Part shown: positions 1 through 64,000 of the stretch, piece by piece
How positions within the stretch are numbered: position 1 is the first letter of the stretch
Layout of the letters: every line of letters starts with the position of its first letter
NCBI GenBank assembly: GCA_015521735.1
Contig: WANQ01000034.1
Location: 10,201 to 74,200 of the forward strand
Reading direction: 5' to 3'
DNA: 64,000 nt
Origin: Pyrodictiaceae archaeon
GTDB lineage: Archaea > Thermoproteota > Thermoprotei_A > Sulfolobales > WANQ01
The notes under the pieces: generated by a model
Database searches by the model: none
What the model was told of the DNA's origin: nothing
Seen by the model: the letters and a program-made list of their open reading frames with translations, nothing else
Position numbers and translations under genes: made by a program

Positions 1-84
1 AACAGCATCACGCGAACCGCATCGAACACATCTTCTAGAGCCCTTACCGTATAGTCTTGTCCTAGGAGGCCTATACTTACCCAT
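1..84 (-). CDS. rps14: 30S ribosomal protein uS14 (zinc-knuckle type), N-terminal part; gene runs off the window start
   Basis: Own translation of minus strand from ATG 84..82: MGKYRPPRTRLYGKGSRRCVRCGSRDAV, with CxxC knuckle. Lies directly downstream of uL5 as in the archaeal spc cluster. Confidence 0.8.
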   Translation of the reverse strand, partial: MGKYRPPRTRLYGKGSRRCVRCGSRDAV

Positions 85-94
85 GCATATCACC

Positions 95-667
95 CTAAGG
101 TACTATTTTTACACCTAACTCCTTTTCTAGTAACACCATTGCTTCTTCCTTAGTAACTCTATGTCTACGAGGTATATGCTTTTTCCTACATCTCCTCCTT
201 CTAAGTATTCTATATCCAGGTCTCTCAATAGTTATTGCAATATCCATTCCGAAAATACCTATTTCTGGATCATATTTTACGCCGGGTATAGCTATGTGTT
301 CTTTTATACCAAAGCTTACATTACCGTATTCATCAAAACTTTTAGCTGGTATACGCCATCCTACGGCTTCTAAGACTTTCTTAAGAAACTCAATAGCTGC
401 TTGCTTTCTAAGAGTAACTATAACGGCTATGTTCTCTCCTTTCCTAATCCCAAACTCCTTTATAGTTCTCTTTGCTCTACGTGGTACAGGTTTTCTTCCC
501 GTAAGCATTTCTAGTACTTTTGCAGCCTTCTGTAGTCTTTCACCTGATGTTCCTACACCTATGTTTACAGTCACCTTAGCTATTCTAGGCTTTCTCATAG
601 GGTTTTCTTCCCATTTCTTGATTATCTCTGATACTAGTTGAGGAGGCAGCACTTCGCTCACTTCCAT
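95..667 (-). CDS. rpl5: 50S ribosomal protein uL5
   Basis: 190-aa ORF with [14 protein letters not shown] and typical uL5 length. Sits between eS4 and uS14. Confidence 0.93.
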
Positions 668-1419
668 GCACCTTCCGGTAAGCTTATCATGGGCTCTTCT
701 TTACCGATAACGAATATGTAGTCTAGGCTTGTCTGGAATTTTTCTCCGCGAACATCTTCAAGTGTTACAATACTTCTAAATCTTCTTATACCTTTAGTTA
801 TCTCTACTACTCTGCCAACTCTACCAATGTTTCTTCCACCACTTACAATTGCTATTACGCCCTTCTCAAGAGGCACATAGTCTAATAGTTCTTGCTTAGG
901 TATAGCGAGTTTGACTGTTCCAAGAGTAGAATACATGTCTTCTTCAGGGTTTGTAGGATCTTTGACTCTTATGAGAACGTTTCTTCCATCATGTAGGTTT
1001 AATTGTATGTGTCCACCTTTAACTGTTGTCTTATTCTCTATTCTACAAAGCTTGAAACCTGCTTCATCCTTATCTATAGGGTGAAGTGTATAGAACTTTA
1101 CTGGGTAAGGTATAATCCTATACGTTTCACCCGTATCAACTATTTCGATTACATCCATTAACCCTACAGGGAATTTGTAGTCTCTCCTAATTTTACCATC
1201 AACCTTTATGTGTCCTTCAGCTATTATTTTCCTAGCTTCACGAGCAGTCTTAGCATATCCCAATACGTCTCTGACAAGTATTAAGAGTGGAATAGCTCTT
1301 TCTATTGGGTGTGGGCCTGGCCTAGGCTTAACAGTCCACACTCTCTCCTTGACTGGTATAGGCCACCAAGCAGGAGCTGCATATGTTTTTAAGTGCCTTC
1401 TACCACCCATACGCGCCAT
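658..1419 (-). CDS. rps4e: 30S ribosomal protein eS4
   Basis: 253-aa ORF with the characteristic eS4 N-terminus [21 protein letters not shown]...PRPGPHP. Cluster position after uL24. Confidence 0.93.
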
Positions 1420-1431
1420 TTAGTTCACCGT

Positions 1432-1896
1432 CTACCCTTGCTTCTCACTTTCCGCGGTCTCTTGACTACTGGCTCCAGGCTTTTCAACCTTTCCTTCTGC
1501 TTCCTTTTTCGCTAAAATAGCTTCACGAGCTTTTCTTTTACGTTCTATTATTTCTTGTCTTTTCTTATCAGATAAATCGAGTTTAACTATCATTACTTTT
1601 GATGGATGTATAGGATAGTATCTTGGAGTACCATCAGCTCGTTTTATTGTAACTCCTTCAACATATATTCTTACACGTTTTAGATCTACTCTTACAACCT
1701 TACCCTCATGACCCTTCCAGTCACCACGCATAATTCTTACAACATCACCTTTTCTTACAGGTAGTCTCTTTATGCCTAATTTTTCTTTAAGCTCGGGTGA
1801 TAGAGGAGCTGTCATGAATTTTTGACGTATATGTAATGGTGCATTAAAGTAAGCTTTTCTTTGCTTCCTAGGCTGAGATGAGCGTGTAAGAGCCAT
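1432..1896 (-). CDS. rpl24: 50S ribosomal protein uL24 (with Lys/Glu-rich C-terminal extension)
   Basis: [20 protein letters not shown] and a KOW-like [21 protein letters not shown]. Cluster position after uL14. Confidence 0.92.
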
Positions 1897-1918
1897 ACCT
1901 CAATCACCTAAGGAGAGA

Positions 1919-2338
1919 TTAGATTATAATTGATGCTATTTGGCTTATTTTAGGCCATCTTTCTGCAGCTTCTTTAGCTACTGGACCACGTATTTCACTA
2001 CCTTTAGGTGTACCATCACTTGAAACAATTACAACAGCATTGTCTTCAAAAGCTACCCATGTACCATCACGTCTCCTATAGGGTCTCTTTTGCCTTATTA
2101 TTACAGCTCTTACAACTTGTCTTCGCATTTCTGGTGTTCCTTTCTTAACGGATGCTACAACCATATCTCCTACTCCAGCAAACGGGATTCGCCTTAACCT
2201 GCCCTTGTAGCCGGGTACACCTATTATCATTACCTCTTTAGCTCCACTGTTATCAGCTACTTTTACGTAGGATCCTACTTGTAAGCCAGCGTTTATTCTA
2301 ATACGTGAGAATGCTGCACCCGTTTCTTTCTTTGGCAT
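1919..2338 (-). CDS. rpl14: 50S ribosomal protein uL14
   Basis: 139-aa ORF with ADNSGAKEV...[17 protein letters not shown], typical of uL14. Start overlaps the uS17 stop. Confidence 0.93.
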
Positions 2339-2700
2339 TACTTCTTCACCTCACTTGCTCTACCCTTTATACCTAGTACTACGAATGAGACTGTCTTAGC
2401 TAATGGTCTTGTTTCACCAATTATTACTATATCACCTACTTTAGCATTTATGCATGGAGGGTTATGTGCATGTATTTTACTATGTCTTTTCTCGTATCTC
2501 CTATATTTTTTATCGTAATAGTAATAGTCTCGGCGAACAACAACTGTATTCTTCATTTTATCGCTTACTACAACACCTTCGAGTATCATACCTCTAACTC
2601 TTACATTACCGTGCCATGGGCATTTAGGATCATTACATATTTTATCTGGTGGGTTTATCCCGGGTATACCTACATTCTTTACCTGCTGAGCTTTCCCCAT
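2338..2700 (-). CDS. rps17: 30S ribosomal protein uS17
   Basis: 120-aa ORF: [28 protein letters not shown]...[16 protein letters not shown]. Position in cluster fits. Confidence 0.92.
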
Positions 2701-2706
2701 GAGATC

Positions 2707-2982
2707 TTACCTCAATTTCAACTTAATCCTATCTTCAGGCCTGCCTAGTATTTCTTCCCCCTTAATTACCACGTATACTCTATCTGAGAGCTTAAATAGG
2801 AATTTACCCCCCTTTTTAAGTATTCTCTTGGGTTTAACTCCATTAAATATAACAAGCGTGTTACGGGTTTCATCTATAATACGGCCTTCTAAACCTACAT
2901 AGGTCTTAGATATATGGTCAAGAACCTTGACCTGGAGTCCTATTAGCTCATGGTAAAATATGTTCTTAGGGGTATGCTTCAT
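2707..2982 (-). CDS. rnp1: RNase P protein component 1 (Rpp29/Pop4 homolog)
   Basis: 91-aa [38 protein letters not shown]. Conserved archaeal position between uL29 and uS17. Confidence 0.88.
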
Positions 2983-3203
2983 TTCTTCTTTTTACCTTCC
3001 TTTAGTGATTTTAGCTCCTCTTCACGCATTATAGTTAGTATTCTTGCTATAGTTCTCTTTATCGCCCTGATTTTACCTGGATTATCAAGTACTCCTGTAG
3101 CTGCTTGAAGCTTTAATCTTATGAGTTCCATTCTCAATTCTTCAAGTTTCTTCTTACGTTCTTCTGGTGATAAAGCTCTTATTTCTGAAGCCTTCATACT
3201 CAT
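2979..3203 (-). CDS. rpl29: 50S ribosomal protein uL29
   Basis: 74-aa helical ORF: [28 protein letters not shown]. Position after uS3. Confidence 0.9.
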
Positions 3204-3215
3204 ATCATATCACCG

Positions 3216-3848
3216 TTATTGGCTTGCTTGCGCCTGTATTTCCTTTACTGCTTCGGGAGGCTTGAATGTTATCTGGTCTACGGGTTTAACCGGTTTAACT
3301 ATTGTTACTTCTACACCATATATTCCTGGCTTTAATAGTGCATGGGCTACAGCTCTATCAACCATTGTTTCTACTTGTTGGCCTACCTTGTAGACTCTAC
3401 CTGCTTTAATTTTCTCATAGCGTGCTCTTTCACTGGTAAGCTTACCGCTAATTACTATTTCTGCACCCAGTGCTCCAGCCGCCATTATTCTCCTTAGTGC
3501 TGCAAATGCTGCTCTTCTAAAGTGGTAGCCTCTTTCAAGCGCCATTGCTAGTCTGAATGCCATTATCCTAGCATTTAGTTCAGGGTTTTCAACGTTGGTT
3601 ACTGTTATCTGGGGGTTTTCTAAGCCAAAGTATTTTTCAAATATTTGTGCAAGTTGCTTTATTATTGCTCCTCTTCTACCTATTATTATGGCTGGTCTTT
3701 CAGCATATATTATTATCCTTGAGCCCAAGGGTGTTCTTTGTATATCGACTCCAGCATAGCCAGCTCTATAGAAGTTCTTAGCTAAGTATTCATCTATTGC
3801 TACTTTAACCATAGCTTTCTTGATAAAGTATTTCTTTATATTAACCAT
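3216..3848 (-). CDS. rps3: 30S ribosomal protein uS3
   Basis: 210-aa ORF with a KH-domain-like [12 protein letters not shown]. Position after uL22. Confidence 0.93.
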
Positions 3849-3850
3849 CT

Positions 3851-4324
3851 TTAGGATACCTCCTTTACTATTACCTCTACGTGGGAGAGCCTTCTAAATT
3901 TAGGTGTAGATCTACCAAAGGCTCGAGGCATCCATCTCTTAAGTATAGGGCCTTTATGTGATGCTATGTGTATTATTTTAAGCTTATCTGTGTTTAAATC
4001 CTTGTTTTCAGCATTGTTTTCAACGTTTTCTAGGAGCCTTAACAAGTACTTAGCAGCTTTTACAGGATACCTGCCTATAGGCCATTTCCACTTATCGGCT
4101 AATCCTTTTCTATGAGCTTGCTTACCCTTATACCTAAAGAATGGAACAGGCTCTTTCAACTCTATTACTCTTTTCAAATACTCTTTTGCTTCTTTTAACA
4201 TCATTCCTCTTATAGCTCTTGTAACCTCATACATTATCTTGGGAGATACCGGCACGTCCCACAATACTGCCTTAGCTATTTTCTCTTCTTCCCTAAACTT
4301 CACCGAGTAGTGCCAAGTCGGCAT
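3851..4324 (-). CDS. rpl22: 50S ribosomal protein uL22
   Basis: The ORF is open to 4363. An internal ATG at 4324 ([10 protein letters not shown]...) gives the usual ~157 aa and is preceded by a GGTGA Shine-Dalgarno-like motif. Confidence 0.9.
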
Positions 4325-4370
4325 ACTTGTCACCACACTATAGTCAGCGTTTCGTTGAAGCACTTAAGGG

Positions 4371-4378
4371 TTATAAAA
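4371..4378. promoter_or_regulatory. TATA-box-like element (TTATAAAA, near-palindromic). It could serve the now-isolated uL22 operon on the minus strand and/or the small plus-strand ORF at 4410.
   Basis: TTATAAAA lies about 50 nt upstream of the uL22 ATG (4324) and about 32-39 nt upstream of GTG 4410. Confidence 0.4.
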
Positions 4379-4409
4379 CTACATGCTGAGAAATATCATG
4401 GTGTAATAT

Positions 4410-4541
4410 GTGGGTGTGAAGGAATATATTGATAGACAACATATAGTAAGGATTTGTAGAGAGAAATGTATTGATGCAGGTTATAGTGGTGATGCTTTTA
4501 GAGAATGTGTTAGAGAATGCGTTAAAGAGTATACTAGCTAA
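4410..4541 (+). CDS. Candidate 43-aa small protein with a twin CX3C motif (GTG start)
   Basis: Own translation: (M)GVKEYIDRQHIVRICREKCIDAGYSGDAFRECVRECVKEYTS*. It fills an otherwise empty 170-bp spacer, a TATA-like box lies upstream, and it is below the size cutoff of the ORF track. Confidence 0.3.
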   Translation: MGVKEYIDRQHIVRICREKCIDAGYSGDAFRECVRECVKEYTS

Positions 4542-6096
4542 GCTTAGATACTAGTACTGGAGGGTATTTTTCTGCTTCAATAAATACTTGAGGTATAGCA
4601 TCCAGTAGATCTGATGCCAGTATTCTCTCACCTTTACTTAGCGATGCTATTTCACCAGCTCTACCATTAATATATGCTGCTACTTGTGCTGCTTCGTATG
4701 GCTTCATTCCGCGAGCTATTAATGCTGCTACAATTCCCGACAATACATCACCTGTACCACCAACACTCATTCCTGGTGTGCCCGTTCTATTCAACCTATA
4801 TTTCTCTTCTAGGCAAATAACATCAATGTATCCTTTTAATAAGACAACTGCTTTGTAATTCTTAGATATACTACTACATATCTTAATTCTTTCTTCAACT
4901 CTATTGTTAGATCTCTCTAAGCCTGCCAGCATTAATGCTTCTCCTAGGTGAGGTGTTAATACGAATTTACTGCTTAAACCACGTTTAAAAGTAGAGATGT
5001 GTTTTAAAGCATCAGCATCAACTACTACTCCCTTAATATTACTATTTTCAATTAGCTTATCTATTACTCCTATAGTGAAAGTCCTTGTTGACTCCTCTAA
5101 TCCTAGTCCCGGACCTATGATTACAGCATGAGGTCTTAACCTAGTTATTATATCATAGACTTTGTCTACATGAGATTCATCAAAGAACTCACCCTCAACG
5201 CTACGTACTATCAAGTTTGGAGAATATGTTGATATTATTCTAGAAGCACTACTCGGTGCTATAATAAAAGCTAAATCAGCACCTGCCCTAAGACTAGCTA
5301 AAGCCGCTAATGCTGGTGCACCAGTATATAGATGTGATCCTCCTAAGACTACTACTCTACCGCCAACACCTTTATGGGCATTGTATGGTTTTTTAGGTAC
5401 TCTTACCTTAACGTCTCCTGGTCCTACATATAGTTCTGCTTCTTTAGGCAAACCTATGTCAGCTACTATTACTTCTCCTACATACTCTTGCGCCTTAATT
5501 AAACCTGGCTTAAGTTTATGAAACGTTACTGTCGCATCAGCTTTTACAGCTATATCAGCTACTTTTCCGGTATCCGGGTCAACTCCTGTAGGTACGTCAA
5601 CAGCTATCTTTAAGCCTTTGGATTCATTAAATATTTTAACTGCTGACTTTACTGGCTCTCTAAGACTACCCCTAATTCCTACGCCTAGCATTGCGTCTAC
5701 TAGTACATCAGCTTCCACGGGGCCTTCAACATTCTTTATATGCAGTATTCTAATACTCCTGTCCATTCTTTTTATGACGTTCAAGTTTATTTGCGTATCT
5801 GGATGTTCTATTTCTCTTTCAGAATACAATAGTATTACATCAACACTAGCACCCATACAGGCTAAGTGCCTAGCAGCAACTAATCCATCTCCACCATTGC
5901 CTCCCTTACCTACAAATACTACTACCCTTTTACCATGTACATCTCCATGTAATTTACGTTTAACAAAATCTGCTATACTCTTACCAGCATTCTCCATTAG
6001 CAACAATAGTGGCAATCCTAGCCATGTTGCATTTATCTCATATGCTTTCATGTCATATGTTAATATGGTTTCCCCAATAAAGGTGTTCTTCTCCAA
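4534..6096 (-). CDS. nnr: Bifunctional NAD(P)H-hydrate repair enzyme Nnr (YjeF_N epimerase + ADP-dependent dehydratase)
   Basis: 520 aa. N-terminal GKGGNGGDGLVAARHL (YjeF_N); C-terminal carbohydrate-kinase-like GGTGDVLSGIVAAL. Confidence 0.88.
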   Translation of the reverse strand: MEKNTFIGETILTYDMKAYEINATWLGLPLLLLMENAGKSIADFVKRKLHGDVHGKRVVVFVGKGGNGGDGLVAARHLACMGASVDVILLYSEREIEHPDTQINLNVIKRMDRSIRILHIKNVEGPVEADVLVDAMLGVGIRGSLREPVKSAVKIFNESKGLKIAVDVPTGVDPDTGKVADIAVKADATVTFHKLKPGLIKAQEYVGEVIVADIGLPKEAELYVGPGDVKVRVPKKPYNAHKGVGGRVVVLGGSHLYTGAPALAALASLRAGADLAFIIAPSSASRIISTYSPNLIVRSVEGEFFDESHVDKVYDIITRLRPHAVIIGPGLGLEESTRTFTIGVIDKLIENSNIKGVVVDADALKHISTFKRGLSSKFVLTPHLGEALMLAGLERSNNRVEERIKICSSISKNYKAVVLLKGYIDVICLEEKYRLNRTGTPGMSVGGTGDVLSGIVAALIARGMKPYEAAQVAAYINGRAGEIASLSKGERILASDLLDAIPQVFIEAEKYPPVLVSKLS

Positions 6097-6136
6097 GAAA
6101 ATACACCTAAACCAATATACTATTATGTTATAGTAG

Positions 6137-6628
6137 CTACTTATAGAGTGATGTTACATACCGTTGTTCAAACATAGGTTTCTGAGATACTACTAGTTTA
6201 TCGATAGCTTCAACTAGTTTCTCTACATCACTTTTAAGAATTCTTCTTGAACCCTCCTTCTTTAATATAACGTAGGTTTTATCACTATATCTTAGTAAGA
6301 GTATTTTCCATTCAATCATGTTACCATACACTTTGGATACCAGTATATATGTCAGATCTCTCTTAGAAGCTACTGGAAGCATCATTACAGCATACAGTTC
6401 TTGTACATCGAAACAGTATACTTCGCCATAAGACTTATACTTTCCCTTACCCATTACGGAATAATTATTTGCATCAATGAATACTATTTTATCTGTATTG
6501 GCTACTAGATAACACATTTCCTTACTACTAGTATCTGGTATGATGTCACACATTCTCCTAAGAGAATCAATGTATGTAACTGCTTTACACTCATACTCTA
6601 AGTCTACTACTTTAATGTTGTTGTCCAC
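6137..6628 (-). CDS. Hypothetical protein (163 aa)
   Basis: Long ORF on the same strand as its neighbours. No motif recognised. Confidence 0.5.
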   Translation of the reverse strand: MDNNIKVVDLEYECKAVTYIDSLRRMCDIIPDTSSKEMCYLVANTDKIVFIDANNYSVMGKGKYKSYGEVYCFDVQELYAVMMLPVASKRDLTYILVSKVYGNMIEWKILLLRYSDKTYVILKKEGSRRILKSDVEKLVEAIDKLVVSQKPMFEQRYVTSLYK

Positions 6629-6759
6629 TCTACTTTCCCTACTATTTAACTGGTTTTAGTAAGTTTATTACTGTAACGCAAACCTAAATCATACTTTAAG
6701 GATACTAAACTGGAGATGAGATTTCAAATAGACTTGAAAAATGTGTTATGCGGGCATGG

Positions 6760-8220
6760 TTAGCCTTTTGCCACGCCTATAGGTCTAAGTCTTGCTACCA
6801 GTTTCGCTATCTTGACTTCATGTGCGACCTGGGCTACTCTATCGACATCCTTGTATGCTTGCGGAGCTTCCTCTGAGACTACTCTCCTAGTAGCTGCTCT
6901 AACGTATATACCTCTATTGCTTAGTGATGATAGTATTTCTGAAGCACTAAATCTCCTAACTGCTGCTTCACGAGACATCCATCTACCTGCTCCATGTGGA
7001 GCAGAATACCATGTTCGTGCACTCTCTGGAATACCCACCATGACGTAGCTAGCTGTTCCCATGGATCCAGGGATTAATACTACTTGGCCTATTGATTTAT
7101 GGTCCTTGGGTATTTCTGGATGACCTGGTGGGAAAGCTCTTGTTGCGCCTTTCCTATGGACTATGAGCTTCATACGTTTACCGTTTACTAGGTGTTCTTC
7201 TATCTTTGCTATGTTGTGTGCAACGTCATATATTATGTGTAAGTCGAATTTATCTGGATCTGTATGGAATACTTCTCTAAAGCTTTCTCTAACCCAGTGA
7301 GTAATTAATTGTCTATTGGTCCAAGCATAATTTGCTGCAGCACTCATTGCTGCGAAATAATCTTGTGCTTCCCTAGTATTCCATGGGACGCTTGCTAATT
7401 CTCTGTCAGGTGGTCTTATTCCATATCTTCTCATAGCACGCTCCATTATTAGCAAGTAATCGCTAGCGACTTGGTGACCTAAGCCTCTTGACCCAGTATG
7501 TATCATTATTGTTATTTGCCCTTCCTCTAGGCCTAGATGTTTAGCTATTCTTTCATCATATATTCTGTCAACCACCTGTATCTCTAGGAAATGGTTGCCG
7601 CTACCTAGTGTTCCAAGTTGTGGTGCTCCTCTTTCCTTAGCTCTACGGGATACTTTTGAGGAATCAGCTGTTTTCATGGAGCCTTTTTCTTCTATGTGTT
7701 CGGGATCTTCAGGCCACCCATATCCTTTGTCTACAGCCCAATATACTCCTTCATCTAATACTTTGTCTAACTCACTTATACTTAACCGGATTTTACCTCT
7801 ACTACCTACACCACTAGGCACATTCCTAAAGATAGCGTCTACAAGTGCTTTGAGTTTAGGTTTTATGTCATCGTATGTTAGATTTGTTCGTAGTAATCTA
7901 ACACCACAATTAATATCATAACCTACACCACCTGGTGATATTACGCCATTCTCTTCAACACTCATGCCTGCTACTCCACCAATGGGGAATCCGTAGCCTT
8001 GGTGGCCATCGGGCATTACATAAGATGCTACTTGTATACCTTGTAGACAAGCTACATTGGATGCTTGCTCTAATGTGAGGTCTTCTCTCATCTTCTTCAA
8101 TAAGAGGTCATCAGCAAATATTATCGCTGGTACACGCATGCAGTGCTTATAGCCCTTCTCTATAATCCACGTATACCTATCAATTCTCTTTAGAGGTGGG
8201 ACCATACGTAGAACCCTCAT
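6760..8220 (-). CDS. rtcB: RNA-splicing ligase RtcB (3'-phosphate/5'-hydroxyl RNA ligase)
   Basis: 486 aa with GYDINCGVRLL, GSGNHFLEIQ, HTGSRGLGHQV and PHGAGR motifs. Confidence 0.94.
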   Translation of the reverse strand: MRVLRMVPPLKRIDRYTWIIEKGYKHCMRVPAIIFADDLLLKKMREDLTLEQASNVACLQGIQVASYVMPDGHQGYGFPIGGVAGMSVEENGVISPGGVGYDINCGVRLLRTNLTYDDIKPKLKALVDAIFRNVPSGVGSRGKIRLSISELDKVLDEGVYWAVDKGYGWPEDPEHIEEKGSMKTADSSKVSRRAKERGAPQLGTLGSGNHFLEIQVVDRIYDERIAKHLGLEEGQITIMIHTGSRGLGHQVASDYLLIMERAMRRYGIRPPDRELASVPWNTREAQDYFAAMSAAANYAWTNRQLITHWVRESFREVFHTDPDKFDLHIIYDVAHNIAKIEEHLVNGKRMKLIVHRKGATRAFPPGHPEIPKDHKSIGQVVLIPGSMGTASYVMVGIPESARTWYSAPHGAGRWMSREAAVRRFSASEILSSLSNRGIYVRAATRRVVSEEAPQAYKDVDRVAQVAHEVKIAKLVARLRPIGVAKG

Positions 8221-8262
8221 TAAAAGATTTAGTAAAGTGTTAGATTTAAATATTTTTGTAGT

Positions 8263-8712
8263 ATGCCGATAAAGATGACGCCTATGTCCCCCGTATTATA
8301 CATAGTAAGGATATTAATGGAAAAACAATTAAAGGAGAGAATAAGAGTTTATGAAGAACTACTATCTGATGGTATCGAGGAAGTTCATGGCAGTCTAGAA
8401 AGGTACTCTAATGTCATGAAACTTGCTTCTGAGGAAGGGGAGATAGAAGTTGTTGAAGAAGTTGAAGTGGCATTTGACCCTAAAGTTCATGGAAGATTAT
8501 TTACTGAAAACATAGTTAGGCTTCTTAACGCAATAGCTACAAATAGCTTCAATAGTATATCTGAGTTAGCCCGCTACTTAGGACGTAATGTTGCTAATGT
8601 GTATAGGGATTTGAAATGGCTAGAACAGTTAGGACTTGTATATCTTGAACGTAGTGGTAAGAATGTTATACCAAGAATACTAGTGCTTGAATATGGACTT
8701 AGATTTTATTAA
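8263..8712 (+). CDS. Winged-HTH transcriptional regulator (MarR/ArsR-like C-terminal domain)
   Basis: C-terminal ISELARYLGRNVANVYRDLKWLEQLGLVYLER. The real start is probably the ATG at 8317 (MEKQLKE...). Confidence 0.6.
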   Translation: MPIKMTPMSPVLYIVRILMEKQLKERIRVYEELLSDGIEEVHGSLERYSNVMKLASEEGEIEVVEEVEVAFDPKVHGRLFTENIVRLLNAIATNSFNSISELARYLGRNVANVYRDLKWLEQLGLVYLERSGKNVIPRILVLEYGLRFY

Positions 8713-8736
8713 TTACGTTAGTGTAACATTAAGATA

Positions 8737-9267
8737 TTATATCCACCCGCGTTCACGTAGTAAGGCATAGTATAGAATTGATAATATGGTTTTAGGCTCT
8801 ACTATCTCCCTAGTCATTATCATTGATAAAGCATCATTTAAGTGTAGCTTAACTAGTGCTTTATTCTTTGATAACTCCTCAGTATTCAAATGTTGTTTAA
8901 AGTCCGTAGCAATGAAGAACATTATTTTAGATAAACTGTATTCAATTATTGAGTACGTTTCAAGAACCCTAACTATTCTTGAAGGCCTACCTAAAATACT
9001 CTCAATTAGTTTTAATGCCTTATTTTCAGGTCTTTCACCTAATTCTAATTGTGTTGAAGGTACTTCTATAATCCATTCATTTAGTAATGGCTCATACTTT
9101 TTTAGTAATATTATTTCGTCTCTGCTTATAACTGGTAGCACTACTAGTATGTTTTGATGCTCTATTACTTCTCTTACAGTAATTCTACCATTAGGTAATT
9201 GAGCTCTAACTAGGATGACATTTAGCTTCCTTCCTTTATATGCATATTCAGCTAGCTTTTGCGACAT
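8737..9267 (-). CDS. Nudix-fold protein with a degenerate Nudix box
   Basis: ADP-ribose-pyrophosphatase-like pattern VVLPV..DEIILLKKYEPLLNEWIIEVPSTQLELGERPENKALKLIESILG. The REx2EE catalytic residues are replaced (KLIES). Confidence 0.5.
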   Translation of the reverse strand: MSQKLAEYAYKGRKLNVILVRAQLPNGRITVREVIEHQNILVVLPVISRDEIILLKKYEPLLNEWIIEVPSTQLELGERPENKALKLIESILGRPSRIVRVLETYSIIEYSLSKIMFFIATDFKQHLNTEELSKNKALVKLHLNDALSMIMTREIVEPKTILSILYYALLRERGWI

Positions 9268-9326
9268 GCTTATTCCACTGCAGTATTTTCTTGATAGCGC
9301 ACCTATTACGTTATGGATAATTAATT

Positions 9327-9797
9327 TTACTCATATGCATGCTGTATTTTATTCCTGTTAAGCTTGATGAACTCATTTATTATTCTTTTAGCAATACTGT
9401 ATACTTTACTGCTTATATAGAACTTGAACACATTCTTGTTAGTCTTTATTTCAAGGAGTACAAGGTTCTTGTCTTTAACATTCTTGTGCCTACGTGTATT
9501 ATTTTTTGGTATTCGAGGTTTTTCTAGCTGTATTGAAAATACATCTTGTGCTTTTATAACTATCTCATTTGAATTAGATACTTTACTTCTACGTTTCTGC
9601 TTAAGTATTCTATATACCTGTAGTTCTTGATTCTTGCCTAGGAATTGCTTGATGCGCGTTGCCTTGTATTCTCCTATGTATCGTATTACTATTTCGCTTA
9701 CCTTGAATTCTATGTCGTAGTGTTTCTCACTGGTTCCAGGTACTATAGCACTTCTAAGTACTCCTATTGTGTCCACATTATTTCTTCTATTGTTCAT
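9327..9797 (-). CDS. Hypothetical basic protein (156 aa)
   Basis: Long ORF, Lys/Arg/Asn-rich. No motif recognised. Confidence 0.45.
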   Translation of the reverse strand: MNNRRNNVDTIGVLRSAIVPGTSEKHYDIEFKVSEIVIRYIGEYKATRIKQFLGKNQELQVYRILKQKRRSKVSNSNEIVIKAQDVFSIQLEKPRIPKNNTRRHKNVKDKNLVLLEIKTNKNVFKFYISSKVYSIAKRIINEFIKLNRNKIQHAYE

Positions 9798-9873
9798 ATT
9801 CTAAGACCTTGTATAGTACACCATCAATACTTAATATGCTAGTTTTCACTATTAACTTTACGGCTATATATAA

Positions 9874-10884
9874 ATGAGGCACGGTACAATCGATATGGCT
9901 TTTAACGAAGAGAATATCGGAGAAGGGAAAGTCAAGGGCCGCACAACTAGTGAGATAGTTGAAGCTATTTCAAAGAAAATCATTGATATATATGGTAAAA
10001 CTATTAAGTATTATAAACCAGTACGTAACCCAATGCTAATGGTTAAGGAATTAAGGTCTAGGTTTAAGCTAATTGTGCCACAGAGAATAGTTTCATTAAC
10101 TATTGCCGCTTTTCTAAGTAATAGACCTGTACTATATGAAGGACCTCCAGGTACTGGTAAAACGGAAATAGGTGAAGCTATTTTAACCCTATGGGCAGGT
10201 AAATCCTCATTTGTATTACCATGTAGTAGCAACTATGATGAATACAGGGTTATAGGAGATTTCCATCCTTTAATGGCATTAAGATATGGTTTTAACGAAG
10301 AAAGTTACATACCTAGAACAATACTAGCAGCACTAGTACTAGACACTGGTGTACTTGTTGATGAAATAAGAAGGAGTAGTGAGGAATTCCAGAACCTTTT
10401 ATTAGACATCATTGATAAGAGGAGGATAATTGTACCAGAATTAAAGGCTGTATTTAAGGCAAGAGGCCAGGGATTCCAAATAATTTTTACAAGTAACCCA
10501 GAGGATATAGGTCAAGGTGAACTAAGCGATGCGTTCTTAAGAAGGGTAGTACGTATTAGGTTTTATTATCCATCTAAGGAACTTGAATATGAAATAGTTA
10601 AAATAAGAACTAGCGATATCAATGTTGAGTTGCCAAATGAGTTATTGTCGAAAATGCTTGAAGTAGTTAACATGCTTAGAGAGAAAGCTTTACACAAGCC
10701 TGGACCTGCAGATACTGTTCTTTGGGCAACCCTAGCTAAACACTTAGCCTTAGTAGCTGGTAAAAAAGTGGTTGATGTAAGAGATGTAGTTGAAAGTGCT
10801 CCAATAGCTCTCATCAAGCGTGAGGAAGATACAGATATTGTTATTAAAACTGTTTCTGAGCTTCTTGGTGCTTCACCTTGGTAG
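9874..10884 (+). CDS. MoxR-family AAA+ ATPase
   Basis: Walker A YEGPPGTGKTE and Walker B GVLVDEIRR. About 330 aa with the single-AAA architecture typical of MoxR, followed by a VWA partner. Confidence 0.82.
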   Translation: MRHGTIDMAFNEENIGEGKVKGRTTSEIVEAISKKIIDIYGKTIKYYKPVRNPMLMVKELRSRFKLIVPQRIVSLTIAAFLSNRPVLYEGPPGTGKTEIGEAILTLWAGKSSFVLPCSSNYDEYRVIGDFHPLMALRYGFNEESYIPRTILAALVLDTGVLVDEIRRSSEEFQNLLLDIIDKRRIIVPELKAVFKARGQGFQIIFTSNPEDIGQGELSDAFLRRVVRIRFYYPSKELEYEIVKIRTSDINVELPNELLSKMLEVVNMLREKALHKPGPADTVLWATLAKHLALVAGKKVVDVRDVVESAPIALIKREEDTDIVIKTVSELLGASPW

Positions 10885-12914
10885 ATATCGTTAAAAAGAT
10901 CTTGAACACAGCATTAGAGCTAAGGAAATACAATATTAGTATAGGGACTTCAGAAATAGTATCTGCTATAAACCTTGTCAAATCATACTCTTATATCTTA
11001 GGTAAAGATCCTTCAGAACTAACAGATGATGAATTAAGATTTATTCTTGAATCAGTTTTTGTTAAAAGAGACTACATTAAACCATACTTTGACAAAGCAT
11101 GGAATAACACCAATGAATTAAGTAATAATATCAATGCAGATAAGCTATTAAACCAAATAGAGAAAAAACTTAATATGCTTAAGTTAAACTTTGGAGCAAC
11201 CTTTAAATCCATTAACACTATAATTGATAAGAAGAAAAATAGAAAGCAACAGAAAATAATACGTGATGCACTATCAACCTTGCAGAGAATAGGCGTAATA
11301 AGGAAGTATAAACGAGGTTATAGAGTTGTTGACAAGAGGAAAGCCCATGAAATAGCTGAAAGTTTAGCTAGGAAAGGTTATGATAGTATAGTAAAAGCTG
11401 GCATGGATGAATTAGTAGACAAGTTAATTAGGAGACCCCATTACTTGATCTCTAAGGACGTAAACGTAATTGTATATGGAGGCTTAACTGAGGACCACGT
11501 TAAACAGATGAATACTCAACAATTACTAGAAATAGCATACTATGCTTACAAGATGGGAAATAAGAAGCTACTACAACTAGTATTAAAGGAATTGTCGCAA
11601 AGAAGTAATTTAGATGAATATATTACGGAAAAACACTTAGAGTTCCTTAAAAGAACTAGTTTTTTAACCAGCAATAATGCTTTAAGTATTCTTAAGAATA
11701 AACCGCGTTTGCTAAAGAGCTATTATGGCTCTAAGGAACTATTAACAATATTAAAGAGTCAAACCAGGAATTTCAGTGAAAACATATTAGATATACTTAA
11801 CGCTCTACCATACATTGCTGATGAACTTGATGCTAAAGACATTGAAAGGATACTAAGCAAAGTGCCGTTGACTAAGTTCCATAAGATTCCACGTAAATTA
11901 TTACGTAAAATAAAGGATCCAAAACTAGTACATGATTTAAATATGGCATTGAATGCAAGTAAAGCATTTGAGTATTTAGTGAAAGCATACAGCACTAATA
12001 CTGATATTGAGGCTAATGTAGAGTATGCAGAATATCTCTTAACTAAAATCATCAATAGTAGGCACTATACTAGTCTAGGCTACAGTGCTAAACTATTTGC
12101 CGATAGGTTAATGAAAATACTATCTAGTACAAGAGGTGAGAGCTCGTTAAGTGCAATAGTAGAGCTATTACGTGGTATGGACTTCATGGAAGCATGGGAT
12201 ATGCTTAGATCTCTTTACTTAACTACAAGTGATCAATTACTTAAAATGAAGATTAGAACGATAGCGAGTAGGCTCTGGATGAAACAACGTGGTAGTATAC
12301 GATCACGAATTTTAAACAATTATGTAAAGAGTAGTAATGAGTATGGTAGAATAGATGTTAGGGAGACTATACTAAATATTGTGAGGTTAAAGAACAATCC
12401 TATAAGGTATAGAAGTAGGGTTAAGCTAAAGGATTTGAACCTTGTAGTAGATGTAAGTGGTAGCATGTATAGGTACTCGACATGGGTTCTTCTAACAGCA
12501 TCAGCTTTCATAAAGAATGTTTCAAGAATAGTAGTTTTCAGTGAAGAACCTAAGGTAATAGATCTTAAGAAAAATAGAACAAGCATGAACACGTTGATAG
12601 ATTATCTTTTATCTATGAGGTTTGGAGGTTATACTGATATAGTTAGTGCATTGATGAAAGCTATAGAGAATACCTCTACACGTAGAATTATTTTAATATC
12701 TGATCTTAAACAAACAGTTAAAACCAATATTGATATTGTAGAACTAATTAAGTCATTATTAGTAAAAGGATGGAGTATAGCTATAATAGCACCCAAATCA
12801 GTAAATGATGTAGTATATAGAAGGATGATTAGAGATAATATACCAGTTTATGTAGTTGAGAACCCCCTTAAAACGCCTATGATATTCTATCAGGTATGGA
12901 GATCTCTTAAGTAA
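10878..12914 (+). CDS. VWA-domain protein (MoxR partner) with a long helical N-terminal region
   Basis: C-terminal MIDAS motif LVVDVSGSMYRYS. The TTG start overlaps the MoxR stop by 7 nt (translational coupling). Confidence 0.75.
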   Translation: MVDIVKKILNTALELRKYNISIGTSEIVSAINLVKSYSYILGKDPSELTDDELRFILESVFVKRDYIKPYFDKAWNNTNELSNNINADKLLNQIEKKLNMLKLNFGATFKSINTIIDKKKNRKQQKIIRDALSTLQRIGVIRKYKRGYRVVDKRKAHEIAESLARKGYDSIVKAGMDELVDKLIRRPHYLISKDVNVIVYGGLTEDHVKQMNTQQLLEIAYYAYKMGNKKLLQLVLKELSQRSNLDEYITEKHLEFLKRTSFLTSNNALSILKNKPRLLKSYYGSKELLTILKSQTRNFSENILDILNALPYIADELDAKDIERILSKVPLTKFHKIPRKLLRKIKDPKLVHDLNMALNASKAFEYLVKAYSTNTDIEANVEYAEYLLTKIINSRHYTSLGYSAKLFADRLMKILSSTRGESSLSAIVELLRGMDFMEAWDMLRSLYLTTSDQLLKMKIRTIASRLWMKQRGSIRSRILNNYVKSSNEYGRIDVRETILNIVRLKNNPIRYRSRVKLKDLNLVVDVSGSMYRYSTWVLLTASAFIKNVSRIVVFSEEPKVIDLKKNRTSMNTLIDYLLSMRFGGYTDIVSALMKAIENTSTRRIILISDLKQTVKTNIDIVELIKSLLVKGWSIAIIAPKSVNDVVYRRMIRDNIPVYVVENPLKTPMIFYQVWRSLK

Positions 12915-12999
12915 CTTCCTTGCCTCTTGTGTTTAGGAGAACTGCTTTTAAGACTTAGCTTAATATAGCAGTAAAGAATAAGCAATAACTACAGGTAAG

Positions 13000-13821
13000 G
13001 TGAAGGTCTTGGAGAACCATAAAATAGCGATAATAATAGCCCTATTAATAATTACCTCAACGAGTATATACACTATAGCACAACAGCTAATAATAGGCAC
13101 AAATAAACCTACATATACATTAGGAGATACAATAACGATCACGGGTAATGGACCTGCAAACGAAGTATTGGCATTCATAGTCCTCTATAACGACAAAGCA
13201 TTAGCTATAGGACAATTACCCATAGATGCTAATGGCTCATTCTCTACGGTATTACCACAACTTGATCTTACTACCCCTGGAACACATACGTTAACAATAA
13301 TAGGAAGCGTTGACCTTGTCACTACTAGTATTAGGAATACATCAACCTTCATCCTAGTAGTACCATCAACTAATACCACGACAACTAATACCACTCCTAC
13401 AACTCTCACAACAGTAACTGTGACAACAACTGTGACGGAAACAGTAACAGAGACCCAAACAACAACAGAAACAGTGACGACTACAAGAACTACTACTAGG
13501 TATCTTACGGAGACTGTAACGAAGATCCTAATCAATACTACAACTGTTACACTAACAAATACGGTAACAGAGACTTCAACAATTGAAAAGACAGTAACAG
13601 AGACTCAAACGGTAACAGAAACCAAAACACTAACTAAGACGGAAACTGAGACTAAAACCGTAACAGAAACCGAGACCATCACGACAATTAACGAGTATAC
13701 AAAAACCGTTACAACAACAATGACTGTTCCAGCATCATTCTATGAGAAGATTATATACCTAGTTGTAGGCTTACTTGTTGGTGCAGCGATTATTTATGCG
13801 ATAAGGATATTCTCCAGGTAG
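13000..13821 (+). CDS. Thr-rich cell-surface protein, probably glycosylated; N-terminal signal/TM and C-terminal TM anchor
   Basis: GTG start. Hydrophobic N-terminus IAIIIALLIITSTSIY, an Ig-like segment, about 120 aa of TVTET-type repeats, and C-terminal IIYLVVGLLVGAAIIYAI. Confidence 0.7.
   Translation: MKVLENHKIAIIIALLIITSTSIYTIAQQLIIGTNKPTYTLGDTITITGNGPANEVLAFIVLYNDKALAIGQLPIDANGSFSTVLPQLDLTTPGTHTLTIIGSVDLVTTSIRNTSTFILVVPSTNTTTTNTTPTTLTTVTVTTTVTETVTETQTTTETVTTTRTTTRYLTETVTKILINTTTVTLTNTVTETSTIEKTVTETQTVTETKTLTKTETETKTVTETETITTINEYTKTVTTTMTVPASFYEKIIYLVVGLLVGAAIIYAIRIFSR
13366..13728 (+). repeat. Degenerate tandem codon repeats encoding (T-V-T-E-T-x-T)n low-complexity linker
   Basis: Repeated acagtaacagagac / acggtaacagaaac units. 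The protein reads TVTVTTTVTETVTETQTTTETV...TVTETQTVTETKTLTKTETETKTVTETETI. Confidence 0.85.
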
Positions 13822-13864
13822 GGTGTATTTAAGGTAAAATTAATACAATATTTTTCACTTTAGT

Positions 13865-14344
13865 TTACTTTAATGCAACGAAGAGAGAGCTTCTAGTAGC
13901 CTTTAATCCTGGTTCACCGTGTTCAACTTTCTTGCATGTTGGACTGAATTCTCCTAGATAATGTCCTATCATCTCAGGTGTTATCTTAACTGGTATGAAC
14001 TCCTTACCATTGTATACTGCAATTGTTAAGCCAACCATTTCTGGTAATATAACCATGTCTCTTACATGCGTTTTGATTACCACCTTTTTGCCTTGAGAAA
14101 TAAGTCTACGTGCCCTCCTAATCTTTTCAAGTAGTCTTCGCTGAGCTGGGGTAAAACCTCTTCTTATACTTCTTCTAGCCCTAGCAGGAAGTAGTTTAAT
14201 TAAATCATCCATAGGCATTAATAGTAATTCTTCTAGTGTATGGCCTCTATACCTAAACTTTCTCCATTCCGGTGGTATAGGTACACCTAGTATCTTTTCC
14301 AAATCTATACTCGTTGTCATACTTCGCTTAGCTGTTGATGCCAA
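13865..14344 (-). CDS. rps19: 30S ribosomal protein uS19
   Basis: C-terminal [34 protein letters not shown]. The ORF starts at a TTG; an ATG at 14320 is an alternative start. Confidence 0.92.
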
Positions 14345-14536
14345 AGCCTTATCACCTAGCCTCAGCTACCACGTCATGATAATATTAGCCTGCTTAAAAG
14401 GTTTAGGCTGTAGAAGTATTTAAACATTAAATACACAGAAAAATATAGGGGATGAAGAAGCTGACCTGCTGAGACTATATACGGAATGATCGAAGAGAGG
14501 CAGTCCCACAGACCCCTTAATAATATCCTCCTGGTA

Positions 14537-14800
14537 ATGTCTATGGGTAAAAAGAAGAGCTTAATTAGAGAATTAATAAATAAAGGATTATGGAGTAATG
14601 AGAAAAGCTTATATGAAATAGTGATAGTGCATAGAGGTGTAAAGGGTAATAGGATTAGCCTTAGACTAGATGAGATAAATGGGGTGCGTGATGGTTACAT
14701 CATAGTTGGTGATACACTAATACCTCTTCATAGAGTTGTGGAAATAAGATATAAGGGTAAGATTTTATTAAAGAGAAAGCATAGCATTACCGAGGAGTAG
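14537..14800 (+). CDS. DUF504/UPF0248 family protein (MJ1316-like RNA-end recognition domain)
   Basis: LIRELINKGLW...YEIVIVHRGVKGN...IPLHRVVEIRYKGKILLKR matches the family pattern. The ORF is open from 14486, but the usual ~85-aa size favours ATG 14537 or 14543. Confidence 0.7.
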   Translation: MSMGKKKSLIRELINKGLWSNEKSLYEIVIVHRGVKGNRISLRLDEINGVRDGYIIVGDTLIPLHRVVEIRYKGKILLKRKHSITEE

Positions 14801-14851
14801 CTTTAGGAAAAAATTTTATGAACTAATATGTATAGTTTTGGTTGAACTTGC

Positions 14852-15034
14852 TTAGCCTACTGGGTAGTCGTCGGGTACCTTAGCTCTGAAGTATTTGCCT
14901 GTTTCTGGGCTCTTGAATAGGCCTATTTTGACTCCTTTCCTGCCTTTTGGTGCTAGTACCCAGGCCTTTACTGGGGCAATCTCAATTTCCTTTCCAGTTG
15001 TTGGATCCTTTACCTTGACTGGAGGCTTGCTCAT
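14852..15034 (-). CDS. cren7: Chromatin protein Cren7
   Basis: 60 aa. [54 protein letters not shown] is near-identical in pattern to Sulfolobus Cren7. Confidence 0.93.
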
Positions 15035-15203
15035 ATGTGTTCACCTAGGCTTCTTTGTTGTATCCGTGTATATGGTATGTATTTAATAATAGTAAGCGTT
15101 ATGGTTAACATTATTTGAGTCACCTTATAGCTAATTCAAGGTATCACTTAATGTATAATTAAAGGTTTCCTTTAACATAGCCTTATCAGCGCCAATAATT
15201 TTA

Positions 15204-15293
15204 ATGTTGCACATACACCAACATATTGATGTATATACATCAATATACAAGATGTTGCATAGGTAGGAGTATGTATATGGTGTATACATCAAT
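15204..15293. promoter_or_regulatory. Composite operator-like repeat cluster in the Cren7/uL2 divergent spacer
   Basis: Inverted repeat ATGTTG-9 nt-CAACAT (15204-15224). Perfect 20-bp palindrome ATTGATGTATATACATCAAT (15225-15244). Repeat ATGTTGCATA (15252-15261). A third half-site GTATACATCAAT (15282-15293) abuts the uL2 TATA-like CTTTTAAG (15298-15305). Confidence 0.5.
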
Positions 15294-15346
15294 AAACCTT
15301 TTAAGCAAGTAGCTAGGGTAGTATATAGCGCTAAGGAGGAGGAATC

Positions 15347-16066
15347 ATGGGGAAGCGTATATTAGTACAGCGTATGGGTAGAGGAACATCAACGTTTAGA
15401 AGTCCTGGACATATACATGTAGCTCCTGCTAAGTATCCTCAACTACCATTAAATGAGACATATAGGGGTAGAGTAATAGAATTAATTCACGACCCTGGAA
15501 GATACGTGCCACTAGCACATATAGTTCTTGAGAATGGAGTAGAATTCTATATTCCTGCTGCAGAAGGCATGTATCAAGGACAAATAATATATGTAGGACC
15601 CGAAGCACCCATAAGCAATGGTAACATATTACCTATAGGTAAAATACCTGAGGGAACACAGGTATACAATGTAGAGATAAGGCCTGGTGATGGGGGTAAA
15701 TTAGCACGTCAAGCTGGCTCTTATGCCATAGTAATGGGTAGATCGGGTAATAAGACGATAATCCAGCTTCCAAGTGGTAAAACCACTATGGTTCATAATG
15801 ATAGTAGAGCTACGATAGGTATACCAGCTGGTGGAGGGAGAATAGAGAAACCATTACTTAAGGCAGGGAACGCTTATCATAAGTGGAAGAAGAAGGCTAG
15901 AAAATGGCCAAGAGTACGAGGAGTAGCTATGAACGCTGTATCACACCCACATGGTGGTGGTAGACATCAGAGTCCTAGCTTCCCCACAACAGTAGCACGT
16001 GAAACACCACCTGGAAGAAAAGTTGGCCACATAGCAGCTAGAAGAACTGGTAGAAAGAAAGGCTAA
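15347..16066 (+). CDS. rpl2: 50S ribosomal protein uL2 (inverted relative to the rest of the cluster)
   Basis: 239 aa with GRGTSTFRSPGH...HPHGGGRHQSP. Strong SD AGGAGGAGG lies 5 nt upstream of the ATG. Confidence 0.94.
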   Translation: MGKRILVQRMGRGTSTFRSPGHIHVAPAKYPQLPLNETYRGRVIELIHDPGRYVPLAHIVLENGVEFYIPAAEGMYQGQIIYVGPEAPISNGNILPIGKIPEGTQVYNVEIRPGDGGKLARQAGSYAIVMGRSGNKTIIQLPSGKTTMVHNDSRATIGIPAGGGRIEKPLLKAGNAYHKWKKKARKWPRVRGVAMNAVSHPHGGGRHQSPSFPTTVARETPPGRKVGHIAARRTGRKKG

Positions 16067-16112
16067 TATCATCTTAACCATTAACTAATCATAGCAATTT
16101 AAGGATAAATAC

Positions 16113-16176
16113 ATGATGACGCCTGCGAAGCTGAGCACTGAGTATATAGAGCTATGAAGAAGCATGAGCGTTCTGA
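16113..16176 (+). ncRNA. Box C/D sRNA candidate
   Basis: C AUGAUGA (16113-19), 11 nt, D' CUGA (16131-34), 19-nt linker, C' AUGAAGA (16154-60), 12 nt, D CUGA (16173-76). Intergenic, just downstream of uL2. Confidence 0.55.
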
Positions 16177-16313
16177 TAACGACGTCTCCCATATTATTAT
16201 TTATGGTATTACTAATACACAACGATTGTTATACTTTAATCGCGAATTGCTATAACGTTCTTATACCTTATTTTTCAATATAGTTGTTTCAATGTATTGT
16301 GTCAGTTGAGGTA

Positions 16314-16790
16314 ATGAGTATGGCGTTATCGCCTTTACTAATTAAACAGATCCTTGGTTTACCAGATGAGTTGTTGGACACAAGTGGTATTAAGCTTCAT
16401 CTATGGAAGGTTTATGTCTTTAAAGGTAACGGTGTACTTAGCATCAATCATAGAAAATTACCTAAATATAGGGAATTAGAGCCTGGAGAAGACAAACACT
16501 ACTATCTTCCTACTGGCGTATATGTTATTCGATACAAAGAGTATGTTAAAATACCTGATAATTGTATAGGAATAGTGTTGCCTAGATCTAGCTTGCTTAG
16601 AATGGGTGCTACGATATATAGTGCTGTATGGGATCCTGGTTATGAAGGGCAAGGTATAGGGCTTCTAACTGTATTCAATCCTTATGGCTTAAATATACTT
16701 AAAGGTGCTCATATTGCTCAACTAATTTTATTTAAAGTTGAAGGAAAACCCGTGTTATACCAAGGCGTATATAAGGGTGAAAGAGGATAA
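16314..16790 (+). CDS. dUTPase-fold enzyme (dUTP diphosphatase / dCTP deaminase family)
   Basis: GIVLPRSSLLRMGATIYSAVWDPGYEGQGIGLLTVFN. The ORF is open from TTG 16284; ATG 16314 is preceded by GAGGTA. Confidence 0.75.
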   Translation: MSMALSPLLIKQILGLPDELLDTSGIKLHLWKVYVFKGNGVLSINHRKLPKYRELEPGEDKHYYLPTGVYVIRYKEYVKIPDNCIGIVLPRSSLLRMGATIYSAVWDPGYEGQGIGLLTVFNPYGLNILKGAHIAQLILFKVEGKPVLYQGVYKGERG

Positions 16791-16805
16791 GGATGTACTT
16801 GATCT

Positions 16806-17069
16806 TTACAGTATTCCTAGTCTTGAAGCTATATCTGATGCCTTGTATTCTTTAGATAGTTTTACATAAGCTTTCTTCTCACCCTTAGGTGTTATTAAGG
16901 TATTTACTTTAACTACCTTCACGTTGAACAGTTTTTCTACTGCATATTTAATATCGTGTTTCGTCGAATCTCTTGACACAATGAATGTCAGTGTGTTGTG
17001 TTTTTCTATTAGTAGTAACGCTTTCTCTGTATGAAGAGGTCTTATTAAAACCTTGTACGGGTCCTTCAT
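16806..17069 (-). CDS. rpl23: 50S ribosomal protein uL23
   Basis: 87 aa: [24 protein letters not shown]...KKAYVKL. 4-nt overlap with uL4. Confidence 0.92.
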
Positions 17070-17899
17070 GGCATAAGCACCTCAAATCTCTTTGCTAATT
17101 CATTTAAGGCTTGTGCCGTAATTAGCGTTAATCTTCCCGGTACACCTCCAGGAGCTAGGTGTAATATGTTTAAGCTCCATGGTGATGCTACGTCTACTCC
17201 TGGGAAGTTATCTAGTACATCCGTTACTTCTGCTTGAGGATTTGAAACTATAACTAGTATACTTTTAGGTTTTTTGTATCTACGTCCTCTCATTTTACCT
17301 TTGCCAGCTCTTATTCTGGTATTCTTCTTTGCTCTCTCAATATCGTCCCATAGACCTATTTTCTTCAATACTTCTCTTACCTCTTTAGCTTTACTTAGTT
17401 TTTCAAACTCATCGACTATGATTATTGGTAGTTTCTTATCTTCGGGTACACGGTGGCCTCTCATTTTCACGAATTCAGGTCTAGCTGTAGCAGCTAATGC
17501 TGAAGCTACTGCAAGCTTCATTTCTTTCTTGTTTATCTCCTCATGAAGTTTCTTCTCAGGTGTTGGGGGAAATGCTAGTCTACCACCTACAGCTGAGTTT
17601 ATTAGTGCTGCTCTACCTGTACCAGGTATTCTAGGTACTCTAGCTATTCCTAGACCTACTCCAAAGCTTCTTGCTGTAGTCCTCTTACCTGCTAGTGGAT
17701 CTCGTCCTTTGGGTTGTAGTCTTGCAGTAAACGCACTAAGGTATGCTCTCTTAATGAGGTCTTTACGTACTATTAGTCCAAATACTGGTGGTAGCTGTAT
17801 TTCCTCTACTATGTTTCCTTCAAGATCATATAAAGGCACGGTTGGCGGCTGTGATGATAATAGTATTATTGTGGATCCTATCATCATATCACCATTCAT
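17066..17899 (-). CDS. rpl4: 50S ribosomal protein uL4
   Basis: 277-aa ORF: [28 protein letters not shown]. The true start may be a few codons in from the N-terminus. Confidence 0.92.
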
Positions 17900-17930
17900 G
17901 AGTACGTAGCATTATTATTATTCATACAGG

Positions 17931-18965
17931 TTATACACCTTGTTTACTTTCAAGACTAATATATGTTATTGTCGGCGCTCCAACAGGTTCCCATGGAGTT
18001 TTACGTATTGGGTGTCTTAAGATGACTATTCTCTTTCTTGGCCCGGGTACACTACCATGTAGCATTACGTAGTCACTTCTTACTATACCGTATCCTAGGA
18101 ATCCTCCTTTAGGTGTTACTTCTAGTCCATTCTCACCTATTTTCAGTATGCGTTTATTGTATTCTGTTCTTCTATGGAATCCTAATTGTCCTGGCTGTGG
18201 TACTGGGCTCACAGCACCAATACCTGGGCTCCTTGATCCTACTTTTCTGCTACCTTTCCTATGTTTATGCCATCTCGGCAATTCTTTTACTCCGAATCTT
18301 TTTATTACACCTTGGAATCCTTTACCTTTAGTTACTGCTATTACGTCTACGAATTGTCCTTCTTTGAACACCTCTTTTACACGTATGTTTTTACCTAGTA
18401 TTTCTTTGGCATACTCGAATCTTGATTCTATGCTGTCACCTCCTCCTACCTTTATCTCTATTATATCTGGTTTTTTCTTACTTAATCCTCCAGTTAGCTT
18501 AGGTTGTGTAGCAGCTATTACTCTAATATCAGCTACTTCGTTAATATGGTCCTCAATGAACTTTATCTTCTTGTCTACATCCTCTATTTTTAATGTTGGG
18601 ATAGCTCTGTGTATTTCTAAGTCTTCTGGTGGCTGAGTCCATGCTTCAGTGAGTGTTAGTAAGCCATAACCAGGTTTGTAGCGGTAGGCTCTTACAGCAA
18701 GAATGAACATTGGTGGTGCTTCAAGGATAGTTACTGGAGCAAATATTTCTCTATTAGGTGTTGCATAAGGTCCTGAACTTGGTCTATCATCTATATAGTA
18801 TACATGGGTCATACCAGCCTTGTAAGCTGCAAATGCAAGCAATATTGGCTTATCTGAATCTACTTCAGGCCAACTACGAATCCTAGGTACTATGCTACTT
18901 GCTCTTTTACGCGGCCTTAATCCTAGACTTCCTCTACGTGGTGCTCGCTTCTTCCGTGCACCCAT
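17931..18965 (-). CDS. rpl3: 50S ribosomal protein uL3
   Basis: 344 aa: [14 protein letters not shown]...[14 protein letters not shown]. First gene of the L3-L4-L23 block. Confidence 0.94.
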
Positions 18966-19010
18966 TTAGTCACACCCATGCTACGCGGTATCAATGATAG
19001 ATTAGCGGGG

Positions 19011-19018
19011 CTTATAAA
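19011..19018 (-). promoter_or_regulatory. TATA-box candidate for the uL3-uL4-uL23 transcription unit
   Basis: The minus strand reads TTTATAAG, 46-53 nt upstream of the uL3 ATG (18965). Confidence 0.4.
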
Positions 19019-19720
19019 TGATGTTGTTTTACTAAGCAAACACACCCTATATCATTACATATGTTGCTTATAAGGAACCAGGACCCTTCTCTTTGCCCTA
19101 AGATAAGTTTATGTTTCCTTCCAATTCAAAACCTCATAACACTTATTAATTACTTTGCCTACTAATATCTAAGTTTTCCAAAAGTATAAGAATAAACATG
19201 AATGCCAAAATACTTATTACTATGACCTACCCTATTAGCTACATTTCAATTCAACGTCTATACTACTACAGTGTGCAATGTAATATGTGTTAACTTAGAG
19301 TTTTGGTTATAGAAAAAGCACACTGCTATGGTTATTCTTGGAACACCTTTGTATCCACACTCTATATAACTTATTGGGGACATACTGTAATTACACTAAT
19401 TACATTATCGTGATTTCTTCTTTCTTTCCTTGTTGCTTTCCTTTCTTTTTTCTATATTCATAAATAACGATGTCCTTTGTCTACCACCCATGTGGCATCT
19501 ACCTCAGCTATTAAAGCGATTATGTGTTGTATTCAAGTATCTTAGTACCTCACACATAGATATAAAAGATTTCATCACCTGAAATACCGTGCCGTTTTTA
19601 TCAGTGCTTGCACCCTTCATCATATGCATTCAGTATATTTTATTAATGACTTCTAGACTTAAGTGTTTTAGGTCTAATAGTCGTCTAATCTCTATTAATC
19701 TCTATCCAGGTGTATAACAT

Positions 19721-19984
19721 ATGGGTTTAAAGGAGGCATTTACTTGTAGAATATACCTTTCTAGTACTAGTCGTAATATTGTTGATAGTATAGTAAGCAA
19801 GATAATGAGTAAGTATAATGTTAATGTTAGGGTCAAAGAAAGCGTTAATGTTAGTGATTTTTACTTGATAGAGTTCACACTTGATAAACCAATTGATCAA
19901 AGAGATGTTGAAGAAATCCTTATCAACGAGGGATTAAGAAACTTTAACTTTAAGGTGGATGTACTGAAGGTTAAGGTCCCGTAG
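19721..19984 (+). CDS. Hypothetical protein (87 aa)
   Basis: Isolated ORF with an ATG start. No motif recognised. Confidence 0.4.
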   Translation: MGLKEAFTCRIYLSSTSRNIVDSIVSKIMSKYNVNVRVKESVNVSDFYLIEFTLDKPIDQRDVEEILINEGLRNFNFKVDVLKVKVP

Positions 19985-20009
19985 AATAAGTGTAAATTTT
20001 TAACGCATA

Positions 20010-20064
20010 TCAGTTACGGCCACATTCTTCATCAAGTTACTCTGTTAAGCCCACCTTTCATCAT
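20010..20064 (-). ncRNA. Box C/D sRNA candidate
   Basis: Minus strand: C AUGAUGA (20064-58), 13 nt, D' CAGA, 5-nt linker, C' UUGAUGA, 15 nt, D CUGA (20013-10). 55 nt, intergenic. Confidence 0.5.
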
Positions 20065-20175
20065 TAATTCCGTTTATGAATAATGTAGCAAATAAGGATT
20101 TGTTTATTGCCTAGGGGGTGGAGCCCCTGGATATCATTGCACCCCATTTGCGGGGTTAGCTCAATCCAGGTATCA

Positions 20176-21945
20176 TTACTGTAGATTTCTAGTTCTGGTT
20201 CTTAAGTGTTTACTCTCTATGTTAACGTGGGACGCGTCTATCTTAACCCATATAAGGTTCTCCTCATCATGGAGTTTTACTAATGCTTCACCGACACCTA
20301 AATTCTTGTATCTTTGCCTCTCTTTTAATGACATTGGTACATACTCAATAACTTTATCTATGTATTCATCAGAGTTATAACTAAATAATACAAAGTTATT
20401 TGTGTTCTCTAGTACTTGTGGAGGCATATCTGTTAATAGTTGTGTTGATGCTATAACACCTATTCCGAGGCTTCTACCCTCTCTATATATTTTAGATAAC
20501 ATGAATATACTTTCATTACTCATTCTCCACGCCTCGTCTATTACTATTATTTTATTTGTTCCCAATTTCATGCCTAAACTACTATACATGGTTATGGTGA
20601 ATTCCTTAGCCAAGATTAATGATGCTAATAGTTGCTTTAGTTTCTCAGGATAACCTCTAAGAGATATCAATAATGCATTAGACGGTGTATAATTATTAAT
20701 GTTTATACCACCACTGTTTGTGTTTGATTCTTTATCTAATTCTCTTAACGCGTCAACAACTCCTATTAAACTATTGTCTAATTTAGAATACTTTTTAATT
20801 AGTGATAGTAATTGCTCTAAACTAATGTGCTTTGACAAGTTATGTAGACTCATTAAAGATCTATAAATATTATACCTTGCTGTATGGCTTAGCCTAAATA
20901 TTTCAGCAATTATATTTGAGACCTCCATAAACCACTTACTTATAATTTTTGGATTATCTATGTTAATATTTAACAATTCATTAAGATTTATACTAAGACC
21001 TTTTATCCCAATATTGTTTAATAAGTATATTAAATCTCCTTTAAAATCTATTACTACTACACTTACATCCCTATACGCCATTTGGGAAACAAGCAAAGCT
21101 AATAGAGTTGTTTTGCCTCTTCCCGTAGGTCCTGCTATGACGAAATGATTGATAATATGTTTCCTTAAGTCTATAAATACTGGTAGCTTGTTATCCATGT
21201 CAATTCCTATGTAAATACCATTATCGAGATTTTCTAATTCGAGTGAACTATAATTTGTTTTATTTACTGGAATAAATGCTCTTAGCGACTTGTCAAGTAA
21301 TACAATTGAGCGTTTACCCAGGATATACCTTTTATTATAGACTAGAGGCAATCCTATTAATTCATTTATGTTAACTCTTTTTAGATTAAGTCCTAGATAT
21401 TGTCTTACTACAATTGCTAAATTATGTTCTAGTCTATTGATTTCATTGGGTATTTCATCACACTTCCCATTCTTAACTATTACAAAGAGTATTGACACTC
21501 TCATAGGTAAATAGTTATTTGTTGTTACGTTTTCATAGATATTGCTTAGCAAGCGCAACTTACTTTGTAGACTAGGATTGTAGTTAAACTCCACCATAAA
21601 CGATAATCTATTGATTTCATTTTCTATTTTCTTAATTAATTTATCCTTAGGATAACGCTCAGTTATTATTATTAAATGAATATCAGGATATAGATAGAGT
21701 ATCTCAGATATTTTACTCACATAATTTAGTATGTACACGTCATCACTTGAAAGCAATGATAAAGGAATGTTTTTTAATGTTAGAATTGAGAAGCCGAAGC
21801 AAGTATTTTCATTGGTATTTTTAACTATGACCATGTTATCTTTTAATGTAACTACATTTGAAGTGAAATCTGAATTACTTTTGCTCTTCTTAATGATGTT
21901 ATGCTTAAATAACTTAATGATTTTTTCAAGTAACATTACTCTCAC
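20176..21945 (-). CDS. VirB4/HerA-superfamily ATPase, CedB-like (no TM segment)
   Basis: 589 aa. Walker A GPTGRGKT, Walker B KIIVIDEAWRM, and REGRSLGIGVIASTQ. Last gene of a tightly overlapped membrane-protein operon. Confidence 0.7.
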   Translation of the reverse strand: MRVMLLEKIIKLFKHNIIKKSKSNSDFTSNVVTLKDNMVIVKNTNENTCFGFSILTLKNIPLSLLSSDDVYILNYVSKISEILYLYPDIHLIIITERYPKDKLIKKIENEINRLSFMVEFNYNPSLQSKLRLLSNIYENVTTNNYLPMRVSILFVIVKNGKCDEIPNEINRLEHNLAIVVRQYLGLNLKRVNINELIGLPLVYNKRYILGKRSIVLLDKSLRAFIPVNKTNYSSLELENLDNGIYIGIDMDNKLPVFIDLRKHIINHFVIAGPTGRGKTTLLALLVSQMAYRDVSVVVIDFKGDLIYLLNNIGIKGLSINLNELLNINIDNPKIISKWFMEVSNIIAEIFRLSHTARYNIYRSLMSLHNLSKHISLEQLLSLIKKYSKLDNSLIGVVDALRELDKESNTNSGGININNYTPSNALLISLRGYPEKLKQLLASLILAKEFTITMYSSLGMKLGTNKIIVIDEAWRMSNESIFMLSKIYREGRSLGIGVIASTQLLTDMPPQVLENTNNFVLFSYNSDEYIDKVIEYVPMSLKERQRYKNLGVGEALVKLHDEENLIWVKIDASHVNIESKHLRTRTRNLQ

Positions 21946-22126
21946 CTTCTATTAAACGTATGTAGAAGAATATTGATGCTATCCCAATTATAATAACAAT
22001 AATGTGTAAGAACACTAGCCAAGTATCTTCATATTTGTTAATTGAAATAACATCAAATACCAGTACTAGCAGAAAGAATAAGGAAAAGATAAACGTCTTA
22101 TCAATATAGCGCTTCATGAATATCAT
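21926..22126 (-). CDS. Small two-TM membrane protein (CedA2/VirB3-like position)
   Basis: 66 aa with two hydrophobic helices. 4-nt overlap with the upstream gene and 20-nt overlap with the ATPase gene. Confidence 0.55.
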   Translation of the reverse strand: MIFMKRYIDKTFIFSLFFLLVLVFDVISINKYEDTWLVFLHIIVIIIGIASIFFYIRLIEGESNVT

Positions 22127-23568
22127 ACCCTAAATATAATTCTAGGAACTCGTGCTCCCAGAACATAGGCTAATCCATATGTTATCATAGTTAATAGTAT
22201 TATGTATGATGTAGGAAATATCAGCATTAATGCCATGAATATAAAGGCGGCTTGTCTAAGGACTTCATCTATGTCCCTACCTTCAGTTAATGTTTTAACA
22301 TATGGAACCTCTATGGATTCAGGTGGTTTTACTTGATTGGGAGAACCCACCAATTCTATTCTTAATAGACCTCTACTTTCATTTAATTCTGCATAGACCA
22401 TCCTTATTGTATTGCTATACCAATTAATCTTCTCAACAAAATACTTTACCGTAGTATTGTTGATTTTAACATCCAGTACATCTAGAGAATTAGGTAAAAG
22501 TAATATCTCATATACACCATTATAATTTAGCGATACATTTAATAGTACATTAATCTTGTTATTGTATTCCATAATTATAGGTATTCCATTATATGTTATT
22601 TTGGGATTACTCAGTACTATAATGCCCTTATAATATTTTAGGATGCCAGGTAGGGTTATTGATGCTTCTTGAAATGTGTTATGTATGACTCTCTCGGATT
22701 CTTTAAAATATTCAATAGGCTTAATGCTGCTTGGCGAAACAACAAAATTCAATCCATAATATTCTGCTTGCAATCTTACCTTAGGAAAAGCTGGAAATCC
22801 TTTATCAGGATAGGAAGCATAAATATAGCCATCGCTTTCAGATAGATACCTAGCTAACAAATTGCCTTGATCATCGTAAATGCTTAAGATAACAAAGGGT
22901 ATCCTATCACCTGCTATAGAACGTACTTCTATACGCGGAAACATCACTCCATACTCAATAAACAGCTTGAGCTTATCTGGAATTGTAGTAGGTATAGCCA
23001 TAAACATCATAAAATTAGGCATTAGTGGTAGACCTATGTAGAATACTATAGTGAATGCCAGTAGACTAGCACCTGCAACCCTAGTTATTCTAAAGGGTAT
23101 AGAGTAAAATAATATAGAAAGTGCTATCATTTTAGTTGCCGTATACCTTACTATAATACTTAATGTAATTATTAATGTTATAATTAATAGAGCATATGAT
23201 AGGAAACCTTTAATTGTGAATAATAGAGACGTGAAAGTATACATTTTAATATATGGTATTTTTGTCATTAATGTTAGAGAAACTTCTATAAATATTATGA
23301 ATACTAGTAGAAGTGCCCATAATGAGCCCGTGGTTAAGTCAAATGTTTCCCAGTCAGCTCCAAGTATTTCATACACATAGTTTATTATTATTATTATGTT
23401 GTTAAAGAATAGAGTTAAAGATGCTGCTAAGAGTCCATCAAATATTAATAAGGGAGCCCATCGTTTAATACCATACCATGGTATGGGTATTGCGTATATA
23501 AGTACACCTAAATAATATGTTAATACTGATAGTGCAAAAGCTGCATTAAGTACGGTATCTATGAACAT
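22123..23568 (-). CDS. Polytopic membrane protein with a large beta-rich extracytoplasmic insert (CedA/VirB6-like position)
   Basis: About 7 N-terminal TM helices, a ~220-aa hydrophilic beta-rich segment and a C-terminal TM pair. ATG 23568 (MFIDTV...) is preceded by AGAGGA; the ORF is open to 23616. Confidence 0.6.
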   Translation of the reverse strand: MFIDTVLNAAFALSVLTYYLGVLIYAIPIPWYGIKRWAPLLIFDGLLAASLTLFFNNIIIIINYVYEILGADWETFDLTTGSLWALLLVFIIFIEVSLTLMTKIPYIKMYTFTSLLFTIKGFLSYALLIITLIITLSIIVRYTATKMIALSILFYSIPFRITRVAGASLLAFTIVFYIGLPLMPNFMMFMAIPTTIPDKLKLFIEYGVMFPRIEVRSIAGDRIPFVILSIYDDQGNLLARYLSESDGYIYASYPDKGFPAFPKVRLQAEYYGLNFVVSPSSIKPIEYFKESERVIHNTFQEASITLPGILKYYKGIIVLSNPKITYNGIPIIMEYNNKINVLLNVSLNYNGVYEILLLPNSLDVLDVKINNTTVKYFVEKINWYSNTIRMVYAELNESRGLLRIELVGSPNQVKPPESIEVPYVKTLTEGRDIDEVLRQAAFIFMALMLIFPTSYIILLTMITYGLAYVLGARVPRIIFRV

Positions 23569-23581
23569 AGTGATATCCTCT

Positions 23582-23848
23582 TTACGGCATGGGTGGCTCT
23601 GGTAAAGGCATTGCAATCAACGACACAATATATGCCACTATTGAAAAGATGGTAGAGCCCATAGCAAGCCAAAAAGCTGCTAATACCGCATCTTCAACTA
23701 GATCCTGTCCTACCCTCTTGACACGCATAAATGGTATTGGCGAACCTTTAATAGCCCATCCTATAACCCATGAAAGAAAGAATAATACCCATGCTATTGT
23801 TGCTATTTGAAACGTTATATTTCTTATTAAATCAATTATGTCACTCAC
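23582..23848 (-). CDS. Small hydrophobic helix-hairpin protein (CedA1/VirB2 pilin-like)
   Basis: 88 aa, GTG start. Two hydrophobic helices (ATIAWVLFFLSWVIGWAI and AVLAAFWLAMGSTIFSIVAYIVSLIA) are joined by a basic loop. First gene of the operon. Confidence 0.5.
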   Translation of the reverse strand: MSDIIDLIRNITFQIATIAWVLFFLSWVIGWAIKGSPIPFMRVKRVGQDLVEDAVLAAFWLAMGSTIFSIVAYIVSLIAMPLPEPPMP

Positions 23849-23927
23849 TATACCCCCACTAAATCGTTATTAGCTTATAAAACGTCACGTACTAACAAGT
23901 AAATAAGGCTCTAGTAGGTGAGGAACA

Positions 23928-25961
23928 GTGAAATGGCCTAAGATAGTGAACATGTACTGGTGCCCCAACTGCAATGTACCAGTACTGTCGAGTACTTGTC
24001 CTAAATGCGGATCAAAAACAATACAATTAAAATTACCACCACCAGGTGATGCTAGACTAGCATTTAAACACGACATACTTAGAATAAATACTCTTCTTGA
24101 AAGGTACTTTAATACAAGAATAGATAAGTTATTTAAGGGAAACAATATCGTATTATTATCAAAGGAGCCTTACATAGATGAAAGGAGAGTTGTAATAGTT
24201 TCAGGAGTAAATATAGGTTCTATCTATTTTAACCCATACTTATATACCGACATGTTTAAACCATCTCCATTACTAGCACATTTATTAATAAATAATAATA
24301 TTACTGATCCCATAAAATTAAATAATGATTATAAAATAGGTGATCTAGTAAGAATAGAAAATAATAGAGATGTAGTCATTGGTATAACTAATAGCTATGT
24401 ATACGTATTAATGAAGGTTAACGAAGGCTTATATAGAGTTAAGGATAAGTCTCCACTAAATGTTCTAGATCGACAATTAGATAAACTTACAAGCATAGAC
24501 AAAAATAATACCCTACAAACAGTAGTTACTGTAAATGAACCGTTTCTACTAAGATATGTATCTGTAAGTGAAGCCTTCATATACTCGATGCACAATAAAA
24601 TTAATAAAACAATCGTATCCTTTTCTGGAGGAAAAGATAGTTTAACAGTACTCCACTTAACACTTGATGCAGGCATAGAACCCGAAGTAGTGTTTAATAA
24701 TACTGGTATAGAATTGCCGGAAACAATTGAAACCGTCTACAATACTATAGAGGAATTCGATTTAAAACTACACATTGCGGATGCTGGAGATCGTTTCTGG
24801 AAAGCAGTTAAGACCTTTGGACCCCCAGCTAGAAACTATCGATGGTGTTGTAAGGTAGTAAAATTAGTTCCATTTGCAAGATTAGCTAAAAGTACCTGGA
24901 AGTATAATGCATTGAATATACTAGGTCAAAGAAGTTATGAATCCTACGATAGGGCTAGAAGTCCAAGGGTTTGGAGAAATAAGTGGGTACCCAATGTACT
25001 TTCAGCTGCTCCCATTCAAGACTGGCCTCAATTCCTGGTATGGCTGTACATATTTAAGAATAAGCTAGATAGTCTAGTAAACTCATTATACTTTAAAGGC
25101 TTCGAGCGAATAGGATGTTACTTATGCCCTGCTAGCTCACTTTACGAGTTCAGTGTTGTTGAGAAAACACATCCAGAGCTATGGGAAAAATGGAAAAAAG
25201 TACTTAGGTCTTTTGGATGTAGTGAGACCTGCATAAAATTAGGGCTGTGGCGATGGATAGGCCCAGCCTCAGTTAAGAAGCAGCTGATGTCAAAGTACAG
25301 AATAGCCTATAGCTGGGAACATGAGTATTCAAATATTATCCCATTAAAAATAAAAAAAGTTAACATCTCAGTGAAAGATAAAAGCATAGTATACACCTTG
25401 GTATTTGACAAACATATTTCAGCACATAGATTTAAGAAACAAGCATCAATTCTCCGATTAAAAGCCAAGGATGAAAAAGTACTCGAAAACAGTAAGTTAA
25501 GAGTAGAAATACAAGGCAATAAGTTAAAACTCACCATCAATGAAACCAAGGAATCACTAGCTTTTGAAACCATGTTAGACGTACTAAAAATACTATATAG
25601 AGCCCAAAACTGTGTAGGATGTGGTAGTTGTACTCTTTGGTGCCCCACAAACGCTATAAGAATAAGCAACGAGAATTACCCAGTGGTAGACACCAAAAAA
25701 TGTATATCCTGTAAAATATGTATACATGAGTGCCCTATAGCTGAATTGATTGTGGATAAACTAATTGCAAGCCTCATACTTAAGAGATATGATGGTTGGA
25801 GAAGAGAAGGTAGGGTAGAGAGTAAAAAGAAGATAGACAACACGATAAAACTATTAGCTGTAATTAAAAGTGCTACATATAGGGATGCTAAAAGTGAGAA
25901 ACCTAGTAGCGATACTGATTATTCTAATATTATCATTAATTTTGATAGAATTGATGCCTAA
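23928..25961 (+). CDS. PP-loop / PAPS-reductase-family protein with an N-terminal zinc ribbon (plus PUA-like region) and a C-terminal 2x[4Fe-4S] ferredoxin domain
   Basis: CPNC..CPKC ribbon; SFSGGKDSLTVLHL PP-loop; NYRWCCKVVKL and GCYLCP motifs; CVGCGSCTLWCP and CISCKICIHECP clusters. Confidence 0.8.
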   Translation: MKWPKIVNMYWCPNCNVPVLSSTCPKCGSKTIQLKLPPPGDARLAFKHDILRINTLLERYFNTRIDKLFKGNNIVLLSKEPYIDERRVVIVSGVNIGSIYFNPYLYTDMFKPSPLLAHLLINNNITDPIKLNNDYKIGDLVRIENNRDVVIGITNSYVYVLMKVNEGLYRVKDKSPLNVLDRQLDKLTSIDKNNTLQTVVTVNEPFLLRYVSVSEAFIYSMHNKINKTIVSFSGGKDSLTVLHLTLDAGIEPEVVFNNTGIELPETIETVYNTIEEFDLKLHIADAGDRFWKAVKTFGPPARNYRWCCKVVKLVPFARLAKSTWKYNALNILGQRSYESYDRARSPRVWRNKWVPNVLSAAPIQDWPQFLVWLYIFKNKLDSLVNSLYFKGFERIGCYLCPASSLYEFSVVEKTHPELWEKWKKVLRSFGCSETCIKLGLWRWIGPASVKKQLMSKYRIAYSWEHEYSNIIPLKIKKVNISVKDKSIVYTLVFDKHISAHRFKKQASILRLKAKDEKVLENSKLRVEIQGNKLKLTINETKESLAFETMLDVLKILYRAQNCVGCGSCTLWCPTNAIRISNENYPVVDTKKCISCKICIHECPIAELIVDKLIASLILKRYDGWRREGRVESKKKIDNTIKLLAVIKSATYRDAKSEKPSSDTDYSNIIINFDRIDA

Positions 25962-27828
25962 TCTAACTAGCTTAGCTAATTTCTATAAATACATTGATTT
26001 AACGTTACTACTATCTTTAATAATAGTACCAGCAGTCATAATTGTAGCATTAGCAACTATAATATGTGAAAGCATAATATTACCTGTCTTAACAATAGTC
26101 GTAATGGCCTTTTATGCAATATTAAGTGGGTTGCAAATGCAATCAACTATGAATAACATTATGCAAAGCACACCAATATTGACTATTTTCAAAGATTTGA
26201 TTCCATTAGATAAACTTAGTCTTGCATTAAGGGTCACTCCTCTAATACTTTTAGCAATAGCAATAGCTGCTGGTATAGCATACAAAGTATTAATTGCAAA
26301 AATTAAGGATAAAACCATAGAAGATAAACTGCTAACAATATTACAACTAATGATAAAACATGGTAAATTCAGGGGTAAGAGAATAAGTGTTACTGAAATA
26401 GTTCATAATATTACCATGCTCTTATCCATACTATTTCTAATAGGTTACGTATTAGTAAAGGTGGGATTGAAGAATACTACAATTGATATATTAACCTTTC
26501 TACCCTTATCCTTAATATTCATTACCTACCTGACTATTCTGGGAAACAAATCCCTAATCACAAATATAATTATTCTAATGTCTTCATGGATGTCTCCAAT
26601 ACTTTTCTTAGCAAGCATACTTGATTTTTGGAGAACCTTTGAAACTACATACTTAGAGCCTTTACACTTTCGTGAAGGAGTACGTTTAGGTTTAATAAAA
26701 GCATTGCTTACACAAGGTGAAGGCAAGGAGTACAACGCCGTATCACATTTCAAAGATCGAGTAATAGTATCATCAACAACAAAGTGGAAATGGGTAGAAG
26801 TTAACAAAGATTATTATTTTGACCCTTATAAGCAGGTAAACCCTCATGTAATGATAAGTGGTACAAGTGGTAGCGGAAAATCATTTACAACAGCAATTAT
26901 GCTAGCTAAAATGTATACAGAACTAGATATAGGATACCTAGTAATAGACTTTCACGGAGAATACTTAGATAAATTAAAAACCATAGGATTGAAGTATATC
27001 AACTATATTAATGCATTACATAATACTATAAACCTATTAGACCTTGAAGGTCAGCCACCAAATCTAAGAGCAAGTGAAATAGCTGACGTAGTAAAAAATC
27101 TATTTAACTTAGGGCCCTTACAAAGACTAATACTACAAAAAGTACTTGAAGAAGCCTATGCTTTAGCAGAAATAACAGACGATCCCAGCACATGGAATAA
27201 AACCGTGAAGAGTTCACACGTAATACAGGCTTACAGAAAACTCCTATCAATGACTGAAAATGAACAAGAACTAAGAGTGTTAAAGAGCTTAGAACCATAT
27301 ATAAAAACTATATCATCAAGCATAATAACCCAATCAAAAATCAACATATCAGAACTATTAAGTAGACCCACAATACTCGATCTATCACACATACCTAGCA
27401 TATTCATAAAAAGACTTTATGTTAGTGCACTACTAATGAAAATATACTACAATCTACCTAGGATAAAGCCGAGTAGACTAACGTACATAGTAATTGATGA
27501 AGCACATAGAGTAATTAAAGAAAATGAAGATGTATTAGTTAAATTATTCGCTGAAAGCCGAAAATATAATATAGGTTTAATAATAGTAACCCAAAATCCC
27601 AAAGATATACCTAACAACATAGTATCAAATACATCACTACAAATATTCTTAAAGCTAGTAGAACCCTCAAATATAGAATACGCTGCTAAAATTTTAGGAG
27701 GATACTCTTCAAATGATAGAATAGATCATATAAAAAGAGCTCTATACTACCTACCCCAATACCATGGCATTGTAAAGGATAGTTTAATTAGGGAGCCGCT
27801 AATCGTTGATCTAACGTGGAGATCTTAG
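25954..27828 (+). CDS. Membrane-anchored HerA/FtsK-superfamily (DUF87-like) ATPase
   Basis: About 250-aa N-terminal multi-TM domain, then Walker A ISGTSGSGKS, LVIDFHGEY, Walker B YIVIDEAHRV and ESRKYNIGLIIVTQNP. ATG 25954 overlaps the upstream stop; the ORF is open from 25870. Confidence 0.75.
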   Translation: MPNLTSLANFYKYIDLTLLLSLIIVPAVIIVALATIICESIILPVLTIVVMAFYAILSGLQMQSTMNNIMQSTPILTIFKDLIPLDKLSLALRVTPLILLAIAIAAGIAYKVLIAKIKDKTIEDKLLTILQLMIKHGKFRGKRISVTEIVHNITMLLSILFLIGYVLVKVGLKNTTIDILTFLPLSLIFITYLTILGNKSLITNIIILMSSWMSPILFLASILDFWRTFETTYLEPLHFREGVRLGLIKALLTQGEGKEYNAVSHFKDRVIVSSTTKWKWVEVNKDYYFDPYKQVNPHVMISGTSGSGKSFTTAIMLAKMYTELDIGYLVIDFHGEYLDKLKTIGLKYINYINALHNTINLLDLEGQPPNLRASEIADVVKNLFNLGPLQRLILQKVLEEAYALAEITDDPSTWNKTVKSSHVIQAYRKLLSMTENEQELRVLKSLEPYIKTISSSIITQSKINISELLSRPTILDLSHIPSIFIKRLYVSALLMKIYYNLPRIKPSRLTYIVIDEAHRVIKENEDVLVKLFAESRKYNIGLIIVTQNPKDIPNNIVSNTSLQIFLKLVEPSNIEYAAKILGGYSSNDRIDHIKRALYYLPQYHGIVKDSLIREPLIVDLTWRS

Positions 27829-27843
27829 CGCTGAATATAGTAT

Positions 27844-28116
27844 TTGGTGATAGACGTGGAGGAAGAACTAACCGTATCTGAAGGTGAAGTTCAAAGCAAG
27901 GAAGCAGAATACGAAGAATCTGAAGAAATATTGATTAGCGAAGAAGCATTTGACACCAATAGCCTAGAAGTATTACTACAGATAACAGATGTATGGAATA
28001 AGGCATTAAATGGACAATTGAGTTTAGATGAAGCATCCACAATTATAAAATCCATATCATCTAGCATAAAAAGAGAAAAACCTGCTAAACGAAGGAGAAG
28101 AAAATCTAGCAAATAA
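27844..28116 (+). CDS. Small protein with an acidic N-terminus and a Lys/Arg C-terminal tail
   Basis: 90 aa, TTG/GTG start 15 nt after the ATPase stop. EEELTVSEGEVQSKEAEYEESEE...KREKPAKRRRRKSSK. The charge layout resembles RNAP subunit Rpo13, but this is unverified. Confidence 0.45.
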   Translation: MVIDVEEELTVSEGEVQSKEAEYEESEEILISEEAFDTNSLEVLLQITDVWNKALNGQLSLDEASTIIKSISSSIKREKPAKRRRRKSSK

Positions 28117-28128
28117 TTAGTAAAGATC

Positions 28129-28515
28129 TTAATACATAACCTCCTTCTTTACATCAACCTCATAACCTAGTTCTTTCAATGACTCAACTATTTTGTCTAC
28201 TGGAACTCTTCTATCAAACACTATAGTTACTAATTTTTCATCTCCCTCCTTTGATAATACTACCCTATCAACAATAATGTTACCCCTAATCATATCATCA
28301 ACTGATTTAGGTGGCGCAAGACTATCTTTGAATTTCTTCTTCATGATCTCATAGAAGACGTCAAAATTAGCTATGTATCTTTGTGCTTCATCAACATCAT
28401 TTGTTCGTTTACCTAGTTTATTAACTATTATGTTTAAGAGCTTCCTAGCCTTATCTGCTGGCAACTTCACATGCCTATACTTTCCCATATCGATTAATAA
28501 CGTTACCTTACTCAT
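28129..28515 (-). CDS. Hypothetical protein (128 aa)
   Basis: ORF divergent from PCNA. No motif recognised. Confidence 0.5.
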   Translation of the reverse strand: MSKVTLLIDMGKYRHVKLPADKARKLLNIIVNKLGKRTNDVDEAQRYIANFDVFYEIMKKKFKDSLAPPKSVDDMIRGNIIVDRVVLSKEGDEKLVTIVFDRRVPVDKIVESLKELGYEVDVKKEVMY

Positions 28516-28571
28516 AATATTCCCCAGGAGAAGATAACAACCTCTAGACTATATGTTTTTAAGAATACAGG

Positions 28572-28579
28572 TATAAAAG
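28572..28579 (+). promoter_or_regulatory. TATA box candidate for PCNA
   Basis: TATAAAAG lies 26-33 nt upstream of ATG 28605, which suggests a short-leader transcript. Confidence 0.45.
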
Positions 28580-28604
28580 AGCATGTATGGTAGGAGAGGT
28601 AGCT

Positions 28605-29369
28605 ATGGTGTTCCGTGCAGTTTATCCCGCAGCTACAAAGTTTAAGTATATAGCACAAACTATATCAAAAATAGTAGACGAGATACCATTCATAGCAACA
28701 CCCGATGGTTTATTCGTTAAATCCTTAAGTAGTGATAAAACAACAATGATAATTCTTCAAATACCTGTTACAGCATTCGAAGAATATCAATGCGACGAAG
28801 ACAAGGTGACATTCATAGTGAATGCAGACGAGTTCTCAAGAATAAGCAAGAGAGGAACTAGAAACGACTTAGTTGAATTAGAACTAGAAAAAGAAAACAG
28901 AAGACTAAGATTAGGATTCATTGATAAAAAGACAGGAGTTACGAGAACGTTTTACCTAGAGTTAAGGGAAGGCGTAGTAGAAGACCTTGGAGAACCAAAT
29001 GTAGAATTGCCTATAATTGCTAGAATGCTTACTGACACCTTTAAAAACGCCTTACGCGACGCTAAGATAGTGGATGAGGAAGTAGAAATCGTAGCTGAAG
29101 GCGAAGAAAAACTAATAATAAGGAGTATAACACCACAACGCGAATACCATAATATTATGGAAAGAGATAAGGCATTAATATCCTTTAGGTCAAGTGTTGA
29201 TAAGGCACGAGCAAGATACAGTTTAGAGCTCTTGGAAGCAACGCTAAAGGCTACAACAGCTGCTGAAGCATTAACACTAGAATTTGGTGAAGGATTACCA
29301 CTTAAATTAACATTTGATTTACCTGGAGGTAGTACTCTAACATACTGGATAGCACCTAGAACGGGGTAA
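28605..29369 (+). CDS. pcn: DNA polymerase sliding clamp PCNA
   Basis: MVFRAVYPAATKFKYIAQTISKIVDEIPFIATPDGLFVKSLSSDKTTMIILQIP, about 250 aa. ATG 28605 is preceded by GGAGAGGT; the ORF is open from 28587. Confidence 0.9.
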   Translation: MVFRAVYPAATKFKYIAQTISKIVDEIPFIATPDGLFVKSLSSDKTTMIILQIPVTAFEEYQCDEDKVTFIVNADEFSRISKRGTRNDLVELELEKENRRLRLGFIDKKTGVTRTFYLELREGVVEDLGEPNVELPIIARMLTDTFKNALRDAKIVDEEVEIVAEGEEKLIIRSITPQREYHNIMERDKALISFRSSVDKARARYSLELLEATLKATTAAEALTLEFGEGLPLKLTFDLPGGSTLTYWIAPRTG

Positions 29370-29409
29370 AAGCTTGAACCAATGCATAACGTAACCAAAG
29401 ACACTAGTT

Positions 29410-29664
29410 CTATTTCTTTTCAAGCCTCTTAAGCAGATCCATTAAAACCTTCTCAACTCTCTCCTCCTTTCTCGAAATGGCTTCCATAGCCTTTACTTTA
29501 GCCTTAAGCTTAGGAAACCAGACAGGTGTTCTACACAAGTTTTCCCTATACATACAAATCAACACACAACAATGAGGACATACGTTTAGACCTGGTGTAA
29601 GCGTGCACTCACTAACTATGATATACTTACCACAGATATCACATCTTGACCAATAAATAACCAT
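29410..29664 (-). CDS. Cys-rich zinc-binding small protein (84 aa)
   Basis: CDICGK...CPHCC...C pattern followed by a Lys/Glu-rich helix. An AT-rich TATA-like stretch lies immediately upstream, so the transcript is probably leaderless. Confidence 0.5.
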   Translation of the reverse strand: MVIYWSRCDICGKYIIVSECTLTPGLNVCPHCCVLICMYRENLCRTPVWFPKLKAKVKAMEAISRKEERVEKVLMDLLKRLEKK

Positions 29665-29716
29665 GTTCTCAAACCCTTAAAAATTAATTACCAAGTATAA
29701 GGATAAAATACGTAAC

Positions 29717-29795
29717 GGCGTCCGATGAAAGGTGGCAATCGCGGCGGGGTACAACATGTCTTTTAGCCCCGCATGGTAGGCTACTCGAGGGCGCC
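29717..29795 (+). ncRNA. GC-rich structured sRNA candidate, atypical box C/D-like (K-turn next to a terminal stem; internal hairpin in place of C'/D')
   Basis: 7-bp terminal stem GGCGUCC/GGGCGCC. GAUGA directly follows the 5' arm and UCGA directly precedes the 3' arm. Inner hairpin GCGGGG-17 nt-CCCCGC is flanked by 12-15-nt single strands. It is a GC island in an AT-rich spacer. Confidence 0.35.
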
Positions 29796-29813
29796 GCATC
29801 ACTAGTTAATGAA

Positions 29814-30590
29814 TTACCTTACCTCTAATCCTTGCCTTTTATTTTTATTAAGGAAATCTTTAAAGTCTAATGCATCGTCCCGCATGTATATGTTATTGAA
29901 CATGACATAACATTCATCAACTAGTTCACTTAATTCAACTAATAGCTTAAACAACGTTTCAAAATCTTTAATGGTGTATTTATACTTATAGTTTACTTCA
30001 CCCTTACCTATACCATGTAGTCTAAAATAACATACCCTTTTACTAGTGTTTATTATCGGCTTCACTTTAAACGGGTCAACTACATGAATAATGCCAGTAG
30101 AGTAAACAATGTTTTCAACTTTATCTAAGTGCTTACTCCACGTTCCCCTAGGCTCCCATCCAAAAATATACTCGCTATACATTGATGTTGCTTGCTTAAA
30201 GAACTCTAATATGTTCTTGTAATTACTTTCACTGTATCCTAGAGAAGGCGGCGTTTGAAATATTATTACTTTAGATTCGAGTATCCTAGCTATCTGCATA
30301 AATTCTTCAAGAGCCTTGAAATTCTCCTTTGTCGGCTTCAATAATCCATATTTATCTGAATTAATATTTATGCCAGCTTTCTTCCAAGTAGGACTTTTAG
30401 GGCTATGAGTTAAAACCTGCCAAGCCTTTAATGTAAATTCAAACCATGATGGTGCTTCCTCACGCCATTTCCTCACAGTCTCTAATTGCGGTAACTTATA
30501 GAATGTTTGCTGAACCTCTACTACATTAAACACTTCATAGTACTTACGCCTAGACATAGGAAAACCACAACATCCTATTTTAACAATCAT
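29814..30590 (-). CDS. DUF72 (UPF0759) family protein
   Basis: VKIGCCGFP...YYEVFNVVEVQQTFYKLP is the N-terminal pattern typical of DUF72. 258 aa. Confidence 0.7.
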   Translation of the reverse strand: MIVKIGCCGFPMSRRKYYEVFNVVEVQQTFYKLPQLETVRKWREEAPSWFEFTLKAWQVLTHSPKSPTWKKAGININSDKYGLLKPTKENFKALEEFMQIARILESKVIIFQTPPSLGYSESNYKNILEFFKQATSMYSEYIFGWEPRGTWSKHLDKVENIVYSTGIIHVVDPFKVKPIINTSKRVCYFRLHGIGKGEVNYKYKYTIKDFETLFKLLVELSELVDECYVMFNNIYMRDDALDFKDFLNKNKRQGLEVR

Positions 30591-30596
30591 TAAGGA

Positions 30597-31292
30597 CTAC
30601 ACCCATAATGGTTTCTCACGGATTACTTGCTTTAAAAACTCTATTATCCTTTGCTTTAACCATATACACTTATATGAAGAGCACATGACATTGACATTGT
30701 ATTCCTCAACTATCTTAATTGTTTTTTCAATACTTTTACGATGTTCTGCTTCACAGCTACCCCATTTATGTGATAGAATATTCGATGTTAGATCTGATAC
30801 GAATAGTATTGATAGAGAAGGAATTAACACTATCATGAATCCCTTAGTATGACCTGGAGCATGTATTAAGATAAGCTCTCCCTCCTCTACCTCATATACT
30901 TCTCTATTATACGGAATACTTACCGAGGGAATTATAGGATTAATAAACTTAGCGTATTCACGTGGTACTCCTAATTTATCATAATCAAGACTCCGCATAT
31001 AATAAGCATCTGGTTCATGCGCAATTATTAATGTATCAACGCTATTGAATAGATAAGCTCCACTAGCTGCATGAAAATGCGCGTGTGTTAGTATAACATA
31101 CTTTATATCATTGACCTTCACATTCATTTCCATTAAATTAAGAAGAATAGCATTTACACCTAACACTGAACCAGAGTCTATTAGTATATAAAAATTTTTT
31201 AAATGAACCAAGTAGACGTTAGTGTCCACTAGATGTGAAAGCTGGGGCCCCCCAACTACATATACGCCCGGTTTTACTGTTATTACTGGCAT
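30597..31292 (-). CDS. Metallo-beta-lactamase-fold hydrolase with a non-canonical metal motif
   Basis: ILTHAHFHAASG replaces the canonical HxHxDH. A downstream HAPGHTKGF follows. 231 aa. Confidence 0.7.
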   Translation of the reverse strand: MPVITVKPGVYVVGGPQLSHLVDTNVYLVHLKNFYILIDSGSVLGVNAILLNLMEMNVKVNDIKYVILTHAHFHAASGAYLFNSVDTLIIAHEPDAYYMRSLDYDKLGVPREYAKFINPIIPSVSIPYNREVYEVEEGELILIHAPGHTKGFMIVLIPSLSILFVSDLTSNILSHKWGSCEAEHRKSIEKTIKIVEEYNVNVMCSSYKCIWLKQRIIEFLKQVIREKPLWV

Positions 31293-31296
31293 TCCG

Positions 31297-31713
31297 TTAA
31301 ACTGATCTCTGCAACTGCCTTATATTTACTAATTTTACATTTGATAACTTAGATAATTCTATCTTCAACTTATCTGGTTCTAGCGAAGACTTTGACATAT
31401 CAGCTATCAATGTACACTCAGCTGTTTCACCCCTCCTAACTGTAGTACAATGTGTAGCTATTAAGTCAACACCATGTTTAGCCATGAAATCAGTGACTTC
31501 AGCTAACGCGCCCGGAACATCGTTTATTTCAACGTATACTTCGTATAACTTCGTACCCGGAAATACTACAGGTGAAACTATTATCTCACGTCTACTAGTA
31601 TCAGCAATTAAGACCACATACATACCCTCAACTATGTTCAAGGATTCCCTAATAACCATGGGTATGGTTATTCTACCCTTACTGTCAACACGTACAATCT
31701 CAGTTATCCTCAA
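31297..31713 (-). CDS. AbrB/SpoVT-type DNA-binding domain fused to an ACT domain (putative ligand-sensing regulator)
   Basis: N-terminal VRVDSKGRITIPMVIRESL (swapped-hairpin AbrB motif). C-terminal ACT-like YVEINDVPGALAEVTDFMAKHGVDLI. Confidence 0.7.
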   Translation of the reverse strand: MRITEIVRVDSKGRITIPMVIRESLNIVEGMYVVLIADTSRREIIVSPVVFPGTKLYEVYVEINDVPGALAEVTDFMAKHGVDLIATHCTTVRRGETAECTLIADMSKSSLEPDKLKIELSKLSNVKLVNIRQLQRSV

Positions 31714-31788
31714 ACTACCCCCCGTACTCCCACTATGATTTCTAATTAATTAATCTTTCTAAAAACACTACTAGAAGTCTTAATATAT

Positions 31789-31856
31789 TATGGGTCAGAT
31801 TAACATAATATCACATAATCATCTAGATCATATCGTGGTCCGCTCATCATCCCACA
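31789..31856 (-). ncRNA. Box C/D sRNA candidate
   Basis: Minus strand: 6-bp terminal stem UGUGGG/CCCAUA. C AUGAUGA (31850-44), 12 nt, D'-like AUGA, C'-like AUGAUUA, D CUGA (31798-95). Intergenic. Confidence 0.55.
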
Positions 31857-31860
31857 TACT

Positions 31861-32589
31861 TTAAGGTATGAGCTTCCTGAAATCAACTATGTTGTTAACC
31901 TCATTTGCATCTATTTTAGAAAACAATGTTATGTAAACACTTGCATTTATTTTAGCCTTTTCTAACCCTACTACTAAAGCTTTCACCTCACCAACACTTT
32001 TGACTACATCCCATATAATTATGGCATCTTCTCTCTTTCTTCCATGTCTTTTAGGAATAAAGAATGCCTTTACTTCACCTAGTTCGTCATGGACTTTCTC
32101 AACTATGTAATCACTTGTTAGAGGTTTATTTTCGGAAACAATTACTATTGGTTTATCTAGAATAAATGATAGAGCTGTTGCTAAGCTTAATATAGGTGAA
32201 TCTCTTGTAACAATTAACGTTATTCTTCTACCAACTATATCTAAGTACAACTTACTAGCAATAACCTTAAGTAGAGAAGGCTCTAGCAAAACACTTAGCC
32301 AATCCTGCTTTGACTTAAACATTTTCTCAATGTATTCAAATATGCTTATTTTAGACGATATATTCTCCCATATGCTCTTAGCCTGCTCAATACTTGGTAT
32401 CATAGATCCTTTTATGTATCTACATAGCGTCGTCTCATTTACTCCTGTTATCTTAGACAGTTCCTTATAGGAGAACTGGTTTTTAAGGAATCTTAGAATC
32501 TCTACTATTGCTAAACGATATCTTACATCAACTATTTTACCACGCTCTTCCCCTAATATAATTGATGACACAGTATTGTCCCTCTGCAA
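31861..32589 (-). CDS. HTH (XRE-like) domain fused to a phosphoribosyltransferase-like domain; putative regulator
   Basis: ELSKITGVNETTLCRYIKGSMIPSIEQAKSI HTH. C-terminal PRTase-like fold with a degenerate PRPP loop (DAIIIWDVVKSVGEV). TTG or GTG start. Confidence 0.55.
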   Translation of the reverse strand: MQRDNTVSSIILGEERGKIVDVRYRLAIVEILRFLKNQFSYKELSKITGVNETTLCRYIKGSMIPSIEQAKSIWENISSKISIFEYIEKMFKSKQDWLSVLLEPSLLKVIASKLYLDIVGRRITLIVTRDSPILSLATALSFILDKPIVIVSENKPLTSDYIVEKVHDELGEVKAFFIPKRHGRKREDAIIIWDVVKSVGEVKALVVGLEKAKINASVYITLFSKIDANEVNNIVDFRKLIP

Positions 32590-32596
32590 TCATTCT

Positions 32597-32658
32597 TCAG
32601 TAATGCGGGAAAGTCATCACATTGGCTTAACACTTTCAGTCCCGAGTACCTTCATCAC
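32597..32658 (-). ncRNA. Box C/D sRNA (all four boxes canonical)
   Basis: Minus strand: C GUGAUGA (32658-52), 12 nt AGGUACUCGGGA, D' CUGA, 15-nt linker, C' GUGAUGA, 13 nt CUUUCCCGCAUUA, D CUGA (32600-597). Confidence 0.8.
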
Positions 32659-32740
32659 AGCTACCATGAATATCTATAACCCTTTAATAAGTAAATATGT
32701 TTTACGAGGGGATGATTAAGGTCTTAAGAGCTGATACATA

Positions 32741-33193
32741 ATGAAGAAAAACCCACGCACTGACCCACATACTGGTTACGATGAATTACTAGGCTTACTA
32801 GGCAAGTACGGTTTATCTCGTATTGATGGTTCATGGTGTATGGAATTATTAAAAGAAACCGGCTACACCACTATAGTGTTCAATATCAATTGCATTACAC
32901 ATAACATTCTTACCGTATCCTTATTAGTTAATATTAATCCTTACTTAGAAGGAATCAACTCAGTAATACTACGTCTACCAAATAATGAGTTTACTTACGA
33001 TGAAATACTTCTATTTAAAGACGTCTTAGGTAACGGCGTTTCAGCCATTACTATTGGGTTAAAGTATACTGAAATAGAGGTAAATCTTAAAGAGGATATT
33101 AATGTTATAGACAAAATCCTTAGAACTATAACTAAGGTAAAGAAGTGCTCAAACACTTTAATAAGCTGTGATATACTAATGGAGGAATCATAG
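32741..33193 (+). CDS. Hypothetical protein (150 aa), co-operonic with XPB
   Basis: Its stop lies 3 nt before the XPB ATG. No motif recognised. Confidence 0.5.
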   Translation: MKKNPRTDPHTGYDELLGLLGKYGLSRIDGSWCMELLKETGYTTIVFNINCITHNILTVSLLVNINPYLEGINSVILRLPNNEFTYDEILLFKDVLGNGVSAITIGLKYTEIEVNLKEDINVIDKILRTITKVKKCSNTLISCDILMEES

Positions 33194-33196
33194 CAA

Positions 33197-34855
33197 ATGT
33201 CAGAAAAAACACCAGTATTTAGGGTTAAGAAGTGGCTTGACAAAGAAGATTATGAGGAACTACTTAAAATAAGCGATTACATTGGTAGAAGATATGGTTA
33301 TTCTGTATTCAGAATAAATGTGAATAAAATACTAAGAAACAACTTGACATTGCAAGACGTAAAAGCCTTATTAGAGAATGTTAACGCTGAGATAGATAAA
33401 AGAGATTTAATGTACTTAGAAGCTGTACTCAAAAGACAGCGAAGCGTAGAATTATTCTGGGATGGAGTAAATGTCGTTATGAAACCAAATTTCTACTTGG
33501 GATCAATATATGATAGTATAAGGGGAATGGTAGAATACGACCCAAAGAGAAAACTATTCAAAGTAAAACCAATGTATTACTTCGATTTAATACGCGAACT
33601 AGAAAAACTAGGCGTATATGTGGTTAATAGAACTAATTTAAAAGACACGTATCCATTAAGCTTCAATATAGAATTAAAGGTAACTTTAAGACCATACCAA
33701 GAGGAAGCTGTAAATGCTTGGCTCAAAAATAGGAAGGGCATAATAGCTCTACCAACTGGTGCTGGAAAAACAGTAATAGCTTTAGCCATAATAGCTAAAC
33801 TACGCGAAAAAACATTGATCGTGACCTATACTAAAGACCAGATGATGCAGTGGCGTGAAATGCTTCTCAAATATACAACTATAACCCTCGATAAAATAGG
33901 ATTATATTATGGTGATGTTAAAAAACTAGCTCCTATAACCATAACAACATATCAGACCGCCTACAAGCACATAAACAGACTTTCACCATTCTTCTCATTA
34001 CTAGTGATAGACGAAGTACACCATTTACCGGCAGAAAAGTTCAGATATATAGCATTTAACTCCTTTGCATTACATAGATTAGGTCTCTCCGCGACAGTCA
34101 TAAGAGAAGACGGTAAACATGAAGAACTATTTCCATTAATGGGCGGAATAGTGTACTGGAAAACAGCTAATGAACTAGTTGAGGAAGGATACTTAGCCCC
34201 ATTTAGAATCAAACCAGTATACGTAGAACTAACCATTGATGAGAAAAAGAAGTTAAGGGAATTAATTAAGTTGTACAAACTATTCGCTAAAGGTAGAAGC
34301 TTTAATGACCTATTAAAGCACGCAAGATTCGGCGACGAAGATGCCCAGAGAGCCTTAAGCATACATAGCCGCATACGACAACTAATACACAATGCTCAAA
34401 ACAAGTTAAAGGCAATAAGAGATATAGTTGAGAAAGAACTAGAAAAAGGATCAAAGATAATAATATTCACCCAATATATTGGACAAGCAGAAAGAATAGC
34501 TAAGGAAATACAAGGATTATTACTAACAGGGAAAATGGATGCTAAAGAAAGAAACGAGGTAATCAACAAGTTTAGATCAATAAGAAAAGGCGTATTAGTA
34601 GTAACAACTGTAGGTGATGAAGGAATAGACATACCCGATGCCAATGTGGGCATTATAGCTGCAGGTACAGGATCACGAAGACAATTTATACAAAGACTAG
34701 GAAGACTTCTAAGAATGAAGAATGGTAAAGAAGCAATACTCTACGAAATAATTGTTAAGGGAACTAGCGAGGAAATTCAATCAAGGAAGAGGAAGAGCCT
34801 TAGCCTAGACGGTCTCACGGAAGCGGAGCTCAGCGAGGTCGATGTTCTTCATTAA
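33197..34855 (+). CDS. xpb: XPB/Rad25-type SF2 DNA helicase/translocase
   Basis: Walker A ALPTGAGKT, DEVHHL, the XPB-specific RED motif (VIREDGK), and the helicase C-terminal VGDEGIDIP...QRLGRLLR. Confidence 0.88.
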   Translation: MSEKTPVFRVKKWLDKEDYEELLKISDYIGRRYGYSVFRINVNKILRNNLTLQDVKALLENVNAEIDKRDLMYLEAVLKRQRSVELFWDGVNVVMKPNFYLGSIYDSIRGMVEYDPKRKLFKVKPMYYFDLIRELEKLGVYVVNRTNLKDTYPLSFNIELKVTLRPYQEEAVNAWLKNRKGIIALPTGAGKTVIALAIIAKLREKTLIVTYTKDQMMQWREMLLKYTTITLDKIGLYYGDVKKLAPITITTYQTAYKHINRLSPFFSLLVIDEVHHLPAEKFRYIAFNSFALHRLGLSATVIREDGKHEELFPLMGGIVYWKTANELVEEGYLAPFRIKPVYVELTIDEKKKLRELIKLYKLFAKGRSFNDLLKHARFGDEDAQRALSIHSRIRQLIHNAQNKLKAIRDIVEKELEKGSKIIIFTQYIGQAERIAKEIQGLLLTGKMDAKERNEVINKFRSIRKGVLVVTTVGDEGIDIPDANVGIIAAGTGSRRQFIQRLGRLLRMKNGKEAILYEIIVKGTSEEIQSRKRKSLSLDGLTEAELSEVDVLH

Positions 34856-35455
34856 TCATGTTAGGGTAGCATCATCATTACTCCAAAATTTATACCATAT
34901 ACCAAACCTATAAACATTAAGATCATGAATACTTCTCAATAAATAACTAAGTACTATATCGCACAACTTTTTGTCAAGTTTAATAATATTTTCACCACTA
35001 CTGCATAGCGGAATATCAATATTAATTGGTGAAACAATTTCTACCACTACTCCACTATCGCTAATAGACTTTAAAGCAATATTTTTCACACCTAAAGTAG
35101 GAAACAACTTAACTATATGACTTAACTTCTCCACACTACTAAGGTAAAGGTCTAGTATAAAACCTCTGATACGTAAAAATAATACACTACCACATTGCCT
35201 ACAATAATTCTCAATTAAGGCTAATAAGTCATCGCAACTAAGCAACTTATGTATAGCATAACGCTTAGCATGAACCTTCACTTCATAGCCTATAGAAGTA
35301 CATATAAATGATATCCTACCACTACAAGACGATAAGGAACATACACTTGTATCAAAACTATTTACGCTAAGTAAAATATCAATTAATAATTCATCCACTA
35401 CTCCTTCTCTTAGATCTCTAAATAATCTCCTAAGAGCGTTAACACATTTGCTCAA
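34856..35455 (-). CDS. taw3: tRNA wyosine-derivative methyltransferase Taw3 (TYW3 family)
   Basis: 199 aa with the family signature (S/T)xSSCxGR, seen here as SLSSCSGRI, preceded by VDELLIDILLSVN. Confidence 0.7.
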   Translation of the reverse strand: MSKCVNALRRLFRDLREGVVDELLIDILLSVNSFDTSVCSLSSCSGRISFICTSIGYEVKVHAKRYAIHKLLSCDDLLALIENYCRQCGSVLFLRIRGFILDLYLSSVEKLSHIVKLFPTLGVKNIALKSISDSGVVVEIVSPINIDIPLCSSGENIIKLDKKLCDIVLSYLLRSIHDLNVYRFGIWYKFWSNDDATLT

Positions 35456-35460
35456 GAAGT

Positions 35461-36258
35461 TTATCCCTTAACATTACTAATTAAATACAATACACTTTTA
35501 ATAACAATCACGTCCATAACATTCTTAAGATTACCAGTAGGATAACTTGATAAAGGTATCACTATGACGGGTTCTACTACATGCTTTAGGATAATAGGTA
35601 AAGAATCTATAGTAAGTAATGACTTAAACGGTGACTTATCTAATGAATTCAGATTAACTGCATAAACACTAATACACGCATCATAGAGCTCATTACATAC
35701 CTCATATACCATGAAATTATTCTTGTCACGACAATAGAATTTACCACAAACATGCTTAATCGTTAATTCCCCGCTTTGTAAACCATAGCCTATCATTAAG
35801 TTTCTACATAAGCTACCTATACATAAACAAGGCTTACTAAGATCCTTGAAAAAACTAGTACCAGGCTCCACATTAATAATTAATGAATACTTATTCTCGA
35901 GTAGATTCCTAATATAGTTAATATCAGTATAGACGTATAGCTGTTTTCTGAGAGGAATCAATATTTTTGCCCAGAAAGGTTCAACTACTATATAGGGCTT
36001 CATTCCCAAGTTCTCTATTACATATTTCAGTAGATACTCGTTATACGTAACAATACTACCATAACCTAACGTTATGTAAAAGTATTTAGTATTCTTGTAT
36101 AAGCTTACTTTTGATACAACTGGTTCTAGAAGAAAAAATATGTCGGTATGGCCCTCATTAATTAGCTTAAGTATGAAGAGCAATAGATCAATAAACTTGG
36201 TCTTATTCAGTAACATCTCATTACTGATAACATATGCACCACTATTTATCTTAGGCAT
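35461..36258 (-). CDS. Hypothetical protein (265 aa)
   Basis: Long ORF 5 nt upstream of Taw3 on the same strand. No motif recognised. Confidence 0.5.
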   Translation of the reverse strand: MPKINSGAYVISNEMLLNKTKFIDLLLFILKLINEGHTDIFFLLEPVVSKVSLYKNTKYFYITLGYGSIVTYNEYLLKYVIENLGMKPYIVVEPFWAKILIPLRKQLYVYTDINYIRNLLENKYSLIINVEPGTSFFKDLSKPCLCIGSLCRNLMIGYGLQSGELTIKHVCGKFYCRDKNNFMVYEVCNELYDACISVYAVNLNSLDKSPFKSLLTIDSLPIILKHVVEPVIVIPLSSYPTGNLKNVMDVIVIKSVLYLISNVKG

Positions 36259-36286
36259 ATACTTACACCTTCAAAGGGTATGTGGT

Positions 36287-36341
36287 TCAGCAGCCTGGCT
36301 TAAATCATCGGTAATTACTCATATCTTACGAGGTTCATCAT
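36287..36341 (-). ncRNA. Box C/D sRNA candidate
   Basis: Minus strand: C AUGAUGA (36341-35), 12 nt ACCUCGUAAGAU, D'-like AUGA, palindromic linker GUAAUUAC, C' (C)CGAUGA, 13-14 nt, D CUGA (36290-87). GGU/ACC terminal pairs. Confidence 0.6.
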
Positions 36342-36358
36342 TACCTATAAAGTATATT

Positions 36359-36817
36359 ATGACAAGGTTTAATATGTTTACACGATTTGGGATAAGATGC
36401 TTCGGGAATAGTGAAATGAAATGGCGTGAAATGGCTGTATACTTGTACTTACTACAGCTATTCAACAGTAATGAAGTAGACCGCTATGATTTGATATACA
36501 CATTAAACTTATTTGCTAGTAGAAAGACTGTAAGAAGGATAATAAGGAGGTTAAGAAAGCTAGGTTTATTGAAGGAGTATAATGATAAGTATAGGTTGTT
36601 GAGTTTAAAAGAATTCCTAGAGCACATGATTTTACCGTACATGGCTTCTAGGCTTAAAAGAAGACTTAGAAACCTAGATCCTCATGCTAGTGTACAGGTA
36701 CAGAACAGTAAACTAGTTATTCAGTGTAATAGAGAGTGCTTAAACTATGTAAATAGGTATCTTAAACTTATACCTAGTCTTCACCCTCATATATTTCTAC
36801 AAGAATACGAGCCTTAA
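36359..36817 (+). CDS. Winged-helix DNA-binding protein
   Basis: SRKTVRRIIRRLRKLGLLKE wHTH-like. The listed ORF from 36095 overlaps the divergent gene and the sRNA, so the ATG at 36359 (MTRFNMF...) is preferred. Confidence 0.5.
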   Translation: MTRFNMFTRFGIRCFGNSEMKWREMAVYLYLLQLFNSNEVDRYDLIYTLNLFASRKTVRRIIRRLRKLGLLKEYNDKYRLLSLKEFLEHMILPYMASRLKRRLRNLDPHASVQVQNSKLVIQCNRECLNYVNRYLKLIPSLHPHIFLQEYEP

Positions 36818-37109
36818 CATTATTTGAACTAAATGGAGGAGGCTCTTCACCCAGATCTACTGCAAATACTATAGTGTTTCCTAATGCATCCGTAAATTTT
36901 ACCTCAGCTACATATTTCTTTTTAAAGCCTTTTTCAAGTGATTTAAGTAAAGCATTGTATATCCTAGATATAGCCATTTGCAATGCTACAGGGCTTGAGA
37001 AATCTTCAGGTCTCAACTGTATTGATGACAGTTCTCCTAGAACTTCACCTATTCTAGCGTTTCCCGTGAAAATAGCTATTCTCTTCTTCTCCTCGCTACT
37101 CTCGTTCAT
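36774..37109 (-). CDS. Hypothetical protein (111 aa)
   Basis: ORF with an ATG start. No motif recognised. Confidence 0.45.
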   Translation of the reverse strand: MNESSEEKKRIAIFTGNARIGEVLGELSSIQLRPEDFSSPVALQMAISRIYNALLKSLEKGFKKKYVAEVKFTDALGNTIVFAVDLGEEPPPFSSNNVKARILVEIYEGED

Positions 37110-37242
37110 CTAAGCAGAACACCTATTTACGCTTAGTATGTCTGCATTAATAAGTTTATAACACTAAGTATAATCCTAAATGGTGGTTTAGGAATAAGAA
37201 AAATATGTTGACAGCGCTATAGGATTTTATTTTAACCTAGAT

Positions 37243-37554
37243 TTACTCTTCTTTTCTGACTATTGTTATCTCTATTGTTGATACTCTGCTCTGGCGGCCG
37301 TCTTGGCTTGTTACTGTCTGGCTACCTATTTTTACTTCTTTTACGTCGATTTTTCCTGGGAGGAATCTGTTTCTAACAATTTCAACTGTGTCTACTGCTT
37401 TGCTTATAGCTCTGCCTCTAGCCTTTACTACTATTTCATTTACACCTTGGTTTAGTAGTGTTAGCGTTGCTAGTACATAGTTCATTACGGGCTTCTTACC
37501 TACTAGGACTACATTACTTGGGGTTGGCTGGCTAGCTGACATGTCCTTCTTCAC
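37243..37554 (-). CDS. albA: Alba (Sso10b-type) DNA/RNA-binding chromatin protein
   Basis: [51 protein letters not shown]. Confidence 0.92.
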
Positions 37555-37632
37555 CTAACGTTGGTATATTAGCGTGTAGATGGCTAGTAGGTGGTTGTAT
37601 TTAAAGATTTCCCTATAGAGTGTAGTACTTGT

Positions 37633-38352
37633 TTAAGGTTTAACAGCATGTATAACTCTAGCCTTTGAAAACGGTAGTGACTTCGTTTCAATTATTCTTA
37701 ATCCAATCTCTATTAGACTAGTATATATTCTTTCTTGCATTAACCTTTCACTACCAATAAATATTGATAACCTCCCTCCTGGTTTAAGCAACTTAACTAG
37801 AGCTTTAAGGAAATTCATTGAATACAACTTCTTGTTTCTTCTAGGATTAGGTCCTCCATCATGTATTATGTGGTCGAATACATCGTTTAAACATTTTATT
37901 ATACGTGTAGCGTCAGCATAGATTATTTTCACATCACTTCTCCATAATACGTCTTGATAAACTTTAATGGGATTCTTATATAGTGCTATGAACAATATTT
38001 CACCAGAAACATCTATGGTTACATATATTGATGGTTTAACAGCATAGTGGACTACATATGCTGTTCTACCTAAGCCAGTACCTATTTCAAGTACTTTATC
38101 TCCATTTCTTAACACTTCAGGCCACGCTATGACAGAGCCTGCAAGCCCCATTCTAACTACATCTAAGGGCTCCTCCTTTGTATACCCAAGACCTCCTGTA
38201 ATATTGTCTATTATTTCTAATAGTTCACTAAAGTTTCTAAACGAGGTACCCTTGTGTTTTTCACTTATAATTCTCCTAACGATACCGTCGACTTCATCAT
38301 ACATTCTATTCCTTAACAGAGTACAGATACGTGTGTAGTATTCAGTATCCAT
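37633..38352 (-). CDS. Class I SAM-dependent methyltransferase
   Basis: Motif I VLEIGTGLGRTAYVV. Rossmann-like layout, 239 aa. Confidence 0.65.
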   Translation of the reverse strand: MDTEYYTRICTLLRNRMYDEVDGIVRRIISEKHKGTSFRNFSELLEIIDNITGGLGYTKEEPLDVVRMGLAGSVIAWPEVLRNGDKVLEIGTGLGRTAYVVHYAVKPSIYVTIDVSGEILFIALYKNPIKVYQDVLWRSDVKIIYADATRIIKCLNDVFDHIIHDGGPNPRRNKKLYSMNFLKALVKLLKPGGRLSIFIGSERLMQERIYTSLIEIGLRIIETKSLPFSKARVIHAVKP

Positions 38353-38435
38353 GGTTCATTCAAGTAGGTATTATTGTGCAGTAGCTTTTAAGGCTACGAC
38401 TTAATCGCCAGCATTCTTCAACGGGAACCAATAGT

Positions 38436-41400
38436 ATGGATGTAGTGTACGAGAGACTATGCTATAATTGTGGAGGCCCAATAAGTTCTCATAGACTGCG
38501 CCTAGGACTACCCTGTAAGACGTGTCTAGAGGACATTAGGTTAAATACACATGAACTAAATGACTATAGATTAAGGCTAGAAAAAGTATATAAAGAACTC
38601 GTTAAGAAAGGCAATGCTCAAGGAATAATCACTATTATGGAAGTAGAAGACGAAGTGAGAGAATTCGCAGAATTCTTTAAGAAAATCACTGGGCATAGCC
38701 TATGGAGTGCTCAGAGAGCTTGGGCTAGAAGACTAATACTTGGCGAGAGCTTCGCTATAATAGCTCCTACAGGAGTAGGGAAAACCACACTATTAGTAGT
38801 ATACTCAATTTACGTAGCTTTAAGCAGAGGAAAAGTATACTTTATAGTCCCAACTAATACGTTAGTTGAACAAGTACACAATATGTTCAAGAAATACAGT
38901 GAGAAAAGTAACGTAAAAGTCTTGGCATACACTTCACGTTTGCCTAAGAACAAAAAACAAGAAATTATAGATAGAATAACTAAAGGCGATTACCAAGTAC
39001 TTGTTACAACAGCTAACTTCCTCTTAAGAAACTATGAACTATTAAAGAATACTAGGTTTAAACTCGTAGTAGTAGATGACGTTGACGCTATACTACATAA
39101 TTCTAAGAACATTGAAAGAGTGCTTGAACTAATAGGCTTTAACGAGGAAATAATAAGTGAAACATTAAAGCTGGTCTTTTTGAAGATCCAGGCTGCTAAG
39201 ATACGTGCACTGGGTAAGGATGAGGAGTACCAAAAAATCCTTGACGAGATAGCTGAAATAAGCAATAAAATACATGAGTATAAAATCAAGAATAACATAG
39301 GACAACTAGTTTTAGCTAGTGCAACTGGAAGAGCAAGAGGCCTTAAGGTAAAATTATTTAAAGAACTCCTAGGCTTCGACATCGGTGGTATAAGTGAGTA
39401 TATGCGTAATATACTTGACGCATATACTGAACTCTATGATCCTATTGAACAGATAGTTAAAATATATAGAGAGCTGGGGCCTGGGGGACTAATATTCGTA
39501 TCTAAGGATCTAGGCGTTAAAACAGTAAAGATTCTACACAAGAAGTTGATGGAGAAAGGTATAAGATGTATAAAGGCTCTTTCGGGTTCAAGTTTCATTG
39601 AGAAAATTCAGAGAGGAGAAGCAGATTTAGTAATTGGTGTAGCATCATACTATGGTGTAATGGTTCGTGGACTAGATGAACCAGAGAAAATAAGATACGC
39701 TATATTCCTAGGCATACCTAAACATATAATATCACTCGAAAACGCATTGAAAAGCCCCTGGAGAATAATACAACTAGCATTAGCACTAGCAGATAAAGGA
39801 GTTAACATCGACAAAAGCTTACTGAATAAGCTAATACAGAGAATAAGTAGTCTAAAGACAAACGAGTTAACTGCATTAAGAATAGCATTAGCAAACAACG
39901 AAGAACTTAAGGGTAAGCTAGGTGAGATACTTGAAAATCTTGTTACCTTAAGAAAAATCGTTAAAGAGAAAATAAAAGAACTCTCCTATATAGATGACAT
40001 AGTTACAGATAACTTTATACTTAAAAACGATGGAAAAGGAGTTAAGATAATCATACCAGACGTAATGACCTATATACAAGCTAGTGGTAGGACAAGTAGA
40101 CTATACAAGGGACAAATGACTTTTGGTTTATCAATAATACTCGTAGATGACGAGAAAGTACTAGACATATTTGTAAAGAAGATGAGAAAATATTTCCCGA
40201 GATTTAATATCACTCGCCTAGAAGACCTAGACTTACCCAAACTACGTGAGAAAATCATTAAGAGTAGACAGAAAAACACTAACTACAATAATGCGTATAC
40301 ACCAGTAAAGACAGCTTTACTCATAGTAGAATCTCCAACCAAAGCCAAGACCATAGCTAGACTATTTGGGAAACCAGCTAAACGTAGACTTGGAAGACTA
40401 GTAGTATACGAAGTACCTGGATACATGAAAATAAATAATAAAGAATACATGTATCTGTTCCTAATAGCAGCTAGTTACGGTCATCTAACAGACTTAACTA
40501 TGAATAACATAGGCTTTCACGGAGTGATTACTAAGAACAACAAGTATATCCCAGTTTATAATACCATTAAGAGGTGCTTAAAATGTGGATATCAGTTTAC
40601 AAGCAATGACGAAAAATGTCCTAGATGTGGTTCATCAATCATAAATGATAGTATTGATATTATTAGAGCTCTTCAAAGATTAGCTGTTGAAGTAGATGAA
40701 GTATATATTGCCACAGATCCCGATATTGAGGGAGAGAAAATAGCCTGGGATATATTCAACATAGTAGCTGCCTACGTTAATGAAGACAACATCTATAGAC
40801 TAGACATATACGAGATAACTAGAAACGGCATTGAAAAAGCATTTGAGAAGCCAAGGAAAATAAACAATCAGTTAGTAAAAGCACAACTTGTTAGAAGAAT
40901 AACTGATAGATGGATAGGGTTTACACTAAGTAGCCACTTATGGGAAGTCTTTGGCCAAAGATGGCTAGGTGCTGGTAGAGTACAAACACCAGTACTAGGA
41001 TGGATCATAGACAGATATAATGAATGGCGTAGAAATAGAGGTTACAAGCTCTTACTCATAGTAGACAATGGCATTAAATTAGCACTATTCTTACAGGATA
41101 AGCTTAGACTAGAGGAAGTACTAAGCAAAGCTACTTCTAAGGGTATAAGAGTAGAATCAATAGAATTTTATGATCGAGAAGTACAGCCACCACCACCATA
41201 TACTACTGATACTCTACTAAGAGATGCTAGTCTAAAGCTAGGGTTAACTACATCTATAGCTATGAAGATTGCTCAACAATTATTTGAAGTAGGACTAATA
41301 ACTTACCACAGAACAGATAGTATACGTGTTTCTAATACTGGAATTAATGTAGCAAAAACTTATATATGCAATAATATGAAGGAATGCACATTATTTACTC

Positions 41401-42143
41401 CGAGACCATGGAGTAGTGAAGGCGCTCACGAAGCCATTAGGCCCACTAAGCCCATAGATGCCGAAGGGTTATTAAAAGGGATAGCAAACGGTGAAATAAC
41501 TGTACCTATACCGTTAACAAAATTACACATAAAATTATACGACCTCATATTCCGTAGATTCATAAGCAGTCAGATGAAGTCTTCAAGAATACTTTATGCT
41601 AAACTTAGATTAAATGTTGAAGGCTATGGACTAGTTGAAATAGAGTTGCCAGTAGAAATACTTGACAAAGGACATATAATAGTACTTGATAGAAACCTAC
41701 GTTTATATAATACTAAGTCGTTGACAAATAACTATGTGTTAAAGGTAAAAGAATACAAAATCGTACGGGCCTCACCTATAACGCTGTACACCTATGGCGA
41801 TTTAGTATGGCTAATGAAGACTAAAGGACTGGGACGGCCTAGTACTTATGCTAAAATATTAGAATCTATTAGACGCCACGGTTATGTAATTGAATCAAAG
41901 AGGAGAAAATACCTAATACCAACAAGTAATGGTATAAGAGTATACAACTACCTTACAACACACTTCCCTGAACTAGTCTCAGAAGAAACAACACGTAGAC
42001 TTGAGGAAATCCTAGAGTTAGTTGAGAAGGGATACAAGGATTATACTGAGGTCCTACATACAACTTACAGTATGATAACAGATCTAGTAGCCAAAGTACC
42101 TACAGTACCAGTAGTTGAGGCAAGTGGTCTAGAAGATGCTTAA
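38436..42143 (+). CDS. rgy: Reverse gyrase
   Basis: 1235 aa. N-terminal zinc finger CYNCGG...CKTC; helicase-like APTGVGKTT and VVVDDVDA; Toprim LIVESPTKAKTI and DPDIEGEKIAWD; topo IA active-site ITYHRTDS. Confidence 0.96.
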   Translation: MDVVYERLCYNCGGPISSHRLRLGLPCKTCLEDIRLNTHELNDYRLRLEKVYKELVKKGNAQGIITIMEVEDEVREFAEFFKKITGHSLWSAQRAWARRLILGESFAIIAPTGVGKTTLLVVYSIYVALSRGKVYFIVPTNTLVEQVHNMFKKYSEKSNVKVLAYTSRLPKNKKQEIIDRITKGDYQVLVTTANFLLRNYELLKNTRFKLVVVDDVDAILHNSKNIERVLELIGFNEEIISETLKLVFLKIQAAKIRALGKDEEYQKILDEIAEISNKIHEYKIKNNIGQLVLASATGRARGLKVKLFKELLGFDIGGISEYMRNILDAYTELYDPIEQIVKIYRELGPGGLIFVSKDLGVKTVKILHKKLMEKGIRCIKALSGSSFIEKIQRGEADLVIGVASYYGVMVRGLDEPEKIRYAIFLGIPKHIISLENALKSPWRIIQLALALADKGVNIDKSLLNKLIQRISSLKTNELTALRIALANNEELKGKLGEILENLVTLRKIVKEKIKELSYIDDIVTDNFILKNDGKGVKIIIPDVMTYIQASGRTSRLYKGQMTFGLSIILVDDEKVLDIFVKKMRKYFPRFNITRLEDLDLPKLREKIIKSRQKNTNYNNAYTPVKTALLIVESPTKAKTIARLFGKPAKRRLGRLVVYEVPGYMKINNKEYMYLFLIAASYGHLTDLTMNNIGFHGVITKNNKYIPVYNTIKRCLKCGYQFTSNDEKCPRCGSSIINDSIDIIRALQRLAVEVDEVYIATDPDIEGEKIAWDIFNIVAAYVNEDNIYRLDIYEITRNGIEKAFEKPRKINNQLVKAQLVRRITDRWIGFTLSSHLWEVFGQRWLGAGRVQTPVLGWIIDRYNEWRRNRGYKLLLIVDNGIKLALFLQDKLRLEEVLSKATSKGIRVESIEFYDREVQPPPPYTTDTLLRDASLKLGLTTSIAMKIAQQLFEVGLITYHRTDSIRVSNTGINVAKTYICNNMKECTLFTPRPWSSEGAHEAIRPTKPIDAEGLLKGIANGEITVPIPLTKLHIKLYDLIFRRFISSQMKSSRILYAKLRLNVEGYGLVEIELPVEILDKGHIIVLDRNLRLYNTKSLTNNYVLKVKEYKIVRASPITLYTYGDLVWLMKTKGLGRPSTYAKILESIRRHGYVIESKRRKYLIPTSNGIRVYNYLTTHFPELVSEETTRRLEEILELVEKGYKDYTEVLHTTYSMITDLVAKVPTVPVVEASGLEDA

Positions 42144-42172
42144 TCCTTTAACTCATCACATGATTTTAGGTC

Positions 42173-42436
42173 TTAGAATGCTCTTCTTATCTTAATTCTT
42201 ATGTATGATACTCTTCTAGTACCACTATACTCACTACCTATCTCAACACCAGCTAATTCAATGCTATCGCCTAACCTATCTCTCAATGCATTATATACTT
42301 CAACTGCCTTATTTATTGCTTCACCACGTGCCTTCAACTCTACTTCATCTATTCCTTGATTAAACATTACTATTACTGCTAAAACATAGTTTGATACTGA
42401 TTTTCTCCCAATAACCACAGTATTGGGCTCTACCAT
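42173..42436 (-). CDS. Alba paralog (Alba2-like)
   Basis: 87 aa: [49 protein letters not shown]. Confidence 0.85.
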
Positions 42437-42539
42437 TGCATACCCCTAGAACGAAGGTATGTGTGGGGTCTAAAAGGCATTTCCCATAATAATCCTCTAT
42501 TCATTATACTAGTTGTTCAGCTGGGATTACTATTCATCA

Positions 42540-43124
42540 TCAAATATTTTCAGTGGATAGGGCGTTCATCACATGTAATATGTTGTTCTCCAATAGTTTA
42601 AAGTCTTCTTTAATACTTTCAACTTTACTAATTATTTCATCTATATCCGTGAAAACATAGTGACTTGGAGAAACGTAGGGTAGTTCAAGTATATTTAGTT
42701 TCTTCTTAAGCATAGTAGCCTTAATCACTTTTTTCTTAGGATGAATCATTATCATCCAATAGTTATTATGTTTATGTAAAGCTATTATTCTAGATCCATC
42801 ATTTATAGTTGTTTTAAATACATTTTTTACTAATCTTAAGAACTTGCCTTGATCTATTTTTCTTAGCCTTATTAAACCATTGACTTCAATGCTGTATGAC
42901 GTACAGTACTCGTTTACTATATTTCTTAGTTCATCTACGTTTGGTTGCAAGTTAAGTATATCAAGTACAAACGCTATCCTACGTTGATCCTCGTCAATAT
43001 CGAGTATGCTAGCATTTATTTTCTGTAGAAGCTTTACTGCTCTAATAAGAATCCTATCATGCCTAATACTTAGCCTACCTATAAGTGTGAGTTTGCGCTC
43101 AGCCGGGGATAACGCGTTCACCAT
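42540..43124 (-). CDS. Hypothetical protein (194 aa)
   Basis: ORF on the same strand and downstream of the Lhr-type helicase. No motif recognised. Confidence 0.45.
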   Translation of the reverse strand: MVNALSPAERKLTLIGRLSIRHDRILIRAVKLLQKINASILDIDEDQRRIAFVLDILNLQPNVDELRNIVNEYCTSYSIEVNGLIRLRKIDQGKFLRLVKNVFKTTINDGSRIIALHKHNNYWMIMIHPKKKVIKATMLKKKLNILELPYVSPSHYVFTDIDEIISKVESIKEDFKLLENNILHVMNALSTENI

Positions 43125-43187
43125 TCACTCTACCTCGAATTCATCATTGCATACACTATACTCTTATGTCATAACTAAAATAATGTG

Positions 43188-43240
43188 TCAGGAACACGAG
43201 CCTTCAACATTTCCTTATTCTGCTCCGTGGCGTTCATCAT
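43188..43240 (-). ncRNA. Box C/D sRNA candidate (both guides 12 nt)
   Basis: Minus strand: C AUGAUGA (43240-34), 12 nt ACGCCACGGAGC, D'-like AGAA, 7-nt linker, C' AUGUUGA, 12 nt AGGCUCGUGUUC, D CUGA (43191-88). 53 nt, intergenic. Confidence 0.65.
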
Positions 43241-43256
43241 CCAAGTTATACATGTA

Positions 43257-46109
43257 TTACACAGAGCCTTTAAGTTTCTGTAGAAATGCTGCTCCATTAA
43301 GTGCTATGTAGGGTATTAAGTCTTTTGAGACATAGTAGTACTTGGGCGATAGTGATTGAAGAAGGCTCGACGATAGTGGTGTAACCTTAACTTCATATGC
43401 TTCGTCTACGGGTATCTTCTTCTTAAATCTCTCTACGTCTTCTAAAACCTCCTTAGGTGTAAAGTACACTGGAATATATGACTCACCGCTAGCAGGCTTT
43501 ATTTGTAGTAGGAATGCTTCATTTAGGTCACTAGGTGTAAAGGATTCACTAAAGATTTCGCTTGATACAATTACTTTAACATCTCTAGCCAATGCCCACC
43601 TCCATTCACCCAACTCTACATCAAGGAACTGGAATACTCTATCAATGCTACCAGGTTTTCTAAGTTCTTTGAGCTTATGTTCAATGGTTTTAGGAGGTAA
43701 ACCTGTTATCTCAGCTAACTCGTCTATAGTGAAAGCCATTCCATCAAGATTACGTACTATTACACCACTAACATCGGGAATCCATGGTCTTATCTCAGGC
43801 ATTCTCCTTAAATAGCCTGCAAGCGGTGAAAGTATCTTAGGTGACCCCAAGTCAACTATTTCCACTTCACCCCTCCTTAATGATTCTACGAACTTCTTTG
43901 CTCCTTCTACATCAAAGTAGTACTGAATAGTTTGTCTTAGCGCTTCTTTTGACAATAATGCATCATTGTCTTCATCTACCTTACCTATCTTACCAAAGCT
44001 TAACTGTAATTCCTTAAGCATTGCAGCATAAAGTGGTGATCTCCTAACAGCTTCATAGACCAATTTCTCTACATCAAGCTCAGTTAAGCTTTTCAGCAAT
44101 TCAACTACATCTATTCTACTGGTTCTTACGGAAAAACCGTAGAAAGCAGATCTTATTGCTACTTGAAGTGTATGTTTAGATGATACAAGATACATTAGCA
44201 TGTGGGCTATGGTGTTAGCTATACGTTCCCCTAAGAATACAGTAAAGAATACCTCATCTCCCATTCTTTCTACAATAATCCTACGAGTAGTTGGTATCGG
44301 TATACCCAGCTTCTTATAGACATTAACTAAACTAACAAGTCTTGATACAACATTGCTTGGTATCCTAATGTTTTCTGGAACATCTATGTAGCCTTTAGCC
44401 CATGCTTCTTCAAGTACTCTACTCGACTCTAATGCTATTATATTATCCCTTTTAACACCTTCACCTCTCCACAATGGAACCTCTGATTCACGTACATCAG
44501 CTTCAACTACATCTATTCTCATGAGGTTCTCGTCTATTGATACTACTCTCCAAGTCTTACCAGCAAGTCTAAATACATCACCTACACGTAGGTACTTGTA
44601 TACGTATACTGCATCAACATCACCTACAGTTTTATCATCATACTTGACTGTAAACGCTCTACGTTCACCTATAAATGAGAAGAATTCTGCAAAACTTCTC
44701 ATCCACCACCTTCTAACTCCTTCATCAAATCTCCATATCTTATAGAATACTGGGCCAAGTTTTATCTTTGAACCATTTCTCTCAATTACCTTCATCTGAC
44801 TTAAATACTTAATTAATTCATTGAATTCACTAACGGTTAAGTCTCTAAACGGGTATGATGCTTTGAGTATCTTGTAAGCATATTCTAAGTCCACTTCACC
44901 AAACTGAAGACACATTCCCATAAGTTCTCTTGCTGCAACATCGAGGGGTTTAGTTAGGGTTTTAGTTGGCTCAAGTTTTCTCCTAATCAGTAATCTTGCC
45001 GTAGCAATGGCTTCAAGAACGTCTACATCATCTAAGCAGATTACAGCGCCAATAGACTTATCTCCTATTCTATGTCCACTTCTACCAATTCGTTGTATAA
45101 GTGATGTAACTGATCCGGGGGGTCTAAACTGTATAACTGATTTCACACTTCCCAAATCTATTCCTAGTTCAAGAGTCTTAGTACATACAACTGTGTTAAC
45201 AATACCTTTTCTCAATAATTCCTCTGTTTCTTGTCTAACTTCCCTTGAAACAGATGAGTGGTGTACTGCTACTCCCTTTACACCCATTTTTTCTATAGCT
45301 TCATGTAAGCGTTCAGCAGTAAACCTAGAGTTGACGAACACTAGCGATGGTGGATCCACATGCTTTAATATCACTTTAACTGCATTACTCCAAAGTTCAT
45401 CATTTGATCCATACTCTACATAGTCTATTCTCACCTCGAAATCCTTTGCCTCCTTAACCTCAACTATTTCTCTAGGCCTCTTGGAAGAACCAAATATGAG
45501 ATTTGCAGCCTCCTCCGGACTACCAATAGTAGCTGATAACCCTATTACTTGGAAATCTTTACCAGTAATCTCTCTAAGTCTCTCTAAGAGAACTGCTAAC
45601 TGTACACCACGTTTCGTACCTACAAGTTCATGTACTTCATCCACTATAACCCATCTAACATTTACATAATATTCACGAAATCTTGACGCCCAGTCGAGAT
45701 CTATTTCAAGGCTCTCAGGCGTTATTATGAGTATGTGTGGAACTTTCCTAAGCCTTCGTGCTCGCTCACTTTGCGGGACATCACCATGCTTTCTAGCTAC
45801 TATGAAACTTAGCTTATTAGCCCACCACTGAATCCTAATCATTAAATCATTGATGAGAGCCCGTAGTGGTGTTATATATAAGACTGCTATAGGTTCAACG
45901 TTTTCGTTAAGCATCATTGAGAGAACAGGTATTATAGCCGCCTCTGTTTTACCATAGCCTGTAGGAGCTATTATCAACGTGTTATAGCCTTTGAGAATAC
46001 TAGGTATGCCTTTAATCTGAGGTAGAGTGAGGTCATTCCATCCACGTAACCGTATAAGTTCCCTCACCTTAGGATGCAGCAAACCTAGTATTTCATCACC
46101 ATTACCCAT
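43257..46109 (-). CDS. lhr: Lhr-type (large helicase-related) SF2 ATP-dependent DNA helicase
   Basis: 950 aa. IIAPTGYGKTEAAIIP, VIVDEVHEL, TKTLELGIDLG and IQRIGRSGHR, followed by a long Lhr-like C-terminal extension. Confidence 0.85.
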   Translation of the reverse strand: MGNGDEILGLLHPKVRELIRLRGWNDLTLPQIKGIPSILKGYNTLIIAPTGYGKTEAAIIPVLSMMLNENVEPIAVLYITPLRALINDLMIRIQWWANKLSFIVARKHGDVPQSERARRLRKVPHILIITPESLEIDLDWASRFREYYVNVRWVIVDEVHELVGTKRGVQLAVLLERLREITGKDFQVIGLSATIGSPEEAANLIFGSSKRPREIVEVKEAKDFEVRIDYVEYGSNDELWSNAVKVILKHVDPPSLVFVNSRFTAERLHEAIEKMGVKGVAVHHSSVSREVRQETEELLRKGIVNTVVCTKTLELGIDLGSVKSVIQFRPPGSVTSLIQRIGRSGHRIGDKSIGAVICLDDVDVLEAIATARLLIRRKLEPTKTLTKPLDVAARELMGMCLQFGEVDLEYAYKILKASYPFRDLTVSEFNELIKYLSQMKVIERNGSKIKLGPVFYKIWRFDEGVRRWWMRSFAEFFSFIGERRAFTVKYDDKTVGDVDAVYVYKYLRVGDVFRLAGKTWRVVSIDENLMRIDVVEADVRESEVPLWRGEGVKRDNIIALESSRVLEEAWAKGYIDVPENIRIPSNVVSRLVSLVNVYKKLGIPIPTTRRIIVERMGDEVFFTVFLGERIANTIAHMLMYLVSSKHTLQVAIRSAFYGFSVRTSRIDVVELLKSLTELDVEKLVYEAVRRSPLYAAMLKELQLSFGKIGKVDEDNDALLSKEALRQTIQYYFDVEGAKKFVESLRRGEVEIVDLGSPKILSPLAGYLRRMPEIRPWIPDVSGVIVRNLDGMAFTIDELAEITGLPPKTIEHKLKELRKPGSIDRVFQFLDVELGEWRWALARDVKVIVSSEIFSESFTPSDLNEAFLLQIKPASGESYIPVYFTPKEVLEDVERFKKKIPVDEAYEVKVTPLSSSLLQSLSPKYYYVSKDLIPYIALNGAAFLQKLKGSV

Positions 46110-46246
46110 GTTAAACCCACCGCTTAGACCGTTAGCATATACTGTTTACCGCCACATACCTTACAGACACTATACAACCATAGCGTTATCCTATCACCCA
46201 CACCCTTTAAAAAGCCTAACGGGTACCCAGCACTAGGGATAGCTAA

Positions 46247-46489
46247 TTGACTGAGAAATACACGTGCATTACATGTGGTAGAAAATTCCCCAAAGGCCAA
46301 GGAGTCATAGTAGAAGTAGGGAAAACAATACTAACATTCCACAGCACTAGATGTGCAACAAAATTCTTTAAACTACTCATAGAAAGAGTAGAAAACAAGG
46401 ATATCATTGAAAGAGCTGCACGACAACTGATAAGAGAACTCAATGAGCAGAGAATGAAAATAGAGGAAGTAAAGAGGAAGAAAATATAG
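46247..46489 (+). CDS. Small zinc-ribbon protein (L24e/TRASH-like N-terminus)
   Basis: 80 aa, TTG start. YTCITCGRKFPKGQGVIVEVGKTILTFHSTRCATKF. TATA-like CTTTAAAAAG lies about 40 nt upstream. Confidence 0.45.
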   Translation: MTEKYTCITCGRKFPKGQGVIVEVGKTILTFHSTRCATKFFKLLIERVENKDIIERAARQLIRELNEQRMKIEEVKRKKI

Positions 46490-46526
46490 ACTCTAGTACC
46501 TACACTTATGTAATAGAGCCCAGTTA

Positions 46527-46586
46527 GGCGATGAAGACTGTGGCGGTCTCAGATGAATAGATGAAGACTTAGGAGCCCACTGAGCC
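46527..46586 (+). ncRNA. Box C/D-like sRNA candidate (weaker)
   Basis: GGC/GCC terminal pairs, C-like GCGAUGA, D CUGA (46580-83), and an internal 10-nt duplication GAUGAAGACU marking C and C'. 60 nt. Confidence 0.35.
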
Positions 46587-46752
46587 TAAAACCATTGGAT
46601 ACAATTGATATCATTTATGATAAGTTTCTCCTACTTAGTTCACTAATCAAGGAATACATCAAGAAATATTGTCATGCTGTCCTCCGAAGAGGTTAACTAC
46701 ATTATCTTCGCGAGGTAGGAGAGGCTATTAGGATCAAGAAAAAGAGAATTTA

Positions 46753-47652
46753 ATGCAATGGCTGGGATTTGAACCCGGGACCTCCGGCGTGGCAGGCCGG
46801 CGTCCTAGTCCAGGCACGACGACCGCTGTTAAACAGGAGTTAACTACGCAACTAAGAGGTCTACCGATGCCAGAGATAGATAACGAGCTTCTGGAGGGCT
46901 TCCGCAACTACTTGTTGAACAAGGTATCCGAGGATACGTTGAGAGACTATGTTAACGCTGTTGTGAAGCAAGAGTGGCCTCCCATTAAGCATAGCCATGT
47001 CAAGGCTTGGCGCAACTATGTCCAGTACTTGTTCAGTATAGGTAGGCTTAGCTGGGAGGAGAAGGCGAGGTACCTAGACTTCTTGAAGCTGCCAAGAAGT
47101 GAAAGGAAGGTAGAGGAAGAGGTACCTGTTCCACTTATAATTAAATACAAGGAGATAATACTGGGTAGCGAACTAGGAGACCTATACTACCTGCTACTAG
47201 GTGGAGCGAGGCTAGAACACCTTGTTAGAATGCTAGAATCTTATGCACCTGAAGAGGTTGTTAAACACCCTACTGGCAGGTTTGAGCCCCGATTATACTG
47301 TAGTAGACTATACTGTAGATACTACCTTGGTATCCGGAAGGGTAGTAAAAGAGTAGACTACATATACTTCCCAATAATATCCGATAGCCTCATGATACCC
47401 TGGATGACGTATCGTCAGCTACGCGATTACCTAAACAAGCGGCTAGGTATACGGGTCAAACTTTTTAGGAAATTTGTTAACCAGCGCCTTGAATCGCTTG
47501 CTGAACAATACAATATACGGCTAGACGCAGTCAACTTGATAATGAGTAGAGAACTCAGCGTTACAGGAGCACATTATCTGAATGTGAGGGACTGGGCGGA
47601 CAAACTGTTCAAGCTGTATGTTGAATGGTTGAGAAGAAACAAGTTAATCTAA
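46753..47652 (+). CDS. SSV-type tyrosine integrase, C-terminal (catalytic) fragment Int(C)
   Basis: The ORF begins inside attL (GFEPGTSGVAGRRPSPG, encoded antisense to the tRNA). It is the continuation of the Int(N) reading frame and has the integrase-like GGARLEHLVRML...GAHYLNVRDWADKLFKLY. Confidence 0.8.
   Translation: MQWLGFEPGTSGVAGRRPSPGTTTAVKQELTTQLRGLPMPEIDNELLEGFRNYLLNKVSEDTLRDYVNAVVKQEWPPIKHSHVKAWRNYVQYLFSIGRLSWEEKARYLDFLKLPRSERKVEEEVPVPLIIKYKEIILGSELGDLYYLLLGGARLEHLVRMLESYAPEEVVKHPTGRFEPRLYCSRLYCRYYLGIRKGSKRVDYIYFPIISDSLMIPWMTYRQLRDYLNKRLGIRVKLFRKFVNQRLESLAEQYNIRLDAVNLIMSRELSVTGAHYLNVRDWADKLFKLYVEWLRRNKLI
46764..46815. repeat. attL: 52-bp direct repeat (partial, non-functional copy of the tRNA-Gly 3' portion)
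   Basis: gggatttgaacccgggacctccggcgtggcaggccggcgtcctagtccaggc is identical to 54491-54542. Similarity continues imperfectly for about 11 more bp. The acceptor stem cannot form here. Confidence 0.95.
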
Positions 47653-47654
47653 AC

Positions 47655-48152
47655 TCAGCTCTTTTTCACTCTTGCATCTATCTCCTCGACCAGTTTCCCT
47701 ACTTGTCTAAGCGCAATTTCAACATCTCTCCTAGTGCACCAGGCTTCATAGAAGCATGTGTGCATGGAATTTGCGTGAGCCCATACATCGCTAATCCATT
47801 CTCCTAGCTCATCTACTAACTTGTCCTTATACAACCATAGTTCTCGGTGACTGGTTAGCCTTTTACCCTCCTTCCAGTAAGCATATGCTTTTACTGCTAG
47901 AGCACCTGCACCCCATACTTTCTCAGCAGCCTGACGTATATCCCCCTTCTCTAGCTCCTTCTTAGCTTCTTCAAGCAGCTCTTTAGCAGCATTAATGTAT
48001 TCTACTGCTCTGCTCTCCGGGTCAAGTTCTTTGACGATGAGTTCTACAACGTATTCTTCTAGGCTGAGGCCGAGTTGCTCGGCAAGCCTTCTAGCATGCT
48101 CAGCAAGATTGCGGGGTATACTAATAGACACCGCCATAACCCAGGACACCAC
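47655..48152 (-). CDS. RHH (CopG-like) domain fused to a PaREP1-family (HEPN-related) domain
   Basis: N-terminal ISIPRNLAEHARRLAEQLGLSLEEYVVELI. PaREP1 pattern ELLEEAKKELEKGDIRQAAEKVWGAGALAVKAYA...RLTSHRELW. Confidence 0.7.
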   Translation of the reverse strand: MVSWVMAVSISIPRNLAEHARRLAEQLGLSLEEYVVELIVKELDPESRAVEYINAAKELLEEAKKELEKGDIRQAAEKVWGAGALAVKAYAYWKEGKRLTSHRELWLYKDKLVDELGEWISDVWAHANSMHTCFYEAWCTRRDVEIALRQVGKLVEEIDARVKKS

Positions 48153-48518
48153 ACCTACTATAATATGGTATAGCAGGTTATATTATATGTTAGGTGCATG
48201 TACAACTAGTAGGAGGTGCCAATTCTTTCTCCCCGACGTGACCTGCAGTATGGAGGGATGGTATACTGAGGACAAGGGGAGGAGGAAGCAGGAGCAAGTA
48301 GCAGGATTCTTGCTTGAACGCCAACTATTCTTTCACGTTACCTACGTAAAGAATAGCCAACAGAAGTAGATATGCTAGCAAACTCTTTCCAGCCACAAAA
48401 GAATTGAGTTCACCCATTATCTGAGAAGAGTGTATTTCTGTAGGGTGTGTTCTTATAGTTAACGAGGTGTGCTTGATGAGTGGTGATAATAAAGGAGTAG
48501 ACAATGAGGGTGCATCAA

Positions 48519-48638
48519 GGTTCATCAGCTCTCCTATTATTATATAAGAGTACTTCACTGTACTACTCTGATATATAATAATAGGAAACTTGATGAACCC
48601 ATTCCAACCCCAAGCATGACTGGGGGTTCATCAGCTCT
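48519..48638. repeat. Iteron-like repeats in the element's 590-bp non-coding region
   Basis: 14-bp direct repeat GGTTCATCAGCTCT at 48519-48532 and 48625-48638. Inverted repeat TGATGAACCC (48591-48600) / GGGTTCATCA (48624-48633). A related TTGATGAG lies near 48473. Confidence 0.75.
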
Positions 48639-48742
48639 GAAGGAGCAAGAAGAAGCCTGGACAGAGTACATCAGCCAGAGTTAATTGCGTGCACGGCCAA
48701 GAGCTCTATTACCTATAAAGAGAATAAAGAAGACAGCTTAAC

Positions 48743-50593
48743 TTAGTGCACGATGGATACTAGTACTTCCTCTCTTTCCTTGATTACTCTTAGTCCGCGA
48801 TAGTATCTTTTTCCTTTTATTACTGTCTTCCTGTATCCCAGTCTTTCCATCTCTATGGTGAATCTACGCTTATCTACTGGTTCTATGTCTTCATTATTGC
48901 AGTAGTTTACGTATATGTTGTATAACTTGCTTGCCTCGATACGTGCACTTGGGTTTCTTTCAGCCCTGTACCCTTCAACTTTTCCTTGTAACAGATCTTT
49001 TATGAACGCGTATACTGTGTTCACATTTCTCAGCCACTTCTCTTTATAGTCTACCTCGGTCTCCTCGAAACTGAATCTCCTCCTAATCCATGCATTCCTA
49101 AATGCGAACAGAGATACTATGATTATACCCTCTTTCTCTTGTTCGGTAAATGTTTCTTCGTAGAAACGTGGGTTTAAAGGAAACTGATTGGGGAACTCTA
49201 TTACTATCCATCTCCTCCAAAATGCTGGTGTCATATCTGAGACAGGGGGTAGTTCGTTTGCTGAGAATAGCAGCTTAGCGTAGTTAACAAATGATATAGG
49301 ATCTTTAAACTTACGGTCAGCTGTTATTTCATCCTCCCCCGTTAGTGCTTTGAACCTCCCAGTATGCTTTAGTGCATGACTCGGAAGATCGGGATAAATG
49401 TTAGCTAGTTTATGGTATAATTCTGCTACTATAAACCTCTTATTCTCATCGCAAAGATCTTGAAGACTTATACTGGATACGTTCTGTGGCCCCAAAATAT
49501 CACGTATAAGTCTAAGATATGTCGATTTACCGTTTGATCCTGAACCAAGTAGCATCACGGCTTTGTGGAGATCGTGTTTAGGGTATAGCGTATAGCCTAT
49601 GATCTCGAACAACAGTATCCATTTCTCACCGACCCAATCTTTGAACGCTTTTAAGGACTTAGGGCATAGTTCCTCAGCTATTCTTTCTATGTTTTCTACA
49701 TTGGTTATCATGCTTTCATCAAACTTTACTAATCCATTTAGTTTTTGTACGGCTCTTTCTAGTTTCTCTAAAGCTAGTTCATGAGGTATGACATGAAAAA
49801 CTATGATTTCGGGACCAGGTACTTGTACTGAATCTCTTATACTCCCTGTCTTCAGGAACTTTTCCCAATCAAGTACATAGTTCTTGAAGGCTATTTTTAA
49901 TGGCTCGTAGCGGAGCTTAGTAAGTGTTTTCCTCTTTATCTTCGCTATTGCCTCATTTATGATCCACCTTGTTGTTTTCTTATCGACATTCTCGGTCTTC
50001 GATACTAGTTCTTCTATTTCCGCTACAATGTCTTTCTCACATGGCGTGTAGGCTATTTTGTCAAAGCAGAACATTCCGATTTCATACTCCTTATTCGTAG
50101 TTGTCATGTAGAATGTCTTGATAACATGTCTGCTCAGTATTGATGTAACTATCTTGTAGTATAGTTCTTCGCGTTCACTGATACGTGTTATCTTTAACGC
50201 TATTCCAGTATTCTTGCTTTCATTACGTCTTACGTTATTTTCTAAGAACTCTCTAACAATTGACGTTAAAACAAAGTTCACGTAACCTAATTTTTCTCCT
50301 AGTTTTTCTGCTACTCCAGCTCTGTATAGCAATGCTTCAAGTACATAGTTAAGATAGTAGCTATCATATTTCGCTATCTCTACTTGTGCATTGCCAAGCT
50401 TTATGGTAATAGGTAAATCAAACTCTATTTCTAAATTGTTCATGATTTCTTCTACAATTTCTCTAGCACCAGGCTTTAACGTTTTCAAATACTTTTCTGC
50501 AACGTCACGAAGACTGCCTCCTTCATTTACATGTTTCTTTGCCTGGGCAATGCTTAAATATTTATCTCTACATACACTACTATCAGCTGCCAC
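48743..50593 (-). CDS. Replication protein: D5/P4-family SF3 helicase (phage/plasmid primase C-terminal domain type)
   Basis: 616 aa. Walker A LLGSGSNGKSTYLRLI, then TADRKFKDP...LLFSANELP...FWRRWIVIEF, typical of P4-alpha/D5 NTPases. No clear primase-polymerase motif is seen in the N-terminal half. Confidence 0.75.
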   Translation of the reverse strand: MAADSSVCRDKYLSIAQAKKHVNEGGSLRDVAEKYLKTLKPGAREIVEEIMNNLEIEFDLPITIKLGNAQVEIAKYDSYYLNYVLEALLYRAGVAEKLGEKLGYVNFVLTSIVREFLENNVRRNESKNTGIALKITRISEREELYYKIVTSILSRHVIKTFYMTTTNKEYEIGMFCFDKIAYTPCEKDIVAEIEELVSKTENVDKKTTRWIINEAIAKIKRKTLTKLRYEPLKIAFKNYVLDWEKFLKTGSIRDSVQVPGPEIIVFHVIPHELALEKLERAVQKLNGLVKFDESMITNVENIERIAEELCPKSLKAFKDWVGEKWILLFEIIGYTLYPKHDLHKAVMLLGSGSNGKSTYLRLIRDILGPQNVSSISLQDLCDENKRFIVAELYHKLANIYPDLPSHALKHTGRFKALTGEDEITADRKFKDPISFVNYAKLLFSANELPPVSDMTPAFWRRWIVIEFPNQFPLNPRFYEETFTEQEKEGIIIVSLFAFRNAWIRRRFSFEETEVDYKEKWLRNVNTVYAFIKDLLQGKVEGYRAERNPSARIEASKLYNIYVNYCNNEDIEPVDKRRFTIEMERLGYRKTVIKGKRYYRGLRVIKEREEVLVSIVH

Positions 50594-50949
50594 TCCCCTC
50601 CTTCCACCCCCTCATTCTCTTTCGGGAGGTTGCATCAACACTTCTTTACACGTCTATTCTCACACAAAACAGCTATTTAAGGTGTGCGGTTTACCGTCTG
50701 AGTCTCTATATCCTTATATTCAATTTTCCTATGAGGAGATTATCAATAAACTTATTAGCAAATTATTGGGGGATACGAGACTATATGTTGAGGCTCTTAG
50801 AGTTCTAGCAGGAGTCATAGCATCTAGAAACAAGTACTCTAAGACAACAGTAGAAGTTGCCAAGGAAATACTGAGAACACTAGACGAAGCCACCACTCCT
50901 CACCTAAACTGGAAGACACTAATACACTAGTTCTAATAGCATAGTAATA

Positions 50950-51327
50950 ATGTGGGAGATGGTAGTAGTGTTCAAGGCTAGGAGGGGGTTGGAGGACTGG
51001 GAGAAGCCTCTACTAGCAGGAGCATTGTATATGGTTGACCCACGACCCGAGGAAGAGGTTTTCAGGGAAATGGTGGAGCTTGTTGGATTGGAGATGGCTG
51101 AGCGGATAGCTAGTCTCGTATGGAGGATGTGTTTCGGGGAAGGCTATAGTCTTGAAGAGTGGGCTAGTATACTAGAGAAGCTGAGAACACTGTCTCCATG
51201 GGAGTGTATTTGGAGGTTCCAGGAACTAGTTGAAGGAGGGCTTAGGAGGAGACATGAAGTGGAACCAGCAAGGATAAACCCAGTAGAGTTGCTGAGAACA
51301 GCTTGTAAGCTACTAGGACTAGGCTAG
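50950..51327 (+). CDS. Hypothetical protein (125 aa), element-borne
   Basis: GC-rich ORF inside the integrated element. No motif recognised. Confidence 0.45.
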   Translation: MWEMVVVFKARRGLEDWEKPLLAGALYMVDPRPEEEVFREMVELVGLEMAERIASLVWRMCFGEGYSLEEWASILEKLRTLSPWECIWRFQELVEGGLRRRHEVEPARINPVELLRTACKLLGLG

Positions 51328-51427
51328 TGGTTACCCGCTACTAGTATCCTTAATGCTATGTATAATGCTAGGGCTATGGTAGGCGTCGTCAATAATAGTG
51401 TACTGGCTTGTTTAAGAAACACTAGTG

Positions 51428-52933
51428 TTATCTCGTGGTATTGGCTTGTGTCTGGTTTTTCTCCGCCATCTCTATTCGTTTCAGTAGGTTCTCTACCATT
51501 TTTATTGATGCTTCTAGTTCTAGTACTGGTACATCTGGGTATAGTTGTCTACGGTACTCTATGTATTTTTCCACCAGCCATACTAGGCTTGGCTCTCTAC
51601 CACCCCTAATCCACCTCCTACTCCATGTCTCGTAGTCTTCTATTTCTCCTAGCAGGTTCCTAGCCCAGTCTAGGGCCTTCAACCTACCTGTAGCGAAGGC
51701 TTCGTCTAGGTTAGGGTATATACTAGCGTTTACTAGTAGGTGGGGTATTTCGCCATACCAGTCTACGTAGATTGTACGGTTAACGCAGACTCTCTCATAC
51801 TGTTCATCCCAGTCTAGTCTAGGCAGTATAATGTCAGCGAAACCCCAATCACCAAGGTATTCAGCGTAGGGTGGTACACCAGCATACCATGATAAGTGCC
51901 CAATAGCACACCCCTTATAGAGTAGTATGGTTACACCCGTAGCTTCTACTGGGTATATGTTGCTCCAATACCTTGTCCTCAAAACTATTTCACGAGCAAC
52001 CGTGTCTATGAACGGCTTATCAACCTCGTTGAACCAGTATCTTGCCTTTGATACACCGTTTGGGTCTCCATGTGCCCATACAACACTTGGTACTGCTACT
52101 TCTACTATTATTGGGTTCATAGCCTTGTGTTCTCTTAGCCATCTTACAGCGTCTTCGTTAGCTATTGTTCCTTGTAGGTCTACGTAGCCCCATCCTAGCT
52201 TAATGAATCTTGGGTCGTAGCGTCCTAGTGATAGGATTACTGGTCTCTTCAAGGATATGTTTCTAATCCACCACGCTATTCTTAGTGCATTGTCCTTGTT
52301 TGCCTCATAGAATATGGCTGTAACGTTTATCTTGTCTCCGCTTACTTCTTCTAGGGCTACGTATATGTATGGCTTGTCTGGAACATATTTTACGTATAGG
52401 TCTCTTGTCCAGAATAGTGATTCAACGCTACTAGTCCTAATCAATGCGTACTTGTTGAACGGGTTTCCTAGACAAACCATGCTTGTTAGAGCGTACTTGT
52501 AGCAGTCTTTTCCTAGAGTACCCGCCTCATACCACCATATCATCTGGAATATTGTCCTGTCAATAGCCTTGCTCCCCTTCAACCCAACCTTATTCCACCA
52601 CTCACTACTAGTCAACCCCTCCCTAACCACGATACTCCTCAACGGCTTGGGTGGTGGAGGCGGTACATTTCTTGGGAGGACTGGTGGTAGACGGTTATCG
52701 TATACTGTTACCAAGCCCCCACTAGTATTACCTGATACAGCCTTCGTAACCCTCTCAATAGCTTCCTCAACATTCCCCCAACGCTCAGGGTGAAGTAATA
52801 GTGGTACACCAACAACCATGAGAAACACGGCAATACTAAGCAGTACTACTCCTATAGCCTTTGCAATCCTCTTACCCTTTCCACCACCTTCTCCTTGAAT
52901 AGTTTCTGTGTCCTCACTCAACTCTTTCACCAC
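51428..52933 (-). CDS. Membrane-anchored (N-terminal TM) large extracytoplasmic protein, element-borne
   Basis: 501 aa. N-terminal RIAKAIGVVLLSIAVFLMVVGVPLLL, followed by a Trp/Tyr-rich soluble domain. No catalytic motif recognised. Confidence 0.55.
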   Translation of the reverse strand: MVKELSEDTETIQGEGGGKGKRIAKAIGVVLLSIAVFLMVVGVPLLLHPERWGNVEEAIERVTKAVSGNTSGGLVTVYDNRLPPVLPRNVPPPPPKPLRSIVVREGLTSSEWWNKVGLKGSKAIDRTIFQMIWWYEAGTLGKDCYKYALTSMVCLGNPFNKYALIRTSSVESLFWTRDLYVKYVPDKPYIYVALEEVSGDKINVTAIFYEANKDNALRIAWWIRNISLKRPVILSLGRYDPRFIKLGWGYVDLQGTIANEDAVRWLREHKAMNPIIVEVAVPSVVWAHGDPNGVSKARYWFNEVDKPFIDTVAREIVLRTRYWSNIYPVEATGVTILLYKGCAIGHLSWYAGVPPYAEYLGDWGFADIILPRLDWDEQYERVCVNRTIYVDWYGEIPHLLVNASIYPNLDEAFATGRLKALDWARNLLGEIEDYETWSRRWIRGGREPSLVWLVEKYIEYRRQLYPDVPVLELEASIKMVENLLKRIEMAEKNQTQANTTR

Positions 52934-53021
52934 ACAATAATATGTAAAAGTAATAGCGGGTAACAGTTATTCCAAGTTATAGAATACGTGAGGAGAGAAA
53001 AAAGCTTAACCCCGAAGGAGG

Positions 53022-54071
53022 CTAGAATAAGCCCTTAGACCTATTGAAGTATGTTTCCTCGTTCTCCTCCTTGACATGCTCTCTCGTCACTATTGCCCCA
53101 GCTCTCTTCTGTATCATTAGTCCTTCTTGTTGTTGTTGTTCCTGTTGTATTCTCCAGACCTCTTCCAGAGTATTTCCTCTACGTACATAGATGATTATAC
53201 ACCAAGTCTTGGATACTAGATCCTCGAAGTACCTGTAATAGTAGTGTTCACTTGGGTACCTGAACCAGCCCTGCTCTTTTAGCAGGTAGTGTATTCTTCT
53301 AGCTACGTCGTGGCTCCCATACATTCTCCTTATAATATTGTCCGCCTCGTGTTCGCAGTGTAAAGCTAAAAACTCGTCGTGTATTCCTAGTTGCTCAAAT
53401 ATCTCTGCTAGCTTATTAGACTTAACCATGTGCATCTTACTTGTTTTCTCTTCGTAGTAAATGAATGCATCATCTTTCCTGGCTACTAGTATACCTGTCT
53501 GCCTAATACCTAACAATGTATGCGCTAACAAGTCTACTGCCCGCCACTTCTCCCCCTGCTCTATGAGCTGTCTTGCTACCGCTACTACTCTTTGCACTGG
53601 TTTAGGTAGCTCCTCCACCACTTTCTTAGCAGATTGCCCCTTGGCACCAGAGCCTATGACTTGATCTCTAGTACGAACTCTTTTCCAGTCTATACTTCCC
53701 TTGACAAATGATTCGTCGAGGATAACTGGCTTATACCATCCGTTAATGTCTTCAATAAGCCCGTAGAGTTCTAGTCGTTTCAGTATCTTCCACGTCGCGT
53801 TCTTGCTCTTAACACCCGCAATTGCCTGATGAAACTTATAGATGTCCCTAAACTTGACAAGGCGTCTTCTCTTAGTATAGACCTGCTTCAAGAACCACCA
53901 AATCGTGTACGATGGCCCCTTCTCGTAGTAGAGGCGCCTACCAAGGGACAACAAGTCTCTTGTAACATGAATCCCCGAAAACACTACACTATCACTAAAT
54001 CTTTTCCAAACTCGCACTGCAGCCACCCCACCCCACAGAACTGGTATAAAAAGACCGCATGGGGTGGACAC
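53022..54071 (-). CDS. Hypothetical protein with a wHTH-like segment, element-borne
   Basis: 349 aa. NATWKILKRLELYGLIED resembles a winged-helix recognition region. Confidence 0.5.
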   Translation of the reverse strand: MSTPCGLFIPVLWGGVAAVRVWKRFSDSVVFSGIHVTRDLLSLGRRLYYEKGPSYTIWWFLKQVYTKRRRLVKFRDIYKFHQAIAGVKSKNATWKILKRLELYGLIEDINGWYKPVILDESFVKGSIDWKRVRTRDQVIGSGAKGQSAKKVVEELPKPVQRVVAVARQLIEQGEKWRAVDLLAHTLLGIRQTGILVARKDDAFIYYEEKTSKMHMVKSNKLAEIFEQLGIHDEFLALHCEHEADNIIRRMYGSHDVARRIHYLLKEQGWFRYPSEHYYYRYFEDLVSKTWCIIIYVRRGNTLEEVWRIQQEQQQQEGLMIQKRAGAIVTREHVKEENEETYFNRSKGLF

Positions 54072-54170
54072 TATGTTACAACATTCTCTTATTTATGCCA
54101 ATGTATTCTTGGCCGTGGATGACGTGAGGTTTTTCAGGGTAGGTAAGAGTTAACTACAATCAGGTGCATA

Positions 54171-54545
54171 GTGGTGAGGCAGGTATCTACTAGACTAGGC
54201 GGTGCAAGGTTGACCCTTGTCGTGAAGCACATCAAGGGAAAACTATACGTATACGATGAGTTCCGTGACCCTGTGACCAGGAAAGTTCAGACAATATACA
54301 TAGGCCCATTAGAGGAGATGGCTAGAGTATACCAGTTGTACAAGTCCTTAGGCAAGGTGGAGAAATTAACGAAACGCGACCTAAGACGCCTCGCCAGAAT
54401 TCTCTTGGAGGAATATGTTAGAAGGGTCGAACAGGTAGTTAAATCCAAGAAGCCTGAAGGAGAACCTATTGGAAAAGTGGTGCGGCGGCCGGGATTTGAA
54501 CCCGGGACCTCCGGCGTGGCAGGCCGGCGTCCTAGTCCAGGCTAG
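54171..54545 (+). CDS. SSV-type integrase, N-terminal fragment Int(N)
   Basis: 124-aa ORF ending inside attR with ...RRPGFEPGTSGVAGRRPSPG, the same peptide that starts Int(C). It reads antisense through tRNA-Gly. Confidence 0.8.
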   Translation: MVRQVSTRLGGARLTLVVKHIKGKLYVYDEFRDPVTRKVQTIYIGPLEEMARVYQLYKSLGKVEKLTKRDLRRLARILLEEYVRRVEQVVKSKKPEGEPIGKVVRRPGFEPGTSGVAGRRPSPG

Positions 54546-54556
54546 ACGACCGCCGC
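54478..54556 (-). tRNA. tRNA-Gly (anticodon GCC), CCA encoded
   Basis: Manual fold of the minus strand: acceptor GCGGCGG/CCGCCGC, D arm GUCU..GGAC, anticodon stem CCGGC/GCCGG with loop CUGCCAC, T arm CCGGG-UUCAAAU-CCCGG, discriminator A plus CCA, then a T-run. Confidence 0.92.
54491..54542. repeat. attR: 52-bp direct repeat inside the intact tRNA-Gly gene
   Basis: Identical to 46764-46815. Confidence 0.95.
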
Positions 54557-54689
54557 AGTCCAAGAGGGTAAGGTATACCTAGAAGTTTATTAAGCTTGTT
54601 ACACTTAGACTTAACACGTTATTCTATGAGGTTAAGTATTCTTTAAACTTTAAATAACGCTCTCTACATAAGCGTGCACGTGTGGGAAT

Positions 54690-54941
54690 ATGAGCGATTA
54701 CATAAAGGAGTTAAGGGATATTCTAAGAAAAGAACTAGCTAAGTGCTATGCCCTAGGCTTGAAGTCAGCAAACGTAATGCTAATACTACGCCAAGGCAAA
54801 CCTGAAGCAACAATAAAAGACTCTGGAGAATACGTAATAGTAACTATTGCAGGAAAAGAATACAAATACGATAAATGGTACACAAAGCCCGTACACCTAG
54901 CAAAGGTACTAACGAACTACTTTAACCCACGATGCAAGTAA
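54690..54941 (+). CDS. Hypothetical protein (83 aa)
   Basis: ORF between the two tRNA genes. No motif recognised. Confidence 0.4.
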   Translation: MSDYIKELRDILRKELAKCYALGLKSANVMLILRQGKPEATIKDSGEYVIVTIAGKEYKYDKWYTKPVHLAKVLTNYFNPRCK

Positions 54942-55101
54942 GACTCTAGAACCATTATTACGAAAACAGAATACAGGTTTTTAGAAGCCCCTACATCCCC
55001 TCCCCACATCTCATTTATCAACTAAACTAAGTCATAGACACTAGAATACGATTATACACGCAAGCATATTGTATTGGATAAGTGAGCTGAGAAGAAAGAA
55101 T

Positions 55102-55179
55102 TGGTGCCGCGGCCGGGATTTGAACCCGGGTCACGGGCTCGAAAGGCCCGCATACTTGGCCGGGCTATACTACCGCGGC
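55102..55179 (-). tRNA. tRNA-Glu (anticodon UUC), CCA encoded
   Basis: Manual fold: acceptor GCCGCGG/CCGCGGC, D arm GUAU..GUAU (with G-U pairs), anticodon stem CGGGC/GCCCG with loop CUUUCGA, T arm CCGGG-UUCAAAU-CCCGG, A plus CCA. Confidence 0.9.
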
Positions 55180-55323
55180 TCCTATGGAGCCTCCCTCCTT
55201 GTACCCGCGCTCGCCGTCTAGCTAACTATTACTAGGGGTGTTCTTAAGCCTAACTCTTTATTATTTACGTATGGTTTATGAAGGATACAGACCTGTTTAG
55301 ATAATTAGAGGTTTGCGTTAATT

Positions 55324-55647
55324 ATGACAGGGCCTTGGGCTTGGCGTTGGAGGAGAAGAGGCCCTGGTAGGCCTCCTAAGCCTAGATATTTATCTAGTCC
55401 TCCACCTCAAGTAGTATTCGTACCATATGTTTCTAGTGAAAGAATAGATGCTGAACCCATTATAATATTACCCGACGAGTATGAAGCACTAAGACTAGTA
55501 TACTATGAAGGCTTAACACAAGAAGATGCTGCTAAGAAAATGGGTGTTTCCAGGGGGACATTATGGCGTGCACTAAATACTGGTAGGAGAAAGCTCGTAC
55601 AAGCTATTGTTGAAAGAAGACCTATAGTGATTAAATCAATTAGTTGA
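55324..55647 (+). CDS. DUF134/UPF0251 family DNA-binding protein (sigma-70 region-4-like HTH)
   Basis: GRPPKPRYL...FVP...LPDEYEALRLVYYEGLTQEDAAKKMGVSRGTLWRALNTGRRKL. Confidence 0.75.
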   Translation: MTGPWAWRWRRRGPGRPPKPRYLSSPPPQVVFVPYVSSERIDAEPIIILPDEYEALRLVYYEGLTQEDAAKKMGVSRGTLWRALNTGRRKLVQAIVERRPIVIKSIS

Positions 55648-55866
55648 AAATACCGTAAAGATTGAATCCAACATAATGAGTCAAGCTCATTGAATACCAT
55701 ACTATAGAGCCTACTGTGAACTAGAGCCTTACTTTAGACATTAAGCATTCTTAATAATGCAAGCTATAGATTAGGGATCCAGTAAAGGATTAGGTGAAGG
55801 TGATTAAAGAATGCATTGATTAAAAAAAGTTGTTGGGTTAAAACGTATTAATGCCTTTGTATCGGG

Positions 55867-57687
55867 CTAGTATCTTATGTTATAGTCTGGTGTTGTGAAT
55901 TCTTCTACTGTGTATGGGAATGTTACTTCGTCTAAGATGTTTCCTCTAGCATCCTTTGCTACATAGTGTATGTTGGTGGCGTTTATTTCTAATAGTACGT
56001 ACATGTGTCTAGCCCATGCTTGTACCATGAAGTCTCTTATCCTACATGCACCGTCCTTCTCGTATGGGTCTGTTGGTGCTCCCATTGTTCCCACTACTAC
56101 GTATGTTGTTCCTTCTTCACTACTATGCTTGAGCTCATACACGTACTTGTAGCCTACTTTTGTCCAAGGCTTATCTACTTGTACTTCCTTGATTTCAACT
56201 GTTCTTAGAGGCCATGATCTCATGTAGTTGTGTACGTGTCCAGTGAATACTAGTGTTGTATTGTACTTTTCTATTATTGGTGCCCAGTACTTTAACAGTA
56301 TCTCGCTTGGATAGCCAGTACCGCTGTCGAAGCAGTTATACCATGGTACGTGGAATGCTACTATCTTCCACTTAGCAGTAGTTGATGAGAGGTCTTGTTC
56401 TAGGAAGCTTACTTGTTCTTGAGCTTCCTTTAGCATGGGCTCCCACCAAGTTGCTACACAGCCACCAGTTGTTGCTAGAGCTGTTATGTGAGTGTATGGG
56501 AAGTCTAGTGAGAACCATAGCTCGTTTCCAGGGTTAGCGAATAAGCCCTTAAACCACTCATACGTTGACTCTACGTTGGGGTATGAGCCCATTTCATGGT
56601 TGCCTATAATGGCTATTATCGGTATAATTCTTCCATCCTTAGTTACAAGGTTGTCTGTTACATCTTCAAACCATTCTTTCCAGTCTCTCCACAAGTTACC
56701 ACGGTTTACTAAGTCACCAACAATTATTACTGCATCTGGATCTTCATTTGCTATTGCCTGGGAAAGCCATATCCTTGACCATGGGAAGTTGGACATGCTT
56801 TCTGGGTGAACCTTTAACTCGTATCCTTCACCCCATGGACGCCTACTATCACCTGTAACAACTATTCTCAACGTCTGGTTGTAGGCTATTGTCCTAAACT
56901 TGTACTCCTGACTCCAGCCTCCAGGACCACCTACACGGAAGTAGTATGTTGTACCTGGCTGTAGATTCGTTAGTGTTACCTCATGCCAGTATCCTGGGAA
57001 GCACTTACCATAAGCACACACTCTGTGAACACTAGCAGTAGCCTTAAACTTATAGGCATCTATGGTCTCATTGGCATGCGATACTGTATCATATACGACC
57101 GTGTTACCGCTTACATCGTATCTAGTCCACCACATAATGGTTATGGTATGGTATACGTCGTTTACAGCCCAGCTAAGGTGAATATACTTAGGTGGATCAT
57201 CAAGCGCTACTGATCTAACAACCTTAACACCTACATCAACATCACCAGAAGGAGCATCGCCTCTCAACACAATGGTTACGGTTACATTAGCAGTCTGACC
57301 ACCCTCCAATACTATGTGAGCTACACCATCGTCAAGTAAGTCGCTTGTAAGGTTCTCGCCATCGACAATAAATGATTCAACATCAATACCATGGCCATCA
57401 TTTAAGCCATCGTCAGGCCATGGTAGTTCTACTGTTAAGTTAACGATATATGGCTTGATGTGCAGGTTTGATACAAGGAATTCTACAGTAGCCTCACTAC
57501 CAGGCCATAGCTCACTTGGAAGATCCCTAACTTTTACAACACTTATAGGCTCGTTAACCTTCGTTTTAAACCATAGAGTAGAGCCGTTGCCACTATATAC
57601 TGCTACAGCTACAGTAGCTACTATGCTTAAGGCTATTACTAGTAGGAGGAGAAGATGAACTCTCCTTAATAGGTGGAACGCCACCAT
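55867..57687 (-). CDS. Secreted/membrane-anchored metallophosphoesterase (purple-acid-phosphatase-like) with N-terminal beta-sandwich domains
   Basis: N-terminal hydrophobic LLLLLVIALSIVATVAV. Motifs VTGDSRRP, GDLVNRG, GNHE and GHVHNY. FN3-like TYYFRVGG upstream of the catalytic domain. Confidence 0.8.
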   Translation of the reverse strand: MVAFHLLRRVHLLLLLVIALSIVATVAVAVYSGNGSTLWFKTKVNEPISVVKVRDLPSELWPGSEATVEFLVSNLHIKPYIVNLTVELPWPDDGLNDGHGIDVESFIVDGENLTSDLLDDGVAHIVLEGGQTANVTVTIVLRGDAPSGDVDVGVKVVRSVALDDPPKYIHLSWAVNDVYHTITIMWWTRYDVSGNTVVYDTVSHANETIDAYKFKATASVHRVCAYGKCFPGYWHEVTLTNLQPGTTYYFRVGGPGGWSQEYKFRTIAYNQTLRIVVTGDSRRPWGEGYELKVHPESMSNFPWSRIWLSQAIANEDPDAVIIVGDLVNRGNLWRDWKEWFEDVTDNLVTKDGRIIPIIAIIGNHEMGSYPNVESTYEWFKGLFANPGNELWFSLDFPYTHITALATTGGCVATWWEPMLKEAQEQVSFLEQDLSSTTAKWKIVAFHVPWYNCFDSGTGYPSEILLKYWAPIIEKYNTTLVFTGHVHNYMRSWPLRTVEIKEVQVDKPWTKVGYKYVYELKHSSEEGTTYVVVGTMGAPTDPYEKDGACRIRDFMVQAWARHMYVLLEINATNIHYVAKDARGNILDEVTFPYTVEEFTTPDYNIRY

Positions 57688-57777
57688 GAGAACACCTATG
57701 TATATATAGTGTATGGTGCGAAATAAAAGGATTACTCATTTACATAATAAACCAGTTTAAACGGGGAATACGAAGGA

Positions 57778-58389
57778 ATGAATAACAGTGTTATACGCGT
57801 CAACGTGGTAGAGGAAAGTCTATCTAAGAGAATAGTTGAGATAGCCTACCTAATGGTAAAAAGGAATATGGGGGAGTACCATGCACATTACGCTAAAGCT
57901 GCACTAGAATCAGGCTTAACAAGGTTATTAACTATCCAATTGAATAAGAATATCGTTGGCTTAGAAATATTCTATACAATTAACTTGGGACTAAACATAC
58001 TAGTCCACTACTATGTAGTAGTGGAGGAAGAATATCGTGGAAAACACCTAGCCAAGATACTCATATTATCTGCTGAGGAACTAGCCAAAAACGTTGAAGC
58101 ATATGTAGCCACCACTACCATAGACAACCTCCCCGCAAGAAAACTATTCAGTAATCTCGGCTACAGTGAATTTACTTGGGATACACTAGAGAAACACATA
58201 GGTACAAGAAACACGTACAAGCTAATACAAGCAACATGTGCTCACGAAGACGATTTAGTTTTCATTAAACCCGCTAAAACCAGCACCAAGAAACTACTAG
58301 AGAAGATAAGGTCATTAAAACTGAAAACACCTTGGAAGCTATGGAAGAAGATTTGCTATAAGCCCTGGCTAACATTCCTTACATACTAG
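57778..58389 (+). CDS. GNAT-family N-acetyltransferase
   Basis: Acetyl-CoA motif A-like VVVEEEYRGKHLAKILI...ARKLFSNLGY. Confidence 0.6.
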   Translation: MNNSVIRVNVVEESLSKRIVEIAYLMVKRNMGEYHAHYAKAALESGLTRLLTIQLNKNIVGLEIFYTINLGLNILVHYYVVVEEEYRGKHLAKILILSAEELAKNVEAYVATTTIDNLPARKLFSNLGYSEFTWDTLEKHIGTRNTYKLIQATCAHEDDLVFIKPAKTSTKKLLEKIRSLKLKTPWKLWKKICYKPWLTFLTY

Positions 58390-58466
58390 TACCTCCTGGA
58401 AACCATACACGTACTCATGTACTAAAGCATTAATTTACCTCAACTATACCTATAAACGTTGATATA

Positions 58467-59000
58467 ATGAGGTGGAAGCTCATGCCACGTAAAGCACTAA
58501 TAATCATAGGCCCTGAATTCGAAGACATAGAAGCCCTATACCCCATGTACCGTTTACTAGAAATAGGCTTTAAAGTAGACATAGCAGCACCATGGAAGGG
58601 TAAGATAACAGGTAAACACGGGTATAGCGTTGAAGCCGAGAAAACGTTAGCACAAGTCAACCCAGAAGAATATGAAACCCTAGTAATACCTGGTGGTAGG
58701 GGACCCGAAAGAATAAGAGTCTATGCTAGAAACGACGCTATTAGAATAGTACAACACTTCATGGACAACAGGAAACCCGTAGCAGCCATATGCCATGGAC
58801 CTCAACTACTCATAACAGCTAACCGTGTAAAAGGATACAGGCTTACAAGCTACCCAGGCATAGCCGATGACGTTAAAGCAGCTGGAGGAATATGGGTAGA
58901 CGAACCAGTAGTAGTTGACAAAAACCTTGTTACTGCACGCATACCCGACGACATACCATTCTGGATACGAGAATACATAAAACTACTAAAAACAACCTAG
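58467..59000 (+). CDS. DJ-1/PfpI-family protease/deglycase
   Basis: ALIIIGPEFEDIE...LVIPGGRGPE...VAAICHGPQLL (nucleophile-elbow Cys-His). Confidence 0.88.
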   Translation: MRWKLMPRKALIIIGPEFEDIEALYPMYRLLEIGFKVDIAAPWKGKITGKHGYSVEAEKTLAQVNPEEYETLVIPGGRGPERIRVYARNDAIRIVQHFMDNRKPVAAICHGPQLLITANRVKGYRLTSYPGIADDVKAAGGIWVDEPVVVDKNLVTARIPDDIPFWIREYIKLLKTT

Positions 59001-59305
59001 AGATAACACATTTCCCCTATTCCCCAAAATAGAGCCCAACCACTCATACACTCCACCCTAATACACTGCGAGCAATAGCATGTTTAATCAACAATTAAAT
59101 ACAAAAGAGGCAAGAACCCCTTGAAACCATGAACACTAATCCCCTCCTTTCTTTTACCCGCTAAGAAGCATTAGCTAAAGACCCCTAACCCGGTAACACC
59201 GGGATTAAGTAGGCGTCAATAATCTCCGCTAAGGTTAAGGCTGATCAGCTTTATAAGCATAGCATTAGTCTTCATACCATAATACAAGCCTCATCCCAGG
59301 AAAAG

Positions 59306-60160
59306 GTGTTCATCATGAACAGGTTAGGCGATGTGAGTGTTTTAGCAGTAATCGGTGCTGGCAAAATAGGGTCAGCCATAATAAGATCCGTAAAGAAGTG
59401 TCGTAGAGACTTAACCATAATAGCTACTGGTAGAAGAGAGAAAACACTAAGACAAGCCAAGGAGCTAGGAGCAATACCTACAAGAGACAATAATAGAGCA
59501 GTAAGAGAAGCAGAAGTAGTAGTCCTATCAGTCAAGCCACACCACTTCCCAGTAGTCCTAAAACAAGTCGACGAAAACAACTGGCAAGACAAAATAGTCT
59601 TATCGGTTATGGCTGGAGTAAAGCTATCAACACTAAAAGAAGCATTAAAGGGAGCAATAGTATACAGGGCAATGCCCAACATAAACGCACTCGTAGGGCT
59701 ATCAGCAACTGCTGTAACAACAGACTCCAATGGAGACAAGCATAGAGAGCTAATAGAAGAACTACTATCATGCATGGGCACCGTATACTGGGTACCCGAA
59801 GAAATAATAGACGTATGGACAAGTCTAGCGGGAAGCGGACCAGCATTCCTAGCAGAAATAGTAGACGCAATGGTACTAGGAGCAGTAGCAGTAGGCATGC
59901 CCCGAGACCTAGCATACAACGCAATACTAGACGTACTAGAAGGAACAGCTAAACTACTAAAAACAAGACGCATACACCCAGTAGAAGTAAGAGATGAAGT
60001 AACAACACCAGCAGGAACAACCATTAGAGGACTAATAACACTTGAATCAGAAGGAGTAAAAGCAGCCCTAATGAAAACCATAGAAGCAGCAAGCCAGCGC
60101 GCAACCGAAATAGGAGAAAAAATAGACGAAGCAATTAAGAAAGAACTAGCAAAACCATAA
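59306..60160 (+). CDS. proC: Pyrroline-5-carboxylate reductase
   Basis: VIGAGKIGSAII dinucleotide fold, VYRAMPN, TSLAGSGPAF and VTTPAGTTI motifs. 284 aa. Confidence 0.88.
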   Translation: MFIMNRLGDVSVLAVIGAGKIGSAIIRSVKKCRRDLTIIATGRREKTLRQAKELGAIPTRDNNRAVREAEVVVLSVKPHHFPVVLKQVDENNWQDKIVLSVMAGVKLSTLKEALKGAIVYRAMPNINALVGLSATAVTTDSNGDKHRELIEELLSCMGTVYWVPEEIIDVWTSLAGSGPAFLAEIVDAMVLGAVAVGMPRDLAYNAILDVLEGTAKLLKTRRIHPVEVRDEVTTPAGTTIRGLITLESEGVKAALMKTIEAASQRATEIGEKIDEAIKKELAKP

Positions 60161-60202
60161 AAAATAGATAGAAGTTACAGCTGAAAACGTTTACATAAAA
60201 AA

Positions 60203-60766
60203 TCACTTAGCTCTAGCCTTCGATATCAGCGTCCTAAATATTGTTTCATGCTTAACCTCGTCCTCCAATATATCTTCTACTATCTCTTCAGTAACAATAT
60301 CCTTGTTAACCACGTAATCATAGATTTCACGGTAATGCTTTATAGCACACTTCTCCGCCTCAACCGCAGCCTGCAACCACCCATCTACATCATAGGGGTC
60401 CTCAGGTAAATCAGGGTACTTACACCTAGACAAACTCCACAAGTCCCTAAAATCAGGTAAATCCACATCAAAATCCTGTAAACGATCAGCCAACTTCTTA
60501 GCATGATCCTCTAATTCATCCCTACCTATCTCAACAAACACATCCTCTAACTCCTTAGCAACATTACCCCTAACAGCATAAGCAGCCATAAGATACATGT
60601 AATAAGCAATAACCTCATCAGCAAACGCAGACAACAAATACTTCACAACCCTATCAACATCAATATTCTTCAACTCCCTTCTCTCAGGATAACGTTCAGG
60701 AAGATACTTATACTTCCTAGGCTCAGCCAAGAATAGATCACCCCACCGTGAGTACACTAAATGCAA
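60203..60766 (-). CDS. DPS-like (DPSL) ferritin-superfamily di-iron protein
   Basis: Four-helix-bundle ligand pattern DEVIAYYMY...ELEDHAKKLADR...AEKCAIKHYRE...EDEVKHE. About 187 aa, as in Sulfolobus DPSL. Confidence 0.7.
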   Translation of the reverse strand: MHLVYSRWGDLFLAEPRKYKYLPERYPERRELKNIDVDRVVKYLLSAFADEVIAYYMYLMAAYAVRGNVAKELEDVFVEIGRDELEDHAKKLADRLQDFDVDLPDFRDLWSLSRCKYPDLPEDPYDVDGWLQAAVEAEKCAIKHYREIYDYVVNKDIVTEEIVEDILEDEVKHETIFRTLISKARAK

Positions 60767-61102
60767 TGAACACTAATATAAGTTACCAGCTTAAACCATA
60801 ATAACAGAACTAAAAATACCAGCACCTCAACCCCCACCAAACACACAACAAAGCAAACACGAATTCATCCTCCATACTTCAATATATTAACACAAACCAT
60901 CATATAGACACGAACAATCCCATTTACTAAACCCAGATTAGCTATACATGATTTTAGGTTTAAACTAGTTCAACTACAATTCTGTGAAGAGTAAGCATAG
61001 GCGAATACAATAACGCTATAGCCTCTATTAGTCTGGTATACGGTTCTTTTAATAAGTTATGCTTAGGAAATCTTATATCTGGTATTATGGTTATCTACTA
61101 TA

Positions 61103-61948
61103 TTGGTGGTTGTTATTGGCTTTACCTCTAAACGTGTACAAGATGATGGATGGGTAAAAGAGTTCTTTATTGATAAGGCGGATCTATTCCTGAGAGTACT
61201 TAATTCTAAGTGGGAGACAGCTGAAGAAGAGGCTAAGAGTATAGCTAATCTCTTGGAGAGACTTGGCGTAGGCAAGGGTTCTAGTTTACTGGATTTAGGA
61301 TGTGGTAATGGGAGAATATCTATTAACCTAGCTAAACTAGGCTATTACGTCGTAGGCGTTGACATATCTCCATTATTCATTAGTGATGCTAAAAAGAAGG
61401 CATTGGAGTATGGAGTCCAAGATAGAGTAGAATTCCTTGTAGGTGATGCTAGAAACCTAGACAAGCTGTTAAAGGATAGACTATTTGATGCAACAATAAT
61501 TTATTGGACAACAATAATAGGCTACAATCAAAGCCAAGAAACCGATACCACTATACTAAAGAATGTATGGAGGATAACAAAACCCAACGGCTACCTCCTA
61601 ATACTAAACCATGCATGCCTAGAATCACTGTCAATTAGACAAAACGTGTGCGGACAACCACAATATATTAGCGACGTAGATGAAGAATACGTTTTAGTAG
61701 AAAAGCCAAGCTATGATCCAACAACTGCTACACTTCATAACACCTGGATCTTCTATAGAAAGAAAGGAAAAGACCTAGTATACGTAGACGAAGTAAGCTT
61801 TACGCTACGCTTATACGCATTCCACGAACTAGTAGAAATAGCCAAAGAAGCAGGATGGACTCTACACACAGCATACAGCGACCTAACCACACTAAAACCA
61901 TATAGACCAAACACGAGAGGACTAAACATAGTATTCAAGAAACTATAG
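61103..61948 (+). CDS. Class I SAM-dependent methyltransferase
   Basis: Motif I LLDLGCGNGRISINLA, motif II VVGVDIS, and post-I GDARNL. Confidence 0.8.
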   Translation: MVVVIGFTSKRVQDDGWVKEFFIDKADLFLRVLNSKWETAEEEAKSIANLLERLGVGKGSSLLDLGCGNGRISINLAKLGYYVVGVDISPLFISDAKKKALEYGVQDRVEFLVGDARNLDKLLKDRLFDATIIYWTTIIGYNQSQETDTTILKNVWRITKPNGYLLILNHACLESLSIRQNVCGQPQYISDVDEEYVLVEKPSYDPTTATLHNTWIFYRKKGKDLVYVDEVSFTLRLYAFHELVEIAKEAGWTLHTAYSDLTTLKPYRPNTRGLNIVFKKL

Positions 61949-62145
61949 AAGCAAAGCAAACACACCTAACTCCCCTCCCCCAACAAGAACGTATGCTCAC
62001 AACCAGTGAATCCAACTATGCAATACCATCCCTCAAAGAATATTGCTCCCAACCTTCTCGACCACTTCGCTAATATTAAGAGTCTTAGCTAAACACTTAA
62101 GAATTAAGGTTTCTAGTTTTCCCTAACTACTCCATACCCACTACC

Positions 62146-62595
62146 ATGATGACGCTTATAGCGTTGACTCCAGGATTAAGATTACAGAGAACCAAGGCGA
62201 TAGAATTGGTAAGAATAGTCTATTATCCCACAGCTTCACTAGTTGAGACCGCTATCCGTGTTCTTAGGCGCCTATACCCTGAAGATCATATAGTGTTTAT
62301 GCGTAGTGTCGACGATATACTTTCTGCAGCTAAATGGTGTAGACTTAGGGCTAAGTCTACTAGAAATAAGATACTATGGTATGCTGCATGCCTATTCTAC
62401 TACTTTATTACTGGCCACCCCCTCAGCGACGGCAATAAGAGATGTGCTTCACTACTCCTACTATGGTTTCTCGAGAAAAACAGTTACGAGGTCATAGGCG
62501 ACCTGTATACCCTAGCCTTAAATATCGCCCTAAGTAAAACTAGCCTAGAGGAGACATATAAATGGCTGAAAAAACACATAGAAAAGTCAAAGTAG
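62146..62595 (+). CDS. Fic/Doc-family (death-on-curing-like) toxin
   Basis: Doc-type Fic motif GHPLSDGNKRCASLLLL (HxFx[D/E]GNKR pattern). 149 aa. Confidence 0.7.
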   Translation: MMTLIALTPGLRLQRTKAIELVRIVYYPTASLVETAIRVLRRLYPEDHIVFMRSVDDILSAAKWCRLRAKSTRNKILWYAACLFYYFITGHPLSDGNKRCASLLLLWFLEKNSYEVIGDLYTLALNIALSKTSLEETYKWLKKHIEKSK

Positions 62596-62750
62596 TATGG
62601 AAACCCATTAAAGGCTCAGCCAAGACAGAAAAAGAACTCTACACAATAGCCCTAAAACACAAAAACCTCCTCGACAAACTCAGAGAATACGACCTAAAAC
62701 ACCAAGACCCCCACACCACCAAGAAACTAGTAGAAACCAAAACCCCATAA
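62562..62750 (+). CDS. Small basic protein (62 aa) overlapping the Doc gene 3' end
   Basis: ATG start with a 34-nt out-of-frame overlap with the Doc-like gene. Lys-rich. No motif recognised. Confidence 0.35.
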   Translation: MAEKTHRKVKVVWKPIKGSAKTEKELYTIALKHKNLLDKLREYDLKHQDPHTTKKLVETKTP

Positions 62751-62841
62751 AGACTACAAAGCCAAGAAAACACGCCCCCTACCAAGAGAAACATGCTTGA
62801 TCACATAGACTACAACTCTTACCTCAAGTTCATGAAAGAAT

Positions 62842-63660
62842 TCATGTTGTAGTGCTTACTAGTTTTATGCATCTATAGCTAACTTTCTTGTCTGTTATGG
62901 GGTCTTTTCCACTGGTTTTAACTAGTTGTATCCTAGTCTTAAGGTATTTCTCGAAGAATATGTTTAGGAATTCCTCGTAGGCGTAGAGATAGTCTTCTCC
63001 GTGTAAAGCGTCCACAATAGCGTTGAGGTGGTTGATGTCTATATTACAGTTGAATTCCTTAAAACAGTTGATCACCTTTGAAACGATGTCTCTTAACCCT
63101 AGGGCTCTAGAACTTACGTATAATGATGCTAGATGCGTGCATATGAGCGCATCTTCCTCTACATCTTCCTCGTTAGAATCACTTATTGTTGTTAAAGCTT
63201 CTACTTGCTCCATAATAGACTTGATAATATGGTCTCTGTACTCTTTAACATGCTTAGAGACCACGTAATCAACTACTGTATCACATGCTAAACCCTCAAT
63301 ACCATACCCAACAACATCCTCCATGAGCCTTGTTAAAGACTCCTCATATCCTTCGCATGGTACTGTAGAGGCAAAAACTAGGTCAACCCTATCGCCTAGG
63401 TACACATGACCCCACTCATGCATAAGAGAAAAACCAGCATCCCTCCCCCTCCCTGGAACCAACACAATCTCCAAACAACTACACGGCCACCCTCCACCAT
63501 ACCTAAAACACTCAAAGCAAGGCCTCACATATGAAATCTTCTTACCAACCCTACCATAAACCTGGTAAAGCACCTTCACTCTAAGCCACGTTAAAGGCAT
63601 CTTATTCTTCAGTGTATCAACTATCTTAACCAGAACACCCAGGACAACATTAGTAGACAC
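62842..63660 (-). CDS. Putative zinc metallopeptidase (HExxH)
   Basis: 272 aa with SLMHEWGHVYLGD. Several Cys pairs lie upstream (CFECF...CSC). Confidence 0.5.
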   Translation of the reverse strand: MSTNVVLGVLVKIVDTLKNKMPLTWLRVKVLYQVYGRVGKKISYVRPCFECFRYGGGWPCSCLEIVLVPGRGRDAGFSLMHEWGHVYLGDRVDLVFASTVPCEGYEESLTRLMEDVVGYGIEGLACDTVVDYVVSKHVKEYRDHIIKSIMEQVEALTTISDSNEEDVEEDALICTHLASLYVSSRALGLRDIVSKVINCFKEFNCNIDINHLNAIVDALHGEDYLYAYEEFLNIFFEKYLKTRIQLVKTSGKDPITDKKVSYRCIKLVSTTT

Positions 63661-63799
63661 GTCTACACCCTAAAACACTAGTTCAAGTATTTCTATACAT
63701 TTGAGAACATATATCTTTTCCACGCCGTCTTCACTAACACCTTAGAGTAGAGTTACTTTAAAGTACTTCAACGAGTAGATATATACTGGCTGAAACCCT

Positions 63800-64000
63800 G
63801 TGCTCGGATGGAATATTCACATTAAAGCATATGGGATACTAGGCTTAAACACCACTATATGCCATGTAATAGACAACATAGTCGATAAAGAACCACCTAA
63901 AGCGAAAGAAGTATTCACATCCATCGCCTTAGACGAAAAACTACCAATACACTTCGGGTTCCGGAAAACAGATTTCCCATACATGTACAACTACATAGCA
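63800..64000 (+). CDS. Partial ORF running off the window end (GTG start candidate)
   Basis: Own translation, open frame from 63800: VLGWNIHIKAYGILGLNTTICHVIDNIVDKEPPKAKEVFTSIALDEKLPIHFGFRKTDFPYMYNYIA. No motif recognised. Confidence 0.3.
   Translation, partial: MLGWNIHIKAYGILGLNTTICHVIDNIVDKEPPKAKEVFTSIALDEKLPIHFGFRKTDFPYMYNYIA

Follow-up and report, generated by a model that had tools for sequence, protein, structure and literature searches.

As far as we know, chromosomal DNA is imported between archaeal cells by one known machine only, the Ced (Crenarchaeal exchange of DNA) system, and almost all of the functional work on it that we know of comes from Sulfolobales, whose CedA is of a short form. 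Ced is an archaeal relative of the bacterial conjugation systems. The import of chromosomal DNA and its induction by DNA damage have been established by genetics in Sulfolobales only, and import is the only direction demonstrated for CedA, CedB and CedD (PMC11823120, PMC11868833). Cell contact in Sulfolobales relies on Ups pili (PMC11823120). Ups genes are restricted to this order and Ced pili have not been seen in Sulfolobus, whereas A. pernix, which lacks Ups, makes real Ced pili (PMC11823120, PMC9905601), the lumen of which fits ssDNA (PMC9905601).

Here we describe a locus in the window (the whole stretch of 64,000 nucleotides that was analysed) which we read, with a probability of roughly 0.85, as the chromosomal Ced system of an uncultured, hyperthermophilic archaeal relative of Desulfurococcales. 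The system itself is known, and the locus is a new member of it; its ectodomain is poorly documented, and the pattern linking CedA2 to the membrane anchor of CedB is suggestive.

Gene organisation and genomic setting

ORF reading gave four tightly packed genes on the minus strand at 20176-23848, namely cedA1 (23582-23848; 88 aa, GTG start), cedA (22123-23568; 481 aa from an ATG, the longest ORF being 497 aa from a TTG), a cedA2-like gene (21926-22126; 66 aa, a membrane hairpin of two helices joined by a short polar loop) and a cedB-like ATPase gene (20176-21945; 589 aa from a GTG, or 586 aa from the ATG at 21936, the start picked by gene callers). By direct sequence reading, the cedA1 TAA is followed by AGAGGATATCACT (13 nt) and the cedA ATG, and the junction of cedA with the 66-aa gene is an ATGA overlap of 4 nt; the 66-aa gene overlaps the ATPase gene by 20 nt with the GTG start or 11 nt with the ATG start. 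ORFs and junctions thus read as described in the original prediction, which had emphasised the tight coupling of the four genes. A TATA-like element, TTTTATAA (23875-23882, minus strand), lies 27 nt upstream of the cedA1 GTG and is a candidate archaeal promoter, from which a nearly leaderless operon transcript is predicted. Divergent from cedA1, on the plus strand, are a PAPS-reductase-like gene (23928-25961; 677 aa) and, overlapped by it at its start, a cedD-like ATPase gene (25954-27828; 624 aa from an ATG, the longest ORF starting at 25870). The latter, 2 kb from cedA1, upstream of it and on the opposite strand, had been overlooked in the earlier four-gene account.

A cedA1 gene adjoining a long cedA is found in about 50 species of Desulfurococcales, Acidilobaceae, Pyrodictiaceae and Ignisphaera, most of them with cedB as well. 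Among 56 species loci with cedA1 and a long cedA, counted regardless of the small ORF and cedB, a cedB-like gene lies downstream of cedA in 42. Comparisons among close relatives gave dN/dS values of 0.00-0.04 (cedA1), 0.03-0.12 (cedA), 0.2-0.4 (66-aa gene) and 0.10-0.13 (ATPase gene). As the arrangement is repeated in about 50 other genomes and all four genes are under purifying selection, they are real genes and not chance ORFs.

The locus is situated between ribosomal-protein genes and PCNA, within housekeeping flanks comprising L3/L4/L23, PCNA, XPB and reverse gyrase (the ribosomal-protein neighbours were identified by Pfam for the related locus L001). In cedA, dS between the window and L071/L072 is 0.9-2, with synonymous sites near saturation; the same genes between ribosomal-protein genes and PCNA in relatives this distant argue for vertical inheritance.

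CedA1 and the long form of CedA

Judged by its database matches, the 88-aa protein is CedA1, the VirB2-like Ced pilin. It scored 122.9 bits against the NCBIfam family Ced_CedA1 (NF041797; cut-off 100), and a phmmer search of the PDB returned 8DFU, the A. pernix Ced pilus, over residues 2-78 with an E value of 5.6e-24. Hydropathy gave two hydrophobic helices, and inspection of the N-terminus, MSDIIDLIRN, revealed no signal-peptide features.

The 481-aa protein is CedA, the polytopic VirB6-like platform protein, in a long form. The NCBIfam family Ced_CedA (NF041796) matched residues 5-192 plus a second stretch (E 9e-40), and the score of 137 bits remained below the cut-off of 330 because an insert splits the match. 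In hydropathy plots, 5 or 6 helices in residues 1-192 and one more at about 438-472 enclose a non-hydrophobic stretch at about 195-435. The core is collinear, apart from this insert, with the Sulfolobaceae proteins named 'DNA import protein CedA' by NCBI, and its N-terminus is homologous to CedA1, in agreement with published work (PMC9905601). An AF2 model of the whole protein had a pLDDT of 85. VirB6 was not detected when the CedA profile was searched against PDB sequences, the sole match being the CedA1 pilin 8DFU (E 2.7e-4), and Foldseek matches of the full model were dominated by its beta-sandwich part; the published HHpred links to VirB6 were reached via TedA only (PMC9905601).

The insert, hereafter the ectodomain (residues 195-435; 22264-22986, minus strand), lies between the penultimate and last membrane helices, where about 235 residues take the place of the short Sulfolobaceae loop. 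Modelled alone by AF2 (pLDDT 91.9, pTM 0.88), it forms two tandem beta-sandwiches, for which Foldseek returned generic tandem Ig-like folds only (BcpA, SpaA, SpaD; E 3e-5 to 6e-4, TM about 0.3), so that no specific function follows. Positive charge is conserved on CedA loops 28-38, 102-112 and 141-164 and on the C-tail, loop 70-80 being acidic, and N-X-S/T sequons number 2.4 per 100 aa in the ectodomain versus 10 in about 4,550 residues elsewhere. Since the flanking loops obey the positive-inside rule and the sequons are concentrated in the ectodomain, the latter is probably extracellular; it is probably also glycosylated. The original prediction that CedA has a large, beta-rich and extracytoplasmic insert not present in the Sulfolobus protein holds. 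Its view of the protein as unusually elaborated does not, as 109 of the 150 best cluster representatives reach at least 440 aa and the long form is the normal one outside Sulfolobales. In every pair compared, the ectodomain has diverged more rapidly than the core, and its dN/dS of 0.07-0.12, well below 1, gives no pointer to a rapidly diversifying recognition surface. No description of it was found in the literature examined. In public annotation, long-CedA proteins are labelled 'hypothetical'.

The CedA2-like hairpin and the two ATPases

The 66-aa protein has two hydrophobic helices by hydropathy and matches Sulfolobales CedA2 in position and architecture; neither Pfam nor NCBIfam gave a family match, VirB3 included. 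A two-helix ORF of 52-76 aa occupies the same place in 28 of the 56 species loci. In Saccharolobus, an ORF downstream of cedA that gene callers overlooked (L069:3801-3956) scored 17 bits against the Desulfurococcales small-ORF profile, compared with 7.3 for the best ORF not adjacent to cedA and at most 11.4 in 2000 shuffles, though all of these small proteins are too short and hydrophobic for firm homology. The small ORF accompanies a CedB lacking a membrane anchor in 12 loci and is missing beside an anchored CedB in 24, with 6 exceptions (Fisher p 6e-6, uncorrected for phylogeny), a pattern that we regard as suggestive. This complementarity and the gene position hint at a VirB3-like role, in which the hairpin might serve as a tether for CedB. 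In Ignisphaera, the small ORF is also found behind cedA at loci without an adjacent cedB, and it therefore goes with cedA no less than with cedB; this is what a minor pilin would show, and it counts against a tether. The equation of CedA2 with VirB3 in the original prediction finds no support in published work, where CedA2 is treated as VirB2-like (PMC11823120) and archaea are stated to lack VirB3 (PMC11868833).

The 586-aa ATPase appears to be a diverged CedB of the HerA/VirB4 clade. Both predicted motifs, Walker A GPTGRGKT and Walker B IIVIDEAW, were found in its translation, which has no N-terminal membrane helix. Its best NCBIfam match was, as anticipated, DNA_import_CedB (E 1.3e-22), which aligned near full length (residues 7-562 to model positions 36-579 of 590) at 80 bits, far below the cut-off of 700, with CedD second-best. 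The repair HerA family (NF040819, helicase_HerA) gave 24 bits (cut-off 970) over about 65 residues and the VirB4 family TIGR00929 25 bits (cut-off 643), and the best Pfam match was DUF87/HerA. Searched against the PDB, which holds no CedB, the CedB family profile found HerA 4D2I (E 4e-20) and VirB4 4AG5 (E 1.6e-7), with anti-phage HerA among the top matches. A homology search starting from the cedB-like ATPase did not reach Sulfolobales CedB.

The 624-aa protein is best described as CedD-like, with a predicted N-terminal multi-helix membrane domain (about 6 segments in residues 1-253 by hydropathy) joined to a HerA/VirB4-clade ATPase, the architecture published for CedD (PMC11868833). Its best NCBIfam match was CedD (E 9e-31; 107 bits, cut-off 600) with CedB at 78 bits, such that the two ATPases of the locus, 25% identical in their ATPase domains, assign reciprocally, one best to CedB and the other best to CedD. 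Thirteen other loci have a CedD-like homologue at most 10 kb upstream of cedA1. As CedA, CedB and CedD all score far below their equivalog cut-offs (137/330, 80/700 and 107/600), their orthology was drawn from best-hit ranking, collinearity and synteny.

The 677-aa product of the neighbouring gene matched Pfam PAPS_reduct (E 1e-38) and Fer4 domains as well as NCBIfam PRK13795 'hypothetical protein', and carries an N-terminal zinc ribbon and a C-terminal 4Fe-4S dicluster. Its gene adjoins cedA1 likewise in L006, L009-L012, L014-L016, L018, L019, L053 and L064; that it is part of the Ced system is unproven.

Competing readings, proposed mechanism and known systems

The CedA1 score above cut-off with the 8DFU match, the collinear CedA core, the ATPase ranking CedB first and the housekeeping flanks together bear out the originally proposed chromosomal Ced-type DNA-transfer operon. 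VirB2-, VirB6- and VirB4-like parts would also be expected of an integrated conjugative element or plasmid-derived T4SS exporting its own DNA, like the pNOB8-type conjugative plasmids of Sulfolobus, and the weak TraG/TrwB Pfam matches of the two HerA/FtsK-type ATPases and a G+C of 31-34% at the locus, slightly below its flanks, are consistent with such an origin. We nevertheless hold it to be highly improbable: the pilin has its orthologue in the Ced pilin encoded on the A. pernix chromosome, a search within 10 kb of the locus gave no integrase, relaxase, replication genes or adjacent tRNA, and vertical inheritance by ribosomal-protein/PCNA synteny largely refutes this reading. It is barely credible, too, that the cedB-like gene codes for a HerA-type helicase of repair or defence that happens to neighbour membrane-protein genes and that the cluster is no DNA-transfer machine. 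The HerA matches in Pfam and the PDB, anti-phage HerA included, speak for this reading. Against it, CedB itself has been placed in the HerA clade (PMC11868833), repair HerA covers only a fragment of the ATPase against the full length covered by CedB, and the gene is translationally coupled to the cedA2-like gene and cedA and syntenic with cedA1 and cedA in 42 species. No defence partner lies nearby, and four other neighbouring proteins scanned for NurA, Mre11 and Rad50 gave no match, so that a HerA-NurA/Mre11-Rad50 repair module was rejected.

A job other than damage-induced import for the Ced parts in this lineage, such as DNA export, two-way transfer or a constitutive adhesive or contact pilus with the ectodomain as adhesin or S-layer anchor, seems to us distinctly unlikely, although our data hold no direct counter-evidence. 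In its favour, CedA1 and CedE of Saccharolobus islandicus are also required for export (PMC11868833), A. pernix Ced pili are made without UV treatment (PMC9905601) and the ectodomain shares its build with pilin or adhesin modules; the demonstrated direction and the ssDNA-sized lumen cited above weigh against it.

Returning to the Ced reading, its mechanism is modelled on the Sulfolobales and A. pernix work, with the direction and the induction of transfer carried over to Desulfurococcales by extrapolation. One operon of cedA1, cedA, the cedA2-like gene and cedB would act with the divergent PAPS-reductase-like and cedD-like pair. CedA1 would polymerise with lipids into a narrow VirB2-like pilus with a lumen fitting ssDNA, CedA would form a VirB6-like platform in the membrane, at which pilin is extracted and which also gives passage to the DNA, and hexameric CedB and CedD ATPases would power assembly and DNA translocation, probably import. 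We further infer that the beta-sandwiches of CedA may face outward and either make up a collar or stalk where the pilus is rooted or offer the partner cell a contact surface, a role served in bacteria by VirB5 and the periplasmic domain of VirB6, and that the 66-aa hairpin may tie the anchorless CedB to the platform. Reliance on Ups pili may have made the ectodomain dispensable in Sulfolobales.

It is tempting, if doubtful, to combine these ideas and to see the ectodomain as the extracellular module that archaeal conjugation-like machines have been missing, the CedA2 hairpin as a VirB3-like tether and the PAPS-reductase-like protein as a so far unrecognised DNA-processing partner. If true, an oligomeric ectodomain collar, stalk or tip would act as the nucleus for the CedA1 pilus and as the point of contact with the partner cell, replacing bacterial VirB5 and, functionally, Ups pili; this would explain why Ced pili occur in Ups-less A. 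pernix but none are seen in Sulfolobales, and a CedA2-type hairpin would be required wherever CedB lacks a membrane helix.

Across the groups sampled outside Sulfolobales (Desulfurococcales, Acidilobaceae, Pyrodictiaceae and Ignisphaera), the platform protein normally carries a conserved, probably extracellular and glycosylated module, all five Ced components, three of them as CedA2-, CedB- and CedD-like genes, can share a single locus, and the CedA2-like gene is more widespread than the published text suggests. These observations give structural studies of the pilus base definite targets and leave the current picture of the system unchanged.

With bacterial T4SS the locus has in common a VirB2-like lipid-bound pilin, a VirB6-like platform with a pilin-like N-terminus, a VirB4-like ATPase and a small two-helix gene just before the ATPase gene, the position of virB3. 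Unlike bacterial conjugative T4SS, it has no outer-membrane core, VirB5, VirB8, VirB11 or relaxase, its ATPase is closer to HerA than to VirB4 by sequence, the cytoplasmic helix with which R388 VirB3 wraps VirB4 (PMC9259494) is missing from the 66-aa protein, and the published direction of Ced is import. Membership in the bacterial VirB type was rejected on the missing VirB6 and VirB3 matches, the ranking of HerA above VirB4 and the lack of a relaxase ORF. The Ted system of Thermoproteales (TedC, TedA, TedB, TedD) follows the same overall logic as Ced, and its CedD/TedD-type ATPase is clustered with other genes (PMC11823120), as in this locus. Its pilin, TedC, undergoes signal-peptide cleavage and shows no similarity to CedA1 in sequence (PMC9905601), and Ted membership was rejected as the pilin here is of CedA1 type without signal-peptide features.

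The Ced system of Sulfolobales (S. acidocaldarius Saci_0567-0569, CedB Saci_0748, CedD Saci_0667; Sa. islandicus CedE) shares with this locus the order cedA1-cedA-cedA2 (seen in L069; the third gene here being CedA2-like), the homologous collinear CedA membrane core and a pair of CedB and CedD paralogues, here CedB-like and CedD-like by best match. In contrast to the 481 aa here, Sulfolobaceae CedA measures 260-263 aa and its loop about 25 residues, and Sulfolobales CedB is described as membrane-bound, whereas the CedB-like protein here has no membrane helix. By locus tag, S. acidocaldarius cedB and cedD are unlinked from cedA, whereas they are clustered with it here; the cedB-beside-cedA layout of the original prediction is that of the Desulfurococcales and Acidilobales loci examined and not that of S. 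acidocaldarius, where cedB (saci_0748) is far from cedA (saci_0568). As for A. pernix Ced, its pilin is likewise unprocessed and without a signal peptide, and the cedA1-cedA-cedB cluster of the present locus recurs across Desulfurococcales and Acidilobaceae loci; A. pernix is stated to lack CedA2 (PMC11868833), whereas here a CedA2-like gene is present and cedD lies in the same locus.

The four-gene operon and its Ced assignment

ORF calling on the minus strand recovered the four genes of the original prediction: cedA1 (23582-23848, 88 aa, GTG start), cedA (22123-23568, 481 aa counted from ATG), a cedA2-like gene (21926-22126, 66 aa) and a cedB-like ATPase gene (20176-21945). The ATPase has 589 aa with a GTG start or 586 aa with the ATG at 21936, which is the start picked by gene callers in sister contigs. 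The tight coupling proposed for these genes was borne out when the junctions were read directly: the TAA of cedA1 is followed by AGAGGATATCACT (13 nt) and the ATG of cedA, cedA and the 66-aa gene share an ATGA overlap, and the 66-aa and ATPase genes overlap by 20 nt with the GTG start or 11 nt with the ATG start. A candidate TATA-like element, TTTTATAA, was read 27 nt upstream of the cedA1 start; a scan of the locus for bacterial promoters and terminators was uninformative, the host being an archaeon. Hydropathy analysis gave two hydrophobic helices each for the 88-aa and 66-aa proteins and, for CedA, a hydrophobic core at residues 1-192, a hydrophilic stretch at 195-435 and an extra helix at approximately 438-472. 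Both motifs reported for the ATPase, GPTGRGKT and IIVIDEAW, are present in its sequence.

CedA1 scored 122.9 bits with the NCBIfam CedA1 model (curated cut-off 100), and its residues 2-78 align to the pilin of the solved Aeropyrum pernix Ced pilus (PDB 8DFU, E 5.6e-24). CedA matched the NCBIfam CedA model at E 9e-40 with just 137 bits (cut-off 330), because the match is confined to the flanks of the protein; its N-terminus is similar to CedA1, a published trait of CedA (PMC9905601). For the operon ATPase, the best NCBIfam family match was CedB, over the full length (E 1.3e-22), followed by CedD, while the repair HerA and VirB4 models matched just around the P-loop. A second ATPase gene on the plus strand (25954-27828) has CedD as its best NCBIfam match (E 9e-31) and encodes approximately six N-terminal membrane segments by hydropathy, the combination of membrane segments and ATPase being the published architecture of CedD (PMC11868833, PMC11823120). 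The ATPase domains of the cedB-like and cedD-like proteins share 25% identity. The CedA, CedB and CedD scores all lie far under the NCBIfam equivalog cut-offs; as the short CedA proteins so named by NCBI are all from Sulfolobaceae, this suggests that the models are shaped by sequences from Sulfolobales.

Among PDB sequences the CedB family profile lies nearest to HerA, which is compatible with the CedB assignment since CedB and CedD belong to the HerA clade (PMC11868833). A word-indexed search with the CedB alignment returned only unnamed, 'ATP-binding' or 'DUF87' Desulfurococcales proteins and no Sulfolobales CedB, and the CedA profile did not find VirB6 among PDB sequences. A Pfam version without PF27251 ('CedA1'), a family present in the precomputed Pfam tables, gave no match for CedA1, CedA or the 66-aa protein. 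With CedA1 above its cut-off and the operon ATPase best matched by the CedB model along its full length, the prediction of a Ced-type DNA-transfer operon is right in substance, and the locus is a further representative of the already known Ced system.

Spread, selection and genomic setting

A scan of one genome per species yielded 63 loci, in which ORFs were called and searched with the window's proteins; counts are given over the 56 species loci in which cedA is full-length and followed by 400 nt or more of sequence. The taxa represented include Desulfurococcales, Acidilobaceae, Caldisphaera, Pyrodictiaceae, Thermodiscus, Ignisphaera and Ignicoccus. Longest-ORF calls gave a cedA product of 450-528 aa throughout the 56, with cedA1 directly upstream in nearly all (undetected in L053 and L064) and cedB downstream in 42. 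A CedD-like gene lies at most 10 kb upstream in 13 loci, including L001, a near-identical relative. The Ignisphaera-type loci (L026, L031, L039, L047-L050, L056, L058 and L067) carry cedA1, a long cedA and a small two-helix ORF, and have no cedB within the next 700 nt; there cedB must be located elsewhere, as in Sulfolobales. Every gene of the locus is under purifying selection, with dN/dS of 0.00-0.04 for cedA1, 0.03-0.05 for the cedA membrane core, 0.07-0.12 for the cedA ectodomain (the insert, residues 195-435), 0.2-0.4 for the 66-aa gene and 0.10-0.13 for cedB.

Two metagenome-assembled genomes (GCA_027017985.1 and GCA_015520285.1) have contigs that encode an identical CedA, and GCA_054032475.1 holds a copy with 98% identity; in the species-representative genome set, the nearest relatives with a name are uncultured Desulfurococcales. 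Other genes of the window, for reverse gyrase, Lhr, XPB, PCNA and ribosomal proteins L3, L4 and L23, mark it as part of the chromosome of a hyperthermophilic archaeon. The flanks of the Ced locus contain neither an integrase or relaxase gene nor an adjacent tRNA gene, and its gene order is kept in relatives with synonymous sites near saturation; the locus is vertically inherited and no mobile element. Past 46 kb the G+C content shifts from approximately 34% to approximately 42%, and this part of the window (46000-64000) contains three tRNA genes, two Gly-GCC and one Glu-TTC.

Divergent from cedA1 lies a gene (23928-25961, plus strand) for a PAPS-reductase-like protein of 677 aa that combines a zinc ribbon with a 4Fe-4S dicluster; the gene's end shares 8 nt with the start of the cedD-like gene. 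In 12 species loci, Ignicoccus pacificus among them, it lies divergently beside cedA1, and its product may be an unrecognised Ced partner, or the arrangement may simply be an old conserved gene order. Two relatives' loci have an Lhr-type helicase of approximately 935 aa between this gene and cedD (L009:3449-6253 and L016:4481-7297); in the window, Lhr is encoded at 43257-46109 on the minus strand, approximately 15 kb further along.

On the other side, convergent with cedB, a gene at 19721-19984 (plus strand) encodes an 87-aa soluble protein to which no function was assigned, and holds the same position in the relatives' loci L001, L006, L008 and L071. Next to it, an ORF-poor gap of 755 nt (18966-19720) is approximately 90% identical, with indels, to that of the sister genome. 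It shows motifs resembling C/D boxes (TGATGA ... CTGA), and Rfam sR3 matches it weakly at 19599-19654 on the minus strand (16.8 bits, E 0.14; gathering score 41); the gap may hold a C/D-box sRNA. We also considered a decayed copy of the methyltransferase gene that occupies this place downstream of the operon in L071, and found no remnant of it.

The 66-aa protein and the CedB membrane anchor

The 66-aa protein has no family match in Pfam or NCBIfam. In 28 of the 56 species loci, including Ignisphaera loci without an adjacent cedB, a two-helix ORF of 52-76 aa begins at the cedA stop codon. In a Saccharolobus metagenome-assembled genome (L069), a 51-aa two-helix ORF overlooked by gene callers directly follows cedA (3801-3956) and thus occupies the expected CedA2 position. 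Its score with a profile built from the Desulfurococcales small ORFs was 17 bits, compared with at most 11.4 bits for 2000 shuffles and at most 7.3 bits for real two-helix ORFs elsewhere in the loci, all decoys above 7.3 directly following a cedA. The position, architecture and score of this ORF suggest that the 66-aa protein is probably the CedA2 counterpart. CedA2 has been described as poorly conserved outside Sulfolobales (PMC9905601) and A. pernix as being without it (PMC11868833); the annotation of small Ced genes in public assemblies seems incomplete.

Where cedB is adjacent (42 loci), the presence of the small ORF and that of a membrane helix on CedB tend to be mutually exclusive (Fisher p 6e-6, kinship ignored): CedB lacks the helix in 12 and has it in 5 of the loci with the small ORF, whereas the corresponding numbers are 1 and 24 where the ORF is absent. 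L008 has neither, and the CedB homologues at L009:11634-13520 and L010:10559-12442 have two N-terminal membrane helices, yet a CedA2-like ORF precedes them. This mutual exclusion gives no more than a hint of a VirB3-like tethering role; in the bacterial R388 system VirB3, a membrane protein of two helices, binds VirB4 and is in contact with VirB6 (PMC9259494). A simpler version, in which the small protein is a split-off CedB anchor, is weakened by its two helices as against one in anchored CedB, by its co-occurrence with anchored CedB in 5 loci and by its presence after cedA in Ignisphaera loci without an adjacent cedB. Alternatively, the 66-aa protein may be a minor pilin, the role proposed for CedA2 (PMC11823120). 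Most small ORFs adjoining cedB have a basic C-terminal tail and a short polar loop; the window's protein is basic near its N-terminus (K5, R6, K10) and has an acidic C-terminal tail (EGESNVT). CedA1, unlike the small ORFs, carries basic residues (K, R, K, R) in its loop, with a net loop charge of approximately +2.

The CedA ectodomain in comparison with known Ced systems

When 1.84 billion cluster representatives were searched exhaustively by profile, 249 relatives were recovered. Of the best 150, 109 are at least 440 aa long and match end to end, and 25 have 240-310 aa; the short forms looked up are Sulfolobaceae proteins named 'DNA import protein CedA' by NCBI, and the long forms are 'hypothetical protein' entries of Desulfurococcales and Acidilobaceae. 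A joint alignment showed collinear membrane cores, with a sequon-rich loop of approximately 25 residues in Sulfolobaceae CedA where the long form has approximately 235. The insert that led the original prediction to call this CedA 'unusually elaborated' is therefore real, but with so many long relatives it is not unusual.

AlphaFold2 modelled the insert alone as two consecutive beta-sandwiches (pLDDT 91.9, pTM 0.88), in line with its predicted beta-rich nature, and the whole protein with a pLDDT of 85; the full model contains a single 50-residue helix at 107-156, so that the membrane crossings of the core can be counted in more than one way. Foldseek searches of PDB and viral structures, using the full model and the ectodomain alone, returned generic tandem Ig-like, pilin and tail-fibre matches only (the Gram-positive pilins BcpA, SpaA and SpaD, the LTA4 hydrolase N-terminal domain, the S-layer protein SlaB and phage tail-fibre parts). 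At E 1e-5 to 1e-3 and TM of about 0.2-0.35, no functional assignment follows from them.

Positive charge is conserved across the CedA family on loops 28-38, 102-112 and 141-164 and on the C-terminal tail, and the N-terminus and loop 70-80 are acidic. Under the positive-inside rule, these loop charges imply that the chain crosses outward through the helix preceding the insert and returns inward through the last helix. The insert has 2.4 N-X-S/T sequons per 100 residues, against 10 in approximately 4,550 residues elsewhere, and one clade reaches 11-12 per protein. Loop charge and sequon density thus both point to an insert that is, as proposed, probably extracellular, and probably glycosylated. 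In every pair the core is better conserved than the ectodomain (mean identity 45% versus 28%), in which the second beta-sandwich is the most variable part. Even so, the ectodomain is clearly constrained: a dN/dS of 0.07-0.16 rules out diversifying selection at the gene-average level.

The analysis shows part identities, linkage and conservation; how the parts work together is suggested by published systems. CedA1 forms a lipid-bound pilus whose lumen fits ssDNA (PMC9905601) and import in Sulfolobales needs both CedB and CedD (PMC11823120, PMC11868833). By analogy, CedA1 of the window would form such a pilus, CedA would serve as its membrane platform, and both CedB and CedD would be needed for import. 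Our additions are modest: a conserved CedA ectodomain unrecognised by public annotation, a CedA2-like gene spread wider than the published text suggests, and a single locus that also holds the cedD-like gene and the coupled PAPS-reductase-like gene.

Sulfolobales, to which the Ups genes are confined, combine a short CedA with Ups pili, and Ced pili have not been observed there (PMC11823120). In contrast, A. pernix, a member of the Desulfurococcales, is without Ups and makes true Ced pili (PMC9905601), and CedA is long in the non-Sulfolobales taxa sampled here. Given this distribution, it is tempting to speculate that the ectodomain may act as an extracellular collar, stalk or contact surface.

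Follow-up and report, generated by a model that had tools for sequence, protein, structure and literature searches.

We analyzed a 64,000-nt window (the whole stretch of DNA) from a Pyrodictiaceae archaeon contig, in which three open reading frames, here called g1, g2, and g3, lie on the forward strand at 23928-25961, 25954-27828, and 27844-28116. An earlier note had placed the genes at these coordinates, and the sequence features that it described for all three are present, as seen in motifs read in the translations and in Pfam matches. As it also described, the ATG of g2 (25954) overlaps the stop of g1 (TAA at 25959-25961), the overlap being 8 nt within the string ATGCCTAA, and g3 begins 15 nt downstream of the g2 stop. 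The pilin-like gene reported close to g1 is cedA1, whose start on the reverse strand (23848) is 79 nt away. Within the divergent intergenic region (23849-23927) are a single TTATAAAA box (23875-23882) and, at 23917-23923, a Shine-Dalgarno-like GGTGAGG. An alignment of five related intergenic regions shows the TATAAAA box unchanged in all of them, and the TATA box between cedA1 and g1 may serve both directions.

The ced genes are all on the reverse strand. cedA1 (23582-23848) encodes an 88-aa VirB2-like pilin whose 122.9 bits with the NCBIfam Ced_CedA1 model exceed the cut-off of 100, and cedA (22123-23616) encodes a 497-aa VirB6-like polytopic protein with a C-terminal extension, of which aa 21-208 match Ced_CedA with 136 bits, below the cut-off. 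A 66-aa two-TM ORF (21926-22126) occupies the CedA2 position between cedA and cedB; it has no family match in Pfam and NCBIfam scans, and ORFs of 60-65 aa hold the equivalent position in the related loci L003, L004, L029, L036, and L082. cedB (20176-21945) encodes a 589-aa VirB4/HerA-like ATPase that aligns with the NCBIfam CedB model near full length (7-562 versus 36-579 of 590) with 80 bits, while its CedD score is lower (55 bits).

The second gene of the forward strand, g2, encodes a membrane-anchored ATPase of the HerA/VirB4 clade, 624 aa from the ATG at 25954 in an ORF that opens at 25870. It has about six predicted TM or hydrophobic segments in aa 10-225, a Walker A motif (GTSGSGKS) at 303, a Walker B motif (YIVIDE) at 511, and a Pfam DUF87/HerA match of 7e-18. 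Its best NCBIfam model is CedD, with 107 bits compared to 78 bits for CedB. CedD, described in 2025, is a hexameric, VirD4-like DNA-import ATPase and the second ATPase of the crenarchaeal Ced system; in CedD (Saci_0667/SiRe_1715), as in g2, a TM domain at the N-terminus precedes an ATPase of the HerA/VirB4 clade that carries Walker A and B motifs, and both are found with CedB, CedA, and CedA1. The earlier note had likened g2 to a coupling protein beside VirB2/4/6-like genes; the kind of ATPase was right, but the premise that Ced systems have no such ATPase does not hold, since CedD is known. The 107 bits of g2 are far below the CedD equivalog cut-off of 600 bits (NCBIfam NF053655), and we therefore regard g2 as probably the CedD counterpart in Desulfurococcales and presumably a strict ortholog of Sulfolobales CedD.

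We consider it unlikely that g2 is instead a separate, lineage-specific membrane HerA-like ATPase with a CedD-like core, such as a motor for DNA export or a genuine coupling protein of the VirD4 type. Consistent with a separate ATPase, the CedD HMM aligns the ATPase core of g2 alone (aa 293-565 versus 218-476 of 527), outside which lie the predicted TM segments; none of the 10 sampled matches from an exhaustive g2-family profile search reaches the CedD threshold; a g2-family member (P0173) and the positional homolog in L044 score CedB equal to or slightly above CedD; and weak TraG, TrwB, and TraG-D_C matches fall just below the Pfam cut-offs. However, the downstream-position ATPases of relatives prefer CedD over CedB in five of six cases (six of seven positional homologs with g2 counted), whereas the upstream-position ATPases prefer CedB in 4/4, with near-full-length CedB alignments. 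In the loci examined, the g2-type protein is also the sole second ATPase of the HerA/VirB4 type next to the ced genes, surveys place CedD orthologs in Desulfurococcales, where they co-occur with CedB, and TedD, the CedD homolog of Thermoproteales, likewise lies within the Ted locus. The position of g2 in or beside the ced locus differs from that of Sulfolobales cedD, which is unlinked to the remaining ced genes. A CedD-type g2 would work in DNA import alongside CedB, the CedA channel, and the CedA1 pilus, the ced genes being just upstream on the opposite strand.

The third gene, g3, encodes 90 aa (89 aa from a GTG at 27847) and, judged by profile comparison, is the RNA polymerase subunit Rpo13. 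Searched against the PDB, a profile built from 11 g3 positional homologs has Rpo13 as each of its five best matches (E 1e-8 to 2e-6); nine of the 11 homologs match Pfam PF12136, while g3 alone scores 17.8 bits, under the cut-off of 25. The protein has a Glu-rich head, a central HTH, and an Arg/Lys tail, with 15 D/E in residues 1-37 and 10 K/R among the final 16, which agrees with the charge polarity described for Rpo13 (PMC3479171). Known Rpo13 proteins (2WAQ, 3HKZ, 4AYB, and 7OK0; Sulfolobales, Desulfurococcales, and Acidilobales) resemble g3 in size (about 90-105 aa) and in having a Glu-rich N-terminus, a central HTH, and a Lys/Arg-rich tail, although the tail of g3 is Arg-rich (KRRRRK) rather than Lys-rich. 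It is the sole Rpo13-like ORF within the window, and its basic tail would bind downstream DNA in RNA polymerase. A DndE-like partner was also considered for g3 and is ruled out by the Rpo13-only PDB profile matches and the PF12136 matches.

The first gene, g1, encodes a 677-aa PP-loop/Fe-S enzyme, which we assigned with Pfam, NCBIfam, PADLOC, and AF2/Foldseek. A Zn ribbon (C12/C15/C24/C27) and a pre-PUA/PUA-like region (aa 1-190) precede a PAPS-reductase-type PP-loop domain with a CC...CxxC cluster (aa 228-402), an alpha+beta domain (about aa 470-545), a 2x[4Fe-4S] ferredoxin domain (aa 555-608), and C-terminal helices. The translation contains SGGKDS at 233, RWCC at 305-308, GCYLCP at 396-401, and two CxxCxxCxxxCP motifs (562-573 and 592-603). 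NCBIfam PRK13795.1-3 aligns aa 8-606 with 11-631 of 635 at 390 bits, under the cut-off, and Fer4 families are among the Pfam matches. The AF2 model has a pLDDT of 89.5 (88.6 for the model of residues 1-195), and the top Foldseek matches of residues 1-195 are AF0587 (2q07; probability 1.00, E 7e-3) and PH0734.1 (3d79; probability 0.99, E 1e-2), both archaeal and known as PUA-domain proteins. The head also matches a Nop10-type Zn ribbon. These Foldseek E-values are weak, and the assignment of the N-terminal head as a Zn ribbon plus PUA-like fold is thus made with moderate confidence.

The database name of the family points to a ferredoxin-dependent assimilatory APS/PAPS reductase that acts in sulfate assimilation. 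The Pfam PAPS_reduct match (1e-38) and the best Foldseek matches (APS/PAPS reductases, target TM-scores 0.66-0.75) fit this function, as does the PP-loop-type fold. The CC...CxxC motif, invariant in the g1 family, is the pattern by which assimilatory APS reductases (CysH type) ligate their [4Fe-4S] cluster, and the fused ferredoxin could donate electrons. However, the C-terminal catalytic cysteine motif (ECG[LI]H) of these enzymes is missing in all 21 family members, and the NCBIfam models for CysH and APS reductase give 57, 52, and 33 bits, far under their cut-offs of 154, 235, and 165. The Zn-ribbon/PUA-like head and the ferredoxin are extra domains, no conserved sulfate-assimilation gene occurs among the neighbors clustered or scanned, and the family occurs in methanogens and Thermococci; a role in sulfate assimilation is thus highly improbable.

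We found at least 553 confirmed relatives of g1 in genomes. Full-length matches with 31-41% identity come from Desulfurococcales, Thermofilales, Bathyarchaeia, Thermococci, Thermoplasmata, Methanosarcinales, Methanomassiliicoccales, Methanomethylicota, Brockarchaeota, and Hydrothermarchaeota, and among the matches listed, 80/80 loci are from separate assemblies, as expected for a single-copy gene. The identity gradient across archaea tracks taxonomy. Judging from these alignments, g1 is a single-copy ortholog of an uncharacterized archaea-wide enzyme (NCBIfam PRK13795). Present as a single copy in Thermococci, Thermoplasmata, methanogens, Bathyarchaeia, and Desulfurococcales, the family extends much further than Ced, which has been reported solely from Thermoproteota. 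Outside Desulfurococcales the neighbors vary and include DUF7714, a Cas4-like protein, a MarR-type protein, an M42 peptidase, TrpA, and PurH.

The earlier note had offered as its fallback an RNA-directed PP-loop enzyme that is an accidental neighbor of the ced genes, and this is the best-supported reading of g1, with the caveats of a BrxP/SspD-like core and a cedA1 adjacency in about 20 genomes. A PUA-like fold is typical of RNA-binding proteins; the head of g1 would bind nucleic acid, most likely RNA such as tRNA or rRNA, the PP-loop would adenylate the target with ATP, the CC...CxxC [4Fe-4S] cluster would deliver sulfur, and the C-terminal ferredoxin would supply electrons. We infer that g1 is a housekeeping thiolation-type modification enzyme outside Ced. 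Like g1, the Fe-S PP-loop tRNA thiolases TtuA, NcsA, and TtcA combine an ATP-pyrophosphatase fold of the PP-loop type with a Zn-ribbon element and a catalytic domain that holds a [4Fe-4S] cluster, but g1 differs in belonging to the PAPS-reductase-type subfamily; TtuA structures are among its Foldseek matches, and the structural matches to the thiolases cover the core alone (target TM-scores 0.40-0.49). We identified no sulfur-carrier partner for g1.

An enzyme of the BrxP/SspD/DndC kind that inserts sulfur into DNA and works with Ced in Desulfurococcales is an improbable alternative for g1, though one with specific points in its favor. BrxP is the closest functionally characterized profile (PADLOC, 172 bits over aa 202-600), DndC being more distant. 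BrxP of BREX type 4 and a subset of SspD have a PAPS-reductase PP-loop, an alpha+beta domain, and a Cys-rich [4Fe-4S] ferredoxin-type region (PMC12839542), the arrangement seen in g1, and BrxP makes DNA phosphorothioate (PMC12914056). The divergent cedA1/g1 pair, with its one conserved TATA box, recurs across several Desulfurococcales families, in about 20 genomes at species level. The 8-nt overlap with the CedD-like gene, which suggests co-translation in the window's clade, is kept in L084 and L085, with a 4-nt gap in L082. DNA-related genes are among the neighbors: Lhr, PCNA, and XPB in Desulfurococcales and the Cas4-like nuclease in Methanosarcinales. Were g1 DNA-directed, a shared divergent promoter would co-regulate it with cedA1, it would be co-translated with CedD in this clade, and it might mark or discriminate imported or exported DNA.

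On the other side, many archaeal lineages carry the single-copy gene without Ced genes nearby. The BrxP profile has no match past position 500 (DUF4007); g1 is without the DUF4007/SspB fusion and has the additional PUA-like head. In the neighboring genes scanned, we saw none of the partner genes of PT systems (cysteine desulfurase, SspB/DUF4007, SspC/BrxC, DndD/E, PglZ, or BrxL). Defense islands have a patchy spread, in contrast to the one copy per genome and the taxonomy-following identity of g1. The comparison with DndC/D/E modules drawn in the earlier note is also not supported by the other two proteins, the small one being Rpo13 rather than DndE-like and the ATPase being of the HerA/FtsK type rather than DndD/SspC; g1 has no conserved partner across archaea, and in most relatives g1 and g2 do not share an operon, the convergent Lhr helicase gene lying between them.

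The gene order in relatives bears on how the three genes came together. The cedA1/g1 adjacency lies inside a block of about 20 kb with housekeeping genes (ribosomal protein, SPOUT methyltransferase, Rpo13, and PCNA), and we therefore attribute it largely to shared ancestry; g1 thus appears to sit beside DNA-import genes mainly through conserved gene order. It is retained without adjoining Ced genes in a Desulfurococcus MAG (L035), where it lies beside Lhr and the L3 operon, and in L049 and L050, which have the order g1-Lhr-Rpo13 without the ATPase. The g1-g2-g3 tandem is seen only in the clade of the window, whose members have 49-80% identity in g1. The family-level identities, distribution, and synteny established here do not support a new module at 23928-28116, as its members are a CedD-like ATPase, Rpo13, and an archaea-wide PRK13795-family enzyme. 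The apparent operon is more likely a clade-specific juxtaposition of three differently tasked genes inside a long Desulfurococcales-type syntenic block.

Seventeen related loci have a convergent Lhr gene (about 940 aa) next after g1, and some 10 of these continue with the CedD-like gene; a small Rpo13-type gene, a gene for an unknown 128-aa protein, and PCNA are found downstream. The window has its Lhr-type helicase gene (950 aa; Pfam DEAD, DEAD_assoc, and WH_Lhr) at 43257-46109 on the reverse strand, where tblastn aligns 804 aa at 33% identity with the convergent Lhr gene of L003; it is about 15 kb from g1/g2, whereas in other Desulfurococcales Lhr lies between g1 and the CedD-like gene. The overlapping g1-g2 tandem probably arose when the Lhr gene, normally convergent between g1 and g2, moved about 15 kb off. 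The conserved downstream context is present in the window at 28129-29369, with the 128-aa gene on the reverse strand and PCNA on the forward strand.

The earlier note grouped three plus-strand genes as an undescribed module beside a Ced-like DNA-import machine: gene 1 (23928-25961, 677 aa), gene 2 (25954-27828, 624 aa counted from the ATG) and gene 3 (27844-28116, 90 aa). All three ORFs, and every motif quoted for them, are found in the translations of the window. The gene 1 stop and the gene 2 start overlap by 8 nt within the string ATGCCTAA, and the start of gene 3 follows the gene 2 stop by 15 nt. The starts of gene 1 and cedA1, on opposite strands, are 79 nt apart, and a single TTATAAAA box (23875-23882) lies ~34 nt from the cedA1 start and ~46 nt from the gene 1 start. 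The TATAAAA box in this spacer is invariant across five related intergenic regions and could be a shared bidirectional core promoter of cedA1 and gene 1. A scan for bacterial-type promoters and terminators returned counts equal to those of shuffled sequence.

Gene 3 is predicted to encode the RNA polymerase subunit Rpo13. A profile built from 11 proteins of the gene 3 family matches solely Rpo13 chains in the PDB (7OK0, 3HKZ, 2WB1, 2Y0S, and 2WAQ; E 1e-8 to 2e-6, near full length), with the next match at E ~1. Pfam PF12136 is matched by 9 of the 11 homologs (best 3.7e-9), and the window protein alone gives 0.003, below the cut-off. Proteins of this type combine an acidic head and a basic tail with a conserved L-E-x-F-x-x-I-T-E-x-W-x-x-x-L-x-G core; in the window protein, 15 of the first 37 residues are D/E and 10 of the last 16 are K/R. 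The published description of Rpo13 fits, both having a Glu-rich N-terminus and a basic C-terminal tail; the Rpo13 tail binds DNA, and the subunit occurs in Sulfolobales, Desulfurococcales, and Acidilobales (PMC3479171). In relatives, the small gene directly upstream of PCNA and of a 128-aa gene beside it (u128) shows the same design, and two loci (L049 and L050) carry an Rpo13-type gene without an adjoining ATPase. The PDB and Pfam matches, the agreement with described Rpo13 and the placement in L049 and L050 together indicate that gene 3 is probably a housekeeping transcription gene. A DndE-like partner role for gene 3 is rejected on this identity.

Gene 2 encodes a membrane-anchored ATPase, with a Pfam DUF87/HerA match (7e-18), six TM-like segments between aa 10 and 225 in a hydropathy scan, a Walker A motif (GTSGSGKS) at 303 and a Walker B motif (YIVIDE) at 511. 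The premise that Ced systems have no second, coupling-type ATPase is out of date, because two 2025 papers describe CedD (PMC11868833, PMC11823120). This protein joins a HerA/VirB4/CedB-like ATPase to a TM domain and an N-terminal domain, is termed 'VirD4-like', is essential to DNA import, and occurs together with CedB in Sulfolobales, Desulfurococcales, and Acidilobales; in Thermoproteales, its homolog TedD is encoded within the Ted locus. NCBIfam includes models for CedD and CedE, and the top match of gene 2 is CedD (NF053655), with 107 bits compared to 78 for CedB, against an equivalog cut-off of 600 and with the ATPase core alone aligning. Among relatives, ATPases at the downstream position score higher for CedD than for CedB in five of six cases, and those at the upstream position score higher for CedB in all four; the gene 2-family member P0173 and the homolog in L044 score at least as high for CedB as for CedD. 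Like CedD, gene 2 has a HerA/FtsK-superfamily ATPase domain with Walker A and B motifs and co-occurs with CedB, CedA and CedA1, whose genes lie in the same window (20176-23848, minus strand). An N-terminal TM anchor is also common to both, as in many but not all CedD proteins (PMC11868833).

The T4CP-specific Pfam and NCBIfam models for VirD4/TraG coupling proteins miss their domain thresholds on gene 2 (TrwB_AAD_bind, 19.7 bits against 20.5; TraG-D_C, 21.3 against 22; NCBIfam VirD4-like CD1115, 16 against 250), and P-loop_TraG reaches 29.1 bits against 25.8 but covers just a 58-residue P-loop stretch. Word-indexed homolog searches with gene 2 returned 12 proteins from the single sequence and 51 from a profile, none named CedD, and in an exhaustive profile search with 12,517 matches no bona fide Sulfolobales CedD was among the ten sampled by length. 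Gene 2 is thus probably the CedD counterpart, and we stop short of calling it a proven ortholog because its scores lie below the cut-off, the alignment is confined to the core, P0173 and the L044 homolog are exceptions, and Sulfolobales CedD was not picked out.

Gene 1 is, on profile matching, a member of the known and uncharacterised family PRK13795. It scores 390 bits against the NCBIfam model, with aa 8-606 aligning to positions 11-631 of 635, and falls below the equivalog cut-offs (456-1086) because these models are subfamily-specific; the four PRK13795 subfamily models are all titled 'hypothetical protein', and literature searches found no characterised function for the family. Pfam places a PAPS_reduct domain at aa 228-402 (1e-38) and 4Fe-4S dicluster families at aa 555-608. 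The invariant residues include the PP-loop SGGKDS, eight ferredoxin cysteines and C307/C308/C397/C400, which form a CC...CxxC pattern like the one that ligates the [4Fe-4S] cluster in assimilatory APS reductases. The AF2 model of the whole protein has a pLDDT of 89.5. Its Foldseek matches are dominated by the PAPS-reductase core, and the N-terminal domain (aa 1-195) was therefore modelled (pLDDT 88.6) and searched apart. The best matches of this domain are AF0587 (2q07) and PH0734.1 (3d79), which we take to be PUA-domain proteins, with probabilities of 1.00 and 0.99 and E-values of 7e-3 and 1e-2, and a Nop10-type Zn ribbon is also matched; a gene 1 profile searched against the PDB matched ferredoxin and CysH-type domains alone. 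Because the Foldseek probabilities are high, the E-values weak and a Nop10-type ribbon is found, the Zn ribbon plus PUA-like head suggested earlier is moderately supported by the model.

The C-terminal catalytic Cys motif of APS/PAPS reductases, ECG[LI]H, is found in none of 21 gene 1-family members, and the curated CysH/APS-reductase models score 57, 52, and 33 bits against cut-offs of 154, 235, and 165, respectively. With the motif absent and these models far under their cut-offs, a sulfate-reduction role for gene 1 appears unlikely, and its candidacy as a sulfate-assimilation CysH was rejected. Profiles of DndC give just 18-31 bits, though a PP-loop and an Fe-S cluster are present. The partners in a Dnd module are DndD, an SMC-like ATPase, and DndE, whereas the neighbours of gene 1 are instead the HerA/FtsK-type CedD-like gene and the Rpo13 gene; since gene 3 appears to be Rpo13 and gene 2 a HerA-type ATPase, we dropped the DndC/D/E-like reading of the three genes. 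Of the functionally characterised families, PADLOC BrxP matches gene 1 most strongly (172 bits; aa 202-600 on profile positions 105-500). In BrxP and a subset of SspD, a PAPS reductase is followed by a Mog1p/PsbP-like alpha+beta domain and then by a ferredoxin-type region rich in Cys; BrxP also carries a fused DUF4007 (PMC12839542) and makes DNA phosphorothioate (PMC12914056). Gene 1 shares the PAPS reductase, alpha/beta and Cys-rich ferredoxin core, but lacks DUF4007, leaving BrxP profile positions 500-779 unmatched, and adds the PUA-like head. None of SspB/DUF4007, BrxC/SspC, PglZ, BrxL or cysteine desulfurase was found among the neighbours scanned in the window and related loci.

By analogy with the PP-loop thiolase, DndC and BrxP families, we infer that gene 1 would carry out an ATP-dependent adenylation, followed by sulfur insertion via a catalytic [4Fe-4S] cluster. 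The PUA-like head would bind nucleic acid, probably RNA, and the fused ferredoxin would act as an electron conduit.

Scanning one genome per species gave at least 553 relatives of gene 1, of which 80 loci were listed. Among these 80 matches, full-length homologs with 31-41% identity occur in Desulfurococcales-type lineages, Thermofilales, Bathyarchaeia, Thermococci, Thermoplasmata, Methanosarcinales, Methanomassiliicoccales, Methanomethylicota, Nezhaarchaeota, Brockarchaeota, Hydrothermarchaeota, and one Asgard MAG, and the identity gradient among the listed matches tracks taxonomy. One of the homologs is in a Thermococcus MAG (L081). Gene 1 looks single-copy, because each of the 80 listed loci comes from a different assembly (80 of 80), and, judging from these homologs, it is a stand-alone enzyme occurring across archaea. 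To survey its neighbourhood, ORFs were called in 81 loci (L001-L081) and clustered, and the window genes were mapped onto the clusters. Outside Desulfurococcales the neighbours are heterogeneous, without a conserved partner: DUF7714 in Thermoplasmata, TrpA in Hydrothermarchaeum, MarR-type regulators and an M42 peptidase in Thermococci, and a Cas4-like protein and PurH in Methanosarcinales. The Cas4-like protein of Methanosarcinales (273-296 aa) belongs to the PD-(D/E)XK superfamily and has a Cys cluster; in L069 (8865-9707), L074, L076, and L079 its gene precedes the PRK13795 homolog in the same orientation, immediately so in three of these four loci.

The cedA1 and cedA genes lie divergently upstream of gene 1 in ~20 loci, directly in 13, all of them Desulfurococcales-type (Staphylothermus, Thermogladius, Thermosphaera, Ignicoccus, and Desulfurococcaceae MAGs). 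In 17 loci, gene 1 is followed by an opposite-strand gene for a ~940-aa Lhr helicase (Pfam DEAD, DEAD_assoc, WH_Lhr), as at 11984-14818 in L003 and likewise in 16 other loci; in ~10 of the 17 a CedD-like gene comes next, with an Rpo13-type gene, u128 and PCNA downstream. The window copy of the Lhr-type helicase (43257-46109, minus strand) is ~15 kb away. Where an opposite-strand Lhr gene stands between them, gene 1 and the CedD-like gene cannot be co-transcribed. The tandem of genes 1-3 is confined to the clade of the window (L082, L084, L085, and L086; gene 1 identity 49-80%).

The conserved block runs in the order L3/L4/L23 operon, SPOUT methyltransferase, cedB, cedA, cedA1, gene 1, (Lhr), cedD, rpo13, u128, PCNA, an 84-aa gene and DUF72. 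Because the whole block is syntenic, the cedA1/gene 1 adjacency largely reflects shared ancestry. In a Desulfurococcus MAG (L035), no Ced genes adjoin Lhr, gene 1, the SPOUT methyltransferase and L3; L049 and L050 have gene 1, Lhr and rpo13 without the ATPase, and in L009 cedA1 is 8.6 kb from gene 1. Desulfurococcus has been reported to use VirB4 in place of CedB/CedD. The linkage of PRK13795 to Lhr is more robust than its linkage to Ced. The convergent Lhr-PRK13795 pairing, seen in 17 Desulfurococcales-type loci, persists without adjacent Ced genes in L035, L049, and L050.

The best-supported reading is that the three genes are functionally separate, with gene 2 belonging to the Ced import machine, gene 3 to RNA polymerase and gene 1 encoding a housekeeping PP-loop/Fe-S enzyme. 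A real functional coupling of gene 1 to Ced, or a DNA substrate for gene 1, is unlikely; in its favour are the recurrence in several families of the divergent cedA1/gene 1 pair, whose 79-nt spacer holds a single invariant TATAAAA box, the 8-nt overlap with the CedD-like gene in the clade of the window, the BrxP-like core, and DNA-related genes nearby (Lhr, PCNA, and XPB, and the Cas4-like gene in methanogens). A specific version of this coupling, which we regard as very improbable, is that PRK13795 is a BrxP-like enzyme that thiolates the backbone or bases of nucleic acid and was recruited to the Desulfurococcales Ced locus, where it would share a promoter with cedA1 and, in the clade of the window, be translationally coupled to CedD. 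It would then modify or mark transferred DNA, or an RNA needed in the DNA-damage response; if true, nucleic-acid sulfur modification would be linked to archaeal DNA import.

The idea of an 'undescribed module' is not supported. CedD and Rpo13 are already known, and the apparent new module resolves into a probable counterpart of a known import ATPase, a predicted known polymerase subunit and a widely conserved enzyme. Many Desulfurococcales have a compact ced locus of cedB, a small two-TM gene, cedA and cedA1, with a cedD-like gene 2-5 kb off and housekeeping genes interleaved, a layout that may aid the choice of organisms or constructs for study of the whole machine. The remaining interest lies in the role of the BrxP-like pan-archaeal enzyme and in the repeated occurrence of its gene within the ced locus of Desulfurococcales. 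PRK13795 appears single-copy across archaea and combines a PUA-like head, a PP-loop and three predicted Fe-S clusters with a BrxP/SspD core, and identification of the substrate might show it to be a missing RNA modification enzyme of archaea or the cellular ancestor of phosphorothioation defence systems.

Among the other genes of the ced locus, the upstream ATPase (20176-21945) scores 80 bits for CedB compared to 55 for CedD, with a near-full-length CedB alignment, cedA1 passes its NCBIfam model (122.9 bits, cut-off 100), and cedA is recognised by the CedA model. The CedA protein (22123-23616, minus strand) has 497 aa, compared to 259 positions in the Sulfolobales profile; the match is confined to aa 21-208, leaving a ~290-aa C-terminal extra part with a TM region near aa 449-490, and the greater length (444-528 aa) is a conserved trait of CedA in Desulfurococcales loci. 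Between cedA and cedB, and overlapping both, lies a 66-aa ORF (21926-22126, minus strand) that has two TM helices by prediction and no family match; 60-65-aa ORFs occupy the same position in L003, L004, L029, L036, and L082, and its position and topology resemble those of CedA2 or a VirB3-like adaptor. Just upstream of cedB, an 87-aa ORF (19721-19984, plus strand) with no Pfam match, paralleled by 87-88-aa ORFs at this position in L041, L082, L084, and L085, may be another gene associated with Ced, or a regulatory one. The u128 protein (28129-28515, minus strand; 128 aa), encoded beside PCNA and rpo13, is conserved in 16 related loci with 27-55% identity and gives no Pfam or NCBIfam match. Farther along the window, GC rises from ~0.34 to 0.41-0.44 at ~46000-58000, a region that may be an integrated mobile element and that encodes a 616-aa DUF5906 protein (48743-50593, minus strand), its domain presumably being that of D5-like primase-helicases. 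An AAA_5 (MoxR-like) ATPase and a VWA/CoxE-domain protein are encoded as an adjacent pair at 9874-12914 on the plus strand.

Follow-up and report, generated by a model that had tools for sequence, protein, structure and literature searches.

Integrative elements with an SSV-type "suicidal" integrase have been described mostly from Sulfolobales and Thermococcales, and the mechanism by which their integrase gene is split is already well known. The integrases of SSV1 (D-335), pTN3 and pT26-2/TKV belong to PF16795, carry the residues R...KxxR...Y and the attP site within the int reading frame, target tRNA genes, and have their genes split on insertion. Among pRN-type elements of the Sulfolobales, pXQ1, the pST elements and pXZ1 encode an SF3 helicase of the RepA type and lack genes for virions or conjugation (PMC2926602, PMC8371274).

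The locus described here lies in a 64,000-nucleotide stretch of archaeal DNA (the window) and shares all of these features. The original prediction had likened it to integrated pRN/pXQ1-like plasmids with different cargo, and the comparison agrees with this description: its helicase is homologous to that of pRN1 RepA, whereas its host belongs to the Desulfurococcales, its integrase is only ~25% identical to SSV integrases, and its cargo comprises a PaREP1 protein, a winged-helix (wHTH) protein related to ORF2 of pGT5, and a membrane ORFan. The features that define the pRN plasmid family, a RepA fusion of prim-pol and helicase together with CopG (ORF56) and PlrA (ORF80) genes, are absent.

Results

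Boundaries of the element and its target site

The host of this integrative plasmid-like element is a Desulfurococcaceae archaeon from a hot environment, in which 7,727 bp are inserted in a tRNA-Gly(GCC) gene (Table 1). The predicted perfect 52-bp direct repeat flanks the element, within an imperfect repeat of 67 nt at 96% identity (46760–46826 and 54487–54553). The perfect repeat corresponds to nucleotides 15–66 of the tRNA, beginning in the D-loop and ending at the third base of the T-stem's 3' strand, and therefore to the middle two-thirds of the gene, stopping short of the 3' end to which it had been assigned. A comparison with sister strains lacking the insertion had been proposed, and because close relatives carry the empty site the boundaries could be fixed exactly: alignment with the empty sites (L006, L007) ends at 46826 on the left side and begins again at 54473 on the right, with overlap in the tRNA only, and gives precisely the predicted boundaries. 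The element thus has a tRNA gene as its target, directly repeated tRNA sequence at its ends, and relatives in which the site is empty. The interior is GC-richer than its flanks, as predicted (43.1% against 36.7% in the rest of the window, a value that 164 host windows of the element's length all fail to reach), and its tetranucleotide distance is likewise beyond the host range. Independent assemblies reproduce the attL junction (L004, L005) and the interior of the element (L001, L025).

Table 1. Features of the element and its target site, with positions counted from the first nucleotide of the window
Feature	Position	Strand	Evidence
Displaced native 3' end of tRNA-Gly(GCC), decayed	46751..46763	-	alignment with L006/L007, L010
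Int(C), C-terminal catalytic part of split integrase, 299-aa ORF	46753..47652	+	PF16795; SSV1 integrase structures
Pseudo-tRNA at attL	46754..46829	-	ARAGORN; Rfam 35.1 bits
attL core, left copy of perfect 52-bp repeat	46764..46815
PaREP1 (HEPN-T clade) protein, 165 aa, tail-to-tail with int	47655..48152	-	PF05942 at 1.4e-27
Long imperfect hairpin and 14-bp direct repeat, candidate replication origin	48519..48638
RepA-like SF3 (D5/P4-type) helicase, 616 aa	48743..50593	-	DUF5906, D5_N, TIGR01613
Divergent intergenic region between helicase gene and orf125 operon	50594..50949		sequence
orf125, 125-aa ORF	50950..51327	+	homologue in L023
orf501, 501-aa ORFan, one N-terminal transmembrane helix, proline-rich linker	51428..52933	-	hydropathy
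orf349, 349 aa, N-terminal winged helix and uncharacterised alpha/beta C-terminal domain	53022..54071	-	AF2; pGT5 ORF2 homology
Int(N), N-terminal part of split integrase, 124-aa ORF	54171..54545	+
Functional tRNA-Gly(GCC)	54478..54556	-	ARAGORN; Rfam 61.9 bits; perfect acceptor stem and CCA
attR core, right copy of perfect 52-bp repeat	54491..54542

A split integrase that rejoins in frame

The attP site lies inside the int reading frame, whose two parts stand at opposite ends of the element with Int(N) adjoining the rebuilt tRNA, the arrangement described for such integrases (PMC2926602). Both predicted ORFs exist and encode GFEPGTSGVAGRRPSPG in the same frame; the stop codon of Int(N) comes from the host tRNA D-loop, and element-derived coding sequence of Int(C) begins at 46816. 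Joining the halves across att yields 402 aa with no stop, in agreement with the ~400-aa integrase expected on circularisation, and the frame disruption that exact reconstruction of attP might have revealed was not found. The in-frame ATG of Int(C) is supplied by the displaced native tRNA end, and pTN3-like integrases also have an in-frame start codon at the beginning of int(C) (PMC8371274).

The rebuilt protein matches PF16795 (Phage_integr_3; E = 4.6e-14) and the integrase family phrog_5127, the latter match running across the junction. It aligns with the fusellovirus SSV1 and SSV19 integrases over 80–96% of its length and with SSV1 Int structures (3UXU, 3VCF, 4DKS; E ~8e-6), in which the FRKF and HY motifs are aligned. 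It carries R256...K339xxR342...Y378, the R...KxxR...Y signature of SSV-type integrases (PMC8371274); R256, R342 and Y378 do not vary across the family alignment, and K339 is found as well. Two unsplit homologues (P0011, P0015) align through the att/tRNA-encoded peptide, and Int(N) aligns with their N-termini. Judged by its sequence, then, this is an integrative element with an SSV-type (type I, "suicidal") tyrosine integrase. It differs from the 335-aa SSV1 protein in length and from SSV1-family integrases generally in an unusually long att homology (52 bp perfect, at least 67 bp imperfect) and in belonging to a subfamily with a conserved tail-to-tail PaREP1 partner gene.

Every copy recovered by scanning metagenomes and genomes with the integrase alignment was split or decayed, and in none did Int(N) immediately precede Int(C); in the protein collection, no full-length integrase exceeded 46% identity. 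As called genes, neither the exact Int(N) protein nor the exact Lhr helicase is on record.

A tRNA gene completed by the element

ARAGORN and Rfam both call two copies of tRNA-Gly(GCC). The right-hand copy, identical to the tRNA at the empty sites, is the functional one; its 5' part and promoter side are host DNA, and its 3' end is given by the element, which contributes the last 13 nt including CCA (54478–54490) and the T-run after them. The pseudo-tRNA at attL consists of an element-derived 5' part, the att core and then the decayed host 3' end, and its cloverleaf has four non-canonical pairs. On the + strand the displaced end reads TAATGCAATGGCT, against TGGTGCGGCGGCC in the empty-site relatives, the 13 nt containing six transitions and, in addition, a small indel; a decayed remnant of the element in a relative (L010) has three of these changes too. 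Given this decay, precise excision would leave a mismatched tRNA, with predicted C53-A67 and C5-A71 mismatches and two G-U pairs (cloverleaf numbering). The reconstructed attP is itself called as tRNA-Gly by ARAGORN.

We also considered whether the odd left flank might be the Int(N) end of an earlier tandem element and rejected this reading: the flank can be aligned with the empty-site spacer and has a similar length, and only three G-to-A changes separate the true tRNA end from the ancestor inferred for the displaced one.

Helicase and candidate origin

The predicted D5/P4-type SF3 helicase matches DUF5906, D5_N and TIGR01613, combining D5_N with a C-terminal winged helix. The sequence comparison suggested for it shows a homologue of the helicase domain of pRN1 RepA (ORF904, residues 353–836; 39% identity over ~490 residues, E = 9e-92), the winged helix being homologous as well; the protein is also similar to PDB 7OLA, matches pSSVx, and is a member of a large family whose genes occur on small contigs. 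No prim-pol domain was detected in the element by PF09250 or by tblastn with the prim-pol part of pRN1, and tblastn of pRN1 ORF56 (CopG), ORF80 (PlrA) and the small pSSVx ORFs against the element gave nothing below E = 1.

In place of the predicted repeat-rich non-coding region we found one strong hairpin and one 14-bp direct repeat (48519–48532 and 48625–48638). The hairpin has 28-nt arms (48519–48546 and 48572–48599), folds as DNA at -28.7 kcal/mol (z = -7.0), and lies 144–224 bp downstream of the helicase stop. The origin stem-loop of pRN1 is likewise downstream of its replication gene, and each of the two modules has a stem-loop of ~80–95 nt within ~225 bp downstream of the gene (PMC4234260). 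By this analogy the hairpin is a candidate origin; unlike the pRN1 module, this one has no prim-pol and no co-transcribed CopG. No terminal overlap was seen in the contigs that carry helicase or integrase relatives (L002, L003, L028–L030); none of them can therefore be called circular.

Other cargo

The protein predicted as RHH-PaREP1 is a PaREP1 protein, but an RHH at its N-terminus found no Pfam support even at relaxed thresholds. Its pairing with int recurs at at least 10 other loci.

Of the two proteins predicted to be wHTH-like, the 349-aa one is; the 125-aa one has no family match in Pfam (relaxed thresholds included) or PHROGs, and its 67% identical homologue (dN/dS 0.18) lies in an unrelated integrated element (L023). 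The AF2 model of orf349 (pLDDT 83.5) matches only wHTH structures in Foldseek searches of PDB and BFVD. The protein belongs to a family of 53 representative clusters and is 41% identical to pGT5 ORF2 over 208 residues (E = 2e-48), although the pGT5 replication protein Rep75 is absent here and that rolling-circle plasmid comes from a different phylum (Pyrococcus abyssi). Rolling-circle initiators of the Rep-Arvir type have an N-terminal TBP-like catalytic domain, DUF7845 (PF25227), followed by a central wHTH (PMC13107129). An assignment of orf349 to Rep-Arvir or Rep_trans initiators was rejected: none of 27 family members matches PF25227, the wHTH is N-terminal, and Foldseek gave no Rep_trans or TBP match.

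The 501-aa protein is membrane-anchored as predicted, by a single transmembrane helix. It has only two homologues among 5.8 billion proteins and no family matches (Pfam, PHROGs, PADLOC, other family profiles), and its AF2 model, built from three sequences, is unusable (pLDDT 32). The divergent intergenic region contains a possible 54-aa ORF (50766–50930, + strand), which is called as a gene on an identical Logan contig (L001); this contig covers the interior of the element only.

No cargo protein matches PADLOC. Consistent with the prediction of neither capsid-like nor conjugation genes, virion (Pfam, PHROGs) and conjugation genes were not detected in the element, and its functional PHROG matches are limited to the integrase and the helicase (primase/helicase families).

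An old insertion with intact genes

The insertion is shared with the decayed remnant L010/L011, whose two junctions lie on one 274-kb contig and which has derived left-flank changes in common with the window. Between the window and L010, dS is 0.15–0.16 for host genes and 0.22 for PaREP1. These comparisons indicate that the insertion is old and predates the split between the two. All element ORFs are intact in the window copy, and its attL core has no change in 52 nt; in the remnant the core has six substitutions and one insertion, Int(C) shows 14 indel columns as well as stops, the helicase is lost, the hairpin is deleted, and PaREP1 is kept intact. PaREP1, orf349, orf501 and orf125 have dN/dS values of 0.06–0.24, the PaREP1 value against the L010 copy being 0.06. 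That ORFs and att core are intact despite the age of the insertion and the decay in a relative argues for continuing selection, including on the recombination module, although gene conversion by the tRNA copy instead of selection for excision could account for the perfect core.

Discussion

We consider it highly probable that this locus is an integrated plasmid-like element with its own SSV-type integrase, inserted long ago, whose genes are still under purifying selection. Its circular form would carry one 402-aa int gene, with attP as an almost complete antisense copy of the tRNA at about codons 104–127. Recombination with the chromosomal tRNA gene, with strand exchange expected at the anticodon loop by analogy with SSV1, would split int into Int(N) at attR and Int(C) at attL and rebuild the tRNA at attR with the 3' end, CCA and T-run of the element. 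As an episome it may replicate through the action of the pRN1 RepA-like helicase on the hairpin that follows the helicase gene, and priming would come from the host because the prim-pol domain is missing; with no primase, CopG or PlrA, autonomous replication is therefore only presumed. We take PaREP1, a partner conserved in this integrase subfamily, to act as a regulator or an addiction-type module, and the pGT5 ORF2-like protein with the membrane protein to be a transferable accessory module. The locus would be mostly inherited vertically, or exchanged whole by homologous recombination.

The expectation that the element may still be excisable is borne out in part. The ORFs and att core are intact; excision would leave a mismatched tRNA, and the circular (attP) form that had been proposed as a check was found neither in the protein collection nor, as the exact attP junction pattern, in JGI metagenomes. 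A split integrase is not to be assumed active by itself (PMC8371274), so that excision would need a full-length integrase in trans or complementation between Int(N) and Int(C), and the damage to the tRNA favours retention. It is possible, if unlikely, that the element is a permanently trapped island whose mobility was long ago lost with the split of its integrase and the decay of the tRNA end, and whose genes, such as PaREP1 or the membrane protein, are retained as useful or addictive to the host. The age of the insertion, the decay of the displaced 3' end, the missing attP and full-length int, the damage that excision would do to the tRNA, and the strong purifying selection on a PaREP1 that stays intact even in a dead remnant all fit this account. 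However, selection at the level of the host would hardly preserve a helicase for replication, the two integrase halves and an att core perfect over 52 bp, when the L010 copy has in the same period lost its helicase and accumulated frameshifts in Int(C); the composition of the element is also still clearly foreign.

An origin as a provirus or virus satellite of the pSSVx/pSSVi kind, with or without a helper virus and with orf501 and orf349 serving packaging or the virion, seems improbable to us. Fuselloviruses share the integrase family, pSSVx the helicase match; a full-length integrase relative lies on a 7.5-kb contig (L002) with all genes in one direction, among them a 793-aa ORF, and three ORFs of the element are without annotation. 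Yet the VP1/VP3-type capsid and VP4 fibre genes of Fuselloviridae, whose genomes are about 15 kb against 7.7 kb here, were not found, nor any other virion-protein family; alignments of the integrase and orf501 had no match in IMG/VR, and GenBank phage records contain no relatives of orf349 or orf501 and match the integrase in SSVs only. The pSSVx-specific ORFs have no match in the element, and the only named relative of orf349 is on a plasmid. A free plasmid misjoined to a chromosome contig through shared tRNA-like sequence, conceivable for a metagenome-assembled genome with a 52–67-bp repeat able to mislead assemblers and a Logan contig confined to the interior, can practically be dismissed, because the attL junction recurs in two other assemblies, the junction-specific decay of the attL flank is common to L010/L011 with its two junctions on one contig, and a decayed displaced tRNA end is not expected from a chimera.

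An integrated plasmid-like element of this kind leaves the accepted mechanism of int splitting unchanged; what appears unusual is an old insertion that has nevertheless been kept intact. With it the SSV-type elements gain a sharply bounded example from the Desulfurococcaceae, and three natural states of one locus, empty, intact and decayed, become comparable, giving an unusually clean view of what follows capture. Decay affects the tRNA end that was displaced and the spacer beside it; a dead copy loses helicase, hairpin and integrase while keeping PaREP1, whereas in the intact copy the att core is still perfect. Three parts of the archaeal mobilome that had not been connected before are also brought together: a pRN-type helicase, ORF2 of pGT5, and PaREP1, here a conserved companion of the integrase. 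A further, rather doubtful reading is that the element is locked in by dependence of the host on the tRNA, with the recombination module still selected and PaREP1 as a second retention or addiction device. If so, the host would have an intact tRNA-Gly(GCC) solely because the element brought a 3' end, CCA and terminator, each precise excision would leave a cell with a mismatched tRNA, and the always-adjacent PaREP1 (HEPN-T), constrained even in dead remnants, would be an independent retention device of this integrase subfamily.

Integration site and split integrase

The plasmid-like insertion in tRNA-Gly(GCC) is almost certainly a genuine integrated mobile element. The original prediction, an integrated plasmid-like element with a split SSV-type integrase still in frame, proved essentially right, and the repeat, the ORFs, their shared frame and the GC-rich interior had all been placed correctly. 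The two tRNA copies share a perfect 52-bp direct repeat corresponding to tRNA nucleotides 15–66, beginning in the D-loop and ending at the third base on the 3′ side of the T stem; it lengthens to 67 nt at 96% identity. The GC content of the element interior is 43.1%, compared to 36.7% in the remaining window, and is equalled by no host stretch of the same length; tetranucleotide usage of the interior is likewise beyond the host range.

Comparison with sister strains lacking the insertion had been suggested with the prediction, and we reached close relatives of the host, which is a Desulfurococcaceae MAG, through exact-protein look-ups. In the empty-site relatives L006 (GCA_015522295.1) and L007, the order Lhr helicase, 80-aa protein, tRNA-Gly, 83-aa protein and tRNA-Glu is uninterrupted. 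The left part of the L006 alignment to the window ends at 46826 and the right part begins at 54473; because the two overlap in the tRNA alone, the insertion measures 7,727 bp, with the repeats as its exact bounds. The junction at the left end (attL) was recovered in two further assemblies (L004 and L005), and the interior in L001, a Logan contig, and L025, an ENA scaffold.

Systems in which attP lies within the integrase gene, so that the gene is split on integration, are known (PMC8371274, PMC7253208, PMC2926602). Here, the N- and C-terminal parts, Int(N) at the right end (attR) and Int(C) at attL, each contain GFEPGTSGVAGRRPSPG, read in a common frame, and joining 54171–54542 to 46816–47652 yields an open frame of 402 codons. 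The rebuilt integrase matches PF16795 (archaeal phage integrase family), and an integrase PHROG is matched by residues 81–399, spanning the junction. Its alignment to the catalytic-domain structures of SSV1 integrase places FRKF and HY in register, and it shares 23–26% identity with SSV1 and SSV19-type integrases over 80–96% of its length. R256, R342 and Y378 are invariant in the family and K339 is present in the rebuilt protein, fitting the SSV-type R...KxxR...Y signature (PMC8371274). The protein collection held 27 homologues, the majority of them ~300-aa Int(C) fragments from Desulfurococcales MAGs. Two of the 27 are full-length, P0011 (397 aa, 46% identity) and P0015 (421 aa, 42%), and these unsplit proteins match both halves plus the intervening tRNA-encoded peptide.

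Displacement of the tRNA 3′ end

The right tRNA-Gly copy is the real gene. Its sequence matches the empty-site tRNA exactly, the acceptor stem (GCGGCGG/CCGCCGC) is perfect, CCA is encoded and the Rfam score is 61.9 bits. The last 13 nt of this copy and the T-run after them lie inside the element, within the Int(N) coding sequence. For the left copy the score is 35.1 bits, and four of its cloverleaf pairs are non-canonical. At attL the host-side 13 nt read TAATGCAATGGCT versus TGGTGCGGCGGCC in the empty site, a difference of six transitions and a small adjoining indel. In the related elements L014 and L019 the repeats begin at the tRNA 3′ end, the usual case, which supports decay as the cause of the 13 nt missing from the repeat in the window. 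If the element were excised precisely, the tRNA left behind would, by computation, contain mismatches C53–A67 and C5–A71 plus two G-U pairs, and its cloverleaf energy would be −22.4 versus −34.8 kcal/mol.

Decayed, intact and empty alleles

A decayed copy of the element occupies the identical site in L010 (~95% identity, 274-kb contig) and the matching L011. In this remnant attL is degenerate, Int(C) carries a 255-bp deletion, 14 indel columns and stops, and the hairpin described below and almost all of 48880–54344 are missing; an intact PaREP1 gene, the last 45 helicase codons, the end of Int(N) and an intact attR are retained. The hairpin was lost with ~110 bp, roughly between two 14-bp direct repeats (GGTTCATCAGCTCT). 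The independent contig L001 (Logan SRR10312489) corresponds to window 46922–54504 and ends at most 3 bp from position 46919, the left edge of the deletion that L010/L011 have in Int(C); deletion variants may coexist in that sample.

Three derived G-to-A changes and an indel in the displaced tRNA end are common to L010 and the window, indicating that both copies stem from one integration, which therefore predates their split. Between the two, dS is 0.15–0.16 in flanking host genes and 0.22 in PaREP1, where dN/dS is 0.06. Since the split, every ORF in the window copy has stayed open and its att core is kept at 52 of 52 positions, where the decay seen in the neighbouring 13 nt and in the spacer would predict ~6 changes; the L010 core has acquired six substitutions and one insertion. 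We read the open ORFs and unchanged core as a sign that the genes for recombination and replication have remained under selection. Gene conversion from the tRNA copy could alternatively have preserved the core of the window, but it ought to have shielded the L010 core as well, and that core has changed.

The flanks of the window are mostly near-identical to those of L006 (dS 0.03–0.04), yet over 450 bp left of attL identity drops from 97% to 56%. Between a conserved small-RNA-like block and the tRNA lies a spacer in which the window groups with L010 (75% identity), with L006 at 62% to each, in conflict with the flanking genes, which group the window with L006. This conflict implies that homologous recombination of the whole locus carried one allele, occupied or empty, across lineages. 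Spacer differences between L010 and the window show a strong bias to transitions (31, against 7 transversions). Across 46290–46763, identity to L006 is 56–62%, against 99–100% in the surrounding genome. The block at 46523–46600 (+), kept in the window, L006 and L010 within this fast-evolving spacer, resembles an archaeal C/D-box small RNA (GGCGATGA ... CTGAGCC, with internal D′/C′-like boxes); Rfam gave only a weak CD-box match (sR17, 19.6 bits, E = 0.59). The 80-aa Cys-rich protein adjoining the insertion site (46247–46489, +) is at least 90% identical in relatives and has a weak, sub-threshold match to ribosomal protein L24e (E = 2e-4).

Gene content and related elements

The 616-aa helicase matches DUF5906, D5_N and TIGR01613 and is 39% identical to residues 353–836 of pRN1 ORF904, the helicase and winged-helix part, with pHEN7, pDL10, pRN2 and pSSVx ranking next. 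Searches found no prim-pol domain in it and neither CopG nor PlrA homologues in the element. Its relatives are plentiful on small contigs from hot environments, in both helicase-only and prim-pol-fused forms. The hairpin downstream of the gene occupies the same position as the origin stem-loop of pRN1 (PMC4234260), which makes it a candidate replication origin. The 165-aa protein matches PF05942 (PaREP1) and, more weakly, HEPN; published work assigns PaREP1 to the HEPN-T clade, noting that it keeps the conserved His and lacks the Arg (PMC3710099). No element protein matched virion, conjugation or defence families.

The predicted model of orf349 (pLDDT 83.5) combines a winged helix with an alpha/beta domain for which a structure search returned no match; its family comprises 53 representative clusters, and its identity to the second ORF of Pyrococcus plasmid pGT5 is 41%. 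In orf501 a single membrane helix lies at the N terminus, and the collection contains just two homologues of this protein. Together with orf125, these ORFs recur in L023, an unrelated integrated element (integrase identity only 30%), with amino acid identities of 86% (orf349), 68% (orf501) and 67% (orf125) and dN/dS of 0.17–0.24. Just upstream of the L023 element, a DUF4258/DUF2283 toxin-antitoxin pair lies between copies of a 34-bp direct repeat resembling part of tRNA-Thr(UGU), and this points to successive insertions at a single tRNA.

Genome and metagenome scans located further members of this integrase subfamily at different tRNA genes, in elements of 2.4–4.1 kb. The small elements in the table carry PaREP1 tail-to-tail with the integrase gene and are without the helicase. 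Because this arrangement, PaREP1 following int tail-to-tail, recurs in at least 10 loci, the pair forms the conserved backbone, to which the helicase and the orf349–orf501 module are variable cargo. L014 and L019 have two other small ORFs in common (encoding '...EITIQPL.LTIT...' and '...PDYMDFLLEYCEP...' proteins). L002 (ENA ERZ584659, 7,534 bp), possibly part of a virus genome, encodes an unsplit 421-aa integrase of the same family, a radical-SAM gene and ORFs of 464 and 793 aa, all on one strand, and ends without terminal overlap.

Locations of the element features, its remnant and related elements (window positions unless a contig is named)
Feature	Location	Strand	Details
tRNA-Gly(GCC), left copy	46754–46829	−	ARAGORN
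tRNA-Gly(GCC), right copy	54478–54556	−	ARAGORN
Perfect direct repeat	46764–46815 / 54491–54542		52 bp
Int(C) ORF	46753–47652		299 aa; begins in left repeat
Int(N) ORF	54171–54545		124 aa; reads into right repeat
Hairpin	48519–48599, 144–224 bp 3′ of helicase stop		28-nt arms, AT-rich centre; DNA folding z-score −7
Remnant of same insertion	L010 10515–12484 (GCA_054032475.1), also L011		
L014 element	9976–14121		tRNA-Val(GAC); 53-bp repeat
L019/L033 element	5588–8708		tRNA-Gly(CCC); 46-bp repeat
L018 element	about 10000–12509		adjoins tRNA-Thr(TGT)
Further small elements, same integrase subfamily	L031, L035, L037, L038, L040, L041		
L023 integrated element	6181–16109 (GCA_054027615.1)		distant SSV-type Int(C), orf349-orf501-orf125 module, AbiEii-like gene

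Mobility and significance

Whether the element may still be excised, as originally proposed, is a question on which the evidence divides: its ORFs and att core are intact, but no attP was found and the tRNA left after precise excision would be mismatched. A circular form was looked for and not found, the attP junction was absent from the JGI metagenomes, a collection without the samples that hold the element, and the protein collection held no full-length integrase above 46% identity. Excision by split SSV-type integrases generally requires an intact copy in trans (PMC8371274). On balance we lean slightly towards an element that can still be mobilised.

The element is a further case of a well-described kind. 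Of some interest are the conserved int–PaREP1 pair, the link between orf349 and ORF2 of pGT5, the presence of one locus in empty, intact and decayed states, and the dependence of the host tRNA on a 3′ end supplied by the element.
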